64,000 nt of DNA from an uncultured bacterium (GTDB taxonomy: Bacteria; Krumholzibacteriota; Krumholzibacteriia; LZORAL124-64-63), in NCBI GenBank assembly GCA_963772145.1, contig CAVYVY010000024.1, forward strand, positions 130,870 to 194,869. Reading direction: 5' to 3'. The notes under the pieces are model-generated. The model did no database searches, had not been told where the DNA came from, and worked only from the letters and a program-made list of their open reading frames with translations. Made by a program: the position numbers and the translations under genes. How positions within the stretch are numbered: the first letter of the stretch is position 1; every line of letters begins with the position of its first letter. Shown piece after piece: positions 1 to 64,000 of this stretch.

Positions 1-2705
1 CGGAAGATCAGCAGCGTCAGCAGCGCGCCGAACAGCGCGAACGGCAGACCGGTCAGGATCGTGATCGGGTGGATGAAGCTCTCGTAGAGGATGCCCAGGA
101 TCATGTAGATGACGAGGATGGCCAGGATCAGCAGGGCCACCAGGCCGGCCTGCGAGGCCTTGAACGCCTGCGCGGTGCCGGCGAAACTCGTGACGATCGA
201 CGCCGGCAGCGTCTCGCGCGCGACCCGGTTGACGATCGCCACCGCCTCGCTCAGCGCCACCCCCTCGCCGAGGTTGAACGAGATCGTCACCGACGGCAGC
301 TGCCCGGAGTGGTTCACGGTGAGCGGGCCGAGCCCGGCTCGATCCGGGCGAGCGCGGACAGCGGCACCAGCGCGCCGTCCGCGGCGCGGACGTAGAGGCG
401 GGCGAGCGCCGCCGGATCGCGCTGGCACTCCGGCAGCAGTTCCATCATCACGTAGTACTGGTTGTTGGGCGCCAGGATGGTCGAGACCTGCCGCGTGCCG
501 AAGGCCGAGTAGAGCGCGTCCTCGATCGCCTGCGGCGTGACGCCGAGCGAGGCGGCGCGGTCGCGGTCGATGACCACGTCCACCTCGGGGTTGCTGCACG
601 CGCAGGTCGCTGTTGACGTCGCGCAGCTTCGACTCCTGCCGCAGCCGCGCCTCGAACGCGGGCGCGCCGGCGTAGAGCGCCGTCCAGGTCGGACGACTGC
701 ATGGTGAACTGGTAGAGTCCGGAGGCGAAGCGCCGCCGATGTTGATGGCCGGCGGGTTGATGATGAACACGCGGATGCCCGGGATCTTCGCCAGCTCGCG
801 CGCGCAGACTGCTCGACGACCTGGTCGGCGTTCAGCTCGCCGCTCCCCGCGCGGCTTCAGCCGCAGGAAGACCCGCCCCTGGTTGCCGGACGTGGTCGGC
901 CCGCCCGCCGCCCACGCTCGACATGAAGACCTCGATGTTCGGGTCCTGCGCGAGCACCGCGGCCACCGCCTGCTGGTGCGTCTTCATCGCCTCGAACGAC
1001 AGTCCCTCCGCCCCCTCCGTGGTCCCGGTCAGGAAGCCGGTGTCCTCGCTGGGGATGAAGCCCTTGGGGACGACGCGGAACAGGACCACGGTGCCGGCGA
1101 AGATCGCGCAGCGACAGCAGCACGTGGCGCGCCTTGCGCCGCATCGCCACGGCCAGCGTCCGCTCGTACAGCGCGAGGCCGCCACCCACGACCCGCTCGA
1201 TGCCGTCGTAGCAGCCGGTTGTGCTTCATCGTGCTGCGGGCGCAGGAAGCGGCTGCACATCATCGGCGTCAGCGACAGCGACACGAAGCCCGAGACCAGG
1301 ATCGCCGCCATGATGATGACCGCGAACTCCCGGAACAGGCGCCCCATGATCCCGCCCATGAACAGGATCGGGATGAACACCGCGGCCAGCGAGAGCGTCA
1401 TCGACACGATGGTGAAGCCGACCTCGCGCGCCCCGTCGACGGCGGCCGCGAACGGCGTCTTGCCCATCTCCATGTGCCGGAAGATGTTCTCCAGCATGAC
1501 GATGGCGTCGTCCACGACGAAGCCGACCGACAGCGTCAGGGCCATCAGCGACAGGTTGTCGAGGTTGTAGCCCAGCAGCGACATGACCGCGAAGGTGCCG
1601 ACGATCGACATCGGCAGGGCGAGGCTGGGGATCACCGTGGCCGAGACGTTGCGCAGGAACAGGAAGATCACCAGCACCACGAGGCAGAGCGTCAGCAGCA
1701 GGGTGAACTTGACGTCGCGGACCGACTCGCGGATCGGCTCGGCCCGGTCGAACAGCACGGTCAGCTGCGCGGAGGCCGGCAGCTGGCTCTGGAAGGTGGG
1801 CAGCAGCGCCTGCACCGCGCGCGACACCGCGACGGTGTTCGTGCCGGGCTGCCGCTGCACGGCCAGCATGATCGCGCGCTCGTCGTTGAACCAGCTCGCC
1901 ACCTTGTCGTTCTGGACGCTGTCGAAGACGCGGCCGAGGTCCTGCAGCCGCACCGGCGCGCCGTTGCGGTAGGCCACGACGATCGGCCGGTACTCCGCCG
2001 CCGTGTTCAGCTGGCCGGTGGCCCGCACGGTGTAGGCCTTCTCGGGGCCCCACAGCGTGCCGGTCGGCAGGTTGACGTTGTTCGCCTGGATCGCCGTGCA
2101 CGACCTCGTCGATGCCGATGCCGCGCGAGGCCAGCGCCTGCGGGTCGAGCTGGATGCGCACGGCGTACTTCTGCGAGCCGTAGACCTGCACCTGGGCCAC
2201 GCCGCTCACCATCGAGATGCGCTGCGCGATCAGCGTCTGCGCGTATTCGTCCACGTCCGACAGCGGCAGCGTCGGCGAGGTCAGGGCGATGAAGAGGATC
2301 GGCTGGTCGGCCGGGTTCACCTTCTGGTAGGACGGCGGCGACGGCATGTCGCGCGGCAGCTGCCGCTGCACCGCGGCGATGGCGGCCTGCACGTCCTGCG
2401 CGGCGGCGTCGATGTTGCGGTCCAGGCTGAACTGGATGGTGATCTGCGTGGAGCCCGAGGCCGCTCGTGGAGGTCATGTTGTCGATGCCGGCGATGGTGG
2501 AGAACTGCTTCTCCAGCGGCGTGGCCACCGCCGAGGCCATCGTTTCCGGGCTGGCGCCGGGCAGGCTCGCCGACACCGAGATGGTCGGGAAGTCCACGTT
2601 CGGCAGGTCGCTCACCGGCAGCAGCCGGTAGCCGATGACGCCCGCCACGAGGATGGCCAGCATGACCAGCGTCGTCATGACCGGCCGGCGGATGAAGAGG
2701 CTCAT
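1..2705 (-). CDS. RND (AcrB/HAE1-type) efflux pump inner-membrane subunit. The 3' end runs off the left edge and the frame is broken several times.
   Basis: The start at 2705 gives [44 protein letters not shown]. AcrB-like segments continue in ORFs 1226-2392, 832-2028 and 314-583, and in the left-edge frame (...[29 protein letters not shown]). There are at least 4 frame changes. Confidence 0.9.
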
Positions 2706-3883
2706 CGGCGGCCTCCCTGCGCCGGCCCGGCCGGCTTCACCTCCACGACCGCCCCCGGCACGAGCCGCATCTGCCCGTCGGTCACGACCGTCTCGCCGGC
2801 GCCCAGGCCGCCCGTCCACGACGGTGCAGTCCGTCGACGGTGCGGTTCACCTTCACGGCGCGCTTCTCGGCCTCGCCGATCCGCGCCGACGACGAAGACG
2901 AAGGTGCCCTCCTGGCCGGTCACGACGGCGGCGGCCGGCACGGTCAGCGCGGCCGGCTCGACCGTCAGCACCAGGTCCACGTCGACGAACTGGCCCGGCC
3001 AGAGCGCGCCGTCGTCGTTGGGGAACTCCGCCTTCAGCGTCACGGTGCCGGTGCCGGCGTCGACGGCGTTGTCCACGAAGACCAGCCGACCGGTCGAGCG
3101 CCTCGCCCGCGCCGTCGCGCGACGGCCGCGCCCGGACCGCGAGCGTGCCGCCGGCCGCGTACTTCTGCACCAGCGGCAGCTGGTCGCCCGGCGACGGCGA
3201 AGCTGACGCGGATCGGACTGCAGCTGGTTGACGACGACCAGCGGCGCGCCGTTGGCGCGCGACGACGTTGCCCTTCTTCACCAGGATGCTCCCGGTGCGA
3301 CCGGCCACGGGCGACGACACGGTGGCGTAGGCGAGGTTCAGCCTGGCCTGCTCCACCGCCGCCCGGTCGGCCTGCACGGCGGCCCGGAAGACGTCGGCCT
3401 GGGTGCGCACGGCGTCGGCCTGCTCGCGCGTCACGTAGTCCTTCGCCACCAGCCGCGCGTAGCGCGCGGCCTGGGCGTCGGCGTTGGCGGCCTGCGCCTC
3501 GTCGCGCGCGAGCTGGGCCTGCGCCGCCGCCAGCGCCGCCTGCAGCGGCCGCGGGTCGATCTGGAACAGCGGCTGGCCCGCCTTCGACGTCGGCGCCCTC
3601 CGTGAAGGCCACGGCCGTGATGACGCCGCCCACCTGCGGGCGGACCGCCACCGACTCGATCGGCTCGACCGTGCCGACCGCGTCCAGCAGCAGCGGCACC
3701 GGCTGGACCGTCGCGACGCCGGTCACGACCGGCACCGGCGGCGTTTTCGGCGGCCGGTTTCGCGCCGGTACGCCGCGAGGGCCAGCGCGGCGGCGAGCAG
3801 CGTCGGCAGGGGCGCGAGGCCGGCCCGGACGGGCGCGGCCGCCGCCGGTCCGCCGGCGCGGGGCGACCGGTCGTCGCCGTCAT
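2702..3883 (-). CDS. RND efflux membrane-fusion (periplasmic adaptor, HlyD/AcrA family) protein, frameshifted
   Basis: ATGA start/stop overlaps with both neighbours. MFP-like segments are spread over 4 ORFs: [41 protein letters not shown] (3040-3735), [62 protein letters not shown] (2853-3449) and [40 protein letters not shown] (2702-3076). Confidence 0.85.
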
Positions 3884-5376
3884 TTCTCCACCTCGGGGTG
3901 CAGGTTGTCGGGAGAGAGCGGATTCGCGCCGTGCAGGCCGAGCACGCCCGCGTCGCGGGCGAGCTGCGCCAGGGCGGTGAACCAGCCGAGCCGCGCGTTG
4001 ATCTGCTGGGCGCGCGCGGCGGCCAGCGCGCGCTGCGCCGAAAGCAGGTCCAGGACGTCGCCCACGCCCTCGCGGTAGCGTCCCAGCGCGACCTGCTCGG
4101 ACTCGCTGGCGCTGGCCAGCAGTTCGTCGGCCGTCTTCACGCGCTCGGTGGCGGTGAGGAAGTCGCTGTGCGCGGTGAAGACCTCGTAGATCACCTGCTG
4201 CTCGAAGCCGCGCGCCCGCTCGGCGGCGGCGTCGGCCTCGGCCCGCGCCCGCGCCAGGTCGTGGCGGCCCGAGAAGCCGGCGAACAGCGGGATGTTCAGC
4301 ACGAGCGCGCCGCTGGTGCGGTCGGCGGATCGTCCACGCCGTCGGTCCAGGTGCGGCCGGTCGAACCGCTCACCGACAGCGACGGCAGCAGGTCCGAGCG
4401 CGCGCTCTTCGCGCGGGCCGCGGCGGCCTGCGCCGGCGCGCTGCGCCGCCCGCAGGTCGGGTCGCGTGGCCACGGCCTGCGCGATCAGACTCCTCCACGG
4501 TGCGCGCCACCGCCGTCGACCGGGATGTCGGGCGTGCCGATCGCGATGTCGTACGGCACGTTCGCCGGGTAGCCCATCGACACGGCGAGCGCCCCCTTCG
4601 TGGTGCGCACCTGCCCCTCGGTGGTCTGCAGGTCCAGCTTGACCTGCGCGCGGGCCGTGCGCGCCTGCAGCACGTCGGCGATGGTGGCCAGGCCGACCTC
4701 GTGCCGCGCCTCGGCCGCGACGACGCTGCTCTCCGCCTCGGCGTACGACATCGCGGTTCGCCGCGAGGATCGCCTGCGCCCCGCCGTACCGGTAGAAGGC
4801 GGTCTCCACGGCGAGGATGGCGTCCTGGATGGACGGCGTTGTGCGTCCAGTCGGCCGCCAGCAGCGTCTGCTGCGCCGCCTCGACCCGCCCCCCGCGCCC
4901 GCCGAAGTCGAGCAGCAGCCACGACAGGCCGGCGGCCGGGCCGTAGGTCGTGGACCACGGCGCGGGACCCGCCGGCGGCGGCCGCTCGTCCGGGAGCTGG
5001 CGTTGCCGCGCGTGAGCGTGGCGGTGCCGTCGAGCGTCGGCAGGCGGCTGCCCCGCGCCGCGCCGTAGCCCGCCCGCCGCGGCCCTGGCGTCGGCCCAGG
5101 CCGCGCGCGTGGCCGGACTGTTGGCCAGCGCGATGTCCACCACCTCGGCCAGCGTGAGACGCGCCAGCCGGTCGGCCACCGCCTCGGGCGGGATGGCCGG
5201 GCCGACCGGCGCGCCGGCGACGACAGCGCGCGCCGGCGGTGTCCACGGCACGTCGGCCGACGGCGCCGTCCCGTCCACGCCGTCCACGCGGGGCGGGCTG
5301 CTCGCGCAGCCGGCGGCCAGCAGCGCGGCCAGCGCGACGCGCGCGCCGCGGCGCCGGGGCAGGTTCGTGGACTCAT
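3880..5376 (-). CDS. Outer-membrane efflux factor lipoprotein (TolC/NodT family), frameshifted
   Basis: A lipobox, VALAALLAAGCAS, lies near the N-terminus (frame of ORF 4370-6208). TolC-type repeats follow: LSWLLLDFGGRGGRVEAAQQTLLAADW, EARHEVGLATIADVLQARTARAQVKLDLQTTEGQ (ORF 4485-5246), and the C-terminal LVLNIPLFAGFSGRHDLARARAEAD...GDVLDLLSAQRALAAARAQQINARLGWFTALAQLARDAG (ORF 3880-5802). Confidence 0.85.
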   Translation of the reverse strand: MSPRTCPGAAARASRWPRCWPPAARAARPAWTAWTGRRRRPTCRGHRRRALSSPARRSARPSRPRRWPTGWRVSRWPRWWTSRWPTVRPRARPGPTPGPRRAGYGAARGSRLPTLDGTATLTRGNASSRTSGRRRRVPRRGPRPTARPPACRGCCSTSAGAGGGSRRRSRRCWRPTGRTTPSIQDAILAVETAFYRYGGAQAILAANRDVVRRGGEQRRRGRGAARGRPGHHRRRAAGAHGPRAGQAGPADHRGAGAHHEGGARRVDGLPGERAVRHRDRHARHPGRRRWRAPWRSLIAQAVATRPDLRAAQRAGAGRRGPREERALGPAAVAVGERFDRPHLDRRRGRSADRTSGALVLNIPLFAGFSGRHDLARARAEADAAAERARGFEQQVIYEVFTAHSDFLTATERVKTADELLASASESEQVALGRYREGVGDVLDLLSAQRALAAARAQQINARLGWFTALAQLARDAGVLGLHGANPLSPDNLHPEVEK

Positions 5377-6031
5377 GGCGTCCTCCCGACCGTCCGCCGC
5401 ACGGCCACACCGTTGAGGAACAGGTCGACGACAAAGCGCGCATCCGCTTCCGGCGGACCGGGCGCCGCGACCAGCGAACCGCCGCCCGATCGTGACGATG
5501 TTCGCCTCGATCAGCATGGCCGCCAGACGCTGCGGATCGAGCGGCCGGAACACGCCCACGCGGGCGCCCTCCTCGAAGACCTTCGCCACCCGCTCCACGT
5601 AGCCCCGGAACGGCAGGGACTGCTGTCGCCGCAGCGTCGTCTCGGCGATCTGGCGATCCCAGAGCAGGACGCGAAACAGGTCGCGGTGTTCGTCGAAGTA
5701 GCCGAGGTGTCGCACCACGAACCGCTCGAGCTTCGCCGCCGGCGCCAGCGGCCCGTCGAGGATCGGCGAACAGTTCCTCCCACAGGGGGCGCAGCGCCTC
5801 ATCCTTCACCGCCGTCAGCAGCTGCTGCTTGTCCTTGAAATGGAGATAGAGCGTGCCCTTGGCGAGGCCGGCCTCGGCGGCCACCCTGTCCATGGTGAGC
5901 GCCTCCGCTCCCTCCCGCGAGAGGATCCGGACCACCGCGTCCTGGATGCTCCGCCGGCAGAGCGCGCCCCACTCCGCCTTGAGCTGCTTCGGTCTCGGCG
6001 CCAAACCCGTCCTCCTGACAGTCCGCCACAT
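5373..6031 (-). CDS. TetR/AcrR family transcriptional repressor of the efflux operon, frameshifted
   Basis: The N-terminal HTH reads IQDAVVRILSREGAEALTMDRVAAEAGLAKGTLYLHFKDKQQLLTAV (ORF 4370-6208). The C-terminal part is in ORF 3880-5802 (FVVRHLGYFDEHRDLFRVLLWD...). The stop TGA overlaps the OMF ATG. Confidence 0.85.
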
Positions 6032-6034
6032 GAA

Positions 6035-6068
6035 TGACCGGGCGGTCACTATAAGAACCGGACGGTCA
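6035..6068. promoter_or_regulatory. Two 14-bp operator-like palindromes (TGACCG-GG-CGGTCA and GAACCG-GA-CGGTCA), centres 20 bp apart
   Basis: Read directly at 6035-6048 and 6055-6068, immediately upstream of the TetR start (6031) and in the region divergent from the small-peptide gene. The spacing equals two helical turns. Confidence 0.5.
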
Positions 6069-6215
6069 TCCGACAAGAGAATGGGCAACAGAATATCCGC
6101 TGGAATTTGTTGAACATGCCCTCGTGCGCGGGATCCGGGCGGCCCCTCCCGTCGATCCACCGGAGAGCTCGAACCATTATAGTAATGATGAGTGAAGAAA
6201 ACCGCCAAAAACCAC

Positions 6216-6245
6216 TTGACGGGACAGAGGTATTTGTTTTAATAT
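6216..6245 (+). promoter_or_regulatory. Sigma70-like promoter for the small peptide gene
   Basis: TTGACG (6216-6221), an 18-nt spacer, then TAATAT (6240-6245), inside an AT-rich islet. The RBS GAGGGAGGG lies just before the ATG at 6304. Confidence 0.5.
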
Positions 6246-6303
6246 ATTATCACGCTGAGGGAGCGGATACATCCTGTTTTGGCAAAATATGCGAGGGAGG
6301 GTC

Positions 6304-6492
6304 ATGAAAATCGGCAGCAGCGGGAAGGACAAAGGCCTGAAAAAGCCTTACCGCAAGCCCACGGTGGACTCACGCGGGCTCAAGCTGGGTGTCTATGGCG
6401 ACTACGGTTGCGAGGATGACAAATCCGGCGGCGGCGATAGCGATCACGGCGGTCACCGTCACCGTCACCATCACAGACATCACGGCCTCTAG
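6304..6492 (+). CDS. 62-aa Lys-rich/acidic/His-rich small protein, function unknown
   Basis: MKIGSSGKDKGLKKPYRKPTVDSRGLKLGVYGDYGCEDDKSGGGDSDHGGHRHRHHHRHHGL. The ORF is framed by its own promoter, a strong SD and an intrinsic terminator. Eight of the last 16 residues are His. Confidence 0.6.
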   Translation: MKIGSSGKDKGLKKPYRKPTVDSRGLKLGVYGDYGCEDDKSGGGDSDHGGHRHRHHHRHHGL

Positions 6493-6516
6493 TCTGCACC
6501 GTCCACCCGGACACCT

Positions 6517-6554
6517 GGAGTCCCGCCGGTCCCTGGCCGGCGGGACTCCTTTTT
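6517..6554 (+). terminator. Rho-independent terminator of the small peptide gene
   Basis: A perfect 13-bp stem, GGAGTCCCGCCGG (6517-6529) / CCGGCGGGACTCC (6537-6549), with a 7-nt loop followed by TTTTT (6550-6554). Confidence 0.85.
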
Positions 6555-6764
6555 GCGCGCGGGATCCGCGAAGCCATCGCCGGCAATCCGACCCGGAATC
6601 GTCGCACTGCCAACCGGATGAATTCAGGAGATGCAAAGCGCGCCGCGGTCTGCTATGCACGGCTGAACGACCCCCGACGCGTTCCCACGCCTGGCGGCGC
6701 CTTCGCCGCCGCAGAATCGCGTCATCCAGACCACGGGCGCACCGCGCCGTTTCCATGGAGGGGA

Positions 6765-7394
6765 ATGAGGATGCACGAGGAGATGAGGCACGACGGGAAA
6801 GACATCGAGGCGAGACTGCAGCGGCTGGAACGACAGAACGGGCGGTGGCGGATGGCGACCGTCGTGCTGCTGCTGCTGACGGGGGGCGCGCTGCTGACCG
6901 CGCAGGCGCCGTTGCAGAGGCCGGTGGCCCTGGCCCAGCCGGTGAACGCGCCGATCACGACCACGGCGTTGACGGCCGACAAGATCGTCCTGCGAGACGC
7001 CGCCGGACGCGTCCGCGCGCGGATCGAGATGGACACCGAGCACGGCGGCCCCGTGCTGACGATGGCCGACGACACCGGCGTCGAGCGCCTGCGCCTCGGG
7101 CTCCAGGGCGAGCCGGGCGGCGACGCCAACGGCGTTCACCCCGCCGGCTCCTTCCTGATCCTGCAGGACCTTGCGCAGAAACCGCGCCTGATGCTGACGT
7201 TCGCCGAGGAGGTGACACGTCGCGGCGGCCAGATCACCGCCGAGGACAAGCGCTGCGAAACCTTCCTCTGCAGCCGCGATCAGGCCACCCAGGTCCGCCT
7301 CCGCTGCATCGACGACGACGTCATGAGCCTCACCAAGCGCTACGCCAACCGTGACGGCGTCCATTACGCGAAGTTCTACCAATACGAGAAGTAG
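6765..7394 (+). CDS. Hypothetical single-pass membrane-anchored protein (short coiled-coil N-terminus, one TM helix, periplasmic domain)
   Basis: GGAGGGG RBS before ATG 6765/6771. The sequence is MRMHEEMRHDGKDIEARLQRLERQNGRWRMATVVLLLLTGGALLTAQAP..., intact. I recognise no family. Confidence 0.55.
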   Translation: MRMHEEMRHDGKDIEARLQRLERQNGRWRMATVVLLLLTGGALLTAQAPLQRPVALAQPVNAPITTTALTADKIVLRDAAGRVRARIEMDTEHGGPVLTMADDTGVERLRLGLQGEPGGDANGVHPAGSFLILQDLAQKPRLMLTFAEEVTRRGGQITAEDKRCETFLCSRDQATQVRLRCIDDDVMSLTKRYANRDGVHYAKFYQYEK

Positions 7395-7455
7395 GGCAGG
7401 GCAACAGGACGGGAGGGAGGGGGCGCTGCCGGCAACGGCGGCGCCCCCTCTCCGC

Positions 7456-8262
7456 TCAGCGCAGCATGCCGAACGAGACGCCGAGGCGATACGGCCCCAT
7501 GACGTGGTTGCCACCGACGTTGTCCCAGGTCCAGCCTTCGTGGAACAGGTCGTCGATGAGCGGATTGGCCACCGGCGAGGCGAAGTCGCCGAACACGGTG
7601 ATCATCGAACCCTTCCCGACGAAGATGTCCACGCCGAGCAGGAAGGTGGCGCCGGACGCCAGGCCGGTGTCGCTGCCCCAGGAACTGGCCCGGTCCACCG
7701 TGGCGTAGTCGACCGTCCATCGGTAGATGCCGAAACCGGCCCCGACCCACGGGCGGAAGCCGTTCTTCTGGAAGTCGTATTTGGCGCCCAGCCGCATCCC
7801 GGTCGTGTCCATGTAGAAGTAGGCATCGTCCGTGAACGGCCCGACGATGTGCGATTCGTAATCGGTCATCTCGTACACCCAGAAACTGGTGCTGTACTCG
7901 TCCTTGACCGCCACCTGCTTGCGAAACGTCGAGAAATTCCCGTCGAAGAACAGCCGCATGGCCGGGCTGACCCGGTAGTCGATCGACAGCCCGAACCCGT
8001 AGGGACGCTCGATCGGGTTCATGTCGGCAAAGTCGTCACCGCTTTCCGGCAGCAGCGCGGTCTGGACCCGACCGCTCATGCCGAAGCCGCCGAAACTCAG
8101 ACCCCACTTCGGGGGCTTGGGCGCGATCTCCACCCCGTTGGCCAGGGGCTGCGGTTCCTCCTGCGCCCAGGACGCCCCGCAGGCCGCCAGGACGAAGACG
8201 CTCACCAGCAACAATGTGCGCCAGGACCGTGGGCAGTTCGCGGACAGGTTGAGCGAACGCAT
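7456..8262 (-). CDS. Outer-membrane beta-barrel protein (OMP_b-brl/porin-like) with signal peptide
   Basis: Signal peptide LLLVSVFVLAACGASWAQ, followed by alternating aromatic/Gly beta-strand pattern (GLSIDYRV, MRLGAKYDF, WVGAGFGIYRW, YRLGVSFGM). Intact 268-aa ORF. Confidence 0.7.
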   Translation of the reverse strand: MRSLNLSANCPRSWRTLLLVSVFVLAACGASWAQEEPQPLANGVEIAPKPPKWGLSFGGFGMSGRVQTALLPESGDDFADMNPIERPYGFGLSIDYRVSPAMRLFFDGNFSTFRKQVAVKDEYSTSFWVYEMTDYESHIVGPFTDDAYFYMDTTGMRLGAKYDFQKNGFRPWVGAGFGIYRWTVDYATVDRASSWGSDTGLASGATFLLGVDIFVGKGSMITVFGDFASPVANPLIDDLFHEGWTWDNVGGNHVMGPYRLGVSFGMLR

Positions 8263-8436
8263 GGTGCCACCTTTCCAGACTGTGTGGAGCGGTTCTTAAG
8301 CGATCGAGCGGGCTCTCAACAACACGGCCTCGGCGAGGCGCGCCCTGGCCGGGGACACCTTCAGCCGTGGTCACGACGGAGCCACAACGAACCATTATCG
8401 GTGCACAGCGGGATGACCTGAGCCGCTCGTGCAAGT

Positions 8437-8483
8437 TGTTGCGCCGCCCGGTACCCGAACCCCAAACCTGCTGATCAAGGGCC
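8437..8483 (-). other. Degenerate 3' half of a tRNA-Lys(CTT) gene (acceptor 3' arm, T-arm, through the anticodon loop). Att-site-like fragment.
   Basis: By hand alignment, 39 of 47 positions are identical to 25312-25358 of the intact tRNA-Lys, in the same orientation. There is no matching 5' half, so it cannot fold as a tRNA. Confidence 0.65.
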
Positions 8484-8632
8484 TCCCCTGCCGCCCAGGC
8501 CCGGCACCTCGCTCACTTTGCCAACCCCATATTCGATGTCCCGAACCTCCCTCCCGACTCCAGGGCGGTGGCGCCAGTTGCGCCGGCGCAATTCGGCGCG
8601 CGTGCCCGCGCGTTTCGTCGGCACCACAGCGC

Positions 8633-8790
8633 GTCCGAAGCAACCTGTAGACACGCGAGGCTGGGGGACATCTGGCCCGGGAGCACGGCAGCGGCGGCGA
8701 CGGCGACGGCGGCGGTCCCGGCGGCCATCGCGGAGAACACGGCCTCCGGACTGCACCGTCCGCCCGGACACATTTTGTGCGCGGGATTCG
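8633..8790 (+). pseudogene. Decayed paralogous copy of the 6351-6569 segment (3' two-thirds of the His-rich peptide gene plus downstream flank, without the terminator hairpin)
   Basis: Shared nucleotide blocks: ccg.aagc..ac..tg.agac.cacgcg.gg, ggcggcggcga, cacggcctc..g.ctgcaccgtcc.cccggacac and ttttg.gcgcgggat.cg. The translations are ARPKQPVDTRGWG (one frame) then GSGGDGDGGGPGGHRGEHGL (next frame), versus YRKPTVDSRGL...KSGGGDSDHGGHRHRHHHRHHGL. The stop codon is lost. Confidence 0.6.
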
Positions 8791-8880
8791 TCACCACGCA
8801 CCTCGCCACGGCAGTTGTGGCGTGCCGGGGTCAGCGCGCATATTCTTGTCGCGCCCCGGGGACGAAACGCAAGGAGCGGC

Positions 8881-10539
8881 ATGGACGGGATCGGGAACCT
8901 TCTGGCCACCTCGGTGCCGGCGCTGCTGTTCGCCGTCATCGGGCTGGGCTATTTTCTGGGCAACGTCCGCATTCGCGGTTTCACGCTCGGCATCGCCGCG
9001 GTGCTGTTCGTCGGGCTTGTCTTCGGCGCGCTCGACCCCCGGTTCGTCATCCCCGAGGAGATCTACGTCCTCGGCCTGACGCTTTTCGTCTACACCGTCG
9101 GTCTGCAGTCAGGACCGACGTTCTTCAGCATTTTCCGCCGCCAGTGGGTGCGCCTGACGCTGCTCGCCCTGATCGCGACCGGCGCCGCCGCCGGCGTGAC
9201 GGCGCTCGGCGCGAAGCTGCTCGGCATCGACGCGCCGGTGGCGGCCGGCCTCTTCTGCGGCGGCCTGACGAACACGCCGGCCCTGGCGGCGGCCGTGGAG
9301 ACGCTGCGCCAGATCCTGGCCGGCGCGCCGCTCGACCCGCACGCGCTGCGCCTGCAGCTCGACGGGCCGACGGTCGGCTACAGCATCTCGTACCCCTTCG
9401 GCGTGCTCGGCCTCATCCTGACCATGCAGCTCGCCACGAAGCTCTACCGCGTCGACTTCTCCCAGGAGCGCCGGCGGGCGAAGGCGGCCGAGGGCGGCGA
9501 GGGGCAGGACCTGCTCACGCGCGAGCTGCGCGTGACGAACCCCCAGCTCGTGGGCAAGCCGTGCGACAGCTCGTTGCTGACCGAGTTGACCGGGATGGTC
9601 TTCACGCGCGTCCAGTGCGGCCCGCGCATCGAGCTGGTCACCCCCGACGTCATCCTGGCGGAAGGGTGCGTGCTCGTCGGCGTGGGCACGGCCGAGGCGG
9701 TGCGCAAGGCGGAGCTGCTGATCGGACCGGTCGTGCACGAGTCGGTGGAGCGGCAGTCGCCCGGCATCGTCTACCGCGACTTCGTGGTCGTGAACCGGGG
9801 CGTGGCCGGCACGCCGCTGTCGCGCCTGGCGGCCACCGGCGACCACCCGGTCATCGTCAGCCGCATCCGCCGGGGCGCCGTCCAGATCACCCCGCACCCC
9901 GACACCACGCTCGAGCTGGGCGACCAGATCCGCGTGGTGACGCGGCGCGCCGACCTCGCGGCCGTGGCGAAGTTCGTGGGCAATCCGCTGCGGGACGTGG
10001 CCGAGACCGACTTCCTGTCGTTCAGCCTCGGTCTGATCCTGGGCGTGGCGCTCGGCATGCTGCCGCTGCCGTTCTTCGGCGACCGCCCGGTGCGGCTCGG
10101 ATTCGCCGGGGGTCCGCTCATCGTGGCCCTGATCCTGGGGCGGCTCGGGCGCACCGGGCCGATCGTCTGGACGATGCAGACCAACGTCAACCTGACGCTG
10201 CGCCAGCTCGGCATTCTCTTTTTCCTGGCGGGCGTCGGCACGCGCGCCGGGGGGAGCTTCGTGCAGACCTTCCTGGCGCAGGGGCCGGTGCTGCTGCTGT
10301 TCGGCGCCGGCATCACGCTCCTGTCGGCCGGCCTGGTCACGATCATCGCCTCGCGCTTCTTCGGCTACGACATGATCTCCACGTTCGGCATCCTGGCCGG
10401 CGTCCACACGCAGCCGGCCGCGCTCGCCTTCGCCAACGCGCACACCGGCAGCGAGCACCCCAACATCGCCTACGCAGCCGTCTATCCGGTCGCGCTGATC
10501 GCGAAGATCATCCTGGCGCAGGTGCTGGTGGGGCTGTAG
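8881..10539 (+). CDS. YidE/YbjL-type putative transporter (aspartate:alanine exchanger family, two RCK-C/TrkA-C domains)
   Basis: MDGIGNLLATSVPALLFAVIGLGYFLGNVRIRGFTLGIAAVLFVGLVFGAL..., with internal TrkA_C-like segments and a duplicated membrane half. It is 552 aa and intact. The 673-aa ORF start at 8518 is a spurious upstream extension. Confidence 0.8.
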   Translation: MDGIGNLLATSVPALLFAVIGLGYFLGNVRIRGFTLGIAAVLFVGLVFGALDPRFVIPEEIYVLGLTLFVYTVGLQSGPTFFSIFRRQWVRLTLLALIATGAAAGVTALGAKLLGIDAPVAAGLFCGGLTNTPALAAAVETLRQILAGAPLDPHALRLQLDGPTVGYSISYPFGVLGLILTMQLATKLYRVDFSQERRRAKAAEGGEGQDLLTRELRVTNPQLVGKPCDSSLLTELTGMVFTRVQCGPRIELVTPDVILAEGCVLVGVGTAEAVRKAELLIGPVVHESVERQSPGIVYRDFVVVNRGVAGTPLSRLAATGDHPVIVSRIRRGAVQITPHPDTTLELGDQIRVVTRRADLAAVAKFVGNPLRDVAETDFLSFSLGLILGVALGMLPLPFFGDRPVRLGFAGGPLIVALILGRLGRTGPIVWTMQTNVNLTLRQLGILFFLAGVGTRAGGSFVQTFLAQGPVLLLFGAGITLLSAGLVTIIASRFFGYDMISTFGILAGVHTQPAALAFANAHTGSEHPNIAYAAVYPVALIAKIILAQVLVGL

Positions 10540-10671
10540 GGGCGCGCCGGGCGGCGACCCGGCCTGTCCCCCGTTCGGCTTCCGGATCCGGTTGCCGTCC
10601 ATCCTGCACCGCCCGTACAGGCTGCGGCAGGAACTGCGGCTGCCGGGGGCAGCGGGCAACCCTGCCCTCCG

Positions 10672-11370
10672 CTAGGGCCCCGTGACCGCGCCGATCTCCT
10701 GCAGCCACGCCGCCACCGCGCCGGCGTAACTGTCGTGGAAAAAGCCGGCCACGGTCCAGGTGGCGGGATCGTCGGCGACGATGGCGAGCGGGAAGTCAGG
10801 CTGCACCGCGGTCAGGGCGGCGGCGAAATTCCCCTGCCCCGCCTCGGCGCACGCCAGCAGCAGGCGCACGTCGGCGGAGTCGAAGTCGGGATCGTGGGCG
10901 AAGCTGAAGTGCGGCGCCACGGCGAGGACCCTGCGGGCGTCGGCGGCGGCCCCGACCAGGTCGCCATCGCCCAACCCGAGCCGGGCGGCCGCCCGTCCGA
11001 CGTAGGTCGTGGCCGTGGTCTCCTGCGCCGCCAGCGCCGCGTCGAAGGCGGCCGCGGCGGCCAGATAGTCGCTGCGCGAGCCGGCGAGGGCCAGCACGCT
11101 CCAGCCGAGGCCCACGTGCGCCGGTCCGTAGTTCGGGTCGAGCGTGAGCGCAGCCGTGAATTCGGCCCGCGCCTCGGCGAGGTCGCCGAGCGTGAAGTCG
11201 GCCCAGCCCTGGTTCACGAGACCGGCCGGCGTGTCGGCCACCGGTGCGGTCGGCGAATCGTCATTGCTGCAGGAGGCGACCAGCAGCAGCAGGGCGCACC
11301 CGAGCAGGAGGAAGGCGCGGAGCGCGCGCCGACCGCCGTCGCGGGCCTTGTTCATCCGTCGCCTGTCCAT
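10672..11370 (-). CDS. TPR-repeat lipoprotein
   Basis: AGAGGAG RBS 8 nt before ATG 11370. Lipobox LLLLVASCSND. TPR-like text follows: DLAEARAEFTAALTLDPNYGPAHVGLGW. Intact. Confidence 0.7.
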   Translation of the reverse strand: MDRRRMNKARDGGRRALRAFLLLGCALLLLVASCSNDDSPTAPVADTPAGLVNQGWADFTLGDLAEARAEFTAALTLDPNYGPAHVGLGWSVLALAGSRSDYLAAAAAFDAALAAQETTATTYVGRAAARLGLGDGDLVGAAADARRVLAVAPHFSFAHDPDFDSADVRLLLACAEAGQGNFAAALTAVQPDFPLAIVADDPATWTVAGFFHDSYAGAVAAWLQEIGAVTGP

Positions 11371-11406
11371 CGTCAGCACTCCTCTAGAAAGCGATGATCG
11401 ATAAAC

Positions 11407-12653
11407 TTAAAAGTCGGCCTCGCCCGAGCCGAGCGCCGTGGTCCCCGCGGCGTGGACGGTCGCGGACGCGGTTCCCTGCGGCAGGCAGAGGTGCGTCCGG
11501 TAGACCGCCAGCGAACCGTCGACCGCCGTGACCGTCGCCGACTCGCCGTCCACCGTCACCGCCGGCGGCGCCAGGAACGGATCCGCGGCCGAAACCAGCA
11601 CCTGCAGCCCGAAGCGGTTGGCCGGATTCTTCAGCACCGCCAGGCTGACCAGCCCCGCCTCCCGGGCCGGCAGCAGCGTCACCACGGCCGCGCCGTGGAC
11701 GGCCGGGTCCTCAAGGCTGGTGGCGATAGATCGTGGCGACCGGCGGAGCGGGCAGCACGGCGGGGGCGCGATAGATCCCGTCCGCGTCGATGGTGCCGTG
11801 CGCCGGCGAACCGACGACCGACCAGACCACGCCGCCGACGCCGCCCGAGACCACGGTCGCCGTGAACGCGGCGAGCGTGCCGGGCCGCAGCTCGACCGTG
11901 GCGGGCGAGACCGTGACCGAGCGCACGACGATCGGCGCCCCGCGCACCCGGATCGTTCCCGAGCCGCCCTTGACCAGCGGCAGCCCCTCGTTGAGGCGGA
12001 CGTCCGTCAGCCACAACACCGTGGACATCCCCGACTCGAGCCCCGTCCGGAGCCGGAACACCGCGCCGACGAGCGCGCCGTCGCCCGACAGCGGCTGCAC
12101 GCCGGCGTGGGCGATCCGCAGGCGGTTGCCCACGAGCCCGGCGGTCGGCGCGCCCCACGTCTCCGACAGCGTGCCGACCGAGGTCGCCCCCACCGCCTCC
12201 AGGACGTCGGGGTTGTAGGCGACGGCGAGTTCCAGCGCCGATACCTGCCAGGCGTCGAGGTCGCCGGTCACCCGGACCGTGAACGGCGCCTGCGAATTGA
12301 GCACGTACGCCCCCTCGATCGCGAGTCCGAGGTGGGCGACCGTGTAGATGTCGCTGACCCCGCTGCGGCCGTCGCCGTCGCGCACGAGGATGCGGGCCTG
12401 GCCCGGCGCCACCGCCGTGACCACGCCTTCGTCGGAGATCTGCAGGACCGTCGGATCGGTGCTCTGCCAGTGAGAGCGGCAGCGTCACCGTTCCGCTGGC
12501 GCCGAGCTGATAGGTCTCCCCGACCAGCAGGGTGAGGACCGTCGGCACGACGCCGAGGGTCTCCTCGCCCTGCGCGCGCGGCGCGGACGGGGCGGCCAGG
12601 AGCGCCAGCAGCAGTCCCGGCGCGACGATAGCGGCAAGACTCGACCGTCTCAT
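11407..12653 (-). CDS. Secreted protein with Big_2 (bacterial Ig-like) and cohesin-like domains, frameshifted twice
   Basis: Signal peptide MRRSSLAAIVAPGLLLALLAAPSAPRAQG. Big_2-like LTLLVGETYQLGASG...VVTAVAPGQARILVRDGDG. Cohesin-like FTVRVTGDLDAWQVSALELAVAYNPDVLEAVGATSVGTL...GDGALVGAVFRL. The pieces lie in ORFs 11679-12668, 11711-12424 and 11407-11685. Confidence 0.7.
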
Positions 12654-12664
12654 GACCTGTCCTC

Positions 12665-15600
12665 TCACTTGAGCAGGGTCATCTTGCGGCTGAGCCTCTG
12701 CTCGCCCGCCTCGACCCGGTAGAAGTAGACGCCACTGGCGACGCGGGCGCCGCCGTCATCCCGACCGTCCCAACGCACTTCGTGCGTGCCGGGAGCGAGC
12801 CCGCCGGCCACGAGCGTCCGGATGAGCCGGCCGCCCGGGTCGTGCACCGTCACCAGCGCCGGCACCGTGGCGCCCGCCGGTCCGGCCAGGGCGAAGCGGA
12901 TCACGGTGGCCGGGTTGAACGGGTTCGGCCGGTTCTGCTCCATCAGGATCCGCAGGGCGGACGGCCCGTCGGCGCCGCCGTCCGCGCGCACCACCGTCCG
13001 CTCGTTCAGCCGGGCGAACGCCAGCGTCACGGCGGCGGCGGAACCGGCGGCGGCGGGATCGCCGACGTCGTCCACCAGTTCGAACTCCACCAGCGCCCCC
13101 GCGGGCAGCGGCTCGGCGGAGGCGAGCACGATCCTGACCTCGCCGTCGCGCGGCGCGCGCGTGAGGAAGCGGGCGGCGGCGGCGCCGGGCGCGGCGGCCA
13201 CCGCGACGATGCGCGCCCCCGCCCCGGCCCGCAGCACCAGCTCGGCCGACAGCAGCGGCGTCGTCCCGCTCCAGGCCACGGCGTGGCGGACCCCCTGGAC
13301 GCCTTCGCCCAGAGCTTCGAGGTGGACGGCGGCGTCCGCGGCGGACAGGTCGAGCGGCCGCTCGCCCGCCGCCCTGGTCACCACCGATTCGGACTCGCAC
13401 GGGAACCAGGTGGTCAGCCCCGCCACCAGCCGCAGGATGCAGGCGGCGTCGAGGGCGGTGACCCCCTCGGCGCAGGTGACGTCGGCCAGCCGCGCCTGCC
13501 CCGGCGTCAGCGCGAGCTCCCCGATGACCCCCTGCAGGACCAGCGCGGCGTCGTAGGCGGTGACCTCCGCGCTCTGCGAGACGTCGCCGAGCAGCAGCGG
13601 CTGGCTGCCGACGGCGAGCCAGGGGGCGTAGTCCACGCCGTCGGACACCGGGTCGCCCAGGCCGGCGCGGTTCAGCAGCCCGCCGGCGTAGCGGTCGTCG
13701 GAGATGTCGAACGGCCCGCTCGCGTGCCCCCACCAGCAGTCGGTGGCCCGGACCTGGTGCACGAGGCCGAGGTTCAGCACCGCGTACTCCGCGGTTGCCG
13801 AAGAAATCGCACCGCGCGAGCCCGCCCCGCAGCGGATCGCCCGCCGCCTCGCGGAAGACGATGCCCCGCGCGTTGTGGGCGAAGGTGCACGCCTCGAGCG
13901 TCGGGCTGCAGGTGCCGGTGACGTCGAGCGCCCCCTCGCCGGTGGCCGCGCCGGCGTAGCGGAAGACGCAGTTGCGCAGCGCGATCTCGCCCACCGCGGT
14001 CGTGCGCGCCAGCCGCACGCCGCCCCACGGCGCATCGTCCCCCGCGGAGTCGGCGCCGTCCCGGTTGGAGTCGCCGCCGTAGAAGTCGTCGGCCACCGAC
14101 GTGAACACGATCAGGCTGTCGGGCGAGGCGCCGCCCCGCGCCACCAGCGAATGGGCCACGGTCAGCGCACGCCCCGGCATGAACTTCAGCTTCAGCCCCG
14201 GCTCGAGCGTCAGGCTCACACCGACCCCCACGGCCAGATCCTCCAGGATCAGGTACGGCAGGTTCCGGCGCTGCGCGACGTCGCGTCCGCGCAGGACGCA
14301 GTCCCGCGCGAGGGTCTCGCCGAGCACGCCGATCCCCTCGTAGCCGTTCAGCAGGAACGTGTTGCCGCTCAGGACGGGATCGGCCATCAGCGACATGGCC
14401 AGAGCGACCCGGCCGCAGTGATCGACACGGCAGTCCTCGATCACCGGCCGCGAGCGCCCCTCGATCCGGATGCCATCGGCCTGCGCGGCGGTGATGGTCA
14501 CGGAGGAGAAGACGGGCGAGGCGTTGCGGACCGTCAGCGCCGTTTCGGTATCGCGCACGGTCACGTTGCGCAGGATCGATACGGCATCGTCGCTGGTATT
14601 CTCGAAGGTGATGCCGCGCCAGACCGCGCCGCCCGCCTTGTCGAGCAGGCCGAGCGGATCGAGACGCGTACAGATCGCAACCCGGCACGAACCGGCAGCG
14701 ATCGGTCCAGTCGTAGGGCTCGCCCGGCGTTCCAGGCCGGCAGATCCTCCCCCATCGAGCCCACTGATGACGATCGGGTTGTCGGGCGGGACGTCGGCAA
14801 CCAGCGCCCCCTGCACCAGGATGCCGCCCGGGCCGACTGCGAACTCCAGGCCGGCGGCTAGAGTGAGGGTGATGCCGAACGGCACGATCAGGTCGCCGAC
14901 CAGCCGGTCCACGACCGCCACCTCGCCGGTCAGCGCGGACGGCTCCAGCAGCGTATCCTGCGCCAACCGGCCGTCGTAGTCGCACAGCACCGGGATGACG
15001 TTGGCGCCAAAGGTGTTGTCGTGGATCTCGGCGGCGCCGGCCACCGCGGGCCGCCACGGCCCGTCCGACGGCCGGATGACCGCCGCCTTCGCCGCCGGTC
15101 CCGGCGAAGAACTCGGCGTGCAGGCCGATGAGGTTCCACTCGAAGAGGCAGTGGGTGATCGTGGGCGCCATGCCGCCGATCCGCACCACGCCGTCCGGAC
15201 CGTAGCCGCCGAAGGAGAAAATGCAGTGGTCGAGCAGGCTGGCCGCGGGATCGCAGGCGGGACGAACCGGATGCCGCCCCAGTCGCCCGGGCACGGGCCC
15301 GGCTCCCAGCCGTTCCCCTCGGTATCGCCCGGATTGCCGGCGCAGTCGTTGTGCACGCTCGTGAAGACGATCCGCCGGTCGTCGATCCCGGCGGCCACGA
15401 CGCTCCCCGTCACGTCGATCCCCGTGGCTGCCGGGGGCGAACTTGATCGTCACGCCCGGTTCGATGGCGAGGCTCCCGGCCACGTTCAGCCGCTCGTCCA
15501 CGTAGTAGCTGATGTCGGTGTGGCCGCCGATGTTGAGCTGCCGGATCAGGCCCCCGTCGGCCACGTCGCCCGCGAGGAGGCCGACCGCGGTGATGCCGTT

Positions 15601-16974
15601 GCCGAGGAAGACATTGTCCACCTGCGCCAGGCTCGTGCCGACCGCGATCTCCAGCGGCACGCCGCTGCAGGTCCGCACCTCGTTGCCGGTGAACTCGAGG
15701 CTGGTGTGGTCACCGGCGCGCAGTCCACGCCGACCGTCGGCGAGCACGCAGTCGCTCACGACGAGGTCGACCCGCTGCCCGGCCTCCACCAGCGCCGCGT
15801 CGCCGCCGAAGCGGACGCGGCAGGAGCGCAGCGCGCCGGAGCTCGAATCGGCGAAGACCAGCCCGCCCCAGTCCCCCGGCGCCGGGGCGGTGAGCGAGGC
15901 GTCGCGGTTCGTGTCCCAGGGACCGCCCGCGGCATCGTCGCGCACCGAGGTGAAAACGATGGCGCTGTCGGCGGACCCTTCCGCCTCGAGGCGTCCGTGC
16001 ACGGTGATGCCGGCGCCCGCGTCGATCGCCTTGAGCACCAGGCCCGGCTGCAGGCGCAGCGTGGCCTGCCGGCCGACCGTGATCGGGCCGAGCAGCACGT
16101 AGGTGACGTTCTCGACGAGGGTCGTACCGATCCGCGTGTCGCGCCGCGTCAGGCGCACGTTCTCCAGCAGCGTGCTCTCGAGCAGGCCGATGCCGTCGTA
16201 GCCGTTGTCCTGCTCGGAACCGAACACCACCGCGTCGAACACGGGATCACTGTCGGGGCTCAGAGCGAGCGGCACCGACAGGCAACCGTTGATCCGGACC
16301 CCACTCAGGCGCGGCGCGGCGCCCCGCCCGCAGACGACGCCGTAAGTGCCGGCGTTGAGCGACGACGCACCGATGCTCGGGCTCGCGCCGTCGCACGCGA
16401 TCAACGCACCCGCCTCGCCCCCGCCCCCGAACCAGACTTCGCAGTACTGCATCACGCTGGCGTCGCTGCCGCTGTCGGCGAAGGCGATCCCGTTCCAGTC
16501 GCCGGCGGCAGGATGCGTCGGCCCATCCTCCGGCAGGTCGCCGGCGAGGTTGTCGTCCCGCTCCGACGTGAAGAAGATCGAGTCCCCCGGCGCGCCGACC
16601 GCCAGCAGAGTGCCGCGCACCGTCAGCCCGGCCCCCGGCCGGAACTTGACCACGACCCCCGGCGCCAGCGTCAGCCGCGCCCCCTCGGCCACCTCGATCG
16701 GGACGTACACCAGGTAGATCCCGTCCACCCGCGGCCAGGTCGTGTCGGCGGCGATGTCGTGCCGGACCTCCACCACGGTCTGCCCCATGGCCGGCACGGC
16801 GATTCCCAGCAGCCCGCCCAGCGCGAGCAGGGCGAGCCCCCCCCGCGCCGCAGAGCCCGCTGCCCGGGACGGTTTCGCCCCGCCCGCCGGCAATTTCGTC
16901 CGCCCGCCGGTCGCCACGGGGCTGGGGCCGTTCGGAATCCACCAGGAGAGAACCGTTCGCATCGACATCATCAT
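12665..16974 (-). CDS. Giant (~1430 aa) secreted right-handed beta-helix repeat protein with dockerin-like repeat pair and FlgD-Ig/T9SS-type C-terminal domain, multiply frameshifted
   Basis: N-terminal signal/TM (GLALLALGGLLGIAVPAMGQT). Repeated modules of the form IVFTS..DD..GG..GDWGG+.F (ORFs 13774-17109 and 12756-15413). Dockerin-like GDVSQSAEVTAYDAALVLQGVIG...ADVTCAEGVTALDAACILRLVAG. C-terminus NRPNPFNPATVIRFAL...GVYFYRVEAGEQRLSRKMTLLK (ORF 12665-14035). Confidence 0.8.
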
Positions 16975-17209
16975 CGCCTCGCGGTTGAATTCGCGCGGCC
17001 GCGCCGGCTGCCCCGGCGGCCGCGGACTTCCCTGCATTCCTGACCAGCGCCTGACGCGGTTGTCGCGCCGGGGAAGGTGGGCGACCCCCGGCCGCGGCGC
17101 GTCACGCAAGGCACATGCCGATGCAGGAACATGAAAGGTGAAGTAATCGTAGCGATTTAGTGGGGATTAACAGTCGAACGTGGACGGCGCCGGCCGTCGG
17201 GCCGTTGGC

Positions 17210-17237
17210 GCTACCCCGGTGGAGCTACCCCGGTGGA
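17210..17237. repeat. Perfect tandem duplication of a 14-nt unit (GCTACCCCGGTGGA x2)
   Basis: Read directly from the sequence. It lies in the divergent intergenic region, about 100 nt upstream of the radical SAM start. Confidence 0.9.
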
Positions 17238-17335
17238 CCCTCCCTCCGGCGGGTGGTACCTTGATGATCGAGGCGGGCGCCGATCCGCGCGCCGCGGCAG
17301 GCCGCCAGGGACCGGCACCCCTCCCGAGGTCGACC

Positions 17336-18617
17336 ATGACGTCCGCTCCGCTCTCCCGCCGCCGTTTCCTGAAGGCCGCCGCCGGTTGCGGCCTCGCGCT
17401 TGCCGCCTCGCGCCTGCTTCCGGTCGCCCGGCTCGTCCTTTCCGCGCGCCGCCTCGCCGGCGTGCCGGGCCTGCCGGGCCTGCCGCGGCCGGCGCGCGCG
17501 GCCGGCGCAACGGCCGACGTGCTGCGCAACGCTCCGGTCGCCCGCTGGTGGGCAACCACGGCGCAGGCCGGCGTCGAGTGCGCGACCTGCCACCCGCCGG
17601 CCGAGCGGCCGCGCCGCCGCACCCGGCGCGCACCGGCACCACGCCGAGCTCGTGAAGTGCCTGCTCTGCGCGCGCGGCTGCGGCCTGAAGGAGGGCGAGC
17701 GCGGCGAGTGCGGCGCGCGCCTGGTGAAGGACGGGCGCCTGCTGAGCCTCACCTACGGCCGTCCCGTCGCCGTGCACGTCGACCCGATCGAGAAGAAGCC
17801 GTTCTACCACTTCCTGCCCGGAGCGCAGGCCTACTCGCTCGGGACGGCGGGCTGCCCGCTGCACTGCGAGTTCTGCCAGAACTGGGAGATGTCGCAGTCG
17901 CGCCCCGAGGACCACGCGGGGCCGTTCGTGCCGCCGGCCGAGCTGGTCGCGGCGGCCCGCCGGTCGGGCGCGCCGATCATCGCCTTCACCTACGACGAGC
18001 CGACCGTGTTCGCCGAGTACCTCATCGACGTCGCGCGCGCGGCGCGGCAGGCGGGCCTGCGCCCGGTGCTGGTCAGTTGCGGCTTCATGAACGAGGCGCC
18101 GCTGGCGGAGATGTGCGACGTCCTCGACGCGATCAAGATCGACCTCAAGGGCTACAGCGAGGAGTTCTACCGCAAGGTGTCGCACGCCGAGCTCGCGCCG
18201 GTGCTGCGCAGCATCCGGCAGGTGGCGCGACGCGGCGTGCACCTGGAGATCGTCAACCTCGTCGTGCCCACGCTCAACGACTCCGAGGCGATGCTGCAGG
18301 GACTCGCCGGCTGGCTCGTCGACGCGGTCGGGCCGGACGTGCCGGTGCACTTCACCCGCTTCCACCCCGACTACCGGCTGCAGAACCTGCCGCCGACGCC
18401 GGTCGAGACGCTCGAGCGGGCGCGCGCGATCGCGCTGGCGAAGGGGCTGCGCTACGTCTACGTCGGCAACGTGCCGGGCCACCCGGGCAACAACACCTGG
18501 TGCCCGCGCTGCGGCGCGCTCGTCATCCGGCGCTCCGGCTTCCTGATCGAGGAGATGCACGCGAAGGACGGCAGGTGCGCGCGCTGCGACGCGCCGATCG
18601 CGGGGGTGTGGTCATGA
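17336..18617 (+). CDS. AmmeMemoRadiSam-system radical SAM enzyme (PflA-like) with N-terminal twin-arginine signal extension, one frameshift near 17620-17650
   Basis: The N-terminus MTSAPLSRRRFLKAAAGCGLALAAS matches the Tat consensus. The core is VKCLLCARGCGLKEGERGECGARLVKDGRLLSLTYGRPVAVHVDPIEKKPFYHF...GCPLHCEFCQNWEMSQ (CxxxCxxC)...HFTRFHPDY. Memo and AMMECR1 follow immediately. Confidence 0.85.
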
Positions 18618-19560
18618 GGACAGGCGCGCGCGGGGCGGCGGGGACGGCGATCCTGATGCTCGGCGCGGCGATGGCCGCCGCGACCGCGGTCGCCCGGCGG
18701 GACGGAGCGGCCGCCGGCGGTGGCGGGCGGCTTCTACCCCGCCGACCGGACGGAGCTGGCGGCGCAGGTGCAGCGGTTCCTGGCGCAGGCGCAGGCGCCG
18801 ATCGGCGGCCGCCCGCTGGCGATCGTGGCACCGCACGCCGGCTACGCGTACTGCGGCCGCATCCTCGGCGAGGCGTGGCGGCAGGCGGCCGGGCAGGACT
18901 ACGACCTCGTCGTGATCCTCGGCACGAACCACCGCGTCGCCGGGCTGGACGCGCCGATCGTCTGGCCCGACGGCGCCTGGCGCACGCCGCTCGGCACGGT
19001 CGCGGTGGACGCGGCCGCGGCGCGCGCGCTGCTGGCGGCCGACCCCGAGTGCCGCTCCGCCACGGCGCCGCACGCGACCGAGCATTCGCTCGAGGTCCAG
19101 CTGCCGTTCGCGCAGACCGTGTTTCCGCGGCTGCCGATCCTGCCGGTGATGGTCGCGACCCAGGATCCGGCCAAGTGCGAGCGGCTCGGCCGCGCGCTGG
19201 CCGCCGCGCTGCGCGGCCGCCGTCCGCTGATCGTGGCCAGCAGCGACCTCTCGCACTACCCCGCCGCGGCCGACGCCGAGCGGATCGACCGCGCCACGCT
19301 GGCGGCGATCGCCGCGGCTCGACCCGGCCGCGCTGACGCGGGCGATCGACACCGCGATGCGCGGCGGCGTGCGCGAGCTGGCCACCTGCGCCTGCGGCGA
19401 GGCGCCGATCCGCGTCGCCCTGGCCGCGGCCGCGGCGCTCGGCGCGACGCGCGGCGTGGTCGTCGCCTACGCGAACTCGGCGCAGGCGCCGGGCGGCGAC
19501 CCGCTGCGCGTCGTCGGCTACGGCGCGGTCGCCTTCTTCGCCGGGCCGCCGCCCGCCCCG
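18614..19560 (+). CDS. Memo-like protein (AmmeMemoRadiSam system protein B) with Sec-type signal peptide. Frameshifted, and probably fused to the following AMMECR1 domain.
   Basis: ATGA overlap with the radical SAM stop. Signal peptide MRTGARGAAGTAILMLGAAMAAATAVA, then GGFYPADRTELAAQVQRFL...IVAPHAGYAYCG...EHSLEVQLPF...SSDLSHY...CGEAPIRVAL...VVGYGAVAFFAG, spread over three frames. Confidence 0.8.
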
Positions 19561-20128
19561 CCCCGACGCCGCGCCGCCGCTGTCGGCGGCCGACCGCGCC
19601 CTGCTGCTGCGGCTGGCGCGCGAGACGATCCGCCGCCACTTCGACGCCGGCGACGACGGCCCGGGACCGGAGTGCGCCACGCCGGCGCTCGCCGAGCCGC
19701 GCGGGGCGTTCGTCACCCTGAAGCGGGACGGCGCGCTGCGCGGCTGCATCGGGCACTTCGGGCAGGACCTGCCGCTCTGCCGGGTGGTGCGAGAGATGGC
19801 CGCGGCGGCCGCGTTCGAGGACCGGCGCTTCCCGCCGCTCTCGCGCGGCGAGCTCGCCGGGATCACCATCGAGATCTCCGCGCTCACCCCGCCCCGCGCG
19901 ATCGACGGCATCGCCGAGATCGTCCTCGGCCGCGACGGCGTGATCCTGCGCAAGGGGATGCGCTCGGCGGTCTTCCTGCCGCAGGTCGCGGTGGAGCAGG
20001 GCTGGGACCGCGACACCCTGCTGACGCAGCTCGCGCTGAAGGCGGGACTGCCGGGCGACGCCTGGCGCGAGGGGGCGGAGTTCCAGACCTTCCAGGCCGA
20101 GGTGTTCAGCGAGCCGGACCGCCGCTAG
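19561..20128 (+). CDS. AMMECR1 domain (AmmeMemoRadiSam system protein A), no independent start codon found
   Basis: LSAADRALLLRLARETIRRHF...LAEPRGAFVTLKRDGALRGCIGHF...AAAAFEDRRFPPLSRGEL..IEISALTPP...GMRSAVFLPQVAVEQGWD. This frame is open back to 19337 with no ATG/GTG. C4 runs at 19556-19559 and 19561-19564 mark the frame change from Memo. Confidence 0.8.
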
Positions 20129-20131
20129 GCC

Positions 20132-22267
20132 ATGGCCGCGCAACTGGTCGCGCTCGGCTTCCTCGCGCTGCTCGGGCAGGTCGTGCTGCTGCGCGAGGCG
20201 ACGGTGGCGGCGTACGGCAGCGAACTGGCGGTGGTGCTCGCGCTGGGGCTGTGGCTGCTCGGCGCCGCGGCCGGAGCCGCCGCCGGAGCGCGGCGGGCGC
20301 AACCATCGCCGGCGCTCGCGTCACGGCTGTTCGCGCTGGCCGGCGCGCTGATCCCGCTCGCCGTCGTCTGGTCGCGCGCGGCGCGGCCGCTGCTGGGCGG
20401 GGTGCGCGGCGGCGACCTGCCCTTCCCGCTGCAACTCGCTGGCGATGGCGGTGACTCTCGTGCCGGCCGCCGCGGCGGGCGGCGCCCTCTTCCCCGCGCT
20501 CGCCCGCCTCGCCGCCGCCGGCGGCTGCGGCGTCGCCCGCGCCTACGCCCTCGAGAGCGCCGGCGCCTTGCTCGGCGGGCTCGCCGCCGCCGCCGCGGCG
20601 CGGCTGGCCGTGCCGGGCCTGCTCCTGGCCCTCGCCTGCGCCGCGGCCGTCCCGCTCGCGCTGCTCGCGCGCAACCGTCGTGCGACGGCGGCCGGCGCCG
20701 CCGCGCTGCTCGCCCTGCTCGCCGCGCTCGCGCCACGCCTCGACCTCGCCACCACCGGCTGGACCCACCCCGGCCTGGTCGAGACCCGCGACACCCCCTA
20801 CGGCCGCCTCACGCTCGAGGAACACGCCGGGCAGGTCACCGTCTTCGTCAACGACGCGCTCGCCTACGAGACGCAGGGCCAGTCGTCCGCCGAGTTCGCC
20901 TCGCTCGCGGCGCTGCAGGCGGCCAACCCGGGGCGCGTGCTCGTGCTCGGCGGCGGCGCCTGCGGCCTGGTGCGCGAGCTGCTGCGCCACGGCCCGCGGG
21001 AAGTGACGGCGGTCGACCTCGACCCCGCCCTGCAGCGCGCCCTCGCCCCCCGCCTGCCGGCGGACCTGCGCGCCGCCCTGGCCGACCCGCGCGTGCGCGC
21101 GGTCACGGCCGACCCGCGCGCCTGGCTCGCCCGCGACGCCGGCGCCTGGGACCTCATCGTGATCGGCCTGCCCGAGCCGGCCTCGGGCGCCACGAACCGC
21201 TTCTATACGCAGGAATTCTTCGCGCTCTGCGCCGGGCGCCTCGCCCCCGGCGGCGCGCTGGCGCTGCGGCTGCCGGCGGCGGAGAACCTCTGGGCCCCGG
21301 CGCTGGTGAACCGCACCGCGAGCGTGGTTGCGGCGCTGCGCGCCGCCGGCATGGACGCGCTCGTGCTGCCGGGCGCCGCCGGCATCGTCGTCGCGGCGAA
21401 GGGAACGCTGCCGCGCGACCCGGAGCTGCTCGCCGCAAGGCTGACGGCGCGCGGCGCCTCCGGCCCCCTCGTCACGCCGGCCTACCTGCGCTACCTCTAC
21501 ACGAACGACCGGCTCGCCGGCGTCGCCGCGGAGCTCGCCGCCGCCAACGCCCCCGCCAACCGCGATGCGCGCCCGGTCTGCTACCCGTACACGCTGGCGC
21601 TCTGGCTGGCGAAGTTCTACCCCGCGCTCGCCCGCCTCGACCCGTCCGCCGCGACCGGGCCGCTCCGCGCGCTGTGGCCCGCGGCCGCGGTGGCGCTGGT
21701 GGCGCTGGTGCTCCTGAGTCGCCGCCTGCGTCGCCGGTCGGCGCTCGCCGTCGCCGCGGCCGGCGCCGCCGGCATGCTGATCGAGGCCCTCGCGCTGCTC
21801 GCCTTCCAGACCCGCCACGGCGCTCTCTACCGCGACCTCGGCCTGCTGCTCGCCGCCTTCATGGCCGGACTCGCCGCCGGCGCCCTGGCCGCCGACCGTC
21901 GCCGGTCGATCCCGCGCGCGGCGGGCGGACAATGGCCGCGCGGTGGCGCGCCGCCGCGCCGTCCGCCGCGCTCGCGCTCCTCGCCACCCTGCTCGCCCTG
22001 CGCCTGCGGGCCGGGGCGGCGCCCGGCCTGCCCGAAGCCTCGCTCTGGCTGGCATCAACGGGCGCGCTGACCGCCGCGGTCTTCGGCCTCGCCGCCCGCC
22101 GCGCATCGGCGCCGTCCCGCGCCGCCGGCCCCCTCTACGCCGCCGACCTGCTCGGCGGCTGCCTCGGCTCCCTGGCCGGCAGCCTGCTCCTCATCCCGCT
22201 CGCCGGCCTGCCCGCCACCGCTCTGGCGGCCGCCGCCCTCGCGCTCGCCGCGGCGGCGTGGAGCTGA
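20132..22267 (+). CDS. Membrane-embedded spermidine-synthase-like (polyamine aminopropyltransferase family) protein with N- and C-terminal TM bundles, two frameshifts
   Basis: It starts 3 nt after the AMMECR1 stop. The central part is TPYGRLTLEEHAGQVTVFVNDALAYETQGQS...RVLVLGGGACGLVRELLRHGPREVTAVDLDP...DLIVIGLPEPASGATNRFYTQEFF, flanked by Ala/Leu-rich TM helices (ORFs 20132-22267 and 20445-22070). Confidence 0.7.
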   Translation: MAAQLVALGFLALLGQVVLLREATVAAYGSELAVVLALGLWLLGAAAGAAAGARRAQPSPALASRLFALAGALIPLAVVWSRAARPLLGGVRGGDLPFPLQLAGDGGDSRAGRRGGRRPLPRARPPRRRRRLRRRPRLRPRERRRLARRARRRRRGAAGRAGPAPGPRLRRGRPARAARAQPSCDGGRRRRAARPARRARATPRPRHHRLDPPRPGRDPRHPLRPPHARGTRRAGHRLRQRRARLRDAGPVVRRVRLARGAAGGQPGARARARRRRLRPGARAAAPRPAGSDGGRPRPRPAARPRPPPAGGPARRPGRPARARGHGRPARLARPRRRRLGPHRDRPARAGLGRHEPLLYAGILRALRRAPRPRRRAGAAAAGGGEPLGPGAGEPHRERGCGAARRRHGRARAAGRRRHRRRGEGNAAARPGAARRKADGARRLRPPRHAGLPALPLHERPARRRRRGARRRQRPRQPRCAPGLLPVHAGALAGEVLPRARPPRPVRRDRAAPRAVARGRGGAGGAGAPESPPASPVGARRRRGRRRRHADRGPRAARLPDPPRRSLPRPRPAARRLHGRTRRRRPGRRPSPVDPARGGRTMAARWRAAAPSAALALLATLLALRLRAGAAPGLPEASLWLASTGALTAAVFGLAARRASAPSRAAGPLYAADLLGGCLGSLAGSLLLIPLAGLPATALAAAALALAAAAWS

Positions 22268-22344
22268 CGACTCGACCGCCCCTTGCCTCGACCGGACCGC
22301 CACCGTAGTCTCCCCATGCCAACCAGATCGATCGGAGGCCGACG

Positions 22345-22830
22345 ATGAATCCGACCCTCGCCCCGCTGCTCGCCCAACTCAAGGTGAACGACTGGCTGTT
22401 CCGGCAGTCGATCGCGGATCTGACCGCCGCGGAGGCGGCGCGTTCGCCCGACGGGAAAATCAATTCACCGCAATGGGTGGCCGGCCACCTGGCCGCCACG
22501 CGCGCCGTGCTGGCACAACTGCTCGGACTGACGGAGGATCCGGCGCCGTTCGGCGGCGTCTTCAACCGGGGCGCGCCGTTCGACCCGGCGGCTGTCTACC
22601 CGCCGCTGGCCGAGATCACCGCGCTTTTCGCGGCACTCGGCGGGCGGATCCGCGAACGCGGGGAGACGATTCCCGACGCGGCGCTCGCCGCGCCCGCGCC
22701 GTTCAACCTGCCGATCGCCGACAAGACCATCCTCGGCGGCATCGCGTTCCTGTCGCTGCACGAGAGCTACCACGTCGGCCAGCTCGGCTACCTGCGCCGG
22801 CTGCTCGGGCACGGCCCGGCCACCGGCTGA
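22345..22830 (+). CDS. DinB-family (DinB_2) four-helix-bundle protein
   Basis: GGAGG RBS. NDWLFRQSIADLTAAEAARSP...SPQWVAGHLAATR...LSLHESYHVGQLGYLRRLLG. Intact, 161 aa. Confidence 0.75.
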   Translation: MNPTLAPLLAQLKVNDWLFRQSIADLTAAEAARSPDGKINSPQWVAGHLAATRAVLAQLLGLTEDPAPFGGVFNRGAPFDPAAVYPPLAEITALFAALGGRIRERGETIPDAALAAPAPFNLPIADKTILGGIAFLSLHESYHVGQLGYLRRLLGHGPATG

Positions 22831-23110
22831 GCGGAGCGAGAGCGCCGGACAGACGCGCACATCGGCCGGCTCTCACAGACAATCACGCCTGTTTGCGTCC
22901 AATATTGCGCCATTGACGCTTGATTGCCGATTCCTCTCCCGGTCCTGCCATAACCATGAAAAACCTCGGTGTCGTAGCGGAATTTCATGATTGGTTCATA
23001 AAATGTTTAATCATAGCCTTTTGCGCCGCTGCTCTGCGCCGGTTTTCGACCGTTTGTCGCTGATTTCCCGTTTCTTTCCTGGTAGGTGGGACCAGACCCC
23101 GCAGCAGCGC

Positions 23111-23250
23111 GACTTCAAGGGGGACAACCCGGCCACGCGGGTGACCAGGTTCCGCGAGGTCTCCAGGGGCCGCTTCCCGCAGCCAGCAGGCCGTGCTGTA
23201 GATCGCTCAGCGCTCCGCGACCGGCACTGTAGTCGACGCAACCGGCCAGT
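23111..23250 (+). pseudogene. Possible remnant of a tyrosine integrase N-terminal region
   Basis: FKGDNPATRVTRFREVSRGRF resembles the integrase pattern NPa..v+.f+e..r.RFL. The next frame reads SQQAVL.IAQ. It sits in a low-GC gap 2 kb from tRNA-Lys. This is a weak, pattern-level call only. Confidence 0.3.
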
Positions 23251-23413
23251 TCCTTGCCCCGGTCAGGCCCCAGCGTCGGGCCCTTTGCTATATCCTTTGC
23301 TAAATCCCTAAAATCCCGCGCGGTTCAGCAAACAGCCAAATCACTGTACCTGAATGACTTGCGTACGCGGCGCCCCTTCCGGGGCCGTTTCCCGGGCAGA
23401 TTCCTTTGCTCAA

Positions 23414-25096
23414 TCATCTCGCGTCGTCGCCATTGGCGACATCCGACATCACCCACTCGGAGCACGCTCGGGTGCCGCGATTGACGATTCTCCCAGCTCG
23501 TCGGAGCTCCTGCAGAAGGTTGTGGACCTTGCGGATCTTCTGCTCTTCGGTCAATCGATCGGGCAGCTTCGGCACGAGGGCCTGATTTACATCCTTGCGC
23601 TCAACCGGCCCGTGCTCTCGCACCAGGGCCACGATCAGGTCCAAGTAGTACCGCTTATCGAAACCGCGTTCCCGGATGTGCCGGCCGGCCTCTCCGGTCA
23701 CTTTGGCCACGGTTCCCGCGACCATGAGGCGCGGAAAGCGCCCCTCGACGAGCTCGGCGGTCTTCAGCCGACGGTGGTCTTCCCGCCCGATGGGCAGTCC
23801 CTTCTGCACCCGATCAAGAAGCATGACCTGCCCGAGATCGAGATCGGTCCGCTCCATCAGGAGTCGCGTATAGCGCTCGTCCAGGATCCGCCCGGTGAGG
23901 CTCACGGCCACGCGCTCCGGCTCGGCAAGATCGTAGTCCGGCAGCGGGAACGAGCGCCGCCGCTGCGTCTCGAACATGCGCTTTATGCCACCGCCCTGGG
24001 TGTCAATCAGGTTCAGCTCGACCATCGCATCGGCCAGAAACGGGTTGCGGTAGATGGCCTGCGGCGCGTTCTGCCGGATCACCGTCTCGACATCGCCCGG
24101 CAGGAAGTCACCGACATTGGTCACGAGCACGCGGTCAGGGAACTCGACCACGACGATGCGCCCGTGCCGGCGGTAGTCCTGGTGCGCGACACTGTTGTGC
24201 AGGGCCTCGCGGATCACCCAGGGGTCGTACTGCGTGATCTCCTGCGGGAAGAGGGTGCCGTTGGGCAGCGCGCGCACGATGAGGTTGCGGATGCGCTTCA
24301 ACAGACGATCGCCGGCGAGCAGAAACGGTGGACCGATGTGCTCGTAGTCCAACTCGCGGTTTTCAGCGTCCTTGAGGATCCACGAGATCCTCGCCACCGA
24401 GGGCGAGAGCAGAGTCGCCGACTCGCCACGCCCGAGCAGCAGGAGTGCGGCATTCGTGACCGCCCCCTGCTTCAACGCCCTGGCCTTGTCGAGGAAAGTG
24501 CGGTTCCCCCACCCGGCGATCTCGTCTGCACGACCCGGGTGCTTGACCGCGAATTGCTCGCGCGCCTTGGCCACGGCCTCCGGGTCGAGATCATCCAGGG
24601 ACGCCCGTTCGCACACCTCCGCCGACCAGTCGCTCCCGCGCGTCCAGAGCGCGCGTGCCTTCTCGGGATGCTTGCCGAGTTCGGTCTTGCTGGCACCAAC
24701 GCGCACGTAGGCCGTTCCGTGAAAGCAGACCGGCTGATCCTTCGCCGGGCCGACCTCGAACAGGACGACACGCCCGTCCGAATGTTCGAAGACGTGGACC
24801 TCGAATCCCGTGTTTGGGTGAAGTCCCGCCGCGAGCCAGGGCAACAGGTCCTGATTACCCTTGGCCTTCGTCACATAGGGATCAAAGCGCGTGCCGACGA
24901 CGTCGTGCGTCTCGTTGTCGATGCCGAAAGCCAGGTAACCTCGTGGTTGGCTTGACAGACATGCCGAGTTCGCAAGGGCAGACAGGTATTCGCCGAGCAC
25001 CTGAGGCTCGTACCAGTCATGCTTGAACTCAAACCACTCCCTTTCGGCCGGCAGAGCCCGCAGTCGGTCGATGAGCATGATGTGCTCTGTGCCCAT
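23414..25096 (-). CDS. AlbA_2 (Schlafen-like DNA-binding) domain plus ATPase-like domain plus C-terminal wHTH protein (often annotated as a RecG-like putative transcriptional regulator)
   Basis: ALPAEREWFEFKHDWYEP...YLSALANSA...GYLAFGIDNETHDVVG, then EALHNSVAHQDYRRHGRIVVVEFPDRVLVTNVG...RNPFLADAMVELNLIDTQGGGIKRM. The ORF is intact, in the lower-GC islet next to tRNA-Lys. Confidence 0.7.
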   Translation of the reverse strand: MGTEHIMLIDRLRALPAEREWFEFKHDWYEPQVLGEYLSALANSACLSSQPRGYLAFGIDNETHDVVGTRFDPYVTKAKGNQDLLPWLAAGLHPNTGFEVHVFEHSDGRVVLFEVGPAKDQPVCFHGTAYVRVGASKTELGKHPEKARALWTRGSDWSAEVCERASLDDLDPEAVAKAREQFAVKHPGRADEIAGWGNRTFLDKARALKQGAVTNAALLLLGRGESATLLSPSVARISWILKDAENRELDYEHIGPPFLLAGDRLLKRIRNLIVRALPNGTLFPQEITQYDPWVIREALHNSVAHQDYRRHGRIVVVEFPDRVLVTNVGDFLPGDVETVIRQNAPQAIYRNPFLADAMVELNLIDTQGGGIKRMFETQRRRSFPLPDYDLAEPERVAVSLTGRILDERYTRLLMERTDLDLGQVMLLDRVQKGLPIGREDHRRLKTAELVEGRFPRLMVAGTVAKVTGEAGRHIRERGFDKRYYLDLIVALVREHGPVERKDVNQALVPKLPDRLTEEQKIRKVHNLLQELRRAGRIVNRGTRACSEWVMSDVANGDDAR

Positions 25097-25311
25097 AAGC
25101 TGCTTTGTCGGGGCAGCCGCAGCCTGCCCCTCCCCCTGATCGAGGGACTTGTTTGAGCCGATGGCTTCGGGGACGGAGGGCGAGACCATCCAGACCGCGC
25201 GGGCGCCACCGTATTCGCGCGAGCACAGGCCAGCTTGCATCTTAGCAGCCATGCGGATCGCGGATCAACCCGGCAATGGCTTGGTATCGGAGAGTCGCTG
25301 ATCGTGTAAGT

Positions 25312-25387
25312 TGGTGCGCCGCCGGGGACTCGAACCCCAAACCTACTGATTAAGAGTCAGTTGCTCTACCAGTTGAGCTAGCGGCGC
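25312..25387 (-). tRNA. tRNA-Lys (anticodon CTT)
   Basis: The reverse complement GCGCCGCTAGCTCAACTGGTAGAGCAACTGACTCTTAATCAGTAGGTTTGGGGTTCGAGTCCCCGGCGGCGCACCA folds as a cloverleaf. The anticodon loop is CT-CTT-AA and CCA is encoded. Confidence 0.95.
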
Positions 25388-25448
25388 TCCAGAGACGGGC
25401 GGGTGTGGCCGGCGGGGATGCGGGGTGCTATCCTCGCGGGGACGAAGG

Positions 25449-25477
25449 AATTAAGCACGGGGGGCCGGCGTTGTCAA
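25449..25477 (-). promoter_or_regulatory. Candidate promoter of tRNA-Lys
   Basis: On the minus strand: TTGACA (25472-25477), 17 nt, then TTAATT (25449-25454). Confidence 0.35.
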
Positions 25478-25508
25478 GCCGGAGAGGCTCAGGCACACTG
25501 GAGGAAAT

Positions 25509-26180
25509 GTGACGGCGGACGGTACCGGGGCGACCCGGGTGCTCGATCTGGCGACCCGCAAGCGGCGGGCGAAGATCGTCGTGCGGTTACTGCGGAAGGA
25601 ATTTCCCGACGCGGCCTGCTCGCTCGACCATCGGGATGCGTTCCAACTGCTGGTGGCGACCATCCTCTCGGCCCAGTGCACCGATGCGCGGGTCAATCTG
25701 GTGACGCCGGGGCTGTTTCGGCAGTTCCCCTCGCCTCGCGATTTTGCCGAGGCGCCGCTTGCCGAAATCGAGGAGGCGATCCGCTCCACCGGGTTCTTCC
25801 ACAACAAGGCGAAGGCGCTGCAGGGGTGCGCTCGCGCCTTGATCGAGCGGCATGGCGGAGAGGTGCCACGCACGATGGACGAACTGCGGGTGCTGCCTGG
25901 TGTAGGGCGTAAGACGGCGAACGTCGTGCTCGGGGACGCGTTTGGCTCGCCCGACGGGGTCGTGGTCGACACGCATGTGGGGCGGATCGCGCGGAAGCTC
26001 GGGCTGACCGGGGAGCAGGATCCGGAGAAGGTGGAGCGGGATCTCAGCGGCTGCGTCCCCCGCACTGACTGGGTGGCGGTCGGACACCTGCTGATCGAGC
26101 ACGGGCGGCGGACCTGCCGGGCGCGGGCGCCGCGGTGCGACGGGTGTCCGTTGTATGCGGAGTGCGAAGCGCGGGGCTGA
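25509..26180 (+). CDS. nth: Endonuclease III (DNA glycosylase/AP lyase)
   Basis: [24 protein letters not shown]...[13 protein letters not shown]...[15 protein letters not shown]...[17 protein letters not shown] (the FeS cluster loop). Intact. Confidence 0.9.
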
Positions 26181-26197
26181 TCGATGCCGGGGCGACG

Positions 26198-26240
26198 AAA
26201 AACGGCGCCGGCCTCGTGGGGGGGGCCGGCGCCGTCTGTT
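26198..26240. terminator. Hairpin terminator between convergent nth and ssb (best fit for ssb)
   Basis: 12-bp stem ACGGCGCCGGCC (26202-26213) / GGCCGGCGCCGT (26224-26235). An A5 run lies upstream (T5 on the minus strand) and CTGTTT downstream. Confidence 0.7.
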
Positions 26241-26258
26241 TCGAACCGATCCGCGGAG

Positions 26259-26757
26259 CTAGAACGGCAGGTCGTCGTCGTCCGAGCCGGGCGGAGGGGC
26301 CTGCGGGAAATCGCCTTCGTCGTCGGGGTGCGGGGACGGGCCGCCGGGGCGCGGGCCGCGCTGGCCACCGCCGCCGCCGCCGCGCGCTGCCGGCGCGGCC
26401 ACCGCCGCCGCCGCCTTCGCCCTCACCGGGGCGGCCGAGCATCTGCATGATGTTGGCCACGACCTCGGTGGTGTAGCGCTTGCCGCCCTCCTTGTCCTCC
26501 CACTGGCGGGTCTGGATGCGGCCCTCGACGTAGATCTGCTTGCCCTTCTTCAGGTACTGCCCGCAGATCTCGCCGAGCTTGCCCCAGGCCACGATGTTGT
26601 GCCACTCGGTGCGTTCCTGCTTGTTCCCTTCGCGATCGGTCCAGACGTCGGTGGTGGCGATGCGGAAGTTCGCCACCGCCTGGCTGTTCTGGGTGTAGCG
26701 CACCTCGGGGTCGGCCCCGAGGTTGCCGATGAGGATGACCTTGTTGACACTCGCCAT
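26259..26757 (-). CDS. ssb: Single-stranded DNA-binding protein, frameshift in the Gly-rich tail
   Basis: [91 protein letters not shown]. The acidic tip GSDDDDLPF-stop is read in another frame and ends at 26259. Confidence 0.9.
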
Positions 26758-26923
26758 CCCAACCTCCTGCGGCTGGGCGGCCAATGGCCGCCCTGGTTCT
26801 TGATGGCCCGGTTGACCGGGCGCTCCCGGCGCGCAGCCCTGACCGCCACCCGGGCAGGGGAGGACACGGCGGCTGGGAGGAACGCCCCGATCGCGCGCGG
26901 AGATCGGGACGGGAGAAAAGCGG

Positions 26924-26999
26924 TGGGGTGGATGATGGGACTCGAACCCACAACAACCGGGACCACAACCCGGGGCTCTGCCATTGAGCTACATCCACC
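26924..26999 (-). tRNA. tRNA-His (anticodon GTG), with G-1
   Basis: Reverse complement GGTGGATGTAGCTCAATGGCAGAGCCCCGGGTTGTGGTCCCGGTTGTTGTGGGTTCGAGTCCCATCATCCACCCCA. The anticodon loop is TT-GTG-GT, and the extra 5' G pairs with C73. Confidence 0.9.
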
Positions 27000-27015
27000 A
27001 CCGAAATTGCATGTC

Positions 27016-27092
27016 TGGCGCGCCTGGCAGGACTCGAACCTGCGACCGTCGGATTAGAAATCCGATGCTCTATCCGACTGAGCTACAGGCGC
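27016..27092 (-). tRNA. tRNA-Arg (anticodon TCT)
   Basis: Reverse complement GCGCCTGTAGCTCAGTCGGATAGAGCATCGGATTTCTAATCCGACGGTCGCAGGTTCGAGTCCTGCCAGGCGCGCCA. The anticodon loop is TT-TCT-AA. Confidence 0.9.
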
Positions 27093-27178
27093 AAGCTGGC
27101 CCCGCCGCAGCGCGCGGGGACGGCTATGATGGCCCCGGTCGCGCGGCGTGTCAAGGCTCCCGCCGTCAACGGCAGTGG

Positions 27179-27255
<77 letters not shown>

Positions 27256-27329
27256 ACCTTTCAGCAACCGGCGGGCCACCCCGCATTCCGGGCCGACGCA
27301 GGCCCGCCGCGGCCGAGCCGCGCTGTCCA

Positions 27330-27358
27330 TGAATAGGGGCGCCCCCGGCAGGTGTCAA
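27330..27358 (-). promoter_or_regulatory. Candidate promoter of the tRNA-Pro/Arg/His cluster
   Basis: On the minus strand: TTGACA (27353-27358), 17 nt, then TATTCA (27330-27335), just downstream of the rdgB stop. Confidence 0.4.
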
Positions 27359-27365
27359 TGCAGGT

Positions 27366-28394
27366 TCACGCCGCGGGTGCATCGCTGGCCACCGCGGCCG
27401 ACAGCAGCCGGCGCAGGGCGCGACCACGGTGGCTGATGGCGTTCTTGGCCTCCGGCTCCAGTTCGGCCAGGGTGCGATCGCTGCCGTGCGGCCGGAAAAG
27501 CGGGTCGTAGCCGAAACCGCCCCAGCCGACCGGTTCGCGCGTCACCTCGCCGACCAGGCGGCCGGCCGCGGAGATCTCCAGCCAGACCGGCTCGTTCACG
27601 CCGCGGCCCGGCGCCTCGGGCGACAGGCCGGACGGGGCGGTGAGGGTCGGCGGCGGCAGGGTGCCGTCGGGCCCGTCGGTCGTCCAGATCCGGGTGTCGG
27701 GCAGGCGCAGCGCGGGCGGCGCCGCCCCGTCGCAGCACCAGGCCCCCGGCAGCGGCGCGAGCAGCCGGTCGAACGTCTCGCGCAGCCGCGCGCGTCGCCG
27801 CCGTGCGTGACGAGGATGTCGCCCCAGCGCGCCCGGTACGCCGCCCAGGCCCGGCGGGCGGTCGCCGAAGCTGTCCCAGTAGGCGGCCTCGCGAGCCGGA
27901 TCCTTCACCTCGATGGCGCGGGCGAACGGATTGTGCAGCCAGCGCGTGTCGCCCTCCGGGACCGCCGCCGGGGGCGGGCCGCCGCCGGCGCGCGGACGGG
28001 GATCGACCCAGACCGCGGCGGTGATGAAGCGGGCCTGCCGGTGACCATCCGGCACGTCGCGCAGCAGCGCGAGCAGCAGGTCGACGTTGTCGGCGTAGGT
28101 GGCGTCCGGCCCGGCGAAACGGGAGGCGAAAATGTCGGGCAGATCGTTCAGCGCCGACACCTGGAAGGCGGTGTCGTCGGCGACCGCGATCTCGCCGGTC
28201 CAGGCGGCCGTGGCGATCGCCTTGCGGCTGGCGTTGCCCAAAGCGGTGGTGCCGTCCTCGACGACCTCCGGCAGGCCCGGATAGTCGAGCGCGGAGACGA
28301 TCTCGAACGGCAGGCCGGCGCACAGCTCGCGCATTTCGCGCAGCTTGTCGGCGTTGCGGCTCGCCAGGACGATGCGGCGGCGGGCGTTGGCCAT
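27366..28394 (-). CDS. rdgB: RdgB/HAM1 non-canonical purine NTP pyrophosphatase carrying a ~135-aa internal insertion
   Basis: The ends are canonical: [19 protein letters not shown]...[15 protein letters not shown]...[24 protein letters not shown]...[12 protein letters not shown] and [19 protein letters not shown]...[23 protein letters not shown] and GFGYDP are about 170 aa apart instead of about 35. Confidence 0.8.
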
Positions 28395-28397
28395 CGG

Positions 28398-29141
28398 TCA
28401 GCTCCCCGCCGCGGCCGGCGGCGCCACCGGCGCCAGCGACGTCCGCTGCACCTCGCCGATCTTCCCGATCGCGGCGGCGCGCGAGATCGAGCATGCGCTC
28501 GAGCTCGGCGCGCTCGAACGGCTTGCGCTCCGCCGTGCCCTGCACCTCCACCAGGCCGCCCCCCTCCACCATGACCACGTTCATGTCGGTGCCGACCCGC
28601 GAGTCCTCGGCGTAGTCGAGGTCGAGCAGCACCTCGCCGTCGAGCACGCCGAGGCTGACCGCGCCGACCAGCTTCGGCATCGGGTGCTGCTTCAGGCGCA
28701 GGCGGCTGAGCGCGTCGTGCAGCGCCACCGCGGCGCCGTTGATCGCGGCGCAGCGGGTGCCGCCGTCGGCGCGCAGCACGTCGCAGTCGACCGTGATCGT
28801 CAGCTCGCCCATGGCGTGCAGGTCGGTCACCGCGCGCAGCGAGCGGCCGATCAGCCGCTGGATCTCCATCGTGCGGCCCCCCTGCCCCTTCGCCGACCGC
28901 CTCGCGGCGTCATCCGCTCGTCGGTGGAGCGGGGCAGCATGCCGTACTCCGCGGTCACCCAGCCGCTGCCGTTGCCCTTGATCCACTTCGGCACGCCGGC
29001 CGCGATGCTCGCCGTGCAGACCACGCACGGTCCGCCCCATCGTCGATGAGCGCCGAGCCCTCGGCGTGCGGCAGGTAGTCGCGAGTGATGCTGCAGGGGA
29101 CGCAGCTGGGTGGCCCGGCGGCCTTCGGCCCGTTCGGTCAC
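28398..29141 (-). CDS. rph: Ribonuclease PH, at least 3 frameshifts
   Basis: [37 protein letters not shown] (ORF 28851-29141) and [53 protein letters not shown]...[18 protein letters not shown] (frame of ORF 27355-30036). The restored C-terminus ends at TGA 28398-28400. Confidence 0.9.
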
Positions 29142-29156
29142 GCGCCGCTCCTTTGT

Positions 29157-30036
29157 TCACGGACGAGACGGGCCGGCCTGCTCGACCTCGTCCAGGTTGA
29201 CCTGGCGGACCGCCTCGATCGGCCGGCCCAGGAAGCGGGCGCCCGCCTCCGCGAATTTCCACGGCACGTCGCTCAGCCAGAACTCGAGCTGCGGCCGCGC
29301 CGGGGCGCGTCGCCGCACCGGGCCGACCGGCGACCGCGGCCGCGGCGGCCAGCCGCGCTCGGCCAGCGTGCGGGCGGCCGCCTCCGCCAGCGCCTCGGCC
29401 GAGTCCACCAGCGCCGTCTCCGGCTCCATGAAACGGCTGATGGCCGGCTTGAGCAGCGGGTAGTGCGTGCAGCCGAGGATCAGCGTGTCGACGCCCGCCT
29501 CGCGCAGCGGCAGCAGGTACTCGGCCACCGCCATCTCGCGTGATCGGATGCTCGGTCAGCCCCTCCTCGACCAGCGGCACGAAGAGCGGGCACTCGCGCG
29601 CGCGGACCCGCGTCCGCGCCCAGCCACGCCGCGCCAGCCCCTCCTGGTAGCGCCCGCTGCGGATCGTGCCGCTGGTGCCGATCACGCCGATCGGCCCGCC
29701 GCGCGTGCGCGGCCAGCGCGGCCTCGCACGCCGGGCTCGATCACGCCGAGCACCGGGCACCGGGAACTCCTGCTGCAGGTCGTCGAGCGCGAAGGCCGAG
29801 GCGGTGTTGCACGCCACCACGATCATCTTGACGCCCTGCGCGTGGCAGGAAGGCGGCGTCCTGGCGCGCGAACGCGCGCACCGTGCTGCGCGCCCTTGGT
29901 GCCGTACGGCACCCGCGCGGTGTCGCCGAAGTAGATGAAGTCCTCGTCCGGCAGGCGCGCGCAGCAGCGCCCGCAGGACCGTCAGGCCGCCCAGCCCGGA
30001 GTCGAAGACGCCGATCGGGCCCACGCTTACCGCCAC
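29157..30036 (-). CDS. murI: Glutamate racemase, frameshifted
   Basis: [24 protein letters not shown]...[26 protein letters not shown]...[15 protein letters not shown]...[10 protein letters not shown] (ORF 27355-30036) and [21 protein letters not shown] (ORF 29157-29534). Confidence 0.9.
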
Positions 30037-30632
30037 CTCCGCGGATCGAAGCGGGCTGTCGAGCGCCAGGTGGCCCGGCCAGCGTCTCGACCTGCTCGCC
30101 CGCCACGAGCAGCGTGCAGGCGCGCACCTCCGGGAAGTTGAGCGCGATCGTGCGCAGGATGGCGTCGACGGTGGCGCGCTCGGCGGCCGAGCCGCCGGGG
30201 TGGTTGTCGCGCAGCTCGCGGCTGAAGTCGATCAGCACCGCCGCCTGGCGCTCGTCGTAGAAGACCGCCAGCGGACGCGCGCCCGCGCGGGATGGGGCCG
30301 ATCGCGCCGCGGGTCTCCGGTCCGGCGCACAGCGCCTCGACCACGGCGCGCAGCTCCTCCTCGAGCCGGTTGCTGGCCGGGAGCTGGCGCTGCTCGGTGA
30401 TCATGCTCAGCGCGTCGGCGCTGACGAAGACCAGCTGCACGCTGCGCGTCCCGGGCGGCACCGCCGACGTGTCAGGCGCGGACCCCTCGGAGGCCGGCGC
30501 GTTCGCCGCTGCGCGCCACCGCTGCCACGAAGCGCAACGCCACCACGCCCAGCACCACCAGCGCCGCGATCGACGGCCAGGGCGAGCCAGAGGCGGACGC
30601 CGCGCGCCGGAGCCCCTGCCGGTCGCCGTCAT
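30027..30632 (-). CDS. GerMN-domain lipoprotein-like protein (GerM family), frameshifted
   Basis: ATGA overlap with the amidase stop. There is a TM/signal segment, [15 protein letters not shown]. Then [41 protein letters not shown] and [53 protein letters not shown]. Confidence 0.7.
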
Positions 30633-32218
30633 GGCCGCTCCTCCCCCTCGGTGCGTTCCCGGCGCCGGCGTGGCGGTCGCGATACTCCAGGATCGCCTCG
30701 CCGATCGTCCGCGCCAGCAGCCGCTGGTGCTCGGGATCGATCAGCCGCGCCTCTTCCGCGCCGTTGGAGAGGAAGCCCATTTCGACCAGGACCGCCGGCA
30801 TGTAGGCGCCCACCAGCACCCGGAAGCCGGCCTGCTTGACGCCGCGGTTCTCGGCGCCCAGCGCGCGGCAGAGCCCGGCCTGCACCGACTTCGGCCAGCT
30901 CGCTGCTGTCGGTGATGAAGCGGTTCTGCACGAGGTCCCAGAGGATGAACTCGAGGTCGTCCGCGCCCCCCTCCGCCGCCCAGTTCTCCTCGCGCGCCAC
31001 CGAAGCGTCGCGGTCGGTCCTGGCCGGCGAGAGGAAGTAGGTCTCCACGCCGGTGGCGCGTTCGCTGAACCAGCCGTTGCAGTGCAGCGAGACGAACAGG
31101 TCGCCGCCGGCCTGGTTGGCGATCTCCGCGCGCCGGGCGAGCGGCACCGCGCTGTCGTCGTCGCGCGTGAGGACGACCTCCAGTCCGCCCTGCCGCTCGA
31201 GCACGCGCTTCAGCTCGCGGGCCACGGCCAGGTTGACGTCCTTCTCCAGCGCTCCGTCCGACCCGATGCGCCCGGTCTCGTCGCCGCCGTGACCGGCGTC
31301 GACGACCACGGTGCGCACGGCGATCACGCGCTCGGGCGCGGCGGCGACTCGGCGGCCGGCTCCGGCGTGAGACGCCCGCGCGGCGTCGGCTCCGGCAGCG
31401 CCCCGAGCTGCTCCTCCTCGAGCATCAGCACGATCTCGCCGCCGTCCTCGGCGGCCGTAGGCGCGGTAGCGCGTGACCAGGCCGCTCACGCGCACCCGGA
31501 TCAGCGCGTCGGTGCCGACCTGCTCGGCGCTCACCGCCTCGACCAGTCCCCGCGGCGCGTCCAGGACGACCTGCGCCGCATCCACCGTGCCGCCGTAGAT
31601 CTTCAGCAGCAGCAGCCCCGGTTCGGGACTCTCGGCGCGATAGGTCAGCGTCTTGCCGCAGGTGAAGTGCAGGGCGGTGGCGCTCGAGAGCTCCTCCACC
31701 CGCAGGCCGGTCACGTCGGCGCGTTCCCCGCCGACACCGAGCGTCAGGCGCGAGGAATCCCAGCGCACCGGCTCGCGCAGCGCCGGTCCCACGACGCGGA
31801 TCAGGAACTCCAGCGGCACCCACAGATCGCCGGCGCGGGCGAACACCGGCGCGCGCAGGAGGGTCTCGCCGGCGTCGCCGGTCACGAGGCGACTGCCCGC
31901 GGTGAGATTGAAGTTACGGCCGCCGGCGCGGAAGACGAGCCGGTGCCCCTCCTCCTGCCAGTCGCGGCGCGCCCCGAACAGCGACGCCGCCCCGCTCGTG
32001 GAGACGTACACCTCGAGGCTGCCTGCCAGCAGCCGGCGCCCCTCGATTTCCAGCCCGGAGCGGGTGGCGGACAACGTGGCCTGCACGACCAGCGCCGGCG
32101 CGTTGGTATCGAGCCGCGTGAAGGCGTCCGGATCGGGGGTCTCGGCCGCCGCGCAAACCGGCCGGAGCACCGCCGTCGCGAGCAGCCCGGCCAGGACGAT
32201 CAGCACGACCGCGGACAC
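30629..32218 (-). CDS. N-acetylmuramoyl-L-alanine amidase (AMIN domain + Amidase_3), frameshifted
   Basis: VVVDAGHGGDETGRIGSDGALEKDVNLAVARELKRVLE...ANQAGGDLFVSLHCNG...TGVETYFLS and GVKQAGFRVLVGAYMPAVLVEMGFLSNGAEEARL (ORFs 30629-32218 and 30472-30885). Confidence 0.85.
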   Translation of the reverse strand: MSAVVLIVLAGLLATAVLRPVCAAAETPDPDAFTRLDTNAPALVVQATLSATRSGLEIEGRRLLAGSLEVYVSTSGAASLFGARRDWQEEGHRLVFRAGGRNFNLTAGSRLVTGDAGETLLRAPVFARAGDLWVPLEFLIRVVGPALREPVRWDSSRLTLGVGGERADVTGLRVEELSSATALHFTCGKTLTYRAESPEPGLLLLKIYGGTVDAAQVVLDAPRGLVEAVSAEQVGTDALIRVRVSGLVTRYRAYGRRGRRRDRADARGGAARGAAGADAARASHAGAGRRVAAAPERVIAVRTVVVDAGHGGDETGRIGSDGALEKDVNLAVARELKRVLERQGGLEVVLTRDDDSAVPLARRAEIANQAGGDLFVSLHCNGWFSERATGVETYFLSPARTDRDASVAREENWAAEGGADDLEFILWDLVQNRFITDSSELAEVGAGRALPRAGRREPRRQAGRLPGAGGRLHAGGPGRNGLPLQRRGRGAADRSRAPAAAGADDRRGDPGVSRPPRRRRERTEGEERP

Positions 32219-32291
32219 TCCGGCCGCCAGCCGCCCCGCGGACCGAACAGGACACGCGGATGGCGAAGCACGCCCGCCGGAAGGATCGTCA

Positions 32292-32795
32292 TCAGTCGTC
32301 GCCCCTTCCGCGGCCGGGTCCCCGGCGCCCGAGCTGGCTGGCGATGCGGCGGTCGGTGTCGCGCCGGGCGGCCGCGTCGCGCTTGTCGTGCAGCTTCCTG
32401 CCCCGCCCGAGACCGATCTCCACCTTCACCAGCCCTTTCACGTTGAAATAGAGGCGCAGCGGCACGAGCGTCAGGCCCTGTTCGTCGATGCGCGGGCGCA
32501 GCTGGCGCATTTCGCGCCGGGTCAGCAGCAGCTTGCGGCGCCGGAACGGCTCGTGGTTCTCGCGGTTGCCCTGCTCGTAGGGGCCGATGTGCAGCTTGAC
32601 GAGCCAGCCCTTCGCCGTCGCGGATCTCGGCGAAGGAATCGCCCAGATTGGCCTTGCCCTGCGCGCAGCGCCTTCACCTCGGTGCCCAGCAGCACGAGGC
32701 CGGCCTCCCAGGTGTCGAGGATCTCGTACTCGTGCCGCGCCCGCCGGTTGCCGGCGATGAGCCTTGATCCCCTCTTCCTTGCGCTGCGCGCCCAT
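32292..32795 (-). CDS. smpB: SsrA-binding protein SmpB, two frameshifts
   Basis: [35 protein letters not shown] (ORF 32522-32866) and [37 protein letters not shown]...[32 protein letters not shown] (ORF 32292-32795). Confidence 0.9.
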
Positions 32796-32882
32796 GCCGG
32801 CCTTTCCGCGGGCCCGCGAAACCGGCCCGGACGGAGGAAACTAGCACCTCGCCGAAAGAGTGACAAGGCGCGACAGACAGGG

Positions 32883-32911
32883 TTGACACCCCCGGGCGCG
32901 GGGGCTAGATT
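32883..32911 (+). promoter_or_regulatory. Sigma70-like promoter of tRNA-Leu
   Basis: TTGACA (32883-32888), 17 nt, then TAGATT (32906-32911). The leader then contains two short hairpins: GACGCGG..CCGCGTC at 32921-32940 and GGATCGGC..GCCGATCC at 32941-32958. Confidence 0.6.
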
Positions 32912-32962
32912 GAGCGGCCCGACGCGGCATCGTCCGCGTCGGATCGGCCTGCCGATCCGAGT

Positions 32963-33049
32963 GCCCGGATGGCGGAATTGGTAGACGCGCTACGTTCAGG
33001 TCGTAGTGAGGGAATCCTCGTGGGAGTTCGAGTCTCCCTCCGGGCACCA
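32963..33049 (+). tRNA. tRNA-Leu (anticodon CAG), long variable arm
   Basis: GCCCGGATGGCGGAATTGGTAGACGCGCTACGTTCAGGTCGTAGTGAGGGAATCCTCGTGGGAGTTCGAGTCTCCCTCCGGGCACCA. The anticodon loop is TT-CAG-GT. Confidence 0.95.
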
Positions 33050-33075
33050 GGTCACTCCCCGCCCCCCGTCCCCCG

Positions 33076-34440
33076 TCATTTGATGTAGCCGAGCGAGCGC
33101 AGCTGCTGGCGGATCGCCTCGTCCACCTGCGGGTCGACCCCCGCCGTATCGGCGCGCGCCCGCGGCGCGAGCGCCTGGTAGCTCGGCACGCGGTGCTGCT
33201 CGATCCGCTTCAGGAACCGGCGTCCGTCGGCGTTCAGCTCCGCGGCGAACGGGCGGCCCGGCATCTCGGCGCTGGCCGGCAGACCGAGCAGCATCAGGAA
33301 CGTCGGCGCGGCGTCGATCAGGTCCACCGTGCCGCCGCGCGCGCCGGCCGCATGCCAGGGGCTGCGCACCACGAAGATCCCCTCGCGACGGTGCTGCTCG
33401 GCGCCCAGGGTCCAGCCGCGCTTGCGCTGCCGTCCGCCGTAGAAGCCGTGGTCCGACAGCACGACGAGCGGCCGGTCCGGCGGGAACCACGACATCACCT
33501 CGCCCAGCATCTCATCGACGAACATGTAGTAGCGCGGCACCACCTGGCCGAACAGAGCCCGTTCGTCGGGGGTCGCCGGAGCGGGACTCCGGTCGGTCTG
33601 CCAGAAGCGCCAGAAATCGTGGCAGACCATATCGAGGCCGCGCAGGTAGAGCACGAACAGCGGCGCTGCGTCCCGCGCCGCGAGCCAGCGGCCGATCTCG
33701 AGGTACGAACGGTCCGCGGCATACAGCTCACGCAGCCTCTGCAGCAGATTTTCGATGGCCGGCGTGCGGGGGACTCGCGCCAGCACCTCCGGATCGATGA
33801 AGCGACCCAGCTCCGCGTCGGTGACGGCGTCGGGCGCAACCCGTAGCGCCTCCACCTGCGACTGCAGCGAATCGGGAGCCGTCAGGCCGCCCAGCGCGGT
33901 CCGTCCCGCCACCAACCACGGCAGATAGTCGCTCACCATCACCCCCTGGATCGCCCACGCCGGGTGGGTGACCCACCAGCCGATGACATCGCTGCGCAGG
34001 CCGGCCGCGTTGGCCACGTCCCAGAAGGCCGGCACCCGCCAGGCGTTGCTGCGGGTGGGGGTCTGCTCGCCGCCGCCGGCCGCCTCCTTCACGAACCCCC
34101 CCACGCCGTGATCGGCCGGCTGGCGTCCGGTGGCGATGCTCGCCCAGAGCACGGGCGATTTTTCGAGCGGCACGAAACTGAGCAGATCGGCGCGCGTCGA
34201 CTGGGCCAGCAGCTGCTGGAAGTGCGGCATCCGGCCCGCCGCCAACAGCGAGTCGAGCGGAATCCAGTCGGCCGCATCGATCCCGAGCACCACCAGCCGG
34301 CGCTCGGCCGGCACCGACGCGCGGCGGCCACAGCCCCCCGCCACGGCCAGCAGCGCCAGCGCCGCCCCACCAACCACCAGCGCCGTCCGACGCCCCGCGC
34401 GGCCGCGGCCCCGCACCGCCCTCAAAACACCTTCCCGCAT
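33076..34440 (-). CDS. Type I phosphodiesterase/nucleotide pyrophosphatase family (alkaline-phosphatase superfamily) lipoprotein
   Basis: GGAGG RBS 7 nt before ATG 34440. Lipobox LLAVAGGCG. LVVLGIDAADWIPLDSLLAAGRMPHFQQL...SPVLWASIATG...VLSDHGF. Intact. Confidence 0.75.
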   Translation of the reverse strand: MREGVLRAVRGRGRAGRRTALVVGGAALALLAVAGGCGRRASVPAERRLVVLGIDAADWIPLDSLLAAGRMPHFQQLLAQSTRADLLSFVPLEKSPVLWASIATGRQPADHGVGGFVKEAAGGGEQTPTRSNAWRVPAFWDVANAAGLRSDVIGWWVTHPAWAIQGVMVSDYLPWLVAGRTALGGLTAPDSLQSQVEALRVAPDAVTDAELGRFIDPEVLARVPRTPAIENLLQRLRELYAADRSYLEIGRWLAARDAAPLFVLYLRGLDMVCHDFWRFWQTDRSPAPATPDERALFGQVVPRYYMFVDEMLGEVMSWFPPDRPLVVLSDHGFYGGRQRKRGWTLGAEQHRREGIFVVRSPWHAAGARGGTVDLIDAAPTFLMLLGLPASAEMPGRPFAAELNADGRRFLKRIEQHRVPSYQALAPRARADTAGVDPQVDEAIRQQLRSLGYIK

Positions 34441-34581
34441 ACCGTTACCTCCGCTTCCTGGCCTGGCGCTCCAGCGTCCCCCTACAGCCGCCGCCACCCC
34501 GGCCGATCCAAGATAGCGGACCGGTCGGCCCGGTGCCAACCGGTCCGCACCTTGCTAACACGACCCGGGGGGGAATGGCCC

Positions 34582-35901
34582 ATGCGCTGGATCGACATCG
34601 ACCTCGCCGACCCGCAGCGCCGCCGCGCGGCCGCGCCCCTGCTGGACCGGGCGGCGGCGCGCGCCGCCGCCGTGCCATCCCTGCAGGAAAAGGCCGGCGT
34701 GGACAGTCCGGTCGTCACCCGGGAGATCCTCGCCACCGGACAGCTGCTGTGGCAGGCGGTGCTGGCGGTCGATCCGTTCGCCTTCTCGCCGGCGCGGGGC
34801 TGCGCCGGCGGCGTCGACCCGTGCGTCGGCGCGGCGGAGAACGACCACGGCCACGGCTACCATTTCGTGGTCGCGCCTCAGGATCTGACCCTCCCCTGGA
34901 GCTGGCTGCACAACGGTCCGGGCTTCCTGCTCGCGCACTACCCGCTGGCCGCCGGAACGACCGGCACCTGGGCCGCGCCCGGCGCTCCGACCCGCGCCTG
35001 GATGGGGCGGCATCGCGACGCCCTGCTGGCCGAGCTGGTGCAGGGACGGCGTCCCGGCCTCGCACCGGAGCGAGCGCGCCGGCGCCGCGGCCGCGCGCAT
35101 CCTGTTCCTGGCGGGGCATTGCGAGCCGACCGTGCGGCCCCTGCTCTACCGTGAGGCCGAGGCGATCGACGACGCGCTCGGCGCGGCCGCCCTGGCCCCC
35201 GCGCTGGCGGCGCTCTGGGTGCCGGAACAGGCGATCGCCCCCGGCGCACTGGCTCGCCCCGACGGCGGCTGGCAGGCGGTCCACTTCGCCGGGCCGACCT
35301 CCCGTCCGCCCGCGGCGGAGGCGGAAGAGCCGTGGTCGGCGCTGGTGCAGACGGGCTGGGCGGACGGCGTCGACGCGCCGGAAAACACCGATGAGCCCGC
35401 TGTCGTTCGAGGAGGTCGGCGAGCTGGAGCTGGTCGGCGTGGATCCGATCTCCGCCCTGCTCGACCAGGTTGCGACACGCGCCGCGCATCGCGCGGGACC
35501 GGCCGCCGGACGGCGCGCGCCTGGCGGCCCCACCCGTCCGCGCGGCGGAACGGCCGCGCTGGCTGCTCGAGGACGGGCCGGTGCATCCGGAAAATTTCGG
35601 CCGCGCCGGCGGCGCCCCGCCGTTCGTCTTCTCGAACAGCTACCTGAGCCTGCCGGGCCTGGGACCGCGCTTTCTCGCCGCCGGCGCCTCGACATTCGTG
35701 GGACCGGTGGCGGCGATCCTCTCCGGGCCGGCGCGCGAGTTCGCGGCGCGGTTCTACGGCTGCCTCGGCGACGGATGGAGCACCGCCGCCGCGCTGCGCG
35801 GCGCGGCGCTGGCCTGTCGCGACCGCTACGGCGAGGCGCACCCGGCCTGGCTCAGCTACGGGCTGATCGGGCACGGCGGCCTGGCGCTGCAGTATCTCTA
35901 G
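34582..35901 (+). CDS. CHAT-domain-like protein, frameshifted, with the catalytic Cys not evident
   Basis: C-terminal pattern PPFVFSNSYLSLPGLGPRFLAAGASTFVGPVAAILSGPAREFAARFYGCLGDGWSTAAALRGAAL...HPAWLSYGLIGHG. His-type motifs ILFLAGHCEP and AVHFAGP. The pieces lie in ORFs 33964-35154, 35132-35647 and 35470-35901. Confidence 0.4.
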
Positions 35902-35924
35902 GCCAGCGCCGCGGCCGGATTCCC

Positions 35925-36750
35925 TCAGGCGTCGACGTCGTGCCGTCCGATGAGGGCGATCAGTTCGTCGTGGACGAGCCCGTTCGTCGCCACCAGGTCG
36001 GTCGCGCCGGGGCTGGTAGGGCACGCCCTGGTGGTCGGTCACCCGCCCCCCCGCCTCCCGCACCAGCAGGATGCCGGCCGCGACGTCGTAGAGCGGCTGC
36101 GGCTCCCCCTTCCCGGCCACCAGCGCGTCGAAGCGGGCGTCGGCCAGATAGGCCATCTCCAGCGCGATGGTGCCGAGGCGCCGCATCTTCATCGTGCCGA
36201 GCAGCACCGCCTGCAGCAGCGCGGCGTTGGTGATGAAGCGCCCCTTCTTCTGCAGCTGCGCGCTGACCACCGCCTCCGCCAGTTCCGCCCGCCCGCTGAC
36301 CCGCATCTTCGCGCCGTTCAGACGCGCCCCCTCCCCCGCGGTCGCGGTGAAGCCCTCGTCGAACAGCGGGTTGTAGATGGCGGCGGTGAGGATCTCGTCG
36401 CCGTCCATCAACGCCACGCTGGTGCAGAAGGCCGGCAGACCGAGCGCGAAATTCAGGGTGCCGTCGATCGGATCGAGGTGCCAGACCCGCCCGGAGGGGG
36501 GGCTGTCGGGCTCCGCGGGCCGCCCCTCGCTCCGGCCGTACTCCTCGCCCCAGATCGCATCCTCGGGGAACCGCGTCCGGATGCGCGCCGACAGCAGACG
36601 CTCGATTTCCCGGTCGGCCTCCGTGATCGCCTCCCGCCCGTGCTTGAAGCGAAGCGGTCCGGTGCGGCGGAACAGGCCGAGCGCGATTTCGCCCGCCTCG
36701 CGGCACCAGGTCGTCAGCAGTCTTTCGGTTTCGGGCAGCCTGGGGGTCAT
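35925..36750 (-). CDS. Inositol monophosphatase family protein (SuhB/CysQ-like), one frameshift at a G4/C4 run (36009-36012)
   Basis: AGAGGA RBS. EADREIERLLSARIRTRFPEDAIWGEE...WHLDPIDGTLNFA...AAIYNP...RRLGTIALEMAYLADARFDA...PLYDVAAGILLVREAGGRVTD. Removing one C restores ...QPGATDLVATNGLVHDELIALIGRHDVDA-stop at 35925. Confidence 0.85.
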
Positions 36751-37141
36751 GCGGAGTCCTCTCTTCCGGCCGGCGGGCGGCTCGGGACGCAGACGGGCGG
36801 CCAGGGCGGCGAACCCGGCCCGGGCGTTGGCAACGATGGCGGCGATCTCCTCCGGCGTGGCGGCGTCCTGGTGGATCCCGGCCACCACGACACAGCTCCG
36901 GCCGGCGGCGGACGCGAGGAGGGCGGCCCCCTCCTCGGCGAGCGGGCCCTCGCGGTGGCCAGGAACCGGGCAGAGCCCCGCGATACGCCCCGCAACGGGC
37001 CCCGTGGGCCGGCGCGCGCACGGCCACCGCCCCCGCGTGCGCCTCCCCCCCGGTGACGAGGAGCACCAGATCGCGCCCCTGCCCCAGCAGCGTGAGCCGG
37101 ACCGCCCGGCGCCCCTCGCCCAGCGTCAGGTCGGCGAGCAT
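36751..37141 (-). CDS. Small LpdD-like (prenylated-flavin chaperone-like) domain protein. One frameshift, and no stop codon before the IMPase start.
   Basis: DLVLLVTGGEAHAGAVAV...PVPGHREGPLAEEGAALLASAAGRSCVVVAGIHQDAATPEEIAAIVANA matches my recollection of the LpdD pattern (H.GAVAV ... GHKDD ... AGIH.D.IT.EEI). The family call is from memory only. Confidence 0.4.
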
Positions 37142-37377
37142 CGTTCCGGGCGGCGACCGTGGTGGGATCGAGGGTCATGCCGGACCGGCCTCCTGTCGCG
37201 ACGTGCGTCTCGCGGCGGCGCGGCAAGATAGCCTTTGACGCCCGCGACGTCCGTTGGGTAATAAGGTATATTCCCGAGGGGTGGGGGGGAACCAAAACCC
37301 GCGTCCGGCCGTTATGAGGCGGATCCCCCGATCGTCAGCGACCCCGCGACCCGCGTCGCGCCGAAACACGGAGCGCC

Positions 37378-39984
37378 ATGTCCCCTGCGCGGCCGCCTGG
37401 CCACCGCACGTCGCCGCTCGGCAGCTTCCTCGCCTCGCAGGGTCTGCACCTGCTGCTGGGGATCGCGGCCGTGACGGTGTCGGTGTTCGCCGCGGTGGAC
37501 GCCTTCCAGCAGCGGCCGAACGACGGCACCGTCTGGCTGCTGGGACGGCCGGAGATCGTGGTGCTCGAGGCGCCCGACCGGCCGGGCGCCTCCCCCTCGC
37601 CGCTGCGCCCGGACGACCGCATCCTCGGCATCGCCAACCGGCTGGTCGCCTCGCCCCAGGAGGCGGCCTCGCTGCTGCGCCGCCAGGAGGTCGGGCTCCG
37701 TCGTGCCGTACCTCGTCCGGCGCGACGGCCAGGACCTCATCGTGCCGGTGCGCCTGACCCCGTTCCGCGTGGCCGACCGCCTCTACATCTACAACCTGGT
37801 GCTGGCGGTGATCTACATCGCCATCGGCTTCATCATCTATCTCAAGAGCCTCAACGACCAGGCGGCCCGGCTCTTCTTCACCCTCTGCCTGCTGTTCGGC
37901 ATCTTCTTCGTGACCAACCTGAACCGCTCCAGCTACTTCTGGGGCGACATCATCACGCAGAACGCCGGCGCCTTCGCCCGCTTCTGCCTGCCGGCGATCT
38001 TCCTCCACTTCTTCCTGGTCTTCCCCGAGAAGAAGGTCTTCTTCACGCGCTATCCGTTCGCCGAGCCGCTGATCTACCTGCTGCCCGCGATGTTCTACGT
38101 GCGCTTCACGCTCGACCAGTTCTTCGGCTCGCACGCGCCGCGCATCGGGGTGGAGCAGTGGCTGGCCCTGGGCATCTTCTTCTCGGCGGGGCTGATCGCG
38201 CTGCTGCACAGCTACCACAGCTATCGCGACCCGCTGCAGAAGCAGCGGGTGCGCATCCTGACCATCGGCACCGTGACCGCGGTCGTGCCGTTCCTGATCT
38301 TCAAGGTCGCGCTGGACGAGATGACCGCCAATTCCAACCTGGCGTTCCTGGGCATCGCCCCGCTCGTGGCCATCCCGGCCTCGTTCGGCTACTGCATCGC
38401 GCGCTACCGCGTGATGCAGGTCGAGGTGATCCTCAAGCGGAGCCTGATCTACACCGTGCTGACCGGCGCGGTCGTGGCGTTCTACTTCGTGCTCGCGCTC
38501 GGCCTCGGCGTGCTGTTCGTGCGCCTCAGCCGGCAGACGAGCCAGATCGTGCTGGTCGGCGCCACCCTCGGCATCGCGGCGCTGCTCTGGCCGGCCCGCA
38601 CCCGGGTGCAGGACCTGCTCGACCGCCGCTTCTTCCGCACCCGCTCCCACCTCGCCAGCGTGCTGCAGGACTTCAGCCGCGAAATCCCGCGCCTGATCCA
38701 GCGCGAGGTGCTGCTGCAGCGGGTCGGCGCGCGGCTGTGCCGGGTGCTCGACCTGCCGGCGCTGGCGGTCTACCTGCGCGACGATTCCGGGCCGCAGGTC
38801 GCCTGGCGTCTCGCCGGCCGCGTCACGCCGGAGCCCGATCCGGCCGTGACGCCGGAGCGGGGCCGCTCCGCCCCCGCCTTCCCGCACGAGCTGTCGCTGG
38901 CCACGACCGCGCCCGCGCCTGGAACGGTTCAACGAGCCGCTCTGGGTCGAGGCGCCGGGCACGCGGCCCGACGAGCTGTCGCCGGCCATCACGCGCGAGC
39001 AGGAGGAGCTGGCGCAGCGCCTCGATCGAGCAGGAGCTGCTGGCCCGCGCCGGGCTGGCCCTGCTGGTGCCGCTCGCCTCGCAGGGACGCCTGGTCGGCC
39101 TGTTCGCGCTGCCGCACAAGCACAGCGACGACGTCTTCCAGGTGCAGGACCTCGACCTGCTCACGATCGTGGCCGGCCAGGTGGCGCTGCAGGTCGAGAA
39201 CAGCCGCCTCTACGAGGAGGAGATCGAGAAGCAGAAGCTGGAGGAGCAGCTCGCGCTGGCGCGCTCGATCCAGAGCCGCCTGCTGCCGGGCCGCATCCCG
39301 AGCGTGCCGGGCGTCGAGCTCTTCGCGGTCAACATCTCCAGCGCCCAGGTCAGCGGCGACTACTACGACCTGATCGAGCGCCATGACGGCTGCCTCGGCC
39401 TCGTCATCAGCGACGTCAGCGGCAAGGGGATCCCGGCCAGCCTGCTCGCCTCCAGCCTCCAGGCGGCGCTGCGGGCGCACTGCGACAGCAGCGACTCCCC
39501 CGGCCTGATCCTCGAGCGGGTGAACCGCAACCTGCACGCCAGCACCGATCCGCAGCACTTCGCCACGCTGTTCCTGGCTTTCTACGATCCCCGCACGCGG
39601 CGCCTGCGCTACAGCTCGGGCGGTCACAATCCGCCGGTCCTGCGCCGCCGCGACGGCACCATCGAGCTGCTCGAGGAGGGCGGGCTGCCGCTGGGCGCCT
39701 TCGACTTCGGCAGCTACGCCGAGGGAGAGGTGGCGCTCGACGCCCGGAGACGTGCTGCTGCTGTACACCGACGGCCTGACGGAAAGCTGCAACGACGCGG
39801 GCGAGGAGTTCGGCGTGGAGCGGGTGGCGGAGACGCTGCACCGCCACCACGAACTGCCGGCCGGCGAGTTCATCCACCAGCTCGGCGAGGCGCGGCAGCG
39901 GTTCAGCGGACGCGCCGAGGCCGACGACGACGTCACGCTGGTCGCCCTCAAGATCCGGCACGGCGGCCGACCGCCGCGGCGTGA
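37378..39984 (+). CDS. PDZ + polytopic membrane + GAF + PP2C/SpoIIE serine/threonine phosphatase, at least 4 frame changes
   Basis: PDZ-like LRPDDRILGIANRLVASPQEAASLL. About 8 TM helices (ORF 37703-39373). GAF-like LLVPLASQGRLVGLFALPHK..LLTIVAGQVALQVENSRLYEE. SpoIIE-like LARSIQSRLLP...VSGDYYDLI...LVISDVSGKGIPASL...LLLYTDGLTE...DDDVTLVALK. Confidence 0.85.
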   Translation: MSPARPPGHRTSPLGSFLASQGLHLLLGIAAVTVSVFAAVDAFQQRPNDGTVWLLGRPEIVVLEAPDRPGASPSPLRPDDRILGIANRLVASPQEAASLLRRQEVGLRRAVPRPARRPGPHRAGAPDPVPRGRPPLHLQPGAGGDLHRHRLHHLSQEPQRPGGPALLHPLPAVRHLLRDQPEPLQLLLGRHHHAERRRLRPLLPAGDLPPLLPGLPREEGLLHALSVRRAADLPAARDVLRALHARPVLRLARAAHRGGAVAGPGHLLLGGADRAAAQLPQLSRPAAEAAGAHPDHRHRDRGRAVPDLQGRAGRDDRQFQPGVPGHRPARGHPGLVRLLHRALPRDAGRGDPQAEPDLHRADRRGRGVLLRARARPRRAVRAPQPADEPDRAGRRHPRHRGAALAGPHPGAGPARPPLLPHPLPPRQRAAGLQPRNPAPDPARGAAAAGRRAAVPGARPAGAGGLPARRFRAAGRLASRRPRHAGARSGRDAGAGPLRPRLPARAVAGHDRARAWNGSTSRSGSRRRARGPTSCRRPSRASRRSWRSASIEQELLARAGLALLVPLASQGRLVGLFALPHKHSDDVFQVQDLDLLTIVAGQVALQVENSRLYEEEIEKQKLEEQLALARSIQSRLLPGRIPSVPGVELFAVNISSAQVSGDYYDLIERHDGCLGLVISDVSGKGIPASLLASSLQAALRAHCDSSDSPGLILERVNRNLHASTDPQHFATLFLAFYDPRTRRLRYSSGGHNPPVLRRRDGTIELLEEGGLPLGAFDFGSYAEGEVALDARRRAAAVHRRPDGKLQRRGRGVRRGAGGGDAAPPPRTAGRRVHPPARRGAAAVQRTRRGRRRRHAGRPQDPARRPTAAA

Positions 39985-39997
39985 AACGAGACGTCCC

Positions 39998-41489
39998 ATG
40001 AAACGACCCGGACTCTCGATGATCCTGACCGCCGTCACGCTGGCGGCGCTGTCGATCCTCTGGGCCCGCTGGAGCCGGCCGCCGGACGGGCTGACCACGA
40101 CCTCCCGCGAGGCCGCCAGGCTGTTCCAGACGGGCGACGCCGACGCGCGGGCGTTCCGCTGGCAGGCCGCCGAGCAGGCGCTCACCGCCGCCGTGCGGAT
40201 CGACCCCGGTTTCGCCATGGCCCGCGCCGCGCTGGCCGACGTGCAGCGTCGCCTCGGCCGCGCCGCGGCGGCCGACGCGGAAGCGACGCGCGCGGACAGC
40301 CTCGCCCGCCGGCTGCCGCCCGGACCCGAGCGCTGGACGGTCCAGCTGCGGCTGAGCCTGGCCGACAAGCGCTTCGCCGCCGGCCGCGACTCGCTGCTGG
40401 CCCTGCTCGACGCAGGCGCAGCCACACAGCCCGTTCGTGGCCAGGATGCGCGCGCTCGCGGCCGGCGGCCGGACGCGATCGCGTCGCCGAGGAGGCGGCG
40501 TGGCGGGAGGTCCTGCGCCTCGACCCGAACGACGCCGACGCCTGGAACCAGCTCGGCTACCTGGCGGCGCGCGGCGGACGCTACGAGGAAGCCCGCTCCC
40601 ATCTCCGGCGCTACGCGTTCCTCGCGCCCGACCTGGCGAACCCGCACGATTCGCTCGGCGAGATCCTCACCTGGACCGGCGATTATGCAGCGGCCGAGCA
40701 GGAGCTGCTGCAGGCGCTGCGGCTGCAGCCGGACTTCTTCCCCTCGCTGCTCAATCTGGCCGTGGTGTATCTCGAGGAGGGGCAGCTCACGCGGGGCATC
40801 GGCCTGCTCGAGAAGGTCCGCGCGCAGATCGCCGGCACCGACTGGGAGATGCGGGTCGACGGCCTGCTGCTGCAGACCTACTACGACCAGGGCCTCGTCG
40901 CCCCGCTGCGCCGGCAGCTCGACCGCTGGATCGCCCAGTACCCGGACGAGGCGGAGACCGGATTCTACCGCGCCCTCGCCGCGGCGCTGGACGGCCGCTT
41001 CGCGGCGGCGCAGGCCGCCTGCGACAGCTTCCTGGCGCGAGCCGGACGGGAGCCGGCCGGCGCGCCGGGACGGCCGCTACCAGGAACGCCTCACCATGCT
41101 GCGCCACAATTTCGCCGCGATCACGGCGCGCCTGCAGGGCGACGACGCCACGGCGGCGGCGCAGTATGCCGCGGCGCTCGCCGCCACCGCCGCCTGGCCG
41201 CCGCACGAGGTGTGGCCGCTGCACCTGCGCTACGGCGAAAGCGCTGCTCCGTCTCGGCCGCGGGGAGGAGGCGCTGGCGCAGGCCCGCCTCATCCTGGAC
41301 GTCAATCCGCGCCGCATCGGCGCGCTGGTGCTGGAGACGAAGGCGCTGCCGGCGCTCGGCCGCCGGGACGCGGCCCGCGCCGCGCTGGCCCGGCTGCGCG
41401 CCGCCCTCGCGCATGCCGACCGCGATCTGCCGGCCGTGGCCGTCACCGACAGCCTCGGCGCCCTGCTCGACGCGCGTCCCCCGTCCTGA
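39998..41489 (+). CDS. Membrane-anchored TPR-repeat protein, several frameshifts
   Basis: MKRPGLSMILTAVTLAALSILWA, then TPR text spread over three frames (QAAEQALTAAVRIDPGFAMARAALADV; the restored frame reads LRLDPNDADAWNQLGYLAARGGRYEEARSHL; LNLAVVYLEEGQLTRGIGLLEKV; EEALAQARLILDVNPRRIGALVLETKAL). Confidence 0.7.
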
Positions 41490-41500
41490 GTCGCGCCGGC

Positions 41501-42571
41501 TCAGACCTCCGCGAAGAAGAACGGCTTGAGGCACTGGATGATCTTCTCGTAGGTCTCCGGGTAGAGCGCCCAGGTCGTCGCCGCCACGGAGCTGAGCAGG
41601 CTGTTGCCGTCCTGCGGCGTGAAGCAGAAGCCGGTGATGTCGCGGCCGTCCTCCGACACGTGCAGCCCCTTGTAGGGGATCACGGTCTGGTTGAGGATCC
41701 GCCCGTAGAAACCGTGGTCGCGCCCGAAGGAGAAGATCGCGTTGGCGGACTTCTTGTGGGTCATGGCGATGCGGTCGTTGGCGCGGATGCGGGCCATCAG
41801 CTCCTCGTGGGTGACGGGACGGCGCACCTTGAGGTGGAACTGGATGACGTGCATCAACTGGGAGTTCAGCTTCATCGCCGAGGAGAACAGGTTCAGGTCC
41901 CAGCCGAGGGTCTTGAACAGGTGCCAGGCGTCGCGCGCGTGGTGCGTGCCGAACTTGGCGTCGCCGTGCGAACCGACCTCCGGGCTGGGACAGAACTTGT
42001 CGTCCTGGCTGATGTCGTTGGCGCGGCGGATGCAGACGAAGCGCCCCTCGACCAGATTGTCGGGCCCCTCGTCGCCGATGCCCAGGGTGGAGATCAGCAG
42101 CGACAGGTTGTGCGTGTTGCAGCTGACCACCTGCAGGTACTTGTCGCCGGCGCGGTCGAGCGCCTGATCGTTGACGCCGCGCGCGTACGGCTTGCCGAAG
42201 CCGAACTCGCTGCCCTGGGCGATGAACAGATCGGTGCCCGACTCGTACTGCCGGTACCACTTCTCCTTCATGTCGTTGCCGGACGGCGTGCAGTCGATGA
42301 CCACGCGGGCCGCCGCGAGCGCCTCCTCGGTCGTCAGCGCCACCGGCACGCCGATCTTCTCGAACTCCGCGATCTTGTCGGCGTCCGTGGCCAGCCGCGC
42401 GCCGCGGCGGGTCAGGTCGAGCATCTTGCTGCGGTCCGTCAGCAGCGGCGTGCGCTTGTGCACGACCACGTCGTCGATGCCGAGTTGATCCCTGAAGTGA
42501 CTCAGCAGGCCGACCAGCGGCTCACCGATGGTGCCCGTGCCCACGACCAGGACCGTCTTCGTGCCCAGCAT
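41501..42571 (-). CDS. Type II (archaeal-like) glyceraldehyde-3-phosphate dehydrogenase family protein
   Basis: GGAGGA RBS. MLGTKTVLVVGTGTIGEPLVG (Rossmann)...VVIDCTPSG...YLQVVSCNTHNLSLLISTLG (SCNT active-site motif)...FVCIRRANDISQ...GTHHARD. Intact, 356 aa. Confidence 0.6.
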   Translation of the reverse strand: MLGTKTVLVVGTGTIGEPLVGLLSHFRDQLGIDDVVVHKRTPLLTDRSKMLDLTRRGARLATDADKIAEFEKIGVPVALTTEEALAAARVVIDCTPSGNDMKEKWYRQYESGTDLFIAQGSEFGFGKPYARGVNDQALDRAGDKYLQVVSCNTHNLSLLISTLGIGDEGPDNLVEGRFVCIRRANDISQDDKFCPSPEVGSHGDAKFGTHHARDAWHLFKTLGWDLNLFSSAMKLNSQLMHVIQFHLKVRRPVTHEELMARIRANDRIAMTHKKSANAIFSFGRDHGFYGRILNQTVIPYKGLHVSEDGRDITGFCFTPQDGNSLLSSVAATTWALYPETYEKIIQCLKPFFFAEV

Positions 42572-42593
42572 AGTCTTCCTCCCCGGGCGATGA

Positions 42594-43175
42594 TCACGCC
42601 GGACGCCCGCTTCCGGCCCGGGCGTCAGGCCGACGCCCGCCAGGTAAGGCCGCCAGGCGGCCACTTCGCCCTCCGCCCAGCGCCGGCGATCGAGCCAGGC
42701 CAGGTTCCACTGGGGGGCGCGCGGTCTGGTCGTCAGGGTCAGGCCCGGCCTCGACCGGCGTGCGGTCCCCCTTGCGCACGTTGCAGGCCAGGCAGGCGGC
42801 CACGCAGTTCTCCCAGGCGTCCGCCGCGCCGGCGGGCAGCCGGGACCGGGGAATCACGTGATCGATCGTCAGCGGCCGGTCTTCAGCGCCGCAGTACTGG
42901 CAACTCCAGCCGTCGCGGGCGAGGATGTTGCGCTTGCTCAGCTTCACGCGGAAATGGCGCCACCCCTGGTGGGCCACCGCGATCAGGAGGCGGATCACCC
43001 GCGGCACCTGCAGCACCAGACGCTCCGAGCGCAAGGCCGCCCCCTCGTCCGCCTGCAGCACGACGGCCTTGCCGGTGCAGACGAGCGTCACCGCCCGCTT
43101 CAGATTGATCACGTTGACCGGTTGGTACCCGGCGTCCAGGACCAGCACCGGCCGGGACAGGGAAATCCCAGACAT
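42594..43175 (-). CDS. Small HNH endonuclease (McrA-like), C-terminal frameshift
   Basis: MSGISLSRPVLVLDAGYQPVNVINLKRAVTLVCTGKAVVL...NILARDGWSCQYCGAEDRPLTIDHVIPRSR...WENCVAACLACNVRKGDRTP. Confidence 0.8.
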   Translation of the reverse strand: MSGISLSRPVLVLDAGYQPVNVINLKRAVTLVCTGKAVVLQADEGAALRSERLVLQVPRVIRLLIAVAHQGWRHFRVKLSKRNILARDGWSCQYCGAEDRPLTIDHVIPRSRLPAGAADAWENCVAACLACNVRKGDRTPVEAGPDPDDQTARPPVEPGLARSPALGGGRSGRLAALPGGRRPDARAGSGRPA

Positions 43176-43257
43176 GGGCGCCAGCCTAGCACGGCCGGAC
43201 CCCTCCGGCCAGCGACAAGCCGGCGCGCCGGGCGCCCCCGTCCGCGACCGGCCCGTC

Positions 43258-44654
43258 TCACGATTCGTGGGCCATCCGCTCGCCGGGGTTGACGAAGAAA
43301 CGGTCCGTGGGATACGCGCGGAAATTGCTGACCCGGCTCGTGTAGATGCAGGCGAAGTTCTTGACCTGCGCGCCGAAACGACTGGCCGCGCGCCCCTCCT
43401 TGAACAGCGATCCCCAGTACGGGTTGAAGCCGGCCGAGATCCGCCGCTGCAGGGCACCCCGCCGCTGCAGCGCCTCGGCGACCTCCGCCTCGAACACCGC
43501 CGGCGCCGCCGCCGCCGGACCGCCGCCGTTGCGCAGCCGGTCCCGCTCCAGCTCCAGATCCTCGAGCCGGGCCTCGAGCTCCTCGAGGACGCTGGATCTC
43601 CCCGCGCAGGCGCCGCAGGGCGAGGACCTCCCGTCTCGAGTTCGGGCACGATCATGGCGGTGCGCCAGCCGACCGATTTCTTGCTGCGCAGGATGTCGCC
43701 GAAGGTGTGGTCGCCGAAGTAGAGGATCGCGTCGCCGAAGGCGCCGAGCTTCGACTCCAGGAAGAAAGCGTCGCCGCCCACGTGGCAGTTGCCGTGGCGG
43801 TTGGCCAGCCCCGGCACCTGGTCGCGCGGCACGCTCGCGCCCCTTCCCCTGCGGCACGAAGAAGTCCGGCTTGCGCGCCGAGCAGATCACGAGGTCGAAG
43901 ATCTCGTCGAGCGGGGCCCCCTCGTCCCGCAGCAGGTGCCCCATCACCGCCGCCGTGTACTCCACCTCGGAATTCGTGAGCAGGAAGAGCTGCTTGCCCG
44001 CCGCCTTGAAACGGCGCAGCGTCTCGCCGAGCCCGGGGTCGCGCACGAAGAAGCGGTCGAGGTCGGCCATGATCATCCGCTTGAGCGTGCCGTCGCGGTG
44101 GATCGTGTCGATCGCTTCGCGGATGTCGTTGAACAGGATCGCGGTAGCTCTGGCGCACCAGTTCGGGCCGTTCGTCCTTGAGCTTCACGAGGCCGATGTA
44201 GAGGCACCCCTCGGGCAGGTCGAACAGCGTGTCGAAGATGCGATAGCGGTCGGCGCCCAGCCGCAGGCGGCCGCGCTTGTAGACCTCGCGCCGCTCCTCG
44301 CGCGCCAGCGAGCGCGCCCCGTGCCGGACCCGCGACACGTAACCGTAGGCGTCGGTCTTGAGGATGTTGCCGAGCCGCTTGTCGACCAGCAGTCCGCGCT
44401 GCACCTGTTCCGGTTCGTAGACCGAGACCGCGGATCACCTCGGGATACCCCTTGCGGGTGACCAGCAGGTCGAGCGCGAGATCGAAGCAGAGGCGCTCGA
44501 ACGTCGCGGCGTTGTAGAGCGCGAGAGTGTGGTCCATGTCGAAGCCGATCGCGGTGATCGAGCTCATGCGCAGGTTGCGGTTGACGTAGATCCGCAACTC
44601 GGACGGCGGCACGGCCAGGTCCGGGGCGATCGCCCCGGAGGAGTCGTCCGGCAT
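43258..44654 (-). CDS. HAD-IG family 5'-nucleotidase, at least 5 frameshifts
   Basis: IYVNRNLRMSSITAIGFDMDHTLALYNAATFERLCF (ORF 44073-44654). LLVDKRLGNILKTDAYGYV (43652-44404). LFLLTNSEVEYTAAVMGHLL...ICSARKPDFF (43258-44076). ILYFGDHTFGDILRSKKSVGWRTAMIVPELE (42594-43832). Confidence 0.85.
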
Positions 44655-44668
44655 GCGGGGAACCCTCC

Positions 44669-46075
44669 CTAGAGGGCCGGTTGCGGTTGCGGGCGCGCGG
44701 CGGGCGCCCCGCCCGCGGCGCCGGCGCAGGCCGGGTGCTCGGGGAAGTGGACGGCGACCTGTCGCCGCCAGCTGGCGGCGTTGTCGTGGAATCCTAACTC
44801 ATCCAGGACCACACTGCCACGCAACCATGCGCGATGATTCCACTCGCTGGCGGTCACGGCGCGCAGGTAGAGCTGGAGAGCCCGCTTGCGATCGCCGGCG
44901 CACCGCGCGCATTCGGCCAGTCCGAGCCAGGCCGACGAGTAGCCGCCGTCGATCGTGAGGGCCTTTTCGAACAGCTCCGACGCCTCGTCCACCCGCCCCT
45001 CGAGCAGCGCCAGTTCCCCCTCGTAGCGCAGCGGATAGAGGTTCCAGCCGCGCGGATCGGCCGGCAGCGCGTCCGGCGGCAGGTCGCCCTCGCGCAGCCG
45101 TCCGATTTCGCGGCGCGTGTCGGCGGCCAGGCGGCGCGCCTGCTCCGGCGGCAGGTCCGCGCCCGATTCGGCGAGCAGACGCGTGGCGGCCGCGATCTCC
45201 ACCAGCGTCACGGACGGATGCGGCCCCCACTGCCCGTCGCCCCGCCGCCACCGCCGCCAGAGCACCGCCGGCATCACCGGCCGCGAGCCGGCAGGCCGCC
45301 AGGCGGGCGATCAGGTCGGCGCCGTAGGACAGACCGCCCCGCTCGGCGGGCGACAGGGCCAGCGCCTTCTGCCAGGCGCGCTCCAGCGCCGCCAGCGTGG
45401 CGGCGAGGCCGGCGACCGGCAGCACCTCGTCGTCGAGCGTGACCAGGCTTTCGCACGCCAGCTGGTAATCGAAGTACGGTTCGGCCGGATACTCCTGGAT
45501 GGCGCGGCGCAGGATGCGCTGGTTGCGCTCGCGACGGTCGGCCACCCCCGCCTGGGCGGACCCCGTGTGCACGACGACGACCGGGGCGTCGAGGATCGCC
45601 AGGCCGCGTTCGGCGGCCCAGCCGGCCAGGGCCGGCGCGATCTGCTCGTGGATCGGATACCGGAAGCGCACTTCGGGCTGATTGCGGAACAGTCGCACCG
45701 GACGAACGCGGCGACGGTGTCGGTCCGGGCGTCGACCCGCTCGACCCGGTACCCGGCGGCGGTCTCGTTGGCGAGCAGGCGCTGGAAATCGACCGGGCGC
45801 AGCGGCTCGAGCCGCTCGTCGGCGTCGAGGATCAGCACCCAGTCGCCGAACGCCTCGTCCAGGGCGGCGTTGCGGGCGGCGGCGAAATCGTCGCGCCACG
45901 CGAACTCGACAATGCGCGCCCCGTACCCCTCGGCGATGATCCGGGTGTTGTCCCGGGAGCCGGTATCGACGACGATCACCTCGTCGACCAGGGCCAGGGC
46001 CGACTTGATGGCCAGGCCGATCGCGCCCTCTTCGTCGCGGGCGATCAGGCAGAGGCTGACGGTTCTGCGTTTCAT
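44669..46075 (-). CDS. Family-2 glycosyltransferase with C-terminal TPR domain, frameshifted
   Basis: MKRRTVSLCLIARDEEGAIGLAIKSALALVDEVIVVDTGSRDNTRIIAEGYGARIVEFAWRDDFAAARNAALDEAFGDWVLILDADE. VRLFRNQPEVRFRYPIHEQI. TPR text DEASELFEKALTIDGGYSSAWLGLAEC. Confidence 0.8.
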
Positions 46076-46260
46076 GCGCTCCGCTTTGCAGACGCCACCG
46101 CGGCGGGAAAACAGCGATTCCGGTCCCGATGAGGTATCGTCCGGACACCGGCCCGGTTTAGCCCCGGCGACCCGGCTTGCCGCGGCGGCGCGGGGCGGGC
46201 ATCATGGCGTGGCGACGCCGCCGGCCGCGACGGCCGCGCCGAGCCGCCTGGAGGAGCCCG

Positions 46261-46839
46261 ATGACCGACCACGAACCGGCGCCGCCCCGCCGCCGGCTGG
46301 CCCCGCCCGAGGCCTCCGCACGCCGTCGCGCGCCGTTCTACGCCCTGCTCGACGACGTGCGCAGCGTCTGGAATGTCGGCTCGATGTTCCGCACCGCGGA
46401 CGCCGTCGGCCTCGGCGGGCTCTACCTGTGCGGCCTCACCGCCACGCCGCCGCGCGCCGACATGGAGAAGACCGCCCTGGGCGCCACCCTCACGGTGCCG
46501 TGGGACTACTGGCCACGGGCCGAGGCGGCGGTGGCGGCGCTGCGGACGCGCCGGATCACGATCGTGGCGCTGGAGCAGTCCGCCGGCGCACGGCCGTTCG
46601 ACGGGACCGCGTATCCCTTCCCGGTCTGCTTCGTCGTCGGGCACGAGGTGCGGGGGGTGACGCCCGCCGTGCTGGCGCTCGCGGATGACTGTGTGGAGAT
46701 CCCGATGGACGGCGGCAAGCAGTCGCTGAACGTCGCCGTCAGCTTCGGCGTCATGGCGTACGAACTGCGGCGCCAGTGGCTGGCGCTGCCGGCGGCCGCG
46801 CGCGACGCGGCCACCGCCGCGCGGGAGGAAGCGCCGTGA
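46261..46839 (+). CDS. SpoU/TrmH-family RNA 2'-O-methyltransferase
   Basis: GGAGGAG RBS. LLDDVRSVWNVGSMFRTADAVGLGGLYLCG...IVALEQSAGARP...CFVVGHEVRGV...EIPMDGGKQSLNVAVSFGVMAYEL. Intact. Confidence 0.8.
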   Translation: MTDHEPAPPRRRLAPPEASARRRAPFYALLDDVRSVWNVGSMFRTADAVGLGGLYLCGLTATPPRADMEKTALGATLTVPWDYWPRAEAAVAALRTRRITIVALEQSAGARPFDGTAYPFPVCFVVGHEVRGVTPAVLALADDCVEIPMDGGKQSLNVAVSFGVMAYELRRQWLALPAAARDAATAAREEAP

Positions 46840-47426
46840 CCTTCCGCAGCCCCTGGGCGTCGCCGTTCTACCGCGCCGGCGTGGCGGCGGGCCGCCGCCT
46901 GTGCCGCCTCGCCGGGCGCGACGAGGGGCCGCTGATCCGCCGTCTCGTGGCCGCCCAGAACGCGCGGGTGCGACAGCACATCGCACGGCATCCGGTGCGC
47001 TCGGTGCTGTTGATCCTGCCCCGCTGCATCCGCCAGCCCGGCTGCCCGGTCGACGTGCGGGGCGACCTGTCGGCCTGCGCCGACTGCCGCCGCTGTCCGC
47101 TCGGCGAGGTGGCCCGCCTCACCGCGCGCCGCGGCGTCCGGGCGCTCGTGGCCTTCCGCAGCCGGCACGCCTTCGCCATGGCGCGAGAGGAGAGGCCCGA
47201 CCTGATCGTGGCCTCCGCCTGCGCGGACCGGCTCGTGAAGGCGCTGCGCGCCGTGCCGGAGATCCCGGCGCTGCTGGCGCCGCTGACCGGCATGGCGCGA
47301 CCGTGCGTCGGCGCGGCGTTCGATCTGGTCTGGGTGACGGAACAGGTCCGCGTCGCGCTGGGCGCGGACGAAGATGAAGACGACGACGACCTCGCCGCGC
47401 GGCCCGGCGCCGCGTCCGCGGACTGA
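46836..47426 (+). CDS. DUF116-family Cys-rich protein, function unknown
   Basis: The GTG overlaps the SpoU TGA (GTGA). VLLILPRCIRQPGCPVDVRGDLSACADCRRCPLGEVARL...PDLIVASACADRLVKAL fits the DUF116 pattern as I recall it. Acidic tail DEDEDDDD. Confidence 0.6.
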   Translation: MTFRSPWASPFYRAGVAAGRRLCRLAGRDEGPLIRRLVAAQNARVRQHIARHPVRSVLLILPRCIRQPGCPVDVRGDLSACADCRRCPLGEVARLTARRGVRALVAFRSRHAFAMAREERPDLIVASACADRLVKALRAVPEIPALLAPLTGMARPCVGAAFDLVWVTEQVRVALGADEDEDDDDLAARPGAASAD

Positions 47427-47449
47427 GCGCCCCGCGCCCCGGGAGGCCC

Positions 47450-48380
47450 ATGCGCACCTGGCTGATCTTCCTGCGTCCGCGGCAGTGGCCGATCCTGACC
47501 TGCCAGCTGGCCGTGGGGGTGCTGGCGGCGCCGGCGGCGGTGGCGGGCCTGCGCGCCGGGCGGGCGCCGGACGCGGCCGTGCTGGTCGCGGCCTGGGCCG
47601 CCTGGGTGGTGGCGCTCAACGGCGGCACCCTCGCCTACAACAGCGCCTACGATCGCGACACCGACAGCGTGGCCTACCTGCGCCGGCCGCCGCCGCCCCC
47701 CTCCGGCCTGGCGCGCCGCGCCCTGCTGCTGATGACCGGCGGCGCGCTGCTGGGCGCGGTCGTGGCGCCCGGCTTCGCCGCCGTGACCGCCGTCTGCGTG
47801 CTGCTCTCCCTGCTCTACTCCCATCCGGCCGTGCGGCTGAAGGGGGTGGCGGGAGCCGATCTCGCGGTGAACATGCTCGGGTACGGCGCCGGCACGACGC
47901 TGGCCGGGTTTTTTGCCGGACAGGCGGCCTGGGGGGCCGCCGCCGCGCCCCCCGACGGCGCCACCTGGCGCCTGGCGGCCGGCTTCGGACTGCTGTTCGG
48001 CTCTTTCTACCCGCTGACGCAGATCTACCAGATCGCACCGGATCGCCGCCGCGGCGACCGCACCCTGGCGGTGAGGCTGGGGCCGCGGCGCGCCGCTGCT
48101 GCTGGCCCTGGCGCTCGGCGCGGCCGCGACGCCCGGCTTCCTGGGCGCGGCGTCCCGCTGGCCAGGCGCCGGCGCGACCGGCCGCCCGGTGCCCTGGCTC
48201 GCGTTCGGCATGGGGCTCTGGCTGTTCCACCTGGCAGCGTGGCTCGCGCGGGCGGATCGGCTCTCCGCGCGGCAGCAGGAGGCGGGGATGTACCGCGCCC
48301 TGGCGCTCTGGGCGCTCGTCGACGCGACAGTGCTGGCGCAGCGATTTCTCGTCGGCAGCGGCGCCGGCGCGGCGCGCTAG
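47450..48380 (+). CDS. UbiA-family prenyltransferase, frameshifted near 48080-48190
   Basis: LRPRQWPILTCQLAVGVL...ALNGGTLAYNSAYDRDTD (NxxxDxxxD)...LYSHPAVRLKGVAGADLAVNMLGYG...YQIAPDRRRGDRTLAV. The C-terminus is in ORF 48189-48380. Confidence 0.8.
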
Positions 48381-48383
48381 ACC

Positions 48384-49496
48384 CTAGATCGTGACCCGCC
48401 GGCGCCGGCTGATCTCGCCGTGGTAGCGGAGGCCGAGCGCGTCCAGTTCGTCCAGGATGCGTTCGATGAGACGGACCCGCGCGGCGAGCGGCAGGAACGC
48501 GCTCTTGAAGCCGTTCATCACCAGGTTGACGATCTGCTCCGCCGTCAGGTCGAAGTGCTCCACGGCGAGCGCCAGCTCGTTGGTGACGGTGGTGCCGGAG
48601 ACGAGCCGATTGTCGGTATTGAGCGTGATGCGCAGCCCCGCGTCCAGATAGCGGCGGATGGGATGGCTGCGCAGATCCGGCACGGCGCGGGTCTGCAGGT
48701 TGCTGGCCAGGCAGACCTCCACGGCGATGCGCCGGTCGTTGACCCACGCCATCAGGTCGGGATCCTCGATCAGGCGGGTGCCGTGGCCGATGCGGTGCGC
48801 GCCGCAGTAGTGGATCGCCTGGTGGATCGAGGCCGGTCCGAACGCCTCGCCGGCATGGATGGTGACGTTGATGTTGTGGTTGAGGATGAGATAGAACGCC
48901 TGGATGTGGTGCTTCGCCGGATAGTCCTTCTCGGCGCCGGCCAGGTCGAAGCCGACCACGCCGCGTCCCTTCCACCGCACCGCCAGCTCGGCGAGCCGGA
49001 ACGACGACTCCGGCGAGATGTGCCGGATGCCGCAGATGATCTGGCCGGTCATGATGCCGAAGCGCTGGCGCGCCCGGTCGAGCCCCTCCTGGACCGCGGC
49101 CACCACATCGTCGGGCTGCAGGCCGGCATCGACATGCAGCAACGGCGAGTAGCGCACCTCCATGTAGCGGACATTCTCGCGGTGCGCGTCCTCGGCCAGT
49201 TCGAAGGCGATCCGCGCGAGTTCGTCCCCCTGCTGCATCATGCGCAGCGTGATGTCGAAGACGCGCAGGTACTCCTCGAGGCTGCCGCAGTTCTGGTCCA
49301 CCTCGCAGACCCGGCGCACGTCCTCGTCGGTGGCGAAGTTGAACGGCAGGGCGTGGCGGGCGGCCAGTTCGCGCACCGTGGACAGGCGCAGGGAGCCGTC
49401 GAGATGGACGTGGAGGTCGGTCTTGGGCAGCGCCCGCAGGAAGGCGATCCCGGGTCGCCCGACGGAATCGGTCACGCGCACCTCCCGAGGGGACAA
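48384..49496 (-). CDS. add: Adenosine deaminase
   Basis: LPKTDLHVHLDGSLR...NVRYMEVRYSP...GFDLAGAE...VTIHAGEAFG...RIGHGTRL...LEVCLASNLQT...ITLNTDNRLVSGT. Intact, 370 aa. Confidence 0.9.
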   Translation of the reverse strand: MSPREVRVTDSVGRPGIAFLRALPKTDLHVHLDGSLRLSTVRELAARHALPFNFATDEDVRRVCEVDQNCGSLEEYLRVFDITLRMMQQGDELARIAFELAEDAHRENVRYMEVRYSPLLHVDAGLQPDDVVAAVQEGLDRARQRFGIMTGQIICGIRHISPESSFRLAELAVRWKGRGVVGFDLAGAEKDYPAKHHIQAFYLILNHNINVTIHAGEAFGPASIHQAIHYCGAHRIGHGTRLIEDPDLMAWVNDRRIAVEVCLASNLQTRAVPDLRSHPIRRYLDAGLRITLNTDNRLVSGTTVTNELALAVEHFDLTAEQIVNLVMNGFKSAFLPLAARVRLIERILDELDALGLRYHGEISRRRRVTI

Positions 49497-49694
49497 GAGA
49501 TTGCCGATGCGGTCGGTCTGGCCCGGCTGGAGTGCGACTCAGCTCCCGGCCGCGCCGCGCCCGGTGTCCGACCCGCGCCGCAGGTCGGCACACCCTGCAT
49601 CGACAAGACGAAGAAAACGGGGCAGACGGCGCTCGGCCCGTCACCCGTACCTGAGGATACAGGCTGGCGGCCGCCCCGGCAAGGGCGAGCGGTA

Positions 49695-49724
49695 TTGGAC
49701 AAGCCCGCGGCAGCGCGATATATT
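49695..49724 (+). promoter_or_regulatory. Candidate promoter of the OMP gene at 49766
   Basis: TTGGAC (49695-49700), 18 nt, then TATATT (49719-49724). Confidence 0.4.
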
Positions 49725-49765
49725 CAAGCGTCTCATCCTCACGACTGCCCGAAAGGAGCCTGTCC

Positions 49766-50554
49766 ATGCCGCGGGTCTGGAAGCTCTTTGCGGCGGCAGC
49801 CTTGCTGCCTGCCGTGCTGTTGACCATCGCCGTGCTGGCCGCCGACCGGGCCGTCGCACAGGAGCCGGCCGGCATTACCGGCGCCGCCGGAGACACGACC
49901 GTTGCCGCCAGCCCGGTTCCCGCCCCCGCGGAGCTGGCAACCACACGCACACGCCAAAAGCACCCCCATCTGCTGGCGGTTTCCGCACACGGCGGCTGGC
50001 GCGTGCCGGTACGCATCCTCAAGGAGAACAAGCGCAACATCAACGACATCATGTCGTCCACCACCGGCTTCGATGCCGGTCTGCGCTGCTATCTGCTCGA
50101 TGGCCTGGCCGTGGGCGCGCGGTACGCGCGCGGCGGGCTCGACCTGACGGACAACACTCTGGACCTGGCCGGCCTCAACCTCACCGGCGACGAATATCTG
50201 AAGCTCGACAGCTACACGGTCTGGTTTTCGGCGTACCTCGGCAACGCCCTGCTGCCGGATTCCCGGTTCAACCCCTATTTGACGCTGAGCGCCAGCCGGT
50301 ACGATTGGGCTTTCACCCAGGGGGGGCGTGACGGCGAAACGTACGTCATTCTCGAAACGCCGGTCATGGGCAAGGATGTCGGGCTGGCCGGCGGCATCGG
50401 CTGCGAGTACGCGCTCGGCAATCGGCTCTCGCTGGAGACCGAGTGGATCTGGAACTACGTCCTCACCGAACTGGACCGCACGGACGGCGTCTTCGGCGTC
50501 TGGACCAACACGCACTACTGGAATCTGGGCCTCGGGCTGGTGCTCGGGTTCTGA
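49766..50554 (+). CDS. Outer-membrane beta-barrel protein with signal peptide and C-terminal Phe
   Basis: Signal peptide LLPAVLLTIAVLAADRAVAQ. Beta-strand pattern FDAGLRCYLLDGLAVGARY, YTVWFSAYLG, LAGGIGCEYAL, YWNLGLGLVLGF-stop. Intact. Confidence 0.7.
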   Translation: MPRVWKLFAAAALLPAVLLTIAVLAADRAVAQEPAGITGAAGDTTVAASPVPAPAELATTRTRQKHPHLLAVSAHGGWRVPVRILKENKRNINDIMSSTTGFDAGLRCYLLDGLAVGARYARGGLDLTDNTLDLAGLNLTGDEYLKLDSYTVWFSAYLGNALLPDSRFNPYLTLSASRYDWAFTQGGRDGETYVILETPVMGKDVGLAGGIGCEYALGNRLSLETEWIWNYVLTELDRTDGVFGVWTNTHYWNLGLGLVLGF

Positions 50555-50579
50555 TCCCTCTTGCCGCGACCCCGCGCAC

Positions 50580-50609
50580 GAAGGCGCCCCGGACGTCCGG
50601 GGCGCCTTC
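50580..50609. terminator. Perfect 30-nt palindrome between convergent OMP and ahcY (hairpin terminator candidate, no U-tract)
   Basis: GAAGGCGCCCCGGAC/GTCCGGGGCGCCTTC, read directly from the sequence. Confidence 0.45.
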
Positions 50610-50639
50610 TGCGTGCCTCATGGCCGTGCGGGCCCGGGC

Positions 50640-51916
<1,277 letters not shown>

Positions 51917-51977
51917 TCGTCCTCCCGTCGGTTAGGGATCCGGTTGCCGGACGATCGTGGGTCGGCCCCGCGCCCGG

Positions 51978-53021
51978 TCAGGCACTCACATCAACCGGCG
52001 CGCCGGCGGTATCCGGTCGGGCGGCCACCGCCAGGAACAGTTCCGGCCACCCGCCGCCGTCGCGGCGCCGACGCCCGCCCGCGGGCGGGGCGGCGGCCCG
52101 GGTCGCGTAGGCCAGCGGCGCCAGCCCGGCCTGACGCAGCAGCCGCTCCAGTTCATCCCGCGCGAAACCGAGCCACTGGTGGCCCCGCTCCTCGCGCATC
52201 CAGGCCTGCTCGTGCCGCGTGAAGTCGAGCAGCACGACGCGGCCGCCCGGCCGCACGACCCGCGCCAGTTCGGCCAGAGCCGTGGCCGGCCGCGCCACAT
52301 GCCGCAGCACCATCGAGGCGAACGCGGCATCGCACACGCCATCGCGCAGGGGCAGCGCCTGCACGTCGGCGCGCTGAAAGCTGATCCCCGTCAGCCGTTC
52401 CCGCGCGCACGCTTCGCGCGCCCGCTCCAGCATGGCGGAGCTGCTGTCGACCGCGATCACCCGGCAGCCGGCCGCCGCCAGGAGCGGCAGCAGGGCCCCG
52501 GTGCCGGTGCCGACATCAAGCACCCGCAGCCCGGGCGGGACGAGCGCCGCCACCGCGGCCAGGTGGAGCTCGGAACTTTCGAAGTCCCGGCGGATGTCGT
52601 CCCAGCGCCGGGCCGCCCCGGCGAAAAAGCGCCCCGCCCGCGCGTCCCGCTCGCGCAGAGCCGCGGCCAGCGCGACGTCGTCGGCGACGGCGCCGGGCAG
52701 CGTTCCCGCGGCCGCGAGCACCCCGCCATGCAGGGCGACACCGCCCGCGAAATCGACCGCCGCGACCGCGGCGTACCAGCTCCAGGTCCCTTCGCGCCGC
52801 TGCCGGATCCAGCCCGCCTCGCGCAGCAGGGCCAGATGCCGGGAAACCTGCGGCTGCCCCGCCCCCAGGATCCGCACGAGTTCCTGCACGTTCAGCTCTT
52901 CCCGCCGCAACAGCCACAACAAACGCAGCCGGGTCGGGTCGCTCACCGCCCGCAGGATCTCCTGGGGGGCGGGCGCCGACGCCCCGGGCTGGCTGGAGGC
53001 TATATATCCATTCATACGCAT
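51978..53021 (-). CDS. sahR: ArsR-type wHTH fused to a SAM-methyltransferase-like domain (SahR-like SAH-responsive regulator)
   Basis: ILRAVSDPTRLRLLWLLRREELNVQELVRILGAGQPQVSRHLALLREAGWI, then LRVLDVGTGTGALLPLLA...VIAVDSSSAML...PGGRVVLLDF. It lies directly upstream of ahcY, and the architecture matches the described SahR family. Intact. Confidence 0.65.
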   Translation of the reverse strand: MRMNGYIASSQPGASAPAPQEILRAVSDPTRLRLLWLLRREELNVQELVRILGAGQPQVSRHLALLREAGWIRQRREGTWSWYAAVAAVDFAGGVALHGGVLAAAGTLPGAVADDVALAAALRERDARAGRFFAGAARRWDDIRRDFESSELHLAAVAALVPPGLRVLDVGTGTGALLPLLAAAGCRVIAVDSSSAMLERAREACARERLTGISFQRADVQALPLRDGVCDAAFASMVLRHVARPATALAELARVVRPGGRVVLLDFTRHEQAWMREERGHQWLGFARDELERLLRQAGLAPLAYATRAAAPPAGGRRRRDGGGWPELFLAVAARPDTAGAPVDVSA

Positions 53022-53029
53022 TAATGAAT
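53010..53029. promoter_or_regulatory. Inverted repeat ATTCAT-N8-ATGAAT overlapping the sahR-like start codon
   Basis: ATTCAT at 53010-53015 and ATGAAT at 53024-53029, inside the only AT-rich patch of the glcF/sahR junction. Confidence 0.35.
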
Positions 53030-53104
53030 ACTAAAGACCGGGGCGGTCGTCAAGTGACGGAATCCGCACTGCCGTGTCGTCGCCACGCACCGCGGAACGA
53101 GGGG

Positions 53105-54421
53105 TCAGGGGGAAACGGCCGGGGCCGCGACGCCGGGCGGGCCGAGGCAGGCGTACCACAGCAGATCGGTCAACGGCAGCACCGGCAAAGCCGGCGAGCG
53201 CTTCCCCAGGGCGGCCTGGATCTGGCCGAGGCAGCCGGGATTGCCGGTCACCACGAGATCCGCTCCGGTCGCGGCCAGGTTGCCCGCCTTGCGCCGGCCC
53301 ATCCGCGCCGACAGGTCCGGATGCAGCAGCGCGTACGGTCCGCCGCTGCCGCAGCAGACCTCCGCCTCCTCCGGTTCGACGAGCGTCAGACCGGGGATGC
53401 GCGCCAGCAGCGCGCGCGGCTCGCGCACGATCCCCTGGCCGTGGCGCGCGTGGCAGGGATCGTGGTAGACGACACGCAGCGGCACCGTTCGCGCCGGCGG
53501 CAGCGACCGCCCGGCCAGCAGCACGGCGGCATCGCGCACCCGGTCCGCCAGCGCGGGCGGGGAATGCCGCAGCTCCAGGCCGCAACCGGCCGCCTCGACC
53601 ACGATCACGTCCACCCCGTCGACCGGCGCGAAGGCCGCCAGATTCACGGCGCGCGACCGGGCCGCTGTCTCGATCTGGCCGGCGTGCGCCGCCAGCGCGC
53701 CGCAGCAGGTCTGTCCCCCGACCTCCACCAGTTCGCAGCCGGCCGCGACGAGCAGCGCGCGCAGGCGACGCTGCGACGCCGGCAGCAGTTCGGCGCTGGC
53801 GCAACCGGCGAACAGGGCAACGCGCAGCGGAGGACCGGACGCGCCGGCCGGCGACGTCAGCGGCGACCTCTCCGCCGCGGGCGGGGGTGTTCGTCCCGCG
53901 CCGGCCCGCGCGGTCAGGCGGTCCAGCAGCCGCACCAGGGCGGCGTCGCCCGGGGACCACGGCACGCTCGCCGCGAGATGCCGCAGCGTCGCCGCCGGTC
54001 CGCGCGCGTCCGGCCCGGCGAAGGCGCGGATCGGAGCCGTCGCGGCACGCAGTCCCCGCAGCACGCCGCGCCGCACCAATAGGGCGGTCATGACCCGGGT
54101 GCCGGCGCCGCGTCGCGCCGCGTGCCCGAGCGCCTTGACCGCCTCGAACAGATCGAGCGCCACGCCGCTCGGGCAGGCGGTGATGCAGGCCTGGCAGCCG
54201 AGACACTGGTCGAAGGCGGTCAGCGCGGACGGCTCGGACGACCGCTCCGGGGCGGCCAGCAGTTCCCCGAGCAGCAGCAGACGCCCGCGCGGCGACTGCG
54301 CCTCGCTGCCGGTGGCGAGATAGGTGGCGCAGTGCGGCAGGCAGAGACCGCACTGGATGCAGGAGCGCAGCAGGTGGTCGAGGCGCGCGCGCAGCGCGGG
54401 GTCATCGAGCGGGACGCTCAT
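53105..54421 (-). CDS. glcF: Glycolate-oxidase-type iron-sulfur subunit (GlcF-like: 2x4Fe-4S plus two CCG domains)
   Basis: CIQCGLCLPHCATY, CLGCQACITACPSG, GQTCCGALAAH, EVCCGSGGPYALLHPD. ATGA overlap with the glcD-E stop. Intact, 438 aa. Confidence 0.85.
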   Translation of the reverse strand: MSVPLDDPALRARLDHLLRSCIQCGLCLPHCATYLATGSEAQSPRGRLLLLGELLAAPERSSEPSALTAFDQCLGCQACITACPSGVALDLFEAVKALGHAARRGAGTRVMTALLVRRGVLRGLRAATAPIRAFAGPDARGPAATLRHLAASVPWSPGDAALVRLLDRLTARAGAGRTPPPAAERSPLTSPAGASGPPLRVALFAGCASAELLPASQRRLRALLVAAGCELVEVGGQTCCGALAAHAGQIETAARSRAVNLAAFAPVDGVDVIVVEAAGCGLELRHSPPALADRVRDAAVLLAGRSLPPARTVPLRVVYHDPCHARHGQGIVREPRALLARIPGLTLVEPEEAEVCCGSGGPYALLHPDLSARMGRRKAGNLAATGADLVVTGNPGCLGQIQAALGKRSPALPVLPLTDLLWYACLGPPGVAAPAVSP

Positions 54422-56937
54422 GGCGTCTCCGCCGGGGTTCGCGGCAGCCACGACGGGCGCGGCAGCCGGTCGCCGGGATCGAACAGCGCCTTCAGCCCCG
54501 CGAGCAGCGGGAGCGACCGCCGGTCGACGGGCGGCGGCGGCTCCGTGAACGCGCCGTCGCGCACGATGGCGTCGCGCTGCCAGGCCTCCGCCACCGCGTC
54601 GAGGCGCGGCTCCGGCGATCCCGCGCCTTGCGGGCGCCGCGCGACCCAGACCAGGCGCGGCGCGGTCTGGAACACGACCCCCTCCCCCGCACCGCCCGGC
54701 CAGCCGCGCGGCGCGCCGCGCGGCGCGAGCAGGTCCCACGTCGCGCCGGCGCGCGCCCACGTCGGCCACCACGGCTGCGTGGCGAGCGTCGCCAGCTGTG
54801 CGAAGGGGAGTCGCGTCTCGTCCAGGTCGCGCAGTCCCGCCGGGCCGAGGAGCGCCGCGAGCCGCGCCGCGCGCCGGTCGAGGTCCCAGGGGCGATCGCG
54901 CCCCCCGGCGACGACCAGCAGCGACCAGCCGTCGTCGGGCGTCCACCGGCCGGCGCACACCGCGCCGGCCAGGTCGGCGCCCCAGGTCGCCAGTTCGCGC
55001 GCCAGCGGAGCCAGGTCGGGCGGCGGCGCGCCGGGCCGGCTGACACCGCGCCAGGCGGCCACGGTCTCGGGCAGCGGCTTGAGTTGCAGCGTCGCCCCGG
55101 TCACGCGCGCCAGCGCCCCGCCCGCCCCGCAGAGCAGCCGCGCCAGATCGTACCCGGCGACGTTCTTGAAGACCGGCGCGCCGGCGCGCAGCGCCCGGCC
55201 GTCGCCGGTCACGGCCCACACCTCGAGCAGCGAATCGCGCAGGGGACCGGTGCCGAGCAGCGAGGGGCCCGGCAGCCCGCGGTCGATCGCCTCGCGCAGC
55301 GAGGAAGCGGCGCCGAGTCCGACGCCGCCCGCCTCGGCAAAGACCGCGCCGCACGGGACCCAGAGACCGCGCGCCAGCGCCAGCGCCTGGATCTCCGCCA
55401 GCGGCGCCTCGCCCGGCGCGCGCACCGTGAGCGAGTCCCAGGCGAAACGGATCTCCGTCGGCGCCGTGGCCGGCGCGCGCGCGGGCGCCGGTGCGCCGGG
55501 CGGCGGCGCCGGCGGCAGCGCCTTGCCCGGGTTGACCAGCCCGCGCGGATCGAACAGCCGTTTCACGCCCCGCATCAGCTCGGCCGCGACCGGGTCGAGC
55601 TGCCGTCCGACCACGTGCAGTTTCTCCAGGCCGACGCCGTGCTCGCCGGTCACACTGCCGTCGAGCGCCAGCGTGGCGGCCAGGATCTCGTCCGCCGCCA
55701 GGTGCGCGCGGCGGGTCAGATCGCCGTCACGCTCGTCGTAGTGGACACCGGGGTGCAGATTGCCATCGCCGGCGTGGAAAGCGGTCGCCACCCGCACGCC
55801 ATGGCGCCGGCCGATCTCGCCGACCTGGCGCACGATCTCCGGCAGCCGCGCCAGCGGCACCACGATGTCCATGGTGACATAGCTGGGCGCGAGGCGTCCC
55901 ACGGCGCCGAACGCCTTCTTGCGGCACCGCCAGAGCGCCGCCCGCTCTTCGTCATCGGCGGCCCGGCGCACCTCGCGGGCGCCGCGCTCGCCCAGCAGCC
56001 GCGCCGCCCGGTCCGCGTCCTCCGCCACCGCCTCGGCCAGCCCGCCGAACTCCACGATCATGGCCGCCTCGACGTCGGTCGGGAAACCGAAGTGGAACGC
56101 CTCCTCCACCGCCTCGAGCATCGCCTGGTCGACCATCTCCACCGCTTCGGGCAGCAGCCCGGTCCCCATCAGAGCCACCACGGCCGCCGTGGCGTCGTCG
56201 AGCCGGGGGAACAGCGCCAGCAGGGTGATCAGCGTCGGCGGTTCCGGGGTCAGCCGCACGCGCGCGGAGGTGACGAGGCCGAGCGTGCCCTCGCTGCCGA
56301 TCAGCAGCGCGCGCAGGTCGAAGCCGCGTTCGTACGGGAGGCCGGACCCGGTGACGCGCGGCTGCCCTTCCGAGTCCACCCACACCAGCGCGAGGACATG
56401 ATTGAGCGTGACGCCGACCTTCAGCGTGTGCGGCCCGCCGGCGTTCTCGGCGACATTGCCACCGATCGTGGCGGCGCTCTGGCTGCTCGGGTCGGGCGCG
56501 AAACAGAGGCCGTACGGGCGCGCCGCCCGGGAGAGACGCTCGTTCACCACGCCGGCCCCGGCGTCGGCGCGACCGGCCTCCGCCGCGATGGTGCAGCGGT
56601 CGAGCCGCGCCAGTCCGATCACCAGCGCGCCCGCGGGCGGCACCGCCCCGCCCGACAGGCCGGTGCCCGCGCCCCGCGCCACCCACGGCACCCCGTGGCG
56701 CGCGCAGGCCGCCACCACGGCGGCCGCCTGCGCGGCGTCGCGCGGCAGGGCCACCCCCAGCGGCGGCCCGCCCGCAAGGTGCGAGGCATCCCGGGCATAG
56801 ACGGCGCGGGCGGCCGGATCGACCAGCAGTCCCCGCGGACCGAGCAGCCGGCGCAGGTCGCGCAGCAGCGCCGGGCCGGCCGACGCGGCGACGGGAGCGG
56901 CGGGACCGCGGGCGGTGGTGACGGGCGGCAGCGGCAA
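54418..56937 (-). CDS. glcD: Fused FAD-linked oxidase GlcD-like (N-terminal ~470 aa) and GlcE-like (C-terminal ~360 aa) protein
   Basis: Single uninterrupted 839-aa ORF. The GlcD part is VPWVARGAGTGLSGGAVP...FAPDPSSQSAATIGGNVAENAGGPH...SEGTLGLVTSARVRL...HAGDGNLHP...GEHGVGLEK...FDPRGLVNPGK. A Pro/Ala linker follows. The GlcE part is PLRDSLLEVWAVTGDGRALRAGAPVFKNVAGYDLARLLCG...LKALFDP. The apparent start codon is TTG. Confidence 0.8.
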   Translation of the reverse strand: MPLPPVTTARGPAAPVAASAGPALLRDLRRLLGPRGLLVDPAARAVYARDASHLAGGPPLGVALPRDAAQAAAVVAACARHGVPWVARGAGTGLSGGAVPPAGALVIGLARLDRCTIAAEAGRADAGAGVVNERLSRAARPYGLCFAPDPSSQSAATIGGNVAENAGGPHTLKVGVTLNHVLALVWVDSEGQPRVTGSGLPYERGFDLRALLIGSEGTLGLVTSARVRLTPEPPTLITLLALFPRLDDATAAVVALMGTGLLPEAVEMVDQAMLEAVEEAFHFGFPTDVEAAMIVEFGGLAEAVAEDADRAARLLGERGAREVRRAADDEERAALWRCRKKAFGAVGRLAPSYVTMDIVVPLARLPEIVRQVGEIGRRHGVRVATAFHAGDGNLHPGVHYDERDGDLTRRAHLAADEILAATLALDGSVTGEHGVGLEKLHVVGRQLDPVAAELMRGVKRLFDPRGLVNPGKALPPAPPPGAPAPARAPATAPTEIRFAWDSLTVRAPGEAPLAEIQALALARGLWVPCGAVFAEAGGVGLGAASSLREAIDRGLPGPSLLGTGPLRDSLLEVWAVTGDGRALRAGAPVFKNVAGYDLARLLCGAGGALARVTGATLQLKPLPETVAAWRGVSRPGAPPPDLAPLARELATWGADLAGAVCAGRWTPDDGWSLLVVAGGRDRPWDLDRRAARLAALLGPAGLRDLDETRLPFAQLATLATQPWWPTWARAGATWDLLAPRGAPRGWPGGAGEGVVFQTAPRLVWVARRPQGAGSPEPRLDAVAEAWQRDAIVRDGAFTEPPPPVDRRSLPLLAGLKALFDPGDRLPRPSWLPRTPAETP

Positions 56938-56991
56938 GGTCTCTCCGCACGCTCAGGTCGCAGGGCGGTCGAAGGGCGTCATGATCCCGTT

Positions 56992-57547
56992 TCAGATCAG
57001 GTCGCGCACGATTTCGGGGCGGGGGTTGGCGATGATCGTGGTCTGGACGAGCATCCCCTTGCCCCGCGCGACCGCCGCGGCGCTCTCCACGGCGGCCGTG
57101 ACCGCCGCCAGCATGCCCCGTGAAGGTGAGGAACGCCTTGCCGCCGAGCGCCATGGCGAGACGCATCTCCAGGAATTCCACCGACGCGGTCTTCGCGGCG
57201 GCGTCGGCCGCCTCGAGCATCGTGGCGACGCTGAAGGTCTCGACCAGGCCGAGGGCGTCGAGCGAGCCGGGCTGGCAGACGTTGCCCATCGCCGGCAGCA
57301 GCGCCGGGTGGGCGTGCGGCAGGATCATCTCGTCGACCAGCGACTCCGCCGCCGTGGCCGCCCCCGCGGCGACGCTCGCGCGGACCGCGCCGACGTCCCC
57401 CTCGACCAGCACGACGTACTTGCCGGAGCAGACGGAGCGGTTCATCAGCAGCCGCACGTCGGCCGCCTTGAGCATGGCGTCGGCCGCCTCGATGCCGCGC
57501 ACGACGCTGCTGGTTTCGATCATGCCGAGGGACGGGTTGCTGCTCAT
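56992..57547 (-). CDS. Tandem-BMC-domain shell protein (BMC-T, PduT-like), one frameshift near 57115
   Basis: LGMIETSSVVRGIEAADAMLKAADVRLLMNRSVCSGKYVVLVEGDVGAVRASVAAG...LLPAMGN...ALGLVETFSVATMLEAADAAAKTASVEFLEMRLAMALGGKAFLTFTG, then (restored) ...AAVTAAVESAAAVARGKGMLVQTTIIANPRPEIVRDLI-stop. It is collinear with my recollection of Salmonella PduT, including the Cys in ..ICPGK. Confidence 0.8.
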
Positions 57548-57577
57548 GCCTGCTCCTTCGCGGCCCGGCCGGCGGGC

Positions 57578-58947
57578 TCAGCCGCGCACGATCACGGTGG
57601 CCGTCTCGCCGACGCCTGCCACGCGCCCGTCGCACGGCGCGTGCACCGGGACCCCCATCTCCCCCTCCGCCACGTCGGCCACCACCTGTCCGCGCGCGAC
57701 GCGCTCGCCCGAGCGCAGCCGCGGCCGTCCGGCCGCCCCGGCGTGCTGCCGGTGCGCCACGGTGAGGGTGTCGGGCAGCGGGGTCAGGTCGCGATACGGC
57801 GCCGGCACGTCGAAACGGCGCAGATCGAGCCGCAGTTTCAGCATCGCCAGCGGCACGAGGCGGCCGTCGCGCAGCGGGTGCGCCGCGCCGCGGTCGGGCG
57901 GCGGCGGCGGCGACCGGCCGGCCCGCGGCGGCGGCCGCGCGCGGCGCGCGTTTCGTCCAGCGGCAGGCATCGCGCGGCGAGAGATCCTCGGGGCAGGCGT
58001 ACAGGTCGCAGAGGCCGCACTCGCAGCAGAGGTTGCCCCAGGCGTCGAAATCGGCGGCGCGGTCGGGACCGAAGCCGAGCCCCCGCATGACCCGATGCGG
58101 TTCGACGGCGTAGCCGAGCAGGTAGCGCGGACAGAACTGCGTGCAGTAGCTGCACTGGTCGCACGCCGAGCGGCCGACGGCGCGCTTGACGCTCTCCGGC
58201 TCGGTGGCGAAGCGGACCAGGCGGTGCGTCGGCGGCAGGAACAGCAGGGCGGCGGTGGTCTTCGTGACGGCGTGGGCCGGGTCGCGCACCGGCCGTCCCA
58301 TCATGGCGCCCCCCTCGAGGGCGATCCACGGCTCCGGCGCCGCCGGCGTAGCCGCCGGCCTGGGCCAGCAGGTCCCCGACCGGCGCGCCCAGCGGCACGG
58401 CCGCCGTGTACGGCCGGCGCACGGCGCCGCAGACGGTCAGCCAGGTCTCGGTGACCGGCTCGCCGTCGAGCGCCGCGGCCAGGTTGACCAGCGTCTCCAC
58501 GTTCTGCACCAGCACGCCCACCTCGGTGGGGAACCCGCCCGGCGGGGGGCGCCGGCCGGTCAGCGCGTGCACGAGCAGGAATTCGTCGCCCGAAGGGTAG
58601 GTGTCGTCGAGCCCGGCCACCTCGAACCCGCGCCGTCGTCCGCAGGCCTGGCGCAACGGCTCCAGCAGCTCGCCGCGCTTCTTCTTCACGGCGATGATCC
58701 GCCGCTTCGCCCCCACCAGTTCCGCCGCCCGCGCCATCCCGTCGAGCAGCCGCGCCGTGCGTCGCTCCATCAGGTGGAGGTCCTTCTCCAGCAGCGGTTC
58801 GCACTCGGCGCCGTTGGCGATGACCGTGTCGGCGGCGGCGCGCAGCTTGAGATGCGTGGGGTAACCGGACCCGCCGGCGCCGACCACGCCGGCGGCGCGG
58901 ATCCGCGCCAGCGACTCGTCCTTGTGTGCGCGACTCACCATGCTCAC
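57578..58947 (-). CDS. PduS/RnfC-like flavin and Fe-S oxidoreductase (Complex1_51K/SLBB + 2x4Fe-4S + C-terminal barrel-sandwich domain), frameshifted
   Basis: SLARIRAAGVVGAGGSGYPTHLKL..DTVIANGAECEPLLEKDLHLME (ORF 57838-58947). CDQCSYCTQFCPRYLLG...CCECGLCDLYACPEDL (ORF 56997-58304). RLRSGERVARGQVVADVAEGEMGVPVHAPCDGRVAGV (ORF 57578-57970). Confidence 0.8.
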
Positions 58948-59060
58948 AGCCGCCCGGGTCGGGAATGCGCGGAAGCCGGCGCCGTGCGGGCCGGCGGCGA
59001 ACCGGCCGGCAGTATAAGCCGGGCCGGGGGCCCCTCACAAGCCCGTCCCCGCCGCTGACA

Positions 59061-59089
59061 TTGACGCTGCCTTGTCACCTGCCTATAAT
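59061..59089 (+). promoter_or_regulatory. Near-consensus sigma70 promoter of etfBA
   Basis: TTGACG (59061-59066), 17 nt, then TATAAT (59084-59089). The inverted repeat TGACA..TGTCA (59056-59060 / 59073-59077) overlaps the -35. An 18-nt palindrome, GCGCCGGACGTCCGGCGC, lies in the leader (59103-59120). Confidence 0.7.
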
Positions 59090-59144
59090 CCCGCCCTTGC
59101 TCGCGCCGGACGTCCGGCGCCGCCGACGGTCACGAGGAGGAACG

Positions 59145-59927
59145 ATGAAGATCGCCGTGCTGGTGAAACAGACGCCCGACTCCGAAACCCGGATCGGCCT
59201 GGCCGGGCCGGCGCCGAAGCTCGACGACTCGAAGTTCACGCGCGTGCTGAACCCCTACGACGCCTACGCCGTCGAGGAGGCCATCCGCATCCGGGAGCGC
59301 ACTCCCGGGACCGAGGTCACCGCCATCACCGTGGGGCCGCTCGACCGGGTGCGCGAGACGATCAAGAAGGACTGCCTCGCGGTCGGCTGCGACAAGGCGA
59401 TCGTGGTCAGCGACCCGGCCCTCGCCGACGCCGACGAGGCGGGCGTGGCGGCGGTCCTGGCGGCCGTCCTGCGGCAGGACGCCTACGACCTGATCCTCTG
59501 CGGCAAGCAGGCGATCGACGACGACGCCGCGCAGGTCGGCGTGCGCGTGGCGGAAATCCTGGGTCTGGCGCACGTCAGCGTCGTGACGAAGCTGGACCTG
59601 GCCGACGGCGCCCTGACCGCCCGGCGCGAGATCGACGGCGGCATCGAGATCGTCACCGCACAGCTGCCGGCGCTCATCACCTGCCAGAAGGGCCTCAACG
59701 AGCCGCGCCTGCCGAGCCTGCCGAACATCATGAAGGCCGGCGCGAAGCCGCTGCAGGTGATCACCTGCGCGGACCTCGGCCTGACGCCGCCCGCGCGGAC
59801 CTACGAGATCCGCCAGTACGCGCCGCCCCCGCCGCGCGCGGCGTGCCGGCTGGTCCAGAACGACGATCCCGCCGCCGCGGCCGCCGAGCTGGCCCGCCTG
59901 CTGCGCGAGGAAGCCAAAGTCATCTGA
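59145..59927 (+). CDS. etfB: Electron transfer flavoprotein beta subunit
   Basis: GAGGAGG RBS. MKIAVLVKQTPDSETRI...LNPYDAYAVEEAIRIRE...LILCGKQAIDDDAAQVGVRVAEILGL...PRLPSLPNIMKA. Intact. Confidence 0.9.
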   Translation: MKIAVLVKQTPDSETRIGLAGPAPKLDDSKFTRVLNPYDAYAVEEAIRIRERTPGTEVTAITVGPLDRVRETIKKDCLAVGCDKAIVVSDPALADADEAGVAAVLAAVLRQDAYDLILCGKQAIDDDAAQVGVRVAEILGLAHVSVVTKLDLADGALTARREIDGGIEIVTAQLPALITCQKGLNEPRLPSLPNIMKAGAKPLQVITCADLGLTPPARTYEIRQYAPPPPRAACRLVQNDDPAAAAAELARLLREEAKVI

Positions 59928-59946
59928 GGAAGAGGGAGCCAGGACG

Positions 59947-60924
59947 ATGCCGAACATCGCCGTCTTCATCGAGCAGCGCGACGGCCAGGTCAGGAAAGTG
60001 GCCTGGCAGATGATCGCCGAAGCCCGCCGTCTCACCGACCAGGCCGGCGGTGAGGTGTGGGGCGTGCATCTGCACGCCGCCGCGTGCGACACGGCGCAGC
60101 ACGCCGGCGCGCACGGCGCGCACCGGCTGTTCACCGCGCAGCACGACCTGTTCAAACTCTACAACAGCGAGGCCTGGACCACCGCGATCGTGACCTTCGC
60201 GCGCGAGCACAAGCCCGACCTCATCCTGATCGGCGCCACCGCCCTGGGCAAGGACCTCGCGCCGAAGGTGGCGCAGCGCCTCGGCGCCGCCTGCATCAGC
60301 GACAGCGTCGCGCTGCGGTACGACGGCGCCGTCTTCGAGGTGCGCCGCCCCATCTACGCCGGCAAGTGCTTCGTGGACGTCGTGCCGAAGACCAGCCCCG
60401 CCGTCGTGGTCGCGCGCCCGAACGCCTTCGCCCTCGGCGCGGGCGACGGCGCCGCCGCCGTCGAGACCCCCTTCGCGCCCGGCGTGGACGGGATCGATCT
60501 GAAGGCGCGCGTGGTCGAAGTGCAGGCGGCGGAAGGCCGGAAGGTCGAATTGACCGAGGCCGAGGTCATCGTCTCCGGCGGCCGCGGCATCAAGGGCCCC
60601 GAGAACTACCACCTGATCGAGGAGCTGGCGGCGAGCCTCGGCGCCGCCGCCGGCGCCAGCCGCGCCATCGTCGACGCCGGCTGGGTCCCCCACGCCCACC
60701 AGGTCGGCCAGACCGGCAAGACGGTCAGCCCCAACCTGTACATCGCCTGCGGCATCAGCGGCGCGATCCAGCACCTGGCCGGCATGTCGTCGAGCAAGTG
60801 CATCGTCGCGATCAACAAGGATCCCAACGCCCCCATCTTCAAGGTCGCCGACTACGGCATCGTGGGCGACCTCTTCCAGGTCGTGCCGGCGCTGCAGGCG
60901 GAGATCGGGAAACTGAAGGGGTAG
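59947..60924 (+). CDS. etfA: Electron transfer flavoprotein alpha subunit
   Basis: [14 protein letters not shown]...[73 protein letters not shown]...[13 protein letters not shown]. Intact. Confidence 0.9.
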
Positions 60925-61023
60925 AAGCCGGCAATCCTGACTATCCCCAGACCTTGACTGGTTTGGCGGAATTGACTACCATGACGTCAATTTACGTCGA
61001 TAAATGACGACATGGGAGTCGCA

Positions 61024-62163
61024 ATGTATACACGCCGCTTTGCTGCCCCCGGACAGAGCTACTTCCTTCTTGGGCCGCGGGGCTGCGGTAAGACCACCTG
61101 GTTGCGCGCCACTTTCAAGGACGCATACTTCGTCGATCTCCTCTCAGAAGACCGCTTTCAACGACTGCTCGTCGATCCGGGTCGGTTCGCCGACGAATTG
61201 AGGGCGGTCCCGCCAGGCCGGTGGGTGGTGCTCGACGAGGTCCAGCGTCTGCCGGCTCTCCTCAACGAGGTGCAGCGTTTCATCGAGGAGAAGCGGCTGC
61301 AGTTCGTTCTCTGCGGTTCGAGCGCGCGCAAGCTGAAGCGCGCGGGCGTGAACCTGCTTGCCGGCCGCGCCCTGCGGCGGGCGATGCATCCGTTCGTTCC
61401 CGAGGAACTCGGCGACAACTTCGACCTCGAGACGGCGCTGACCGAGGGTCTCCTGCCGCTCGTGTGGGATTCCTCCGACCGTGCCGAGACGCTCACCGCC
61501 TACGGTCAACTCTACCTCAAGGAGGAAATCCAGGCCGAGGCCGTCGTCCGCAATCTCCCCGGATTCGCGCGCTTCCTGCCGATCGCGGCGCTCTGCCACG
61601 GGCAGACCATGAACATCACCAATATCGCCCGAGAGGCAGGCGTCGCGCGGACGACGGTCGCGGGTTATCTCGACATCCTCGAGGAGACGTTACTTTGCTT
61701 CCGTGTGCCCGGCTTCGAGCCGAAGCTACGCCTTCGCGAACGCAAGCTTCCCAAATGGTACTGGTGCGACCCCGGCATCGTGCGCGCGATGCGGCGCTCT
61801 CACGGTCCGCTGGTCCCCGAGGAACGCGGCGCCCTGTTCGAAGGTCTGGTCGCGCAACTCCTGCGCGCCTACCGCGACTACACCGGATTTTGCGACGATA
61901 TTACTTACTGGTCCGCCGAGCGCCGCACCACAGAGGTCGACTTCGTCCTTACCCGCGGCGAACAGCACCTTGCCATCGAGGCCAAATCGGGCACCGCCTT
62001 CTCCGACCGCTGGTGCCAGGGATTGCGGGCGATCGCCCCGCTGCCCGGCCTCACTCGCCGCCTCATCGTCTATCCGGAAGGCCCCCGGCTCATGACCGAA
62101 GACGGCATCGAGGTCCTGTCGTTCGCGACCCTCGCCAAGATGCTGGCCGCCGGCGAGTTGTAG
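61024..62163 (+). CDS. AAA+ ATPase with C-terminal DUF4143 domain (AAA_14/DUF4143 family)
   Basis: GGGAG RBS 6 nt before ATG 61024 (the ORF track starts at 61012). Walker A LLGPRGCGKTT. Walker B VVLDEVQRLP. DUF4143-like YGQLYLKEEI...ARFLPIAALCHGQTMNITNIARE...YWCDPGI...EVDFVL. Intact, in a lower-GC patch. Confidence 0.75.
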   Translation: MYTRRFAAPGQSYFLLGPRGCGKTTWLRATFKDAYFVDLLSEDRFQRLLVDPGRFADELRAVPPGRWVVLDEVQRLPALLNEVQRFIEEKRLQFVLCGSSARKLKRAGVNLLAGRALRRAMHPFVPEELGDNFDLETALTEGLLPLVWDSSDRAETLTAYGQLYLKEEIQAEAVVRNLPGFARFLPIAALCHGQTMNITNIAREAGVARTTVAGYLDILEETLLCFRVPGFEPKLRLRERKLPKWYWCDPGIVRAMRRSHGPLVPEERGALFEGLVAQLLRAYRDYTGFCDDITYWSAERRTTEVDFVLTRGEQHLAIEAKSGTAFSDRWCQGLRAIAPLPGLTRRLIVYPEGPRLMTEDGIEVLSFATLAKMLAAGEL

Positions 62164-62270
62164 AAGCGATCTCCCGGTAAGGTGCTGCAGTTCGCTCGGT
62201 GCGCGACCGGAAGGGAATAGTCATTCCAACCGCACATTCCCCCCACCGCAGCCTCTCCTGGAGTGGCATC

Positions 62271-62585
62271 TCAGTTTCCCATCGCCAGAGGAGTCAGCGG
62301 CTGGTTGGGTGACATCCGCATCACACGGGCAACAATCGTTCCCGGCGGGAAGTGACAGACCGAGATGGAAAGTCCCGTGGTGTCTGCCAGTCGCTGCAGT
62401 TCCAGCTTCCACAGTTTCAGCCGTGGTCCGTTGCTGCCGCCATCATCGGCGGTGATCAAGATGTCCTTCGCTGCGGGATACAGACACCGGCCTTCGTGCC
62501 GCCACCTGCCGGTGATGGACGCTACCGCGAAGGCGGCGGTGTCGTGGTCCGTCCCCACATTCACGAAGCCCGTGACCGAACCCAC
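62271..62585 (-). mobile_element. Internal fragment of an ISAzo13-family (DDE_Tnp_ISAZ013) transposase, truncated at both ends
   Basis: GFVNVGTDHDTAAFAVASI...YPAAKDILITADDGGSNGPRLKLWKLELQRLADTTGLSISVCHFPPGT matches the central conserved block of that family as I recall it. Similarity stops after PPGT and there is no N-terminal half. Confidence 0.6.
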
Positions 62586-62632
62586 TTCGATGACTCAGGC
62601 ATCTCGGTGCACAGAAAGGCCCGCCAAATGCA

Positions 62633-63678
62633 TCAAGACACGCGACGCCACCGCGCCCCGCGTCCGCGACCATCCAGCAGTACGAGGCCCTCGTCCCGCA
62701 TGGCGGCCAATTCCCGCTTGATCGTCGGTAAGCTGACGCCGGGGCATTGGGCCTTGATGTCCGCCAAGGCGAACGGCCCGACCATGCGCGCAACCGCTTC
62801 GCGGACGAGCGCGGCCCTGCTGCCGCCTCCGCGATTCAATGCACCGACACGCTCGGTGAACTCAGAGTAGGCCCGCAGCAGAACACCCCAGAAGTAGTCC
62901 AGCCAGGGGTGCGGATCGTGGCGGCATTCATGCCACTGGCGCGAGCTTCGTGCGAGCGCCTCGTAGTACGTTTCCTTCGATTCCTCGATGACACGCTCGA
63001 GACTGATGTACCGGCCCACCTGGTGACCCATTCGGTAGAGCAGAAGCAGGGTCAGCAACCGCGACACACGGCCATTGCCATCGACGAAGGGGTGGATGCA
63101 CAGGAAGTCGAGAACGGCCAGGGGCGCCACGACCAGTCCGGGCCGTTCTTCACCATCAGGGCACGGCGCAGGCCGGATGTCAGGTCCTCCATGGCCTGCG
63201 GCGTGGCCACGGCCGGCACGGGTTTGAATCGCACGCGCAGCACACCAGTGGGATCGCGTTCGACGACTTCGTTGTCCACCATCTTCCAGTTGCCGCCGGG
63301 CTGCGGCAGGTAGCGATACATGGTCGCGTGGAGTTGACGGATGACGTTTGCCGTCACGTCCATGTCGGCGGCCGCATCGTGGATCAGGGCCAGAACATCG
63401 CGATATCCGGCAATCTCCTGTTCCGACCGGTTGTCCGGTGTCGTGTGTTCGATCACGATGCCCTGAATGCGCTTGCGGGGCGCCTGGATTCCCTCGATCC
63501 AGTTGGACGACTCGGCCGATTCGACCTGGGCGATCCTGCGCATCGTCTTGAGCACTTCCGGCAAACGCTCGGCGTAGAGGGCCTGCTTGCCCTGATATTC
63601 ACCGATGCGATGCAGCGTCTCGAGCTGCAGCGCCGAGAACTGCAAACTGTCGAGGTAATTGCCAGCCAAGGAATGCAC
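62633..63678 (-). CDS. Fic/DOC-family protein (class II, with N-terminal inhibitory motif) with C-terminal wHTH, one frameshift near 63150
   Basis: Fic motif HPFVDGNGRVSR (ORF 62633-63130). The N-terminal helix ESAESSNWIEG fits [ST]xxxE[GN] (ORF 63052-63678). The C-terminus LPTIKRELAAMRDEGLVLLDGRGRGARW is wHTH-like. Confidence 0.8.
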
Positions 63679-63845
63679 TAGGGGCTCCTTTCAGCGTCTC
63701 CGAATTGGCTCACTCCGCCTTTTTGAGATCATTTTATATGACATGGAGCCATTTGTCTAATTTTTTGGCTCATTGAACTCAAATAATGTTCAATTATGGC
63801 CCCCGTGATCCCATTCCTCTCGCCAGGCCATCAGGGCCTCGGTAG

Positions 63846-64000
63846 CCACTGGCGCCGGGCGCAATTGAGGCGCCAACCCCCCTCCGCCTGGCGGCGGCCC
63901 GCTGCTGGGCGCTGCTGCTGGCGCGGATCTACGAATGTTTCCCTCTGACCTGCCCCAAATGCGGAAAACCAATGCGGATCATCGCCTTCGTGCTGGAGCG
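63846..64000 (+). mobile_element. C-terminal fragment of an IS91-like (Y2) transposase, 5'-truncated and running off the right edge
   Basis: The frame opens after TAG 63843-63845. The translation ...WALLLARIYECFPLTCPKCGKPMRIIAFVLE matches the conserved W..LL.R+...D.L.CP.CGG.M+IIA tail, as I recall it for IS91-family transposases. Confidence 0.45.

Follow-up and report, generated by a model that had tools for sequence, protein, structure and literature searches.

The locus described here lies on the forward strand of a 64,000-nucleotide stretch of DNA (the window) and encodes a radical SAM enzyme, a fusion of Memo with AMMECR1 and a polytopic membrane protein with a central SpeE-like domain. 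The first two genes carry the three families of the canonical AmmeMemoRadiSam system (TIGR04335 AMMECR1, TIGR04336 Memo and TIGR04337 radical SAM), whose function is unknown, and all three are matched above their cut-offs. The genes and their features are as follows:

17336..18617, + strand: AmrS-type radical SAM enzyme (TIGR04337) bearing a Tat leader at its N-terminus and an inserted CxxCH; TIGR04337 match of 372.7 bits (cut-off 220)
17336..17500, + strand: twin-arginine signal peptide; SRRRFLK at 17354-17374, then hydrophobic AAAGCGLALAASRLLPVA and a basic c-region
17540..17636, + strand: inserted module ARWW-x9-CATCH...H, between the family's N-terminal A-R-Y-W and C-x2-C-x3-C-x9-C motifs
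17853..17876, + strand: radical SAM cluster motif CPLHCEFC (CxxxCxxC); C175, C179 and C182 invariant in alignment A2
18614..20128, + strand: fusion of Memo with AMMECR1 (AmrB-AmrA), headed by a signal peptide; matches to TIGR04336 (203.5 bits, cut-off 26) and TIGR04335 (179.8 bits, cut-off 99)
18614..18694, + strand: Sec-type signal peptide or signal anchor of the fusion, a hydrophobic leader, MRTGARGAAGTAILMLGAAMAAATAVA
19736..19831, + strand: predicted active-site motifs of AMMECR1, LRGCIG (RGChG) and EDRRF (DxRa)
20132..22267, + strand: membrane protein of 14 TM helices around a central SpeE-fold domain, starting 3 nt past the fusion stop
20760..21560, + strand: SpeE-like Rossmann domain, predicted periplasmic; LGGGACG at 20946-20966, and GLPEP at 21165-21179 replacing D-x-x-D-P

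Reading frames and state of the assembly

The window belongs to a MAG rich in indels, with at least six frame breaks (net frame shifts) within 5 kb. Frame paths were drawn from GC3 frame plots and three-frame translations, the frame being the coordinate mod 3. The radical SAM gene runs in frame 2 from 17336 to ~17600 and then in frame 0 up to 18617, the break lying at ~17596-17636. The fusion gene is broken at ~18700, 19316 and 19556: it starts in frame 2 at 18614 and continues in frame 0 from ~18700, in frame 1 from ~19316 and in frame 2 over ~19556-20128. The SpeE-like gene is read in frame 2 from 20132, in frame 0 from 20440 and in frame 2 over 21901-22267. All of the features named by the first-pass annotation of this DNA are present where it had placed them, but only once the frames are corrected. 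The gene junctions that it had described were both recovered: an ATGA overlap joins the radical SAM stop to the fusion start (18614-18617), and a 3-nt spacer (TAG-GCC-ATG, 20126-20134) separates the fusion stop from the start of the SpeE-like gene.

Assembly errors are the most likely cause of the frame breaks: the window's genome (G000) is 62.65% complete, its paralogous radical SAM gene is likewise split across three frames, and the indels of the window are missing from both same-genus genomes; in one of these, G001, the same genes are intact. A decayed pseudogene cluster, whose frame-corrected proteins would not exist in this organism, might also show six or more net frame shifts in 5 kb. 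Such decay we consider very unlikely: the shifted frames keep a GC3 of 0.9-1.0, the corrected path is free of in-frame stops, the proteins are 92-95% identical to intact same-genus orthologues, only the window's assembly has the single-base differences at 19316, 20440 and 21901, and the defect, as the completeness and the split paralogue indicate, is assembly-wide.

The radical SAM enzyme and its leader

The Tat motif seen in the first-pass annotation belongs to the enzyme and not to a separate or out-of-frame ORF. Tat leader, CxxCH extension and radical SAM core form one 428-aa ORF in G001 (L021:2693-3979), and a single ORF as well in 13 of 13 orthologues of related genera. The twin arginines occur in all 13 relatives and at each of the 62 linked loci, which come from many phyla; R8 and R9 never vary in A2, and a hydrophobic stretch follows them in every orthologue. 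The Tat-signal model TIGR01409 scores the window leader at 18.7 bits (cut-off 16.7) and exceeds its cut-off in five of ten tested orthologue leaders, missing the other five, and PF10518 reaches 21.8 bits, slightly below its cut-off of 22.7. TatC was found in G000. The enzyme is 60-69% identical to other versions of the exported type in various phyla and only ~47% identical to the signal-less paralogue of G001.

Structure comparison places the core nearest to pyruvate formate-lyase activating enzyme (PFL-AE, PDB 3cb8; TM-score 0.80), and NCBIfam models related to glycyl-radical activases match the enzyme weakly. These activases differ from it in being cytoplasmic, in having neither a Tat leader nor the N- or C-terminal Cys motifs, and in their target, a glycyl-radical enzyme, which is missing from this cassette. 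With Fe-S Tat substrates (hydrogenase small subunits, NapA-type enzymes) and with the NarG remnant it shares an S/T-R-R-x-F-L-K leader before a cofactor-containing enzyme, although the cargo here is a radical SAM enzyme, none of which is described as a Tat substrate in the literature searched.

The Memo-AMMECR1 fusion

Memo and AMMECR1, which the first-pass annotation had counted as two genes, are fused in relatives and form one ORF in 62 of 67 loci; frame 2 of the window has no start codon between 19337 and 19784. For these reasons, AMMECR1 is predicted to leave the cytoplasm as part of the fusion. The intact protein of G001 (518 aa, L021:3976-5529) matches PF01875 at residues 38-308 and PF01871 at residues 346-512, and the RGChG and DxRa motifs of its AMMECR1 part are those defined by Balaji and Aravind (2007, PMC2034487).

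The Sec-type signal that had been proposed for Memo was found at 18614-18694. The fusion begins with a hydrophobic leader in all 12 relatives, and the Memo N-terminus is signal-like in 61 of 65 loci. Of the four that differ, two are additional genes for Memo by itself, and in both cases a fusion with a leader comes next. The leader resembles that of a lipoprotein in many other lineages (~35 of 59 fusion leaders are lipobox-like under a loose pattern).

The SpeE-like membrane protein and its linkage

The membrane protein was expected to hold a spermidine-synthase fold between transmembrane segments, and the AF2 model agrees (pLDDT 88.9, pTM 0.90), with seven TM helices, a domain at residues 215-470 and seven further TM helices; the intact orthologue (P0121, L021:5536-7671) has 711 aa. 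Foldseek matches the domain to SpeE structures with a TM-score of ~0.7. Lying between helices 7 and 8, it occupies the Lys/Arg-poor side (short-loop K+R of 16.6 on the N-terminal side versus 5.9 on the domain side; a mean of 3.8 K+R per 10 residues in the loop after TM8), and the AlphaFold model and the positive-inside rule together predict that it faces the periplasm. An internal repeat of the membrane halves, on which a reading of them as a transporter depends, is weak (hhalign E = 0.0015, probability 17%), and no transporter family in Pfam or NCBIfam matches them.

Conserved positions of the domain comprise GGGxxG, E295, D327-P328-R329 and D340. In the alignment with Thermus SpeE, IDLTDP corresponds to IGLPEP and GGGEGA to GGGACG, so that the nucleotide-binding motifs are kept, while the catalytic Asp of aminopropyltransferases has become Gly and the Asp selecting decarboxylated SAM is lost. 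Because the adenosyl-binding motifs persist and both Asp residues are gone, we think that the domain binds SAM or 5′-deoxyadenosine and is not a polyamine maker.

The gene is tied to the rest of the system almost without exception. Among the 59 SpeE-like loci whose upstream flank is 3.3 kb or longer, 57 have all three partners upstream, in Eisenbacteria, Syntrophales, Acidobacteriota, Bacteroidota, Ignavibacteria, Calditrichota, KSB1, Kryptonia, Marinimicrobia and Fibrobacterota; the cassette thus spans at least ten phylum-level lineages. In relatives, ten of twelve Tat-type loci have the SpeE-like gene, seven on the same strand and three adjacent on the opposite strand. The co-occurrence that the first-pass annotation had asked to be surveyed is therefore near-obligate and supports the view that this neighbour belongs to the system. 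The neighbourhood survey returned no further conserved neighbour.

Fused MFS/spermidine synthase architectures exist among membrane-linked SpeE homologues, PF01564 matches the protein, and its relatives go by the name spermidine synthase at JGI. The polyamine aminopropyltransferase PRK03612 of NCBIfam aligns at positions 55-439 through its N-terminal helices and SpeE fold, with the Rossmann fold and GGG motif kept. We nevertheless regard as extremely improbable an ordinary membrane-anchored aminopropyltransferase that merely lies beside the trio: the protein scores far below every curated SpeE cut-off (105.7 bits against 472 for PRK03612; 62.2 against 260 and 46.7 against 249.55 for others), the catalytic D-x-x-D-P reads G-M/L-P-E-P, and the gene combines its trio linkage with a start 3-4 nt past the fusion stop. 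Unlike PRK03612, it also has a second seven-helix block after the domain, lacks the Asp of GGGDG and is predicted to expose the domain outward.

A probable extracytoplasmic variant of the AmmeMemoRadiSam system

As in the canonical system, the trio genes are adjacent and translationally coupled, and CxxxCxxC, the N-terminal C-x2-C-x3-C-x9-C, the RGChG and DxRa motifs of AMMECR1 and the His/Asp/Cys positions of Memo are kept. In contrast to it, the radical SAM enzyme bears a Tat leader, the fusion a Sec leader, and an inserted CxxCH...H and a near-obligate 14-TM SpeE-like partner are added. Elsewhere in the same genomes, unlinked to the operon, occur signal-less paralogues: a radical SAM enzyme starting MVTHVAAWW, without a leader, and a cytoplasmic fusion that begins directly at MLKIRAPVLAGTWYP. 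Because of these paralogues, the comparison shows the putative export signals to be specific additions.

Every part of the trio carries a conserved export or membrane signal. We consider it rather probable that the three ORFs form an operon encoding an extracytoplasmic variant of the system and that sequencing indels have broken it in this assembly; no such variant is described in the papers found. The idea of the first-pass annotation that the system acts at or across the membrane gains support from the conserved, in-frame Tat motif and the SpeE-like co-occurrence, and a chemistry so far regarded as intracellular probably takes place beyond the inner membrane. Localisation was judged from motifs, hydropathy and the positive-inside rule; export itself, the supply of SAM and electrons, and the substrate are inferred.

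The radical SAM enzyme would leave through Tat in its folded state, Fe-S clusters in place, and the fusion through Sec. At the outer surface of the inner membrane, both would dock on the outward-facing SpeE-like domain and act on a substrate that is embedded in the membrane or part of the envelope, rather than on RNA: hydrogen abstraction would fall to the radical SAM enzyme, and Memo (through its metal site) and AMMECR1 (through the RGCIG cysteine) would complete the reaction. The SpeE-like protein, with two six-helix halves in a transporter-like arrangement, would most likely supply or recycle SAM or 5′-deoxyadenosine across the membrane.

Against this proposal counts the chemistry itself. 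Radical SAM enzymes need SAM and a low-potential electron donor, neither of which is, to our knowledge, known in the periplasm, and both of which are available on the cytoplasmic face. The operon has no recognisable electron carrier, and TIGR01409 fails on half of the tested leaders. All this would suit a vestigial leader of the kind of the remnant Tat motif that NarG carries, a handle for chaperones or proofreading, or a tether to the membrane, with the enzyme kept on the cytoplasmic face. We find this unlikely, given that both arginines are invariant and the hydrophobic stretch universal among orthologues, that the positive n-region before it favours an N-in, C-out orientation, that the partner fusion independently bears Sec or lipoprotein-like leaders, that the SpeE-like domain is predicted to face outward, and that leaderless cytoplasmic paralogues coexist in the same genomes.

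The enzyme might, alternatively, be exported with no turnover of SAM outside, as an activase that spends its one bound SAM on its partner in a single reaction, as an Fe-S redox protein or with SAM used catalytically, as in lysine 2,3-aminomutase; the SpeE-like protein would then be a scaffold or substrate-presenting partner instead of a cofactor supplier. Tat does export folded, cofactor-loaded proteins, the closest structures are activases acting on proteins, and the membrane halves match no transporter family. Such an arrangement also seems improbable to us, since the adenosyl-binding motifs of the outward domain are strongly conserved, which is hard to explain without a nucleoside ligand outside, and the cassette encodes no glycyl-radical-type target.

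The CxxCH insert

The extension that had been noted ahead of the KCLLCARGC...GERGEC region (17655-17711) is present in frame with leader and core, with ARWW at 17540-17551 and CATCH at 17579-17593. W69, C79, C82, H83 and H103 are invariant in A2, and the segment is modelled at pLDDT 75-90. The insert could be a site for haem c or for another metal, and in the proposed extracytoplasmic variant it may be, for this subclade, the electron entry point. It is not essential to the system, because it is missing from 23 of the 62 linked enzymes (39 have it), the Smithella clade among those without it. The insert resembles monohaem c-type cytochrome modules in that its CxxCH is invariant, that an invariant His follows, and that the protein is predicted to be extracytoplasmic, but it is short and dispensable and its export would be by Tat rather than Sec; haem attached to a Tat substrate would be unusual. 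Genes of cytochrome c assembly families are present, and cytochrome c maturation genes occur alike in genomes with and without the motif. The insert also looks as if part of the C-x-L-C-P-H motif of the family itself had been copied.

Gene layout and reading frames

The operon at 17336-22267 lies in a region of 75-80% G+C, so that GC3 marks the coding frame sharply, and frames (coordinate modulo 3) were read from GC3 plots together with a three-frame translation of the window. GC3 stays at 0.9-1.0 along a single path through the operon, which changes frame at least six times and holds the following features:

17336 to ~17600, + strand: Tat-type leader, ARWW motif and CATCH, in frame 2 of the three-frame translation
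up to the TGA at 18615-18617, + strand: radical SAM core, in frame 0
ATG 18614 to TAG 20126-20128, + strand: Memo-AMMECR1 fusion, with an ATGA overlap with the radical SAM stop
ATG 20132 to 22267, + strand: SpeE-like gene, beginning 3 bases past the fusion stop

In the three-frame translation the fusion opens with MRTGARGAAGTAILMLGAAMAAATAVA in frame 2 and goes on with RPPAVAGGFYP in frame 0, moving into frame 1 near 19316 and into frame 2 near 19556, while the SpeE-like gene is read in frame 2, in frame 0 from 20440 and again in frame 2 from 21901. The first-pass annotation had described three contiguous and translationally coupled genes for radical SAM, Memo and AMMECR1. The coupling stands, both in the ATGA overlap and in the ATG placed 3 bases after the AMMECR1 stop, but Memo and AMMECR1 turn out to be one fused ORF.

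Comparison with two genomes of the same genus (G001 and G002), together with signs found across the window's own genome (G000), indicates that the frame breaks are most likely assembly errors. In G001, whose isolate label is MFD04716.bin.1.312 (named related records: Candidatus Eisenbacteria), each gene is one open frame, encoding a radical SAM enzyme of 428 aa (L021:2693-3979), a Memo-AMMECR1 fusion of 518 aa (L021:3976-5532) and a SpeE-like protein of 711 aa (L021:5536-7671). Aligned with both same-genus genomes, the window differs by single bases found in it alone (19316, 20440 and 21901) and, in three variable linkers, by net lengths that are not multiples of three. Real gene decay in G000 is a rival explanation, though an unlikely one. 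Against decay, small indels are frequent throughout G000, as in its other TIGR04337 gene, which lies on a different contig (G000:C29:63764-64615) and is likewise broken across three frames, and the gene upstream of the operon (12665-17109) is also spread over three frames. Moreover, this assembly consists of 36 contigs with an estimated completeness of 62.65%, as against 92-95% for the same-genus relatives.

A variant of the AmmeMemoRadiSam system

The radical SAM protein reaches 372.7 bits against TIGR04337 (NCBIfam, cut-off 220), close to the 363.1 bits of its intact orthologue, and keeps the CxxxCxxC motif as CPLHCEFC at 17853-17876; the closest fold to its core is that of PFL-AE. Memo is matched by TIGR04336 in two frame pieces (203.5 + 33.8 bits, compared with 234 bits in the intact fusion; cut-off 26), and AMMECR1 by TIGR04335 (179.8 bits, cut-off 99). 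The predicted catalytic motifs of AMMECR1, RGChG and DxRa (PMC2034487), are kept as LRGCIG (19736-19753) and EDRRF (19817-19831). The trio is encoded together, through the ATGA overlap and the fusion of Memo to AMMECR1, and the same arrangement is kept in relatives. The locus carries every sequence hallmark of the canonical system and differs from it in predicted location, fusion, insert and obligate partner: canonical members are soluble and cytoplasmic, as is implicit in those members themselves and in the RNA-modification proposal, whereas in this version the radical SAM enzyme has a Tat leader, the fusion has a Sec leader, and a membrane protein is their partner. In silico, the evidence supports a widespread variant of putative extracytoplasmic type within a known but uncharacterised system.

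Export signals and signal-less paralogues

The radical SAM enzyme begins with SRRRFLK followed by a hydrophobic stretch, a leader recognised by TIGR01409 (18.7 bits, cut-off 16.7) and scoring just below the cut-off of PF10518 (21.8 bits, cut-off 22.7); TatC (PF00902) is encoded at G000:C25:114940-115563 with 216 bits. The Tat motif that had been placed at the start of this enzyme does belong to the radical SAM ORF, since an RR motif stands in frame at the N-terminus of 13/13 orthologues from related genera and families, as well as in all 62 assessable N-termini of SpeE-linked loci. When the intact orthologue was searched against proteins, the best 120 matches were all long forms (~400-450 aa). 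Those with a source name come from Deltaproteobacteria, Syntrophales, Acidobacteria, Zixibacteria and Planctomycetota, and their labels are AmmeMemoRadiSam system radical SAM enzyme or pyruvate formate lyase activating enzyme. Across 27 aligned matches both arginines, W69, C79-x2-C82-H83 and H103 are invariant, and so are the four N-terminal cysteines of the family, CxxxCxxC and four C-terminal cysteines. In the structural model of the enzyme (pLDDT 79), residues 8-26 form the leader helix, residues 28-56 are a disordered spacer, and the ARWW...CATCH segment is placed with confidence.

The Sec-type leader previously proposed for Memo is borne out as well: a basic-then-hydrophobic N-terminus is found on the fusion in every relative, conserved as a feature and not as a sequence. 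Among the SpeE-like loci, Memo and AMMECR1 are fused in 62/67 pairs, a strongly hydrophobic stretch occurs in 61/65 Memo N-termini, and a loose pattern detects a lipobox-like ..[AGS]C ending in ~35/59 Memo leaders. Of the four exceptions to the hydrophobic stretch, two are additional Memo genes that lack a signal and are followed by a leader-bearing fusion. In two other Eisenbacteria, a leaderless Memo-only gene that starts a few bases from the radical SAM stop lies between a Tat-type radical SAM gene and a leader-bearing fusion (L077:3514-4442 and L085:5416-6344), and its product might leave the cytoplasm as a Tat hitchhiker.

The same genomes also encode second copies of both proteins:

G001:C7:1388287-1389216 (locus L115) and G000:C29:63764-64615: signal-less TIGR04337 paralogue, ~47% identical
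G000:C26:248539-249999 and G001:C8:102182-103633 (locus L118): second Memo-AMMECR1 fusion, no signal peptide, unlinked to either radical SAM gene

The second radical SAM enzyme begins directly at the N-terminal motif of the family, MVTHVAAWW, and adjoins a gene for a queG-like Fe-S protein in G001, a neighbour that fits a cytoplasmic, nucleic-acid-related context; no Memo or AMMECR1 gene lies within ~5 kb of it. The second fusion, on another contig, starts with MLKIRAPVLAGTWYP, without a leader. These leaderless copies serve as an internal control within the same genomes, and the predicted export signals are therefore not only conserved but specific to the operon version.

The CxxCH insert

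Besides its leader, the enzyme carries CATCH at 17579-17593, and CxxCH is present in 39/62 linked radical SAM enzymes. The insert, CxxCH...H, sits between the A-R-Y-W and C-x2-C-x3-C motifs of the family, and because relatives devoid of it read ARYW-x10-C-x-L-C-P-H-x-C, it may be a partial duplication of the C-x-L-C-P-H motif. A CxxCH in a predicted exported protein is shared with c-type cytochromes, here in those 39 linked enzymes only. The insert is a candidate site for haem c or another metal, with haem itself rather unlikely. Cytochrome c assembly genes are present, and equally frequent in genomes with and without CxxCH: PF01578 was found in 50/50 genomes tested (29 with the motif, 21 without it), so that a comparison of CxxCH with cytochrome c maturation is non-discriminating.

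The SpeE-like membrane partner

A scan of one genome per species, queried with aligned SpeE-like proteins, found at least 586 relatives, of which the best 80 loci were analysed. They come from Eisenbacteria, Syntrophales/Smithella, Acidobacteriota, Bacteroidota, Ignavibacteria, Calditrichota, KSB1, Kryptonia, Marinimicrobia and Fibrobacterota, among others. Co-occurrence of this neighbour with the trio, which the first-pass annotation had left to gene-neighbourhood statistics, is near-obligate within this sample: among these best 80 of at least 586 loci, 59 extend 3.3 kb or more upstream, and in 57 of the 59 radical SAM, Memo and AMMECR1 lie immediately upstream and on the same strand. Clustering of the ORFs within 5 kb of the 80 loci revealed no additional conserved neighbour, be it an electron carrier, a transporter or another protein, the largest cluster (an unrelated ABC ATPase) covering 7 loci only. 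Another Tat-type locus, in a relative (L028, G012:C25:36200-46800, at ~1167-4781), encodes, in this order, a DUF362 protein, a radical SAM protein with a DRRSFLG leader and a divergent Memo-like protein, with no AMMECR1 or SpeE-like match.

The fourth gene had been described as a polytopic membrane protein with a central spermidine-synthase fold, and its AlphaFold model (pLDDT 88.9, pTM 0.90) agrees, with seven helices, a domain at residues 215-470 and seven more helices. Short loops on the N-terminal side hold 16.6 Lys+Arg, compared with 5.9 on the domain side (25 aligned sequences), and basic residues also mark the loops that precede helix 7 and follow helix 8. On the positive-inside rule, the SpeE-like domain is predicted to face the periplasm. 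This domain has the full SpeE fold, an N-terminal beta domain followed by a Rossmann domain (Foldseek 1uir, 3anx and 1jq3, TM-score ~0.7, E = 1e-10). In a Foldseek search with the whole membrane-protein model the top 50 were SpeE structures only, which leaves the membrane domain without a fold class.

In SpeE, the first Asp of the catalytic motif deprotonates the amine acceptor, and the Asp of GGGDG sets the preference for decarboxylated SAM over SAM. The SpeE-like domain shares the fold and retains GGGxxG, the acidic residue past strand 2, D-P-R and the next Asp, whereas the catalytic D-x-x-D-P is replaced by G-(M/L)-P-E-P (IGLPEP vs IDLTDP, and GGGACG vs GGGEGA, in the alignment) and the family consensus, G-M-P-E-P with GGGxxG, lacks the Asp/Glu of GGG(D/E)G. 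Curated SpeE cut-offs are missed by far (PRK03612, 105.7 vs 472; PRK00811, 62.2 vs 260; TIGR00417, 46.7 vs 249.55), and in the window itself the gene is matched by PRK03612 only weakly. With both Asp lost, the sequence fits a domain that would bind an adenosyl ligand without polyamine synthesis.

The membrane helices contain a weak internal repeat between TM4-5 and TM12-13 (hhalign E = 0.0015, probability 17%):

intact orthologue P0121, 113-156 vs 644-687 (window ~20470-20600 and ~22060-22190): AYAIESAGG (TM5) ~ LYAADLxGG (TM13)

This repeat suggests, as a lead only, two parallel six-helix halves with TM7-domain-TM8 inserted between them, in an MFS-like layout. An inverted-repeat transporter fold was rejected in favour of this parallel repeat, itself weakly backed.

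Possible function and implications

The conserved leaders and the outward-predicted domain of the partner lend in silico support to the earlier suggestion that the system acts at or across the membrane. In the most likely reading, Tat would carry the cluster-loaded radical SAM enzyme out and Sec the Memo-AMMECR1 fusion, and the two would meet a substrate of the membrane or envelope on the outward-facing side of the 14-helix protein, with this partner most likely handling the adenosyl cofactor. A fuller proposal, which we consider improbable as a whole, is that of a radical SAM system self-sufficient in the periplasm: the enzyme would be exported by Tat with its clusters, a covalent haem c or another redox metal on CxxCH...H would serve for electron entry, the 14-helix partner would feed SAM and clear 5'-deoxyadenosine, and the trio would modify a lipid or envelope molecule on the outer side of the inner membrane. 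As part of that improbable proposal, the two MFS-like halves would translocate the cofactor and the outward SpeE-like domain would hand it over.

Two main rivals, both less likely, stand against export with activity. The leader could be vestigial and the radical SAM enzyme cytoplasmic, but invariance of the RR motif argues against it. Alternatively, the enzyme could be exported and yet not turn over external SAM; weighing on the other side are the adenosyl-binding motifs conserved in the outward-predicted domain of the partner. In the literature on AmmeMemoRadiSam, on AMMECR1 with radical SAM and on Tat signals with radical SAM, we found no exported radical SAM enzyme described.

Conservation of the AMMECR1/Memo/radical SAM trio reaches from archaea to humans, in whom both AMMECR1 and MEMO1 are disease-linked; to our knowledge, the trio has no known substrate. 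Burroughs and colleagues, in the Journal of Biological Chemistry in 2019, reportedly linked the contexts of the Memo superfamily to nucleotide base and isoprenoid modification. For AMMECR1, the main proposal in print is that it modifies RNA bases (PMC2034487), and a later eLife paper merely mentions Memo-Ammecr1 systems (PMC7159879). The operon version touches on two questions, the substrate of the trio and radical SAM chemistry outside the cytoplasm. A widespread paralogous version with all its catalytic domains predicted outside the cytoplasmic membrane could not act on RNA, which would narrow the chemistry of the trio to reactions that a lipid or envelope molecule can undergo as well. It would also raise a problem of radical SAM enzymology, namely how an extracytoplasmic enzyme is supplied with SAM and a low-potential electron, for which the obligate SpeE-like membrane partner is an obvious candidate answer as well as an experimental handle.

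Neighbourhood of the operon

Upstream, the frame-broken gene at 12665-17109 (- strand) encodes a large secreted-type protein with right-handed beta-helix repeats and a C-terminal FlgD_ig / T9SS-like sorting domain. A DinB_2 family protein is encoded directly downstream of the operon (22345-22830) and an endonuclease III (HhH-GPD) farther on (25509-26180), neither gene being kept beside the cassette in other genomes. Between these two genes, at 22860-25311, G+C falls from ~78% to 61-65% over an intact gene of 612 aa with Schlafen/AlbA_2 and HATPase_c_4 domains, which looks like a foreign islet.

Follow-up and report, generated by a model that had tools for sequence, protein, structure and literature searches.

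A window of 64 kb (i.e. the whole stretch of DNA that was analyzed) from an uncultured Krumholzibacteriia bacterium was found to carry four consecutive genes on its minus strand, encoding, in order, a PduS-like flavo-FeS protein, a PduT-like tandem-BMC protein, a GlcD-GlcE fusion and GlcF, while two ETF genes diverge from them on the plus strand. The features of the region are the following:

53036-53048, minus strand: weak terminator-like hairpin, the sole one of the region, directly past glcF
53105-54421, minus strand: GlcF-like Fe-S/CCG subunit, 438 aa (Pfam Fer4 dicluster and two CCG domains)
54418-56937, minus strand: GlcD-GlcE fusion, 839 aa, FAD-linked 2-hydroxyacid oxidase/dehydrogenase-like (Pfam, NCBIfam)
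56992-57547, minus strand: PduT-like tandem-BMC shell protein (BMC-T^SE type), 184 aa once one inserted base (57113-57115) is removed
57578-58947, minus strand: pduS-like gene (MNdh), 455 aa once two 1-nt insertions (~58334 and ~57911) are removed
59040-59011, minus strand: promoter-like site facing pduS, TTGTGA-18-TATACT, 9/12
59061-59089, plus strand: divergent promoter-like site facing etfB, TTGACG-17-TATAAT, 11/12, sigma-70-like
59145-59927, plus strand: etfB, 260 aa (Pfam ETF)
59947-60924, plus strand: etfA, 325 aa (Pfam ETF and ETF_alpha)

Only 30 nt separate the pduS stop at 57578 from the BMC-T start codon (ATG at 57547, with AGGAG upstream), and 54 nt lie between the BMC-T stop at 56992 and the TTG start of glcDE at 56937, while glcDE and glcF share an ATGA overlap at 54418-54421. 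Three promoter-like sites were detected, against 0.1 expected in shuffled sequence. The hairpin taken alone is not significant, since one was found where 2.1 are expected by chance, and no terminator-like site occurs in the same-strand run from pduS ahead of the end of glcF. The PduS/BMC-T pair heads a tightly packed, probably co-transcribed gene run together with the GlcDEF-like genes. A first-pass annotation of this DNA had described gaps of 30-54 nt with an ATGA overlap, a near-consensus divergent promoter before etfBA, and products of the PduS/RnfC-like flavo-FeS, GlcD-GlcE fusion, GlcF-type FeS/CCG, EtfB and EtfA types; the spacing and the promoter were recovered as described, and the Pfam searches agree with each of these assignments.

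The PduS-like protein has, after frame correction, the Pfam domains Complex1_51K (1e-40), SLBB, Fer4_17 and a C-terminal RnfC_N, at residues 14-155, 169-219, 262-324 and 391-451. Two CxxCxxCxxxCP 4Fe-4S motifs can be read as CDQCSYCTQFCP and CECGLCDLYACP, completing the MNdh/PduS architecture of Complex1_51K, SLBB, a 2x4Fe-4S dicluster and an RnfC_N domain that is permuted to the C-terminus relative to RnfC. Its score against the NCBIfam rnfC subfamily, 213 bits, is under the cut-off of 246. The reading frame is interrupted in the assembly of the window, and unbroken orthologues of 452-455 aa are found in four related loci (L001, L208, L209 and L214).

The BMC-T protein matches PF00936 twice (9e-47) in a chain of about 184 aa that is not permuted, as expected of BMC-T/PduT. 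The 184-aa tandem-BMC protein of the first-pass annotation thereby held up in its domains, also when the corrected frame was checked with the BMC HMM, but not as one open frame, as it exists only after correction. Matches were obtained to the Desulfitobacterium hafniense BMC-T (3NWG, 2e-48) and to PduT (3PAC, 2e-39), with the Cys aligned in both: Cys40 of the window protein (VCSGKY) falls on PduT Cys38 ('ticpgkf' in 3PAC, 'vcpgky' in 3NWG), i.e. the cluster-ligand position that had been proposed for it. This Cys is conserved without exception in 36 homologues, which come from several phyla, and in a set of 27 homologues. The same 36 sequences also keep K27 and K119, which belong to a D-x-x-x-K motif present in both domains, and the C-terminal P175, while R176 of the PRP motif is nearly invariant; tile-edge motifs are retained as in lineages having shells. 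In an AF2 monomer model of P0001, a protein 97% identical to the window BMC-T (pLDDT 91), the fold resembles 3NWG, 3PAC and 3N79 with TM scores of 0.81-0.90 (0.90 to 3NWG, 0.83 to 3PAC), and Cys40 sits at the tip of the beta-hairpin 32-40/43-50. Compared with PduT of Citrobacter/Salmonella (3PAC, 3N79) and with 3NWG, the window protein is alike in length, fold (TM 0.83-0.90) and the equivalent Cys, but only 34-47% identical, and unlike PduT of Citrobacter/Salmonella it lies outside any pdu or eut operon. It scores 113 bits against the NCBIfam equivalog eut_PduT (TIGR02526), whose cut-off is 250. As judged from its sequence, the protein is a member of the wider PduT-like family, outside the pdu/eut orthologue group. 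It shares 98.9% identity with the BMC-T of a Krumholzibacteriia MAG (GCA_054635255.1).

Three-frame translation, a GC3 plot and comparison with the relatives L007, L208 and L209 placed the frame shifts at ~58334 and ~57911 in pduS and at ~57113 in the BMC-T gene. Taken as real, they would make the pair a decaying relic of pseudogenes, and the three changes do fall within the 1.9 kb of pduS and BMC-T, while glcDE and glcF, over 3.8 kb, are free of them. However, the insertions (two of 1 nt in pduS, one in BMC-T) are private to the window: the genes are intact in L007, L208, L209 and L214, at 93-95% nucleotide identity and 95-99% amino acid identity for BMC-T, and pduS is intact also in L001. 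The GC periodicity by codon position furthermore carries on through every shift, and similar damage is found elsewhere, with ten single-base indels within 600 bp of ahcY, one in fic and a fragmented acrB, a pattern pointing to assembly error. Since three relatives of about 95% identity are intact and ahcY has ten such indels, the indels in pduS and BMC-T are most likely assembly errors. The pseudogene reading was rejected on these grounds and appears highly improbable.

PduS/PduT homologue pairs of this kind have been described as the MNdh/BMC-T^SE module, for which electron transfer from NADH to FMN and on to three 4Fe-4S clusters was demonstrated experimentally (Sutter et al., PNAS 2024, PMC11626177). 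The window has both proteins, ordered as published and strictly adjacent, with a PduS that shares the domains and the C-terminally permuted RnfC_N of MNdh, and a single tandem-BMC chain with the pore Cys, in CSGK here versus the published CP(G/S)K. Adjacency is the rule also among relatives: of 80 genome loci, 79 have PduS immediately ahead of BMC-T, and only six of these (L004, L032, L057, L068, L070 and L078) have a BMC-H or BMC-P gene closer than 10 kb. The window differs from the published module in that no AldDh or second shell gene is near and that GlcDEF-like genes follow on the same strand. In PVM and ACI the published module is mostly at satellite loci (18/20 and 5/7; PMC11626177), and the 2021 catalog places PduS/T pairs at satellite positions in ACI, FRAG1 (24/57 loci), FRAG6, HO and SPU1, with the pore-Cys BMC-T co-occurring with PduS (PMC8217296, Supplementary Data 2). 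Like these and the PVM satellites, the pair of the window stands alone, away from BMC-H and BMC-P, and the relatives found here belong to the taxa with satellite pairs, i.e. Bryobacterales and other Acidobacteriota, Ignavibacteriota/Melioribacteraceae, Bacteroidota, Elusimicrobia and Myxococcota. A published satellite by definition has its main locus in the same genome, whereas the pair of the window is known from 64 kb alone. Krumholzibacteriia are absent from those supplementary files of the 2021 catalog (PMC8217296) that can be searched as text, and the literature searched on PduT/PduS with glycolate oxidase, 'orphan' or Krumholzibacteria gave nothing relevant. The pair as such has been described before.

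Searches by tblastn found no BMC-H, BMC-P, AldDH, PduL, ACT or DUF711 gene in the 64 kb, in line with the earlier statement that BMC-H, BMC-P and a signature AldDH are missing from it, and the flanks of the pair in the 11 loci of the clade, searched up to 10 kb away, likewise yielded no BMC-H, BMC-P, AldDH or PduL. The label 'orphan' given to the pair accordingly holds for the 64 kb, and for that stretch only. Tandem PF00936 is the sole shell Pfam type in the window, as in satellite loci delimited by one Pfam type and the lack of BMC-P (Axen 2014; Sutter 2021). A protein search with a BMC-P of Zixibacteria gave matches named Zixibacteria, Acidobacteria and Delongbacteria and none named Krumholzibacteriia, which is uninformative about absence; none of the matches had an amino acid composition suggestive of a 70-75% GC genome. 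Metagenome contigs were also scanned for GC-rich BMC-P genes, with the motif D-x-[LIV]-G-A-G-x-G-E-x-V written as a degenerate codon pattern. This returned at least 120 high-GC BMC loci, none related to the window among the matches listed, and is likewise uninformative about absence; by tblastx, the listed loci were neither syntenic with the window or the clade loci nor closely identical to them. The most promising group, four loci with AldDH, BMC-P, ACT and DUF711 (L128, L141, L156 and L195), was rejected as the shell locus of the lineage, being from Pyrinomonadaceae, and P0194 was rejected as its shell gene, being from a marine TARA lineage.

We consider it fairly probable that the pair represents the MNdh/BMC-T^SE module in a satellite location, with other shell genes, if present, elsewhere in the Candidatus Krumholzibacteriia genome. 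That the locus is a satellite of a distant BMC was one of two interpretations offered by the first-pass annotation, and it fits all the data, the 2021 catalog and the 2024 paper on the module. Cluster binding, a PduS/BMC-T complex and its place in a shell are inferred, and so is a shell encoded by this genome. By homology, three BMC-T chains would make a pseudo-hexameric tile, in whose central pore the three Cys40 residues would hold one 4Fe-4S cluster. PduS/MNdh would dock on the lumenal face and oxidize NADH at its FMN, from which electrons would pass through the two PduS 4Fe-4S clusters to the pore cluster, to be taken up by a cytosolic acceptor, regenerating NAD+ for an encapsulated aldehyde dehydrogenase.

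In the published data MNdh is confined to BMC types with an AldDh (PMC11626177). An acylating AldDh (PF00171) is seen neither in the window nor in the flanks of the clade loci (up to 10 kb per side). Like the lack of BMC-H, BMC-P and PduL over these stretches, this counts to some extent against the satellite reading.

The other interpretation was that the pair serves as a stand-alone conduit for a hydroxyacid dehydrogenase/ETF system; in such a genome, devoid of a shell, PduS and BMC-T would form a free-standing complex, co-opted to carry electrons for the oxidoreductases encoded downstream. The operon-like packing with redox enzymes and the lack of further shell genes in the 64 kb and the flanks of the 11 clade loci are consistent with this, but absence over 20-64 kb means little because the module is known as a satellite. 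Moreover, the tile-edge lysines and the PRP motif are invariant or nearly so, a published case of a shell-less PduT was not found in the literature, and the closest outgroups use the pair within shell loci: in Zixibacteria (L004 and L032, BMC-T 57-59% identical) it lies in a locus with BMC-H, BMC-P, PduS, BMC-T, ACT and DUF711. We regard this shell-less reading as distinctly unlikely.

The GlcDEF-like products were assigned from their domain architecture. The fusion has FAD_binding_4 and FAD-oxidase_C at residues 59-472, and its residues 504-627 match GlcE in NCBIfam. The set resembles E. coli GlcDEF: a catalytic unit of GlcD type (FAD_binding_4/FAD-oxidase_C), a second FAD domain of GlcE type and a GlcF-like subunit with 2x4Fe-4S and 2xCCG follow one another in the same gene order, but GlcD and GlcE are joined in one 839-aa chain and all parts are below the equivalog cut-offs (GlcD 423 bits vs 568, and 381 vs 897; GlcE 95 vs 284; GlcF 160 vs 333). 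'Glycolate oxidase' is therefore a family resemblance and not a substrate assignment, and of the hydroxyacid (glycolate/lactate-type) oxidase that had been suggested, the domains and the family likeness stand while the substrate does not. Orthologues of the fusion, 811-841 aa long, are found in L001, L086, L208, L209 and L210.

Among the 80 loci, GlcDE/GlcF and ETF neighbors are confined to the clade of the window itself (Candidatus Krumholzibacteriia); GlcDEF was not found beside the pair in at least 74 loci of other phyla, and the gene 3' of BMC-T varies widely, as over 40 unrelated families are represented there in 73 loci, the biggest with six members. Within the clade, the linkage of glcDE and glcF is kept, with short same-strand gaps, in five of the six lineages with enough sequence, the exception being L085, and glcDE follows BMC-T, directly or past a Pyr_redox_2 gene, down to 71% BMC-T identity. 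The proposed neighborhood of PduT beside glcD/glcF is accordingly real in these five lineages and was seen nowhere outside the clade. The Pyr_redox_2 flavoprotein gene lies immediately 3' of BMC-T in L005, L085, L086, L210 and L215; four clade lineages have it in this position, three of them with glcDE next (L086, L210 and L215), and none was found in the subclade of the window or anywhere in the 64 kb. The PduS/BMC-T pair itself is ordinary, and its GlcDEF-like neighbors are specific to this lineage.

It has also to be weighed whether, with the shell elsewhere, the BMC-T^SE port has its cytosolic redox partner in the co-transcribed GlcDEF-like enzyme (ancestrally with the Pyr_redox_2 flavoprotein), which would receive electrons from the pore cluster or supply them to it. 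The tight same-strand packing, uninterrupted by any terminator-like site up to the end of glcF, the position of glcDE after BMC-T in five of six lineages and the adjoining Pyr_redox_2 gene all favor this, and the linkage also resembles a functional operon, which counts against the satellite reading. The study of the module found no specific co-occurring acceptor protein and left the in vivo acceptor to be named, but the acceptor it anticipates is a small ferredoxin or flavodoxin that can get to the concave pore, rather than a large enzyme of several subunits (PMC11626177). The conserved order is not specific evidence for a GlcDEF partnership because equal synteny covers ahcY, adenosine deaminase and ubiA, the clade-wide block of plainly unrelated and housekeeping genes also taking in an ArsR-methyltransferase and DUF116. 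GlcDEF is missing in L085, Pyr_redox_2 is missing from the window, and the termini of GlcDE and GlcF have, by eye only, no likeness to encapsulation peptides. We read the linkage, from gene order as it stands, as a lineage-specific arrangement rather than a dedicated complex, and a partnership of GlcDEF with a shell-borne port seems unlikely. Even when the claim is widened to a GlcDEF-like dehydrogenase (ancestrally with Pyr_redox_2) that is either the cytosolic partner of the port or, if BMC-H and BMC-P are lacking, served by a shell-free conduit, it stays doubtful.

At face value, the satellite reading extends the long list of taxa in which the PduS/PduT electron-port module sits at a satellite position by a further candidate phylum. 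Should the operon partners be relevant, a pair consistently co-oriented and packed with flavo-FeS oxidoreductases would provide a concrete acceptor candidate, and should a closed genome of the clade have no other shell genes, this would be the first reported BMC-T outside a shell, as far as the literature searched goes.

Lastly, the ETF genes were considered. Lactate dehydrogenase/ETF complexes of the LctBCD type have a GlcD-family flavoenzyme near etfBA. The window is similar in that respect but has etfBA on the opposite strand with its own promoter-like site. In three clade lineages (L085, L086 and L210) etfBA lies 4-6 kb from pduS with two to five genes between, and ETF was rejected as a dedicated partner because of this separation; as far as gene order tells, etfBA is probably an ordinary neighbor outside the module. 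The stand-alone conduit for a hydroxyacid dehydrogenase/ETF system thus gained no support from the distant etfBA, from the clade-only neighbors of a pair that is itself general, or from the intervening Pyr_redox_2 gene. EtfB of the window carries a GKQAIDDD-type motif, which we take to be typical of non-bifurcating ETFs.

The four co-oriented genes on the minus strand (53105-58947) are as tightly packed as the first-pass annotation had described, with gaps of 30 nt between pduS and the BMC-T gene and 54 nt between the latter and glcDE, and an ATGA overlap between glcDE and glcF. The run and the divergent etfBA genes comprise:

57578-58947, minus strand: PduS-like protein; Pfam Complex1_51K (1e-40), SLBB, Fer4_17 and a C-terminal RnfC_N barrel
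56992-57547, minus strand: tandem-BMC protein (BMC-T); PF00936 twice (9e-47)
54418-56937, minus strand: glcDE, 839-aa FAD-linked oxidase; first half GlcD-like, residues 504-627 matching GlcE
53105-54421, minus strand: GlcF-like protein; 4Fe-4S dicluster and two CCG domains
59145-59927, plus strand: etfB
59947-60924, plus strand: etfA

An AGGAG Shine-Dalgarno sequence lies upstream of the BMC-T ATG, and no terminator-like hairpin was found across the four-gene run before the end of glcF. The near-consensus divergent promoter proposed before etfBA was recovered as a sigma-70-like site (TTGACG-17-TATAAT, 11/12 match) at 59061-59089. The GC content of the window is 63-79% (2-kb bins). All six proteins matched NCBIfam models below the equivalog cut-offs, so that the names used here denote families and do not imply proven functions. 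The original observation largely stands, except for its over-specific enzyme names and the uninterrupted frames assumed for pduS and BMC-T.

Translation in all three frames, together with a plot of GC by codon position, revealed that pduS changes frame twice and BMC-T once. Relative to three related contigs (L007, L208 and L209; 93-95% nucleotide identity), all three shifts are single-base insertions private to the window, at 58334 and 57911 in pduS and at 57113-57115 in BMC-T, which attains 184 aa only once its insertion is removed; the frame-corrected protein reads ...TFTGQLAAVTAAVES... Such interruptions might be taken to indicate pseudogenes, which is very unlikely: since the orthologues in relatives are uninterrupted (PduS 452-455 aa, BMC-T 184 aa), the shifts are treated as probable assembly errors rather than gene decay. 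Further changes private to the window, compared with references of ~95% identity, affect the housekeeping gene ahcY, where 600 bp (51195-51775) contain ten single-base indels, fic, with one indel at 63156, and acrB (832-2205), present only as a fragment in one frame. The indel density is local and uneven, with zero in the 3.8 kb of glcDE and glcF. PduS, aconitase and other genes are likewise in pieces in Microflora-Danica-type long-read MAGs of Acidobacteriota (L087, 8429-9753; also L015, L018, L023 and L084), which suggests indel errors of the same kind, and frame correction is therefore needed for their gene calls.

The closest solved structures to BMC-T are the Desulfitobacterium BMC-T 3NWG (2e-48), followed by PduT (3PAC, 3N79). 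As had been proposed, Cys40 (VCSGKY) falls in the alignment on the PduT Cys that ligates the cluster, and it is invariant in both alignments of homologues (27 and 36 sequences). The same holds for the D-x-x-x-K lysines of both BMC domains and for P175 of the C-terminal PRP motif, while R176 is invariant among the 27 and nearly invariant among the 36; these lysines and the PRP motif are positions used at BMC tile edges. An AlphaFold2 model of P0001, a homologue 97% identical to the window BMC-T, had a pLDDT of 91 and superposed on 3NWG and 3PAC with TM scores of 0.90 and 0.83, respectively; Cys40 is predicted to lie at a beta-hairpin tip.

Six lineages carry a BMC-T at 71-99% identity to that of the window. 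One member of its 90% protein cluster, with 98.9% identity and the same gene order, is annotated 'Candidatus Krumholzibacteriia bacterium'.

Clade loci: BMC-T identity to the window; genes following BMC-T (Pyr_redox_2 position); etfBA
Window, L007, L208, L209, L214: 95-99%; glcDE, glcF; directly divergent
L001-L003, L006: 84%; glcDE, glcF; directly divergent
L210: 76%; Pyr_redox_2 (10601-12013), glcDE, glcF; ~6 kb away
L215: 77%; Pyr_redox_2 (2376-3791), glcDE, contig end; not seen on the 5-kb contig
L086: 71%; Pyr_redox_2 (7779-9194), glcDE, glcF; ~4 kb away
L085: 78%; Pyr_redox_2 (10599-12017), Cu-oxidase_4, without glcDEF; ~4 kb away
L005 (in addition to the six lineages): 75%; Pyr_redox_2 (2316-2969); 3-kb contig

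In the deeper branches a gene for a 470-aa Pyr_redox_2/Pyr_redox_dim flavoprotein directly follows BMC-T (gaps of 28-46 nt); the window's subclade has lost this gene, which occurs nowhere in the 64 kb. An ArsR-methyltransferase gene comes after the block in every lineage except on the short contigs L215 and L005, followed by ahcY, adenosine deaminase, ubiA and DUF116 wherever the contig is long enough. Because synteny runs on through these genes, the order that is conserved belongs to an entire ~12-gene block, most of whose members clearly have nothing to do with microcompartments. The reported lack of BMC-H, BMC-P and aldehyde dehydrogenase genes was confirmed within the 64-kb window and the flanks of the clade loci, where PduL, ACT and DUF711 were not found either. 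Indirect searches for Krumholzibacteriia shell genes returned many high-GC shell loci, none attributable to the class among the matches listed, a result uninformative on absence.

Outside the clade, a scan with one genome per species gave 589 relatives, of which the best 80 were compared: Bryobacterales and other Acidobacteriota, Bacteroidota, Ignavibacteriota/Melioribacteraceae, Zixibacteria, Elusimicrobia and Myxococcota. PduS lies directly 5' of BMC-T in 79 of these 80 loci, and the first gene 3' of BMC-T belongs to >40 unrelated families among 73 loci (crude ORF pick). With this adjacency kept while neighbors vary, the conserved unit is the PduS/BMC-T pair itself, travelling between contexts. 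Within this comparison, GlcDEF or ETF adjoins the pair only in the window's clade. BMC-H or BMC-P occurs within 10 kb of the pair in six of the 80 loci and in none of the others. The nearest outgroups are Zixibacteria (BMC-T identity 57-59%), with a shell locus of BMC-H with an extension, BMC-P, PduS, BMC-T, ACT_6 and DUF711.

A triad of genes for BMC-P, then ACT_6 and DUF711 (PF05167), sometimes accompanied by AldDh or PduL, recurs beside shell genes in unrelated lineages (Zixibacteria, Ignavibacteriales, Pyrinomonadaceae and a marine TARA contig; L004 10582-12761, L195 3756-8746, L211 6647-12149, also L032, L078, L128, L141, L193 and L212); the window has none. In the text examined of the 2021 microcompartment catalog, an ACT protein is described only under FRAG4 (PMC8217296).

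The pair belongs to a well-described kind. The catalog describes 'FRAG' types with shell genes scattered over up to six places, and states as a rule that a BMC-T with a pore Cys is accompanied by PduS (PMC8217296); its Supplementary Data 2 places PduS/T homologue pairs at satellite positions in ACI, FRAG1 (24/57 loci), FRAG6, HO and SPU1, and within main loci in FRAG7, MIC4, MIC7, MUF3 and SPU1/2. A 2024 PNAS paper renamed the pair MNdh/BMC-T^SE, established experimentally an electron path from NADH via FMN to three 4Fe-4S clusters, and found it mostly satellite in PVM (18/20) and ACI (5/7), with no specific protein co-occurring and the in vivo acceptor unknown (PMC11626177). The best-supported reading is that the window probably holds a satellite copy of this known electron-port module, its lineage having dispersed shell genes; the GlcDEF-like genes would be operon neighbors specific to the lineage, and etfBA an unrelated neighbor. 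Two further readings, rather unlikely even when combined, are that the port has its cytosolic partner in the flavo-FeS enzymes encoded downstream, as the operon packing would allow and the restriction of GlcDEF to one clade does not favor, or that the genome is without any shell, which would suit the shell-free window and clade flanks and sits less easily with the satellite positions published for such pairs. No publication was found that connects the pair with glycolate-oxidase-like genes, shell-less genomes or Krumholzibacteria, and 'Krumholz' has zero matches in the text-searchable supplementary files of the catalog (PMC8217296). The operon context of the pair is new; its significance is unproven.

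Elsewhere in the window, no rRNA or further Rfam family was detected besides five tRNA genes (25312-27255 and 32963-33049), for Lys-CTT, His-GTG, Arg-TCT, Pro-TGG and Leu-CAG, with His-GTG, Arg-TCT and Pro-TGG clustered. Identity to L208 is 99.5% across the segment 62543-63858, which takes in fic and the flank of an AAA_14/DUF4143 ATPase gene, compared with 95% across the adjoining 15 kb, suggesting that this segment is mobile or was exchanged recently. Beside it, an ORF at 62271-62585 resembles, by eye, an ISAzo13-like transposase fragment.
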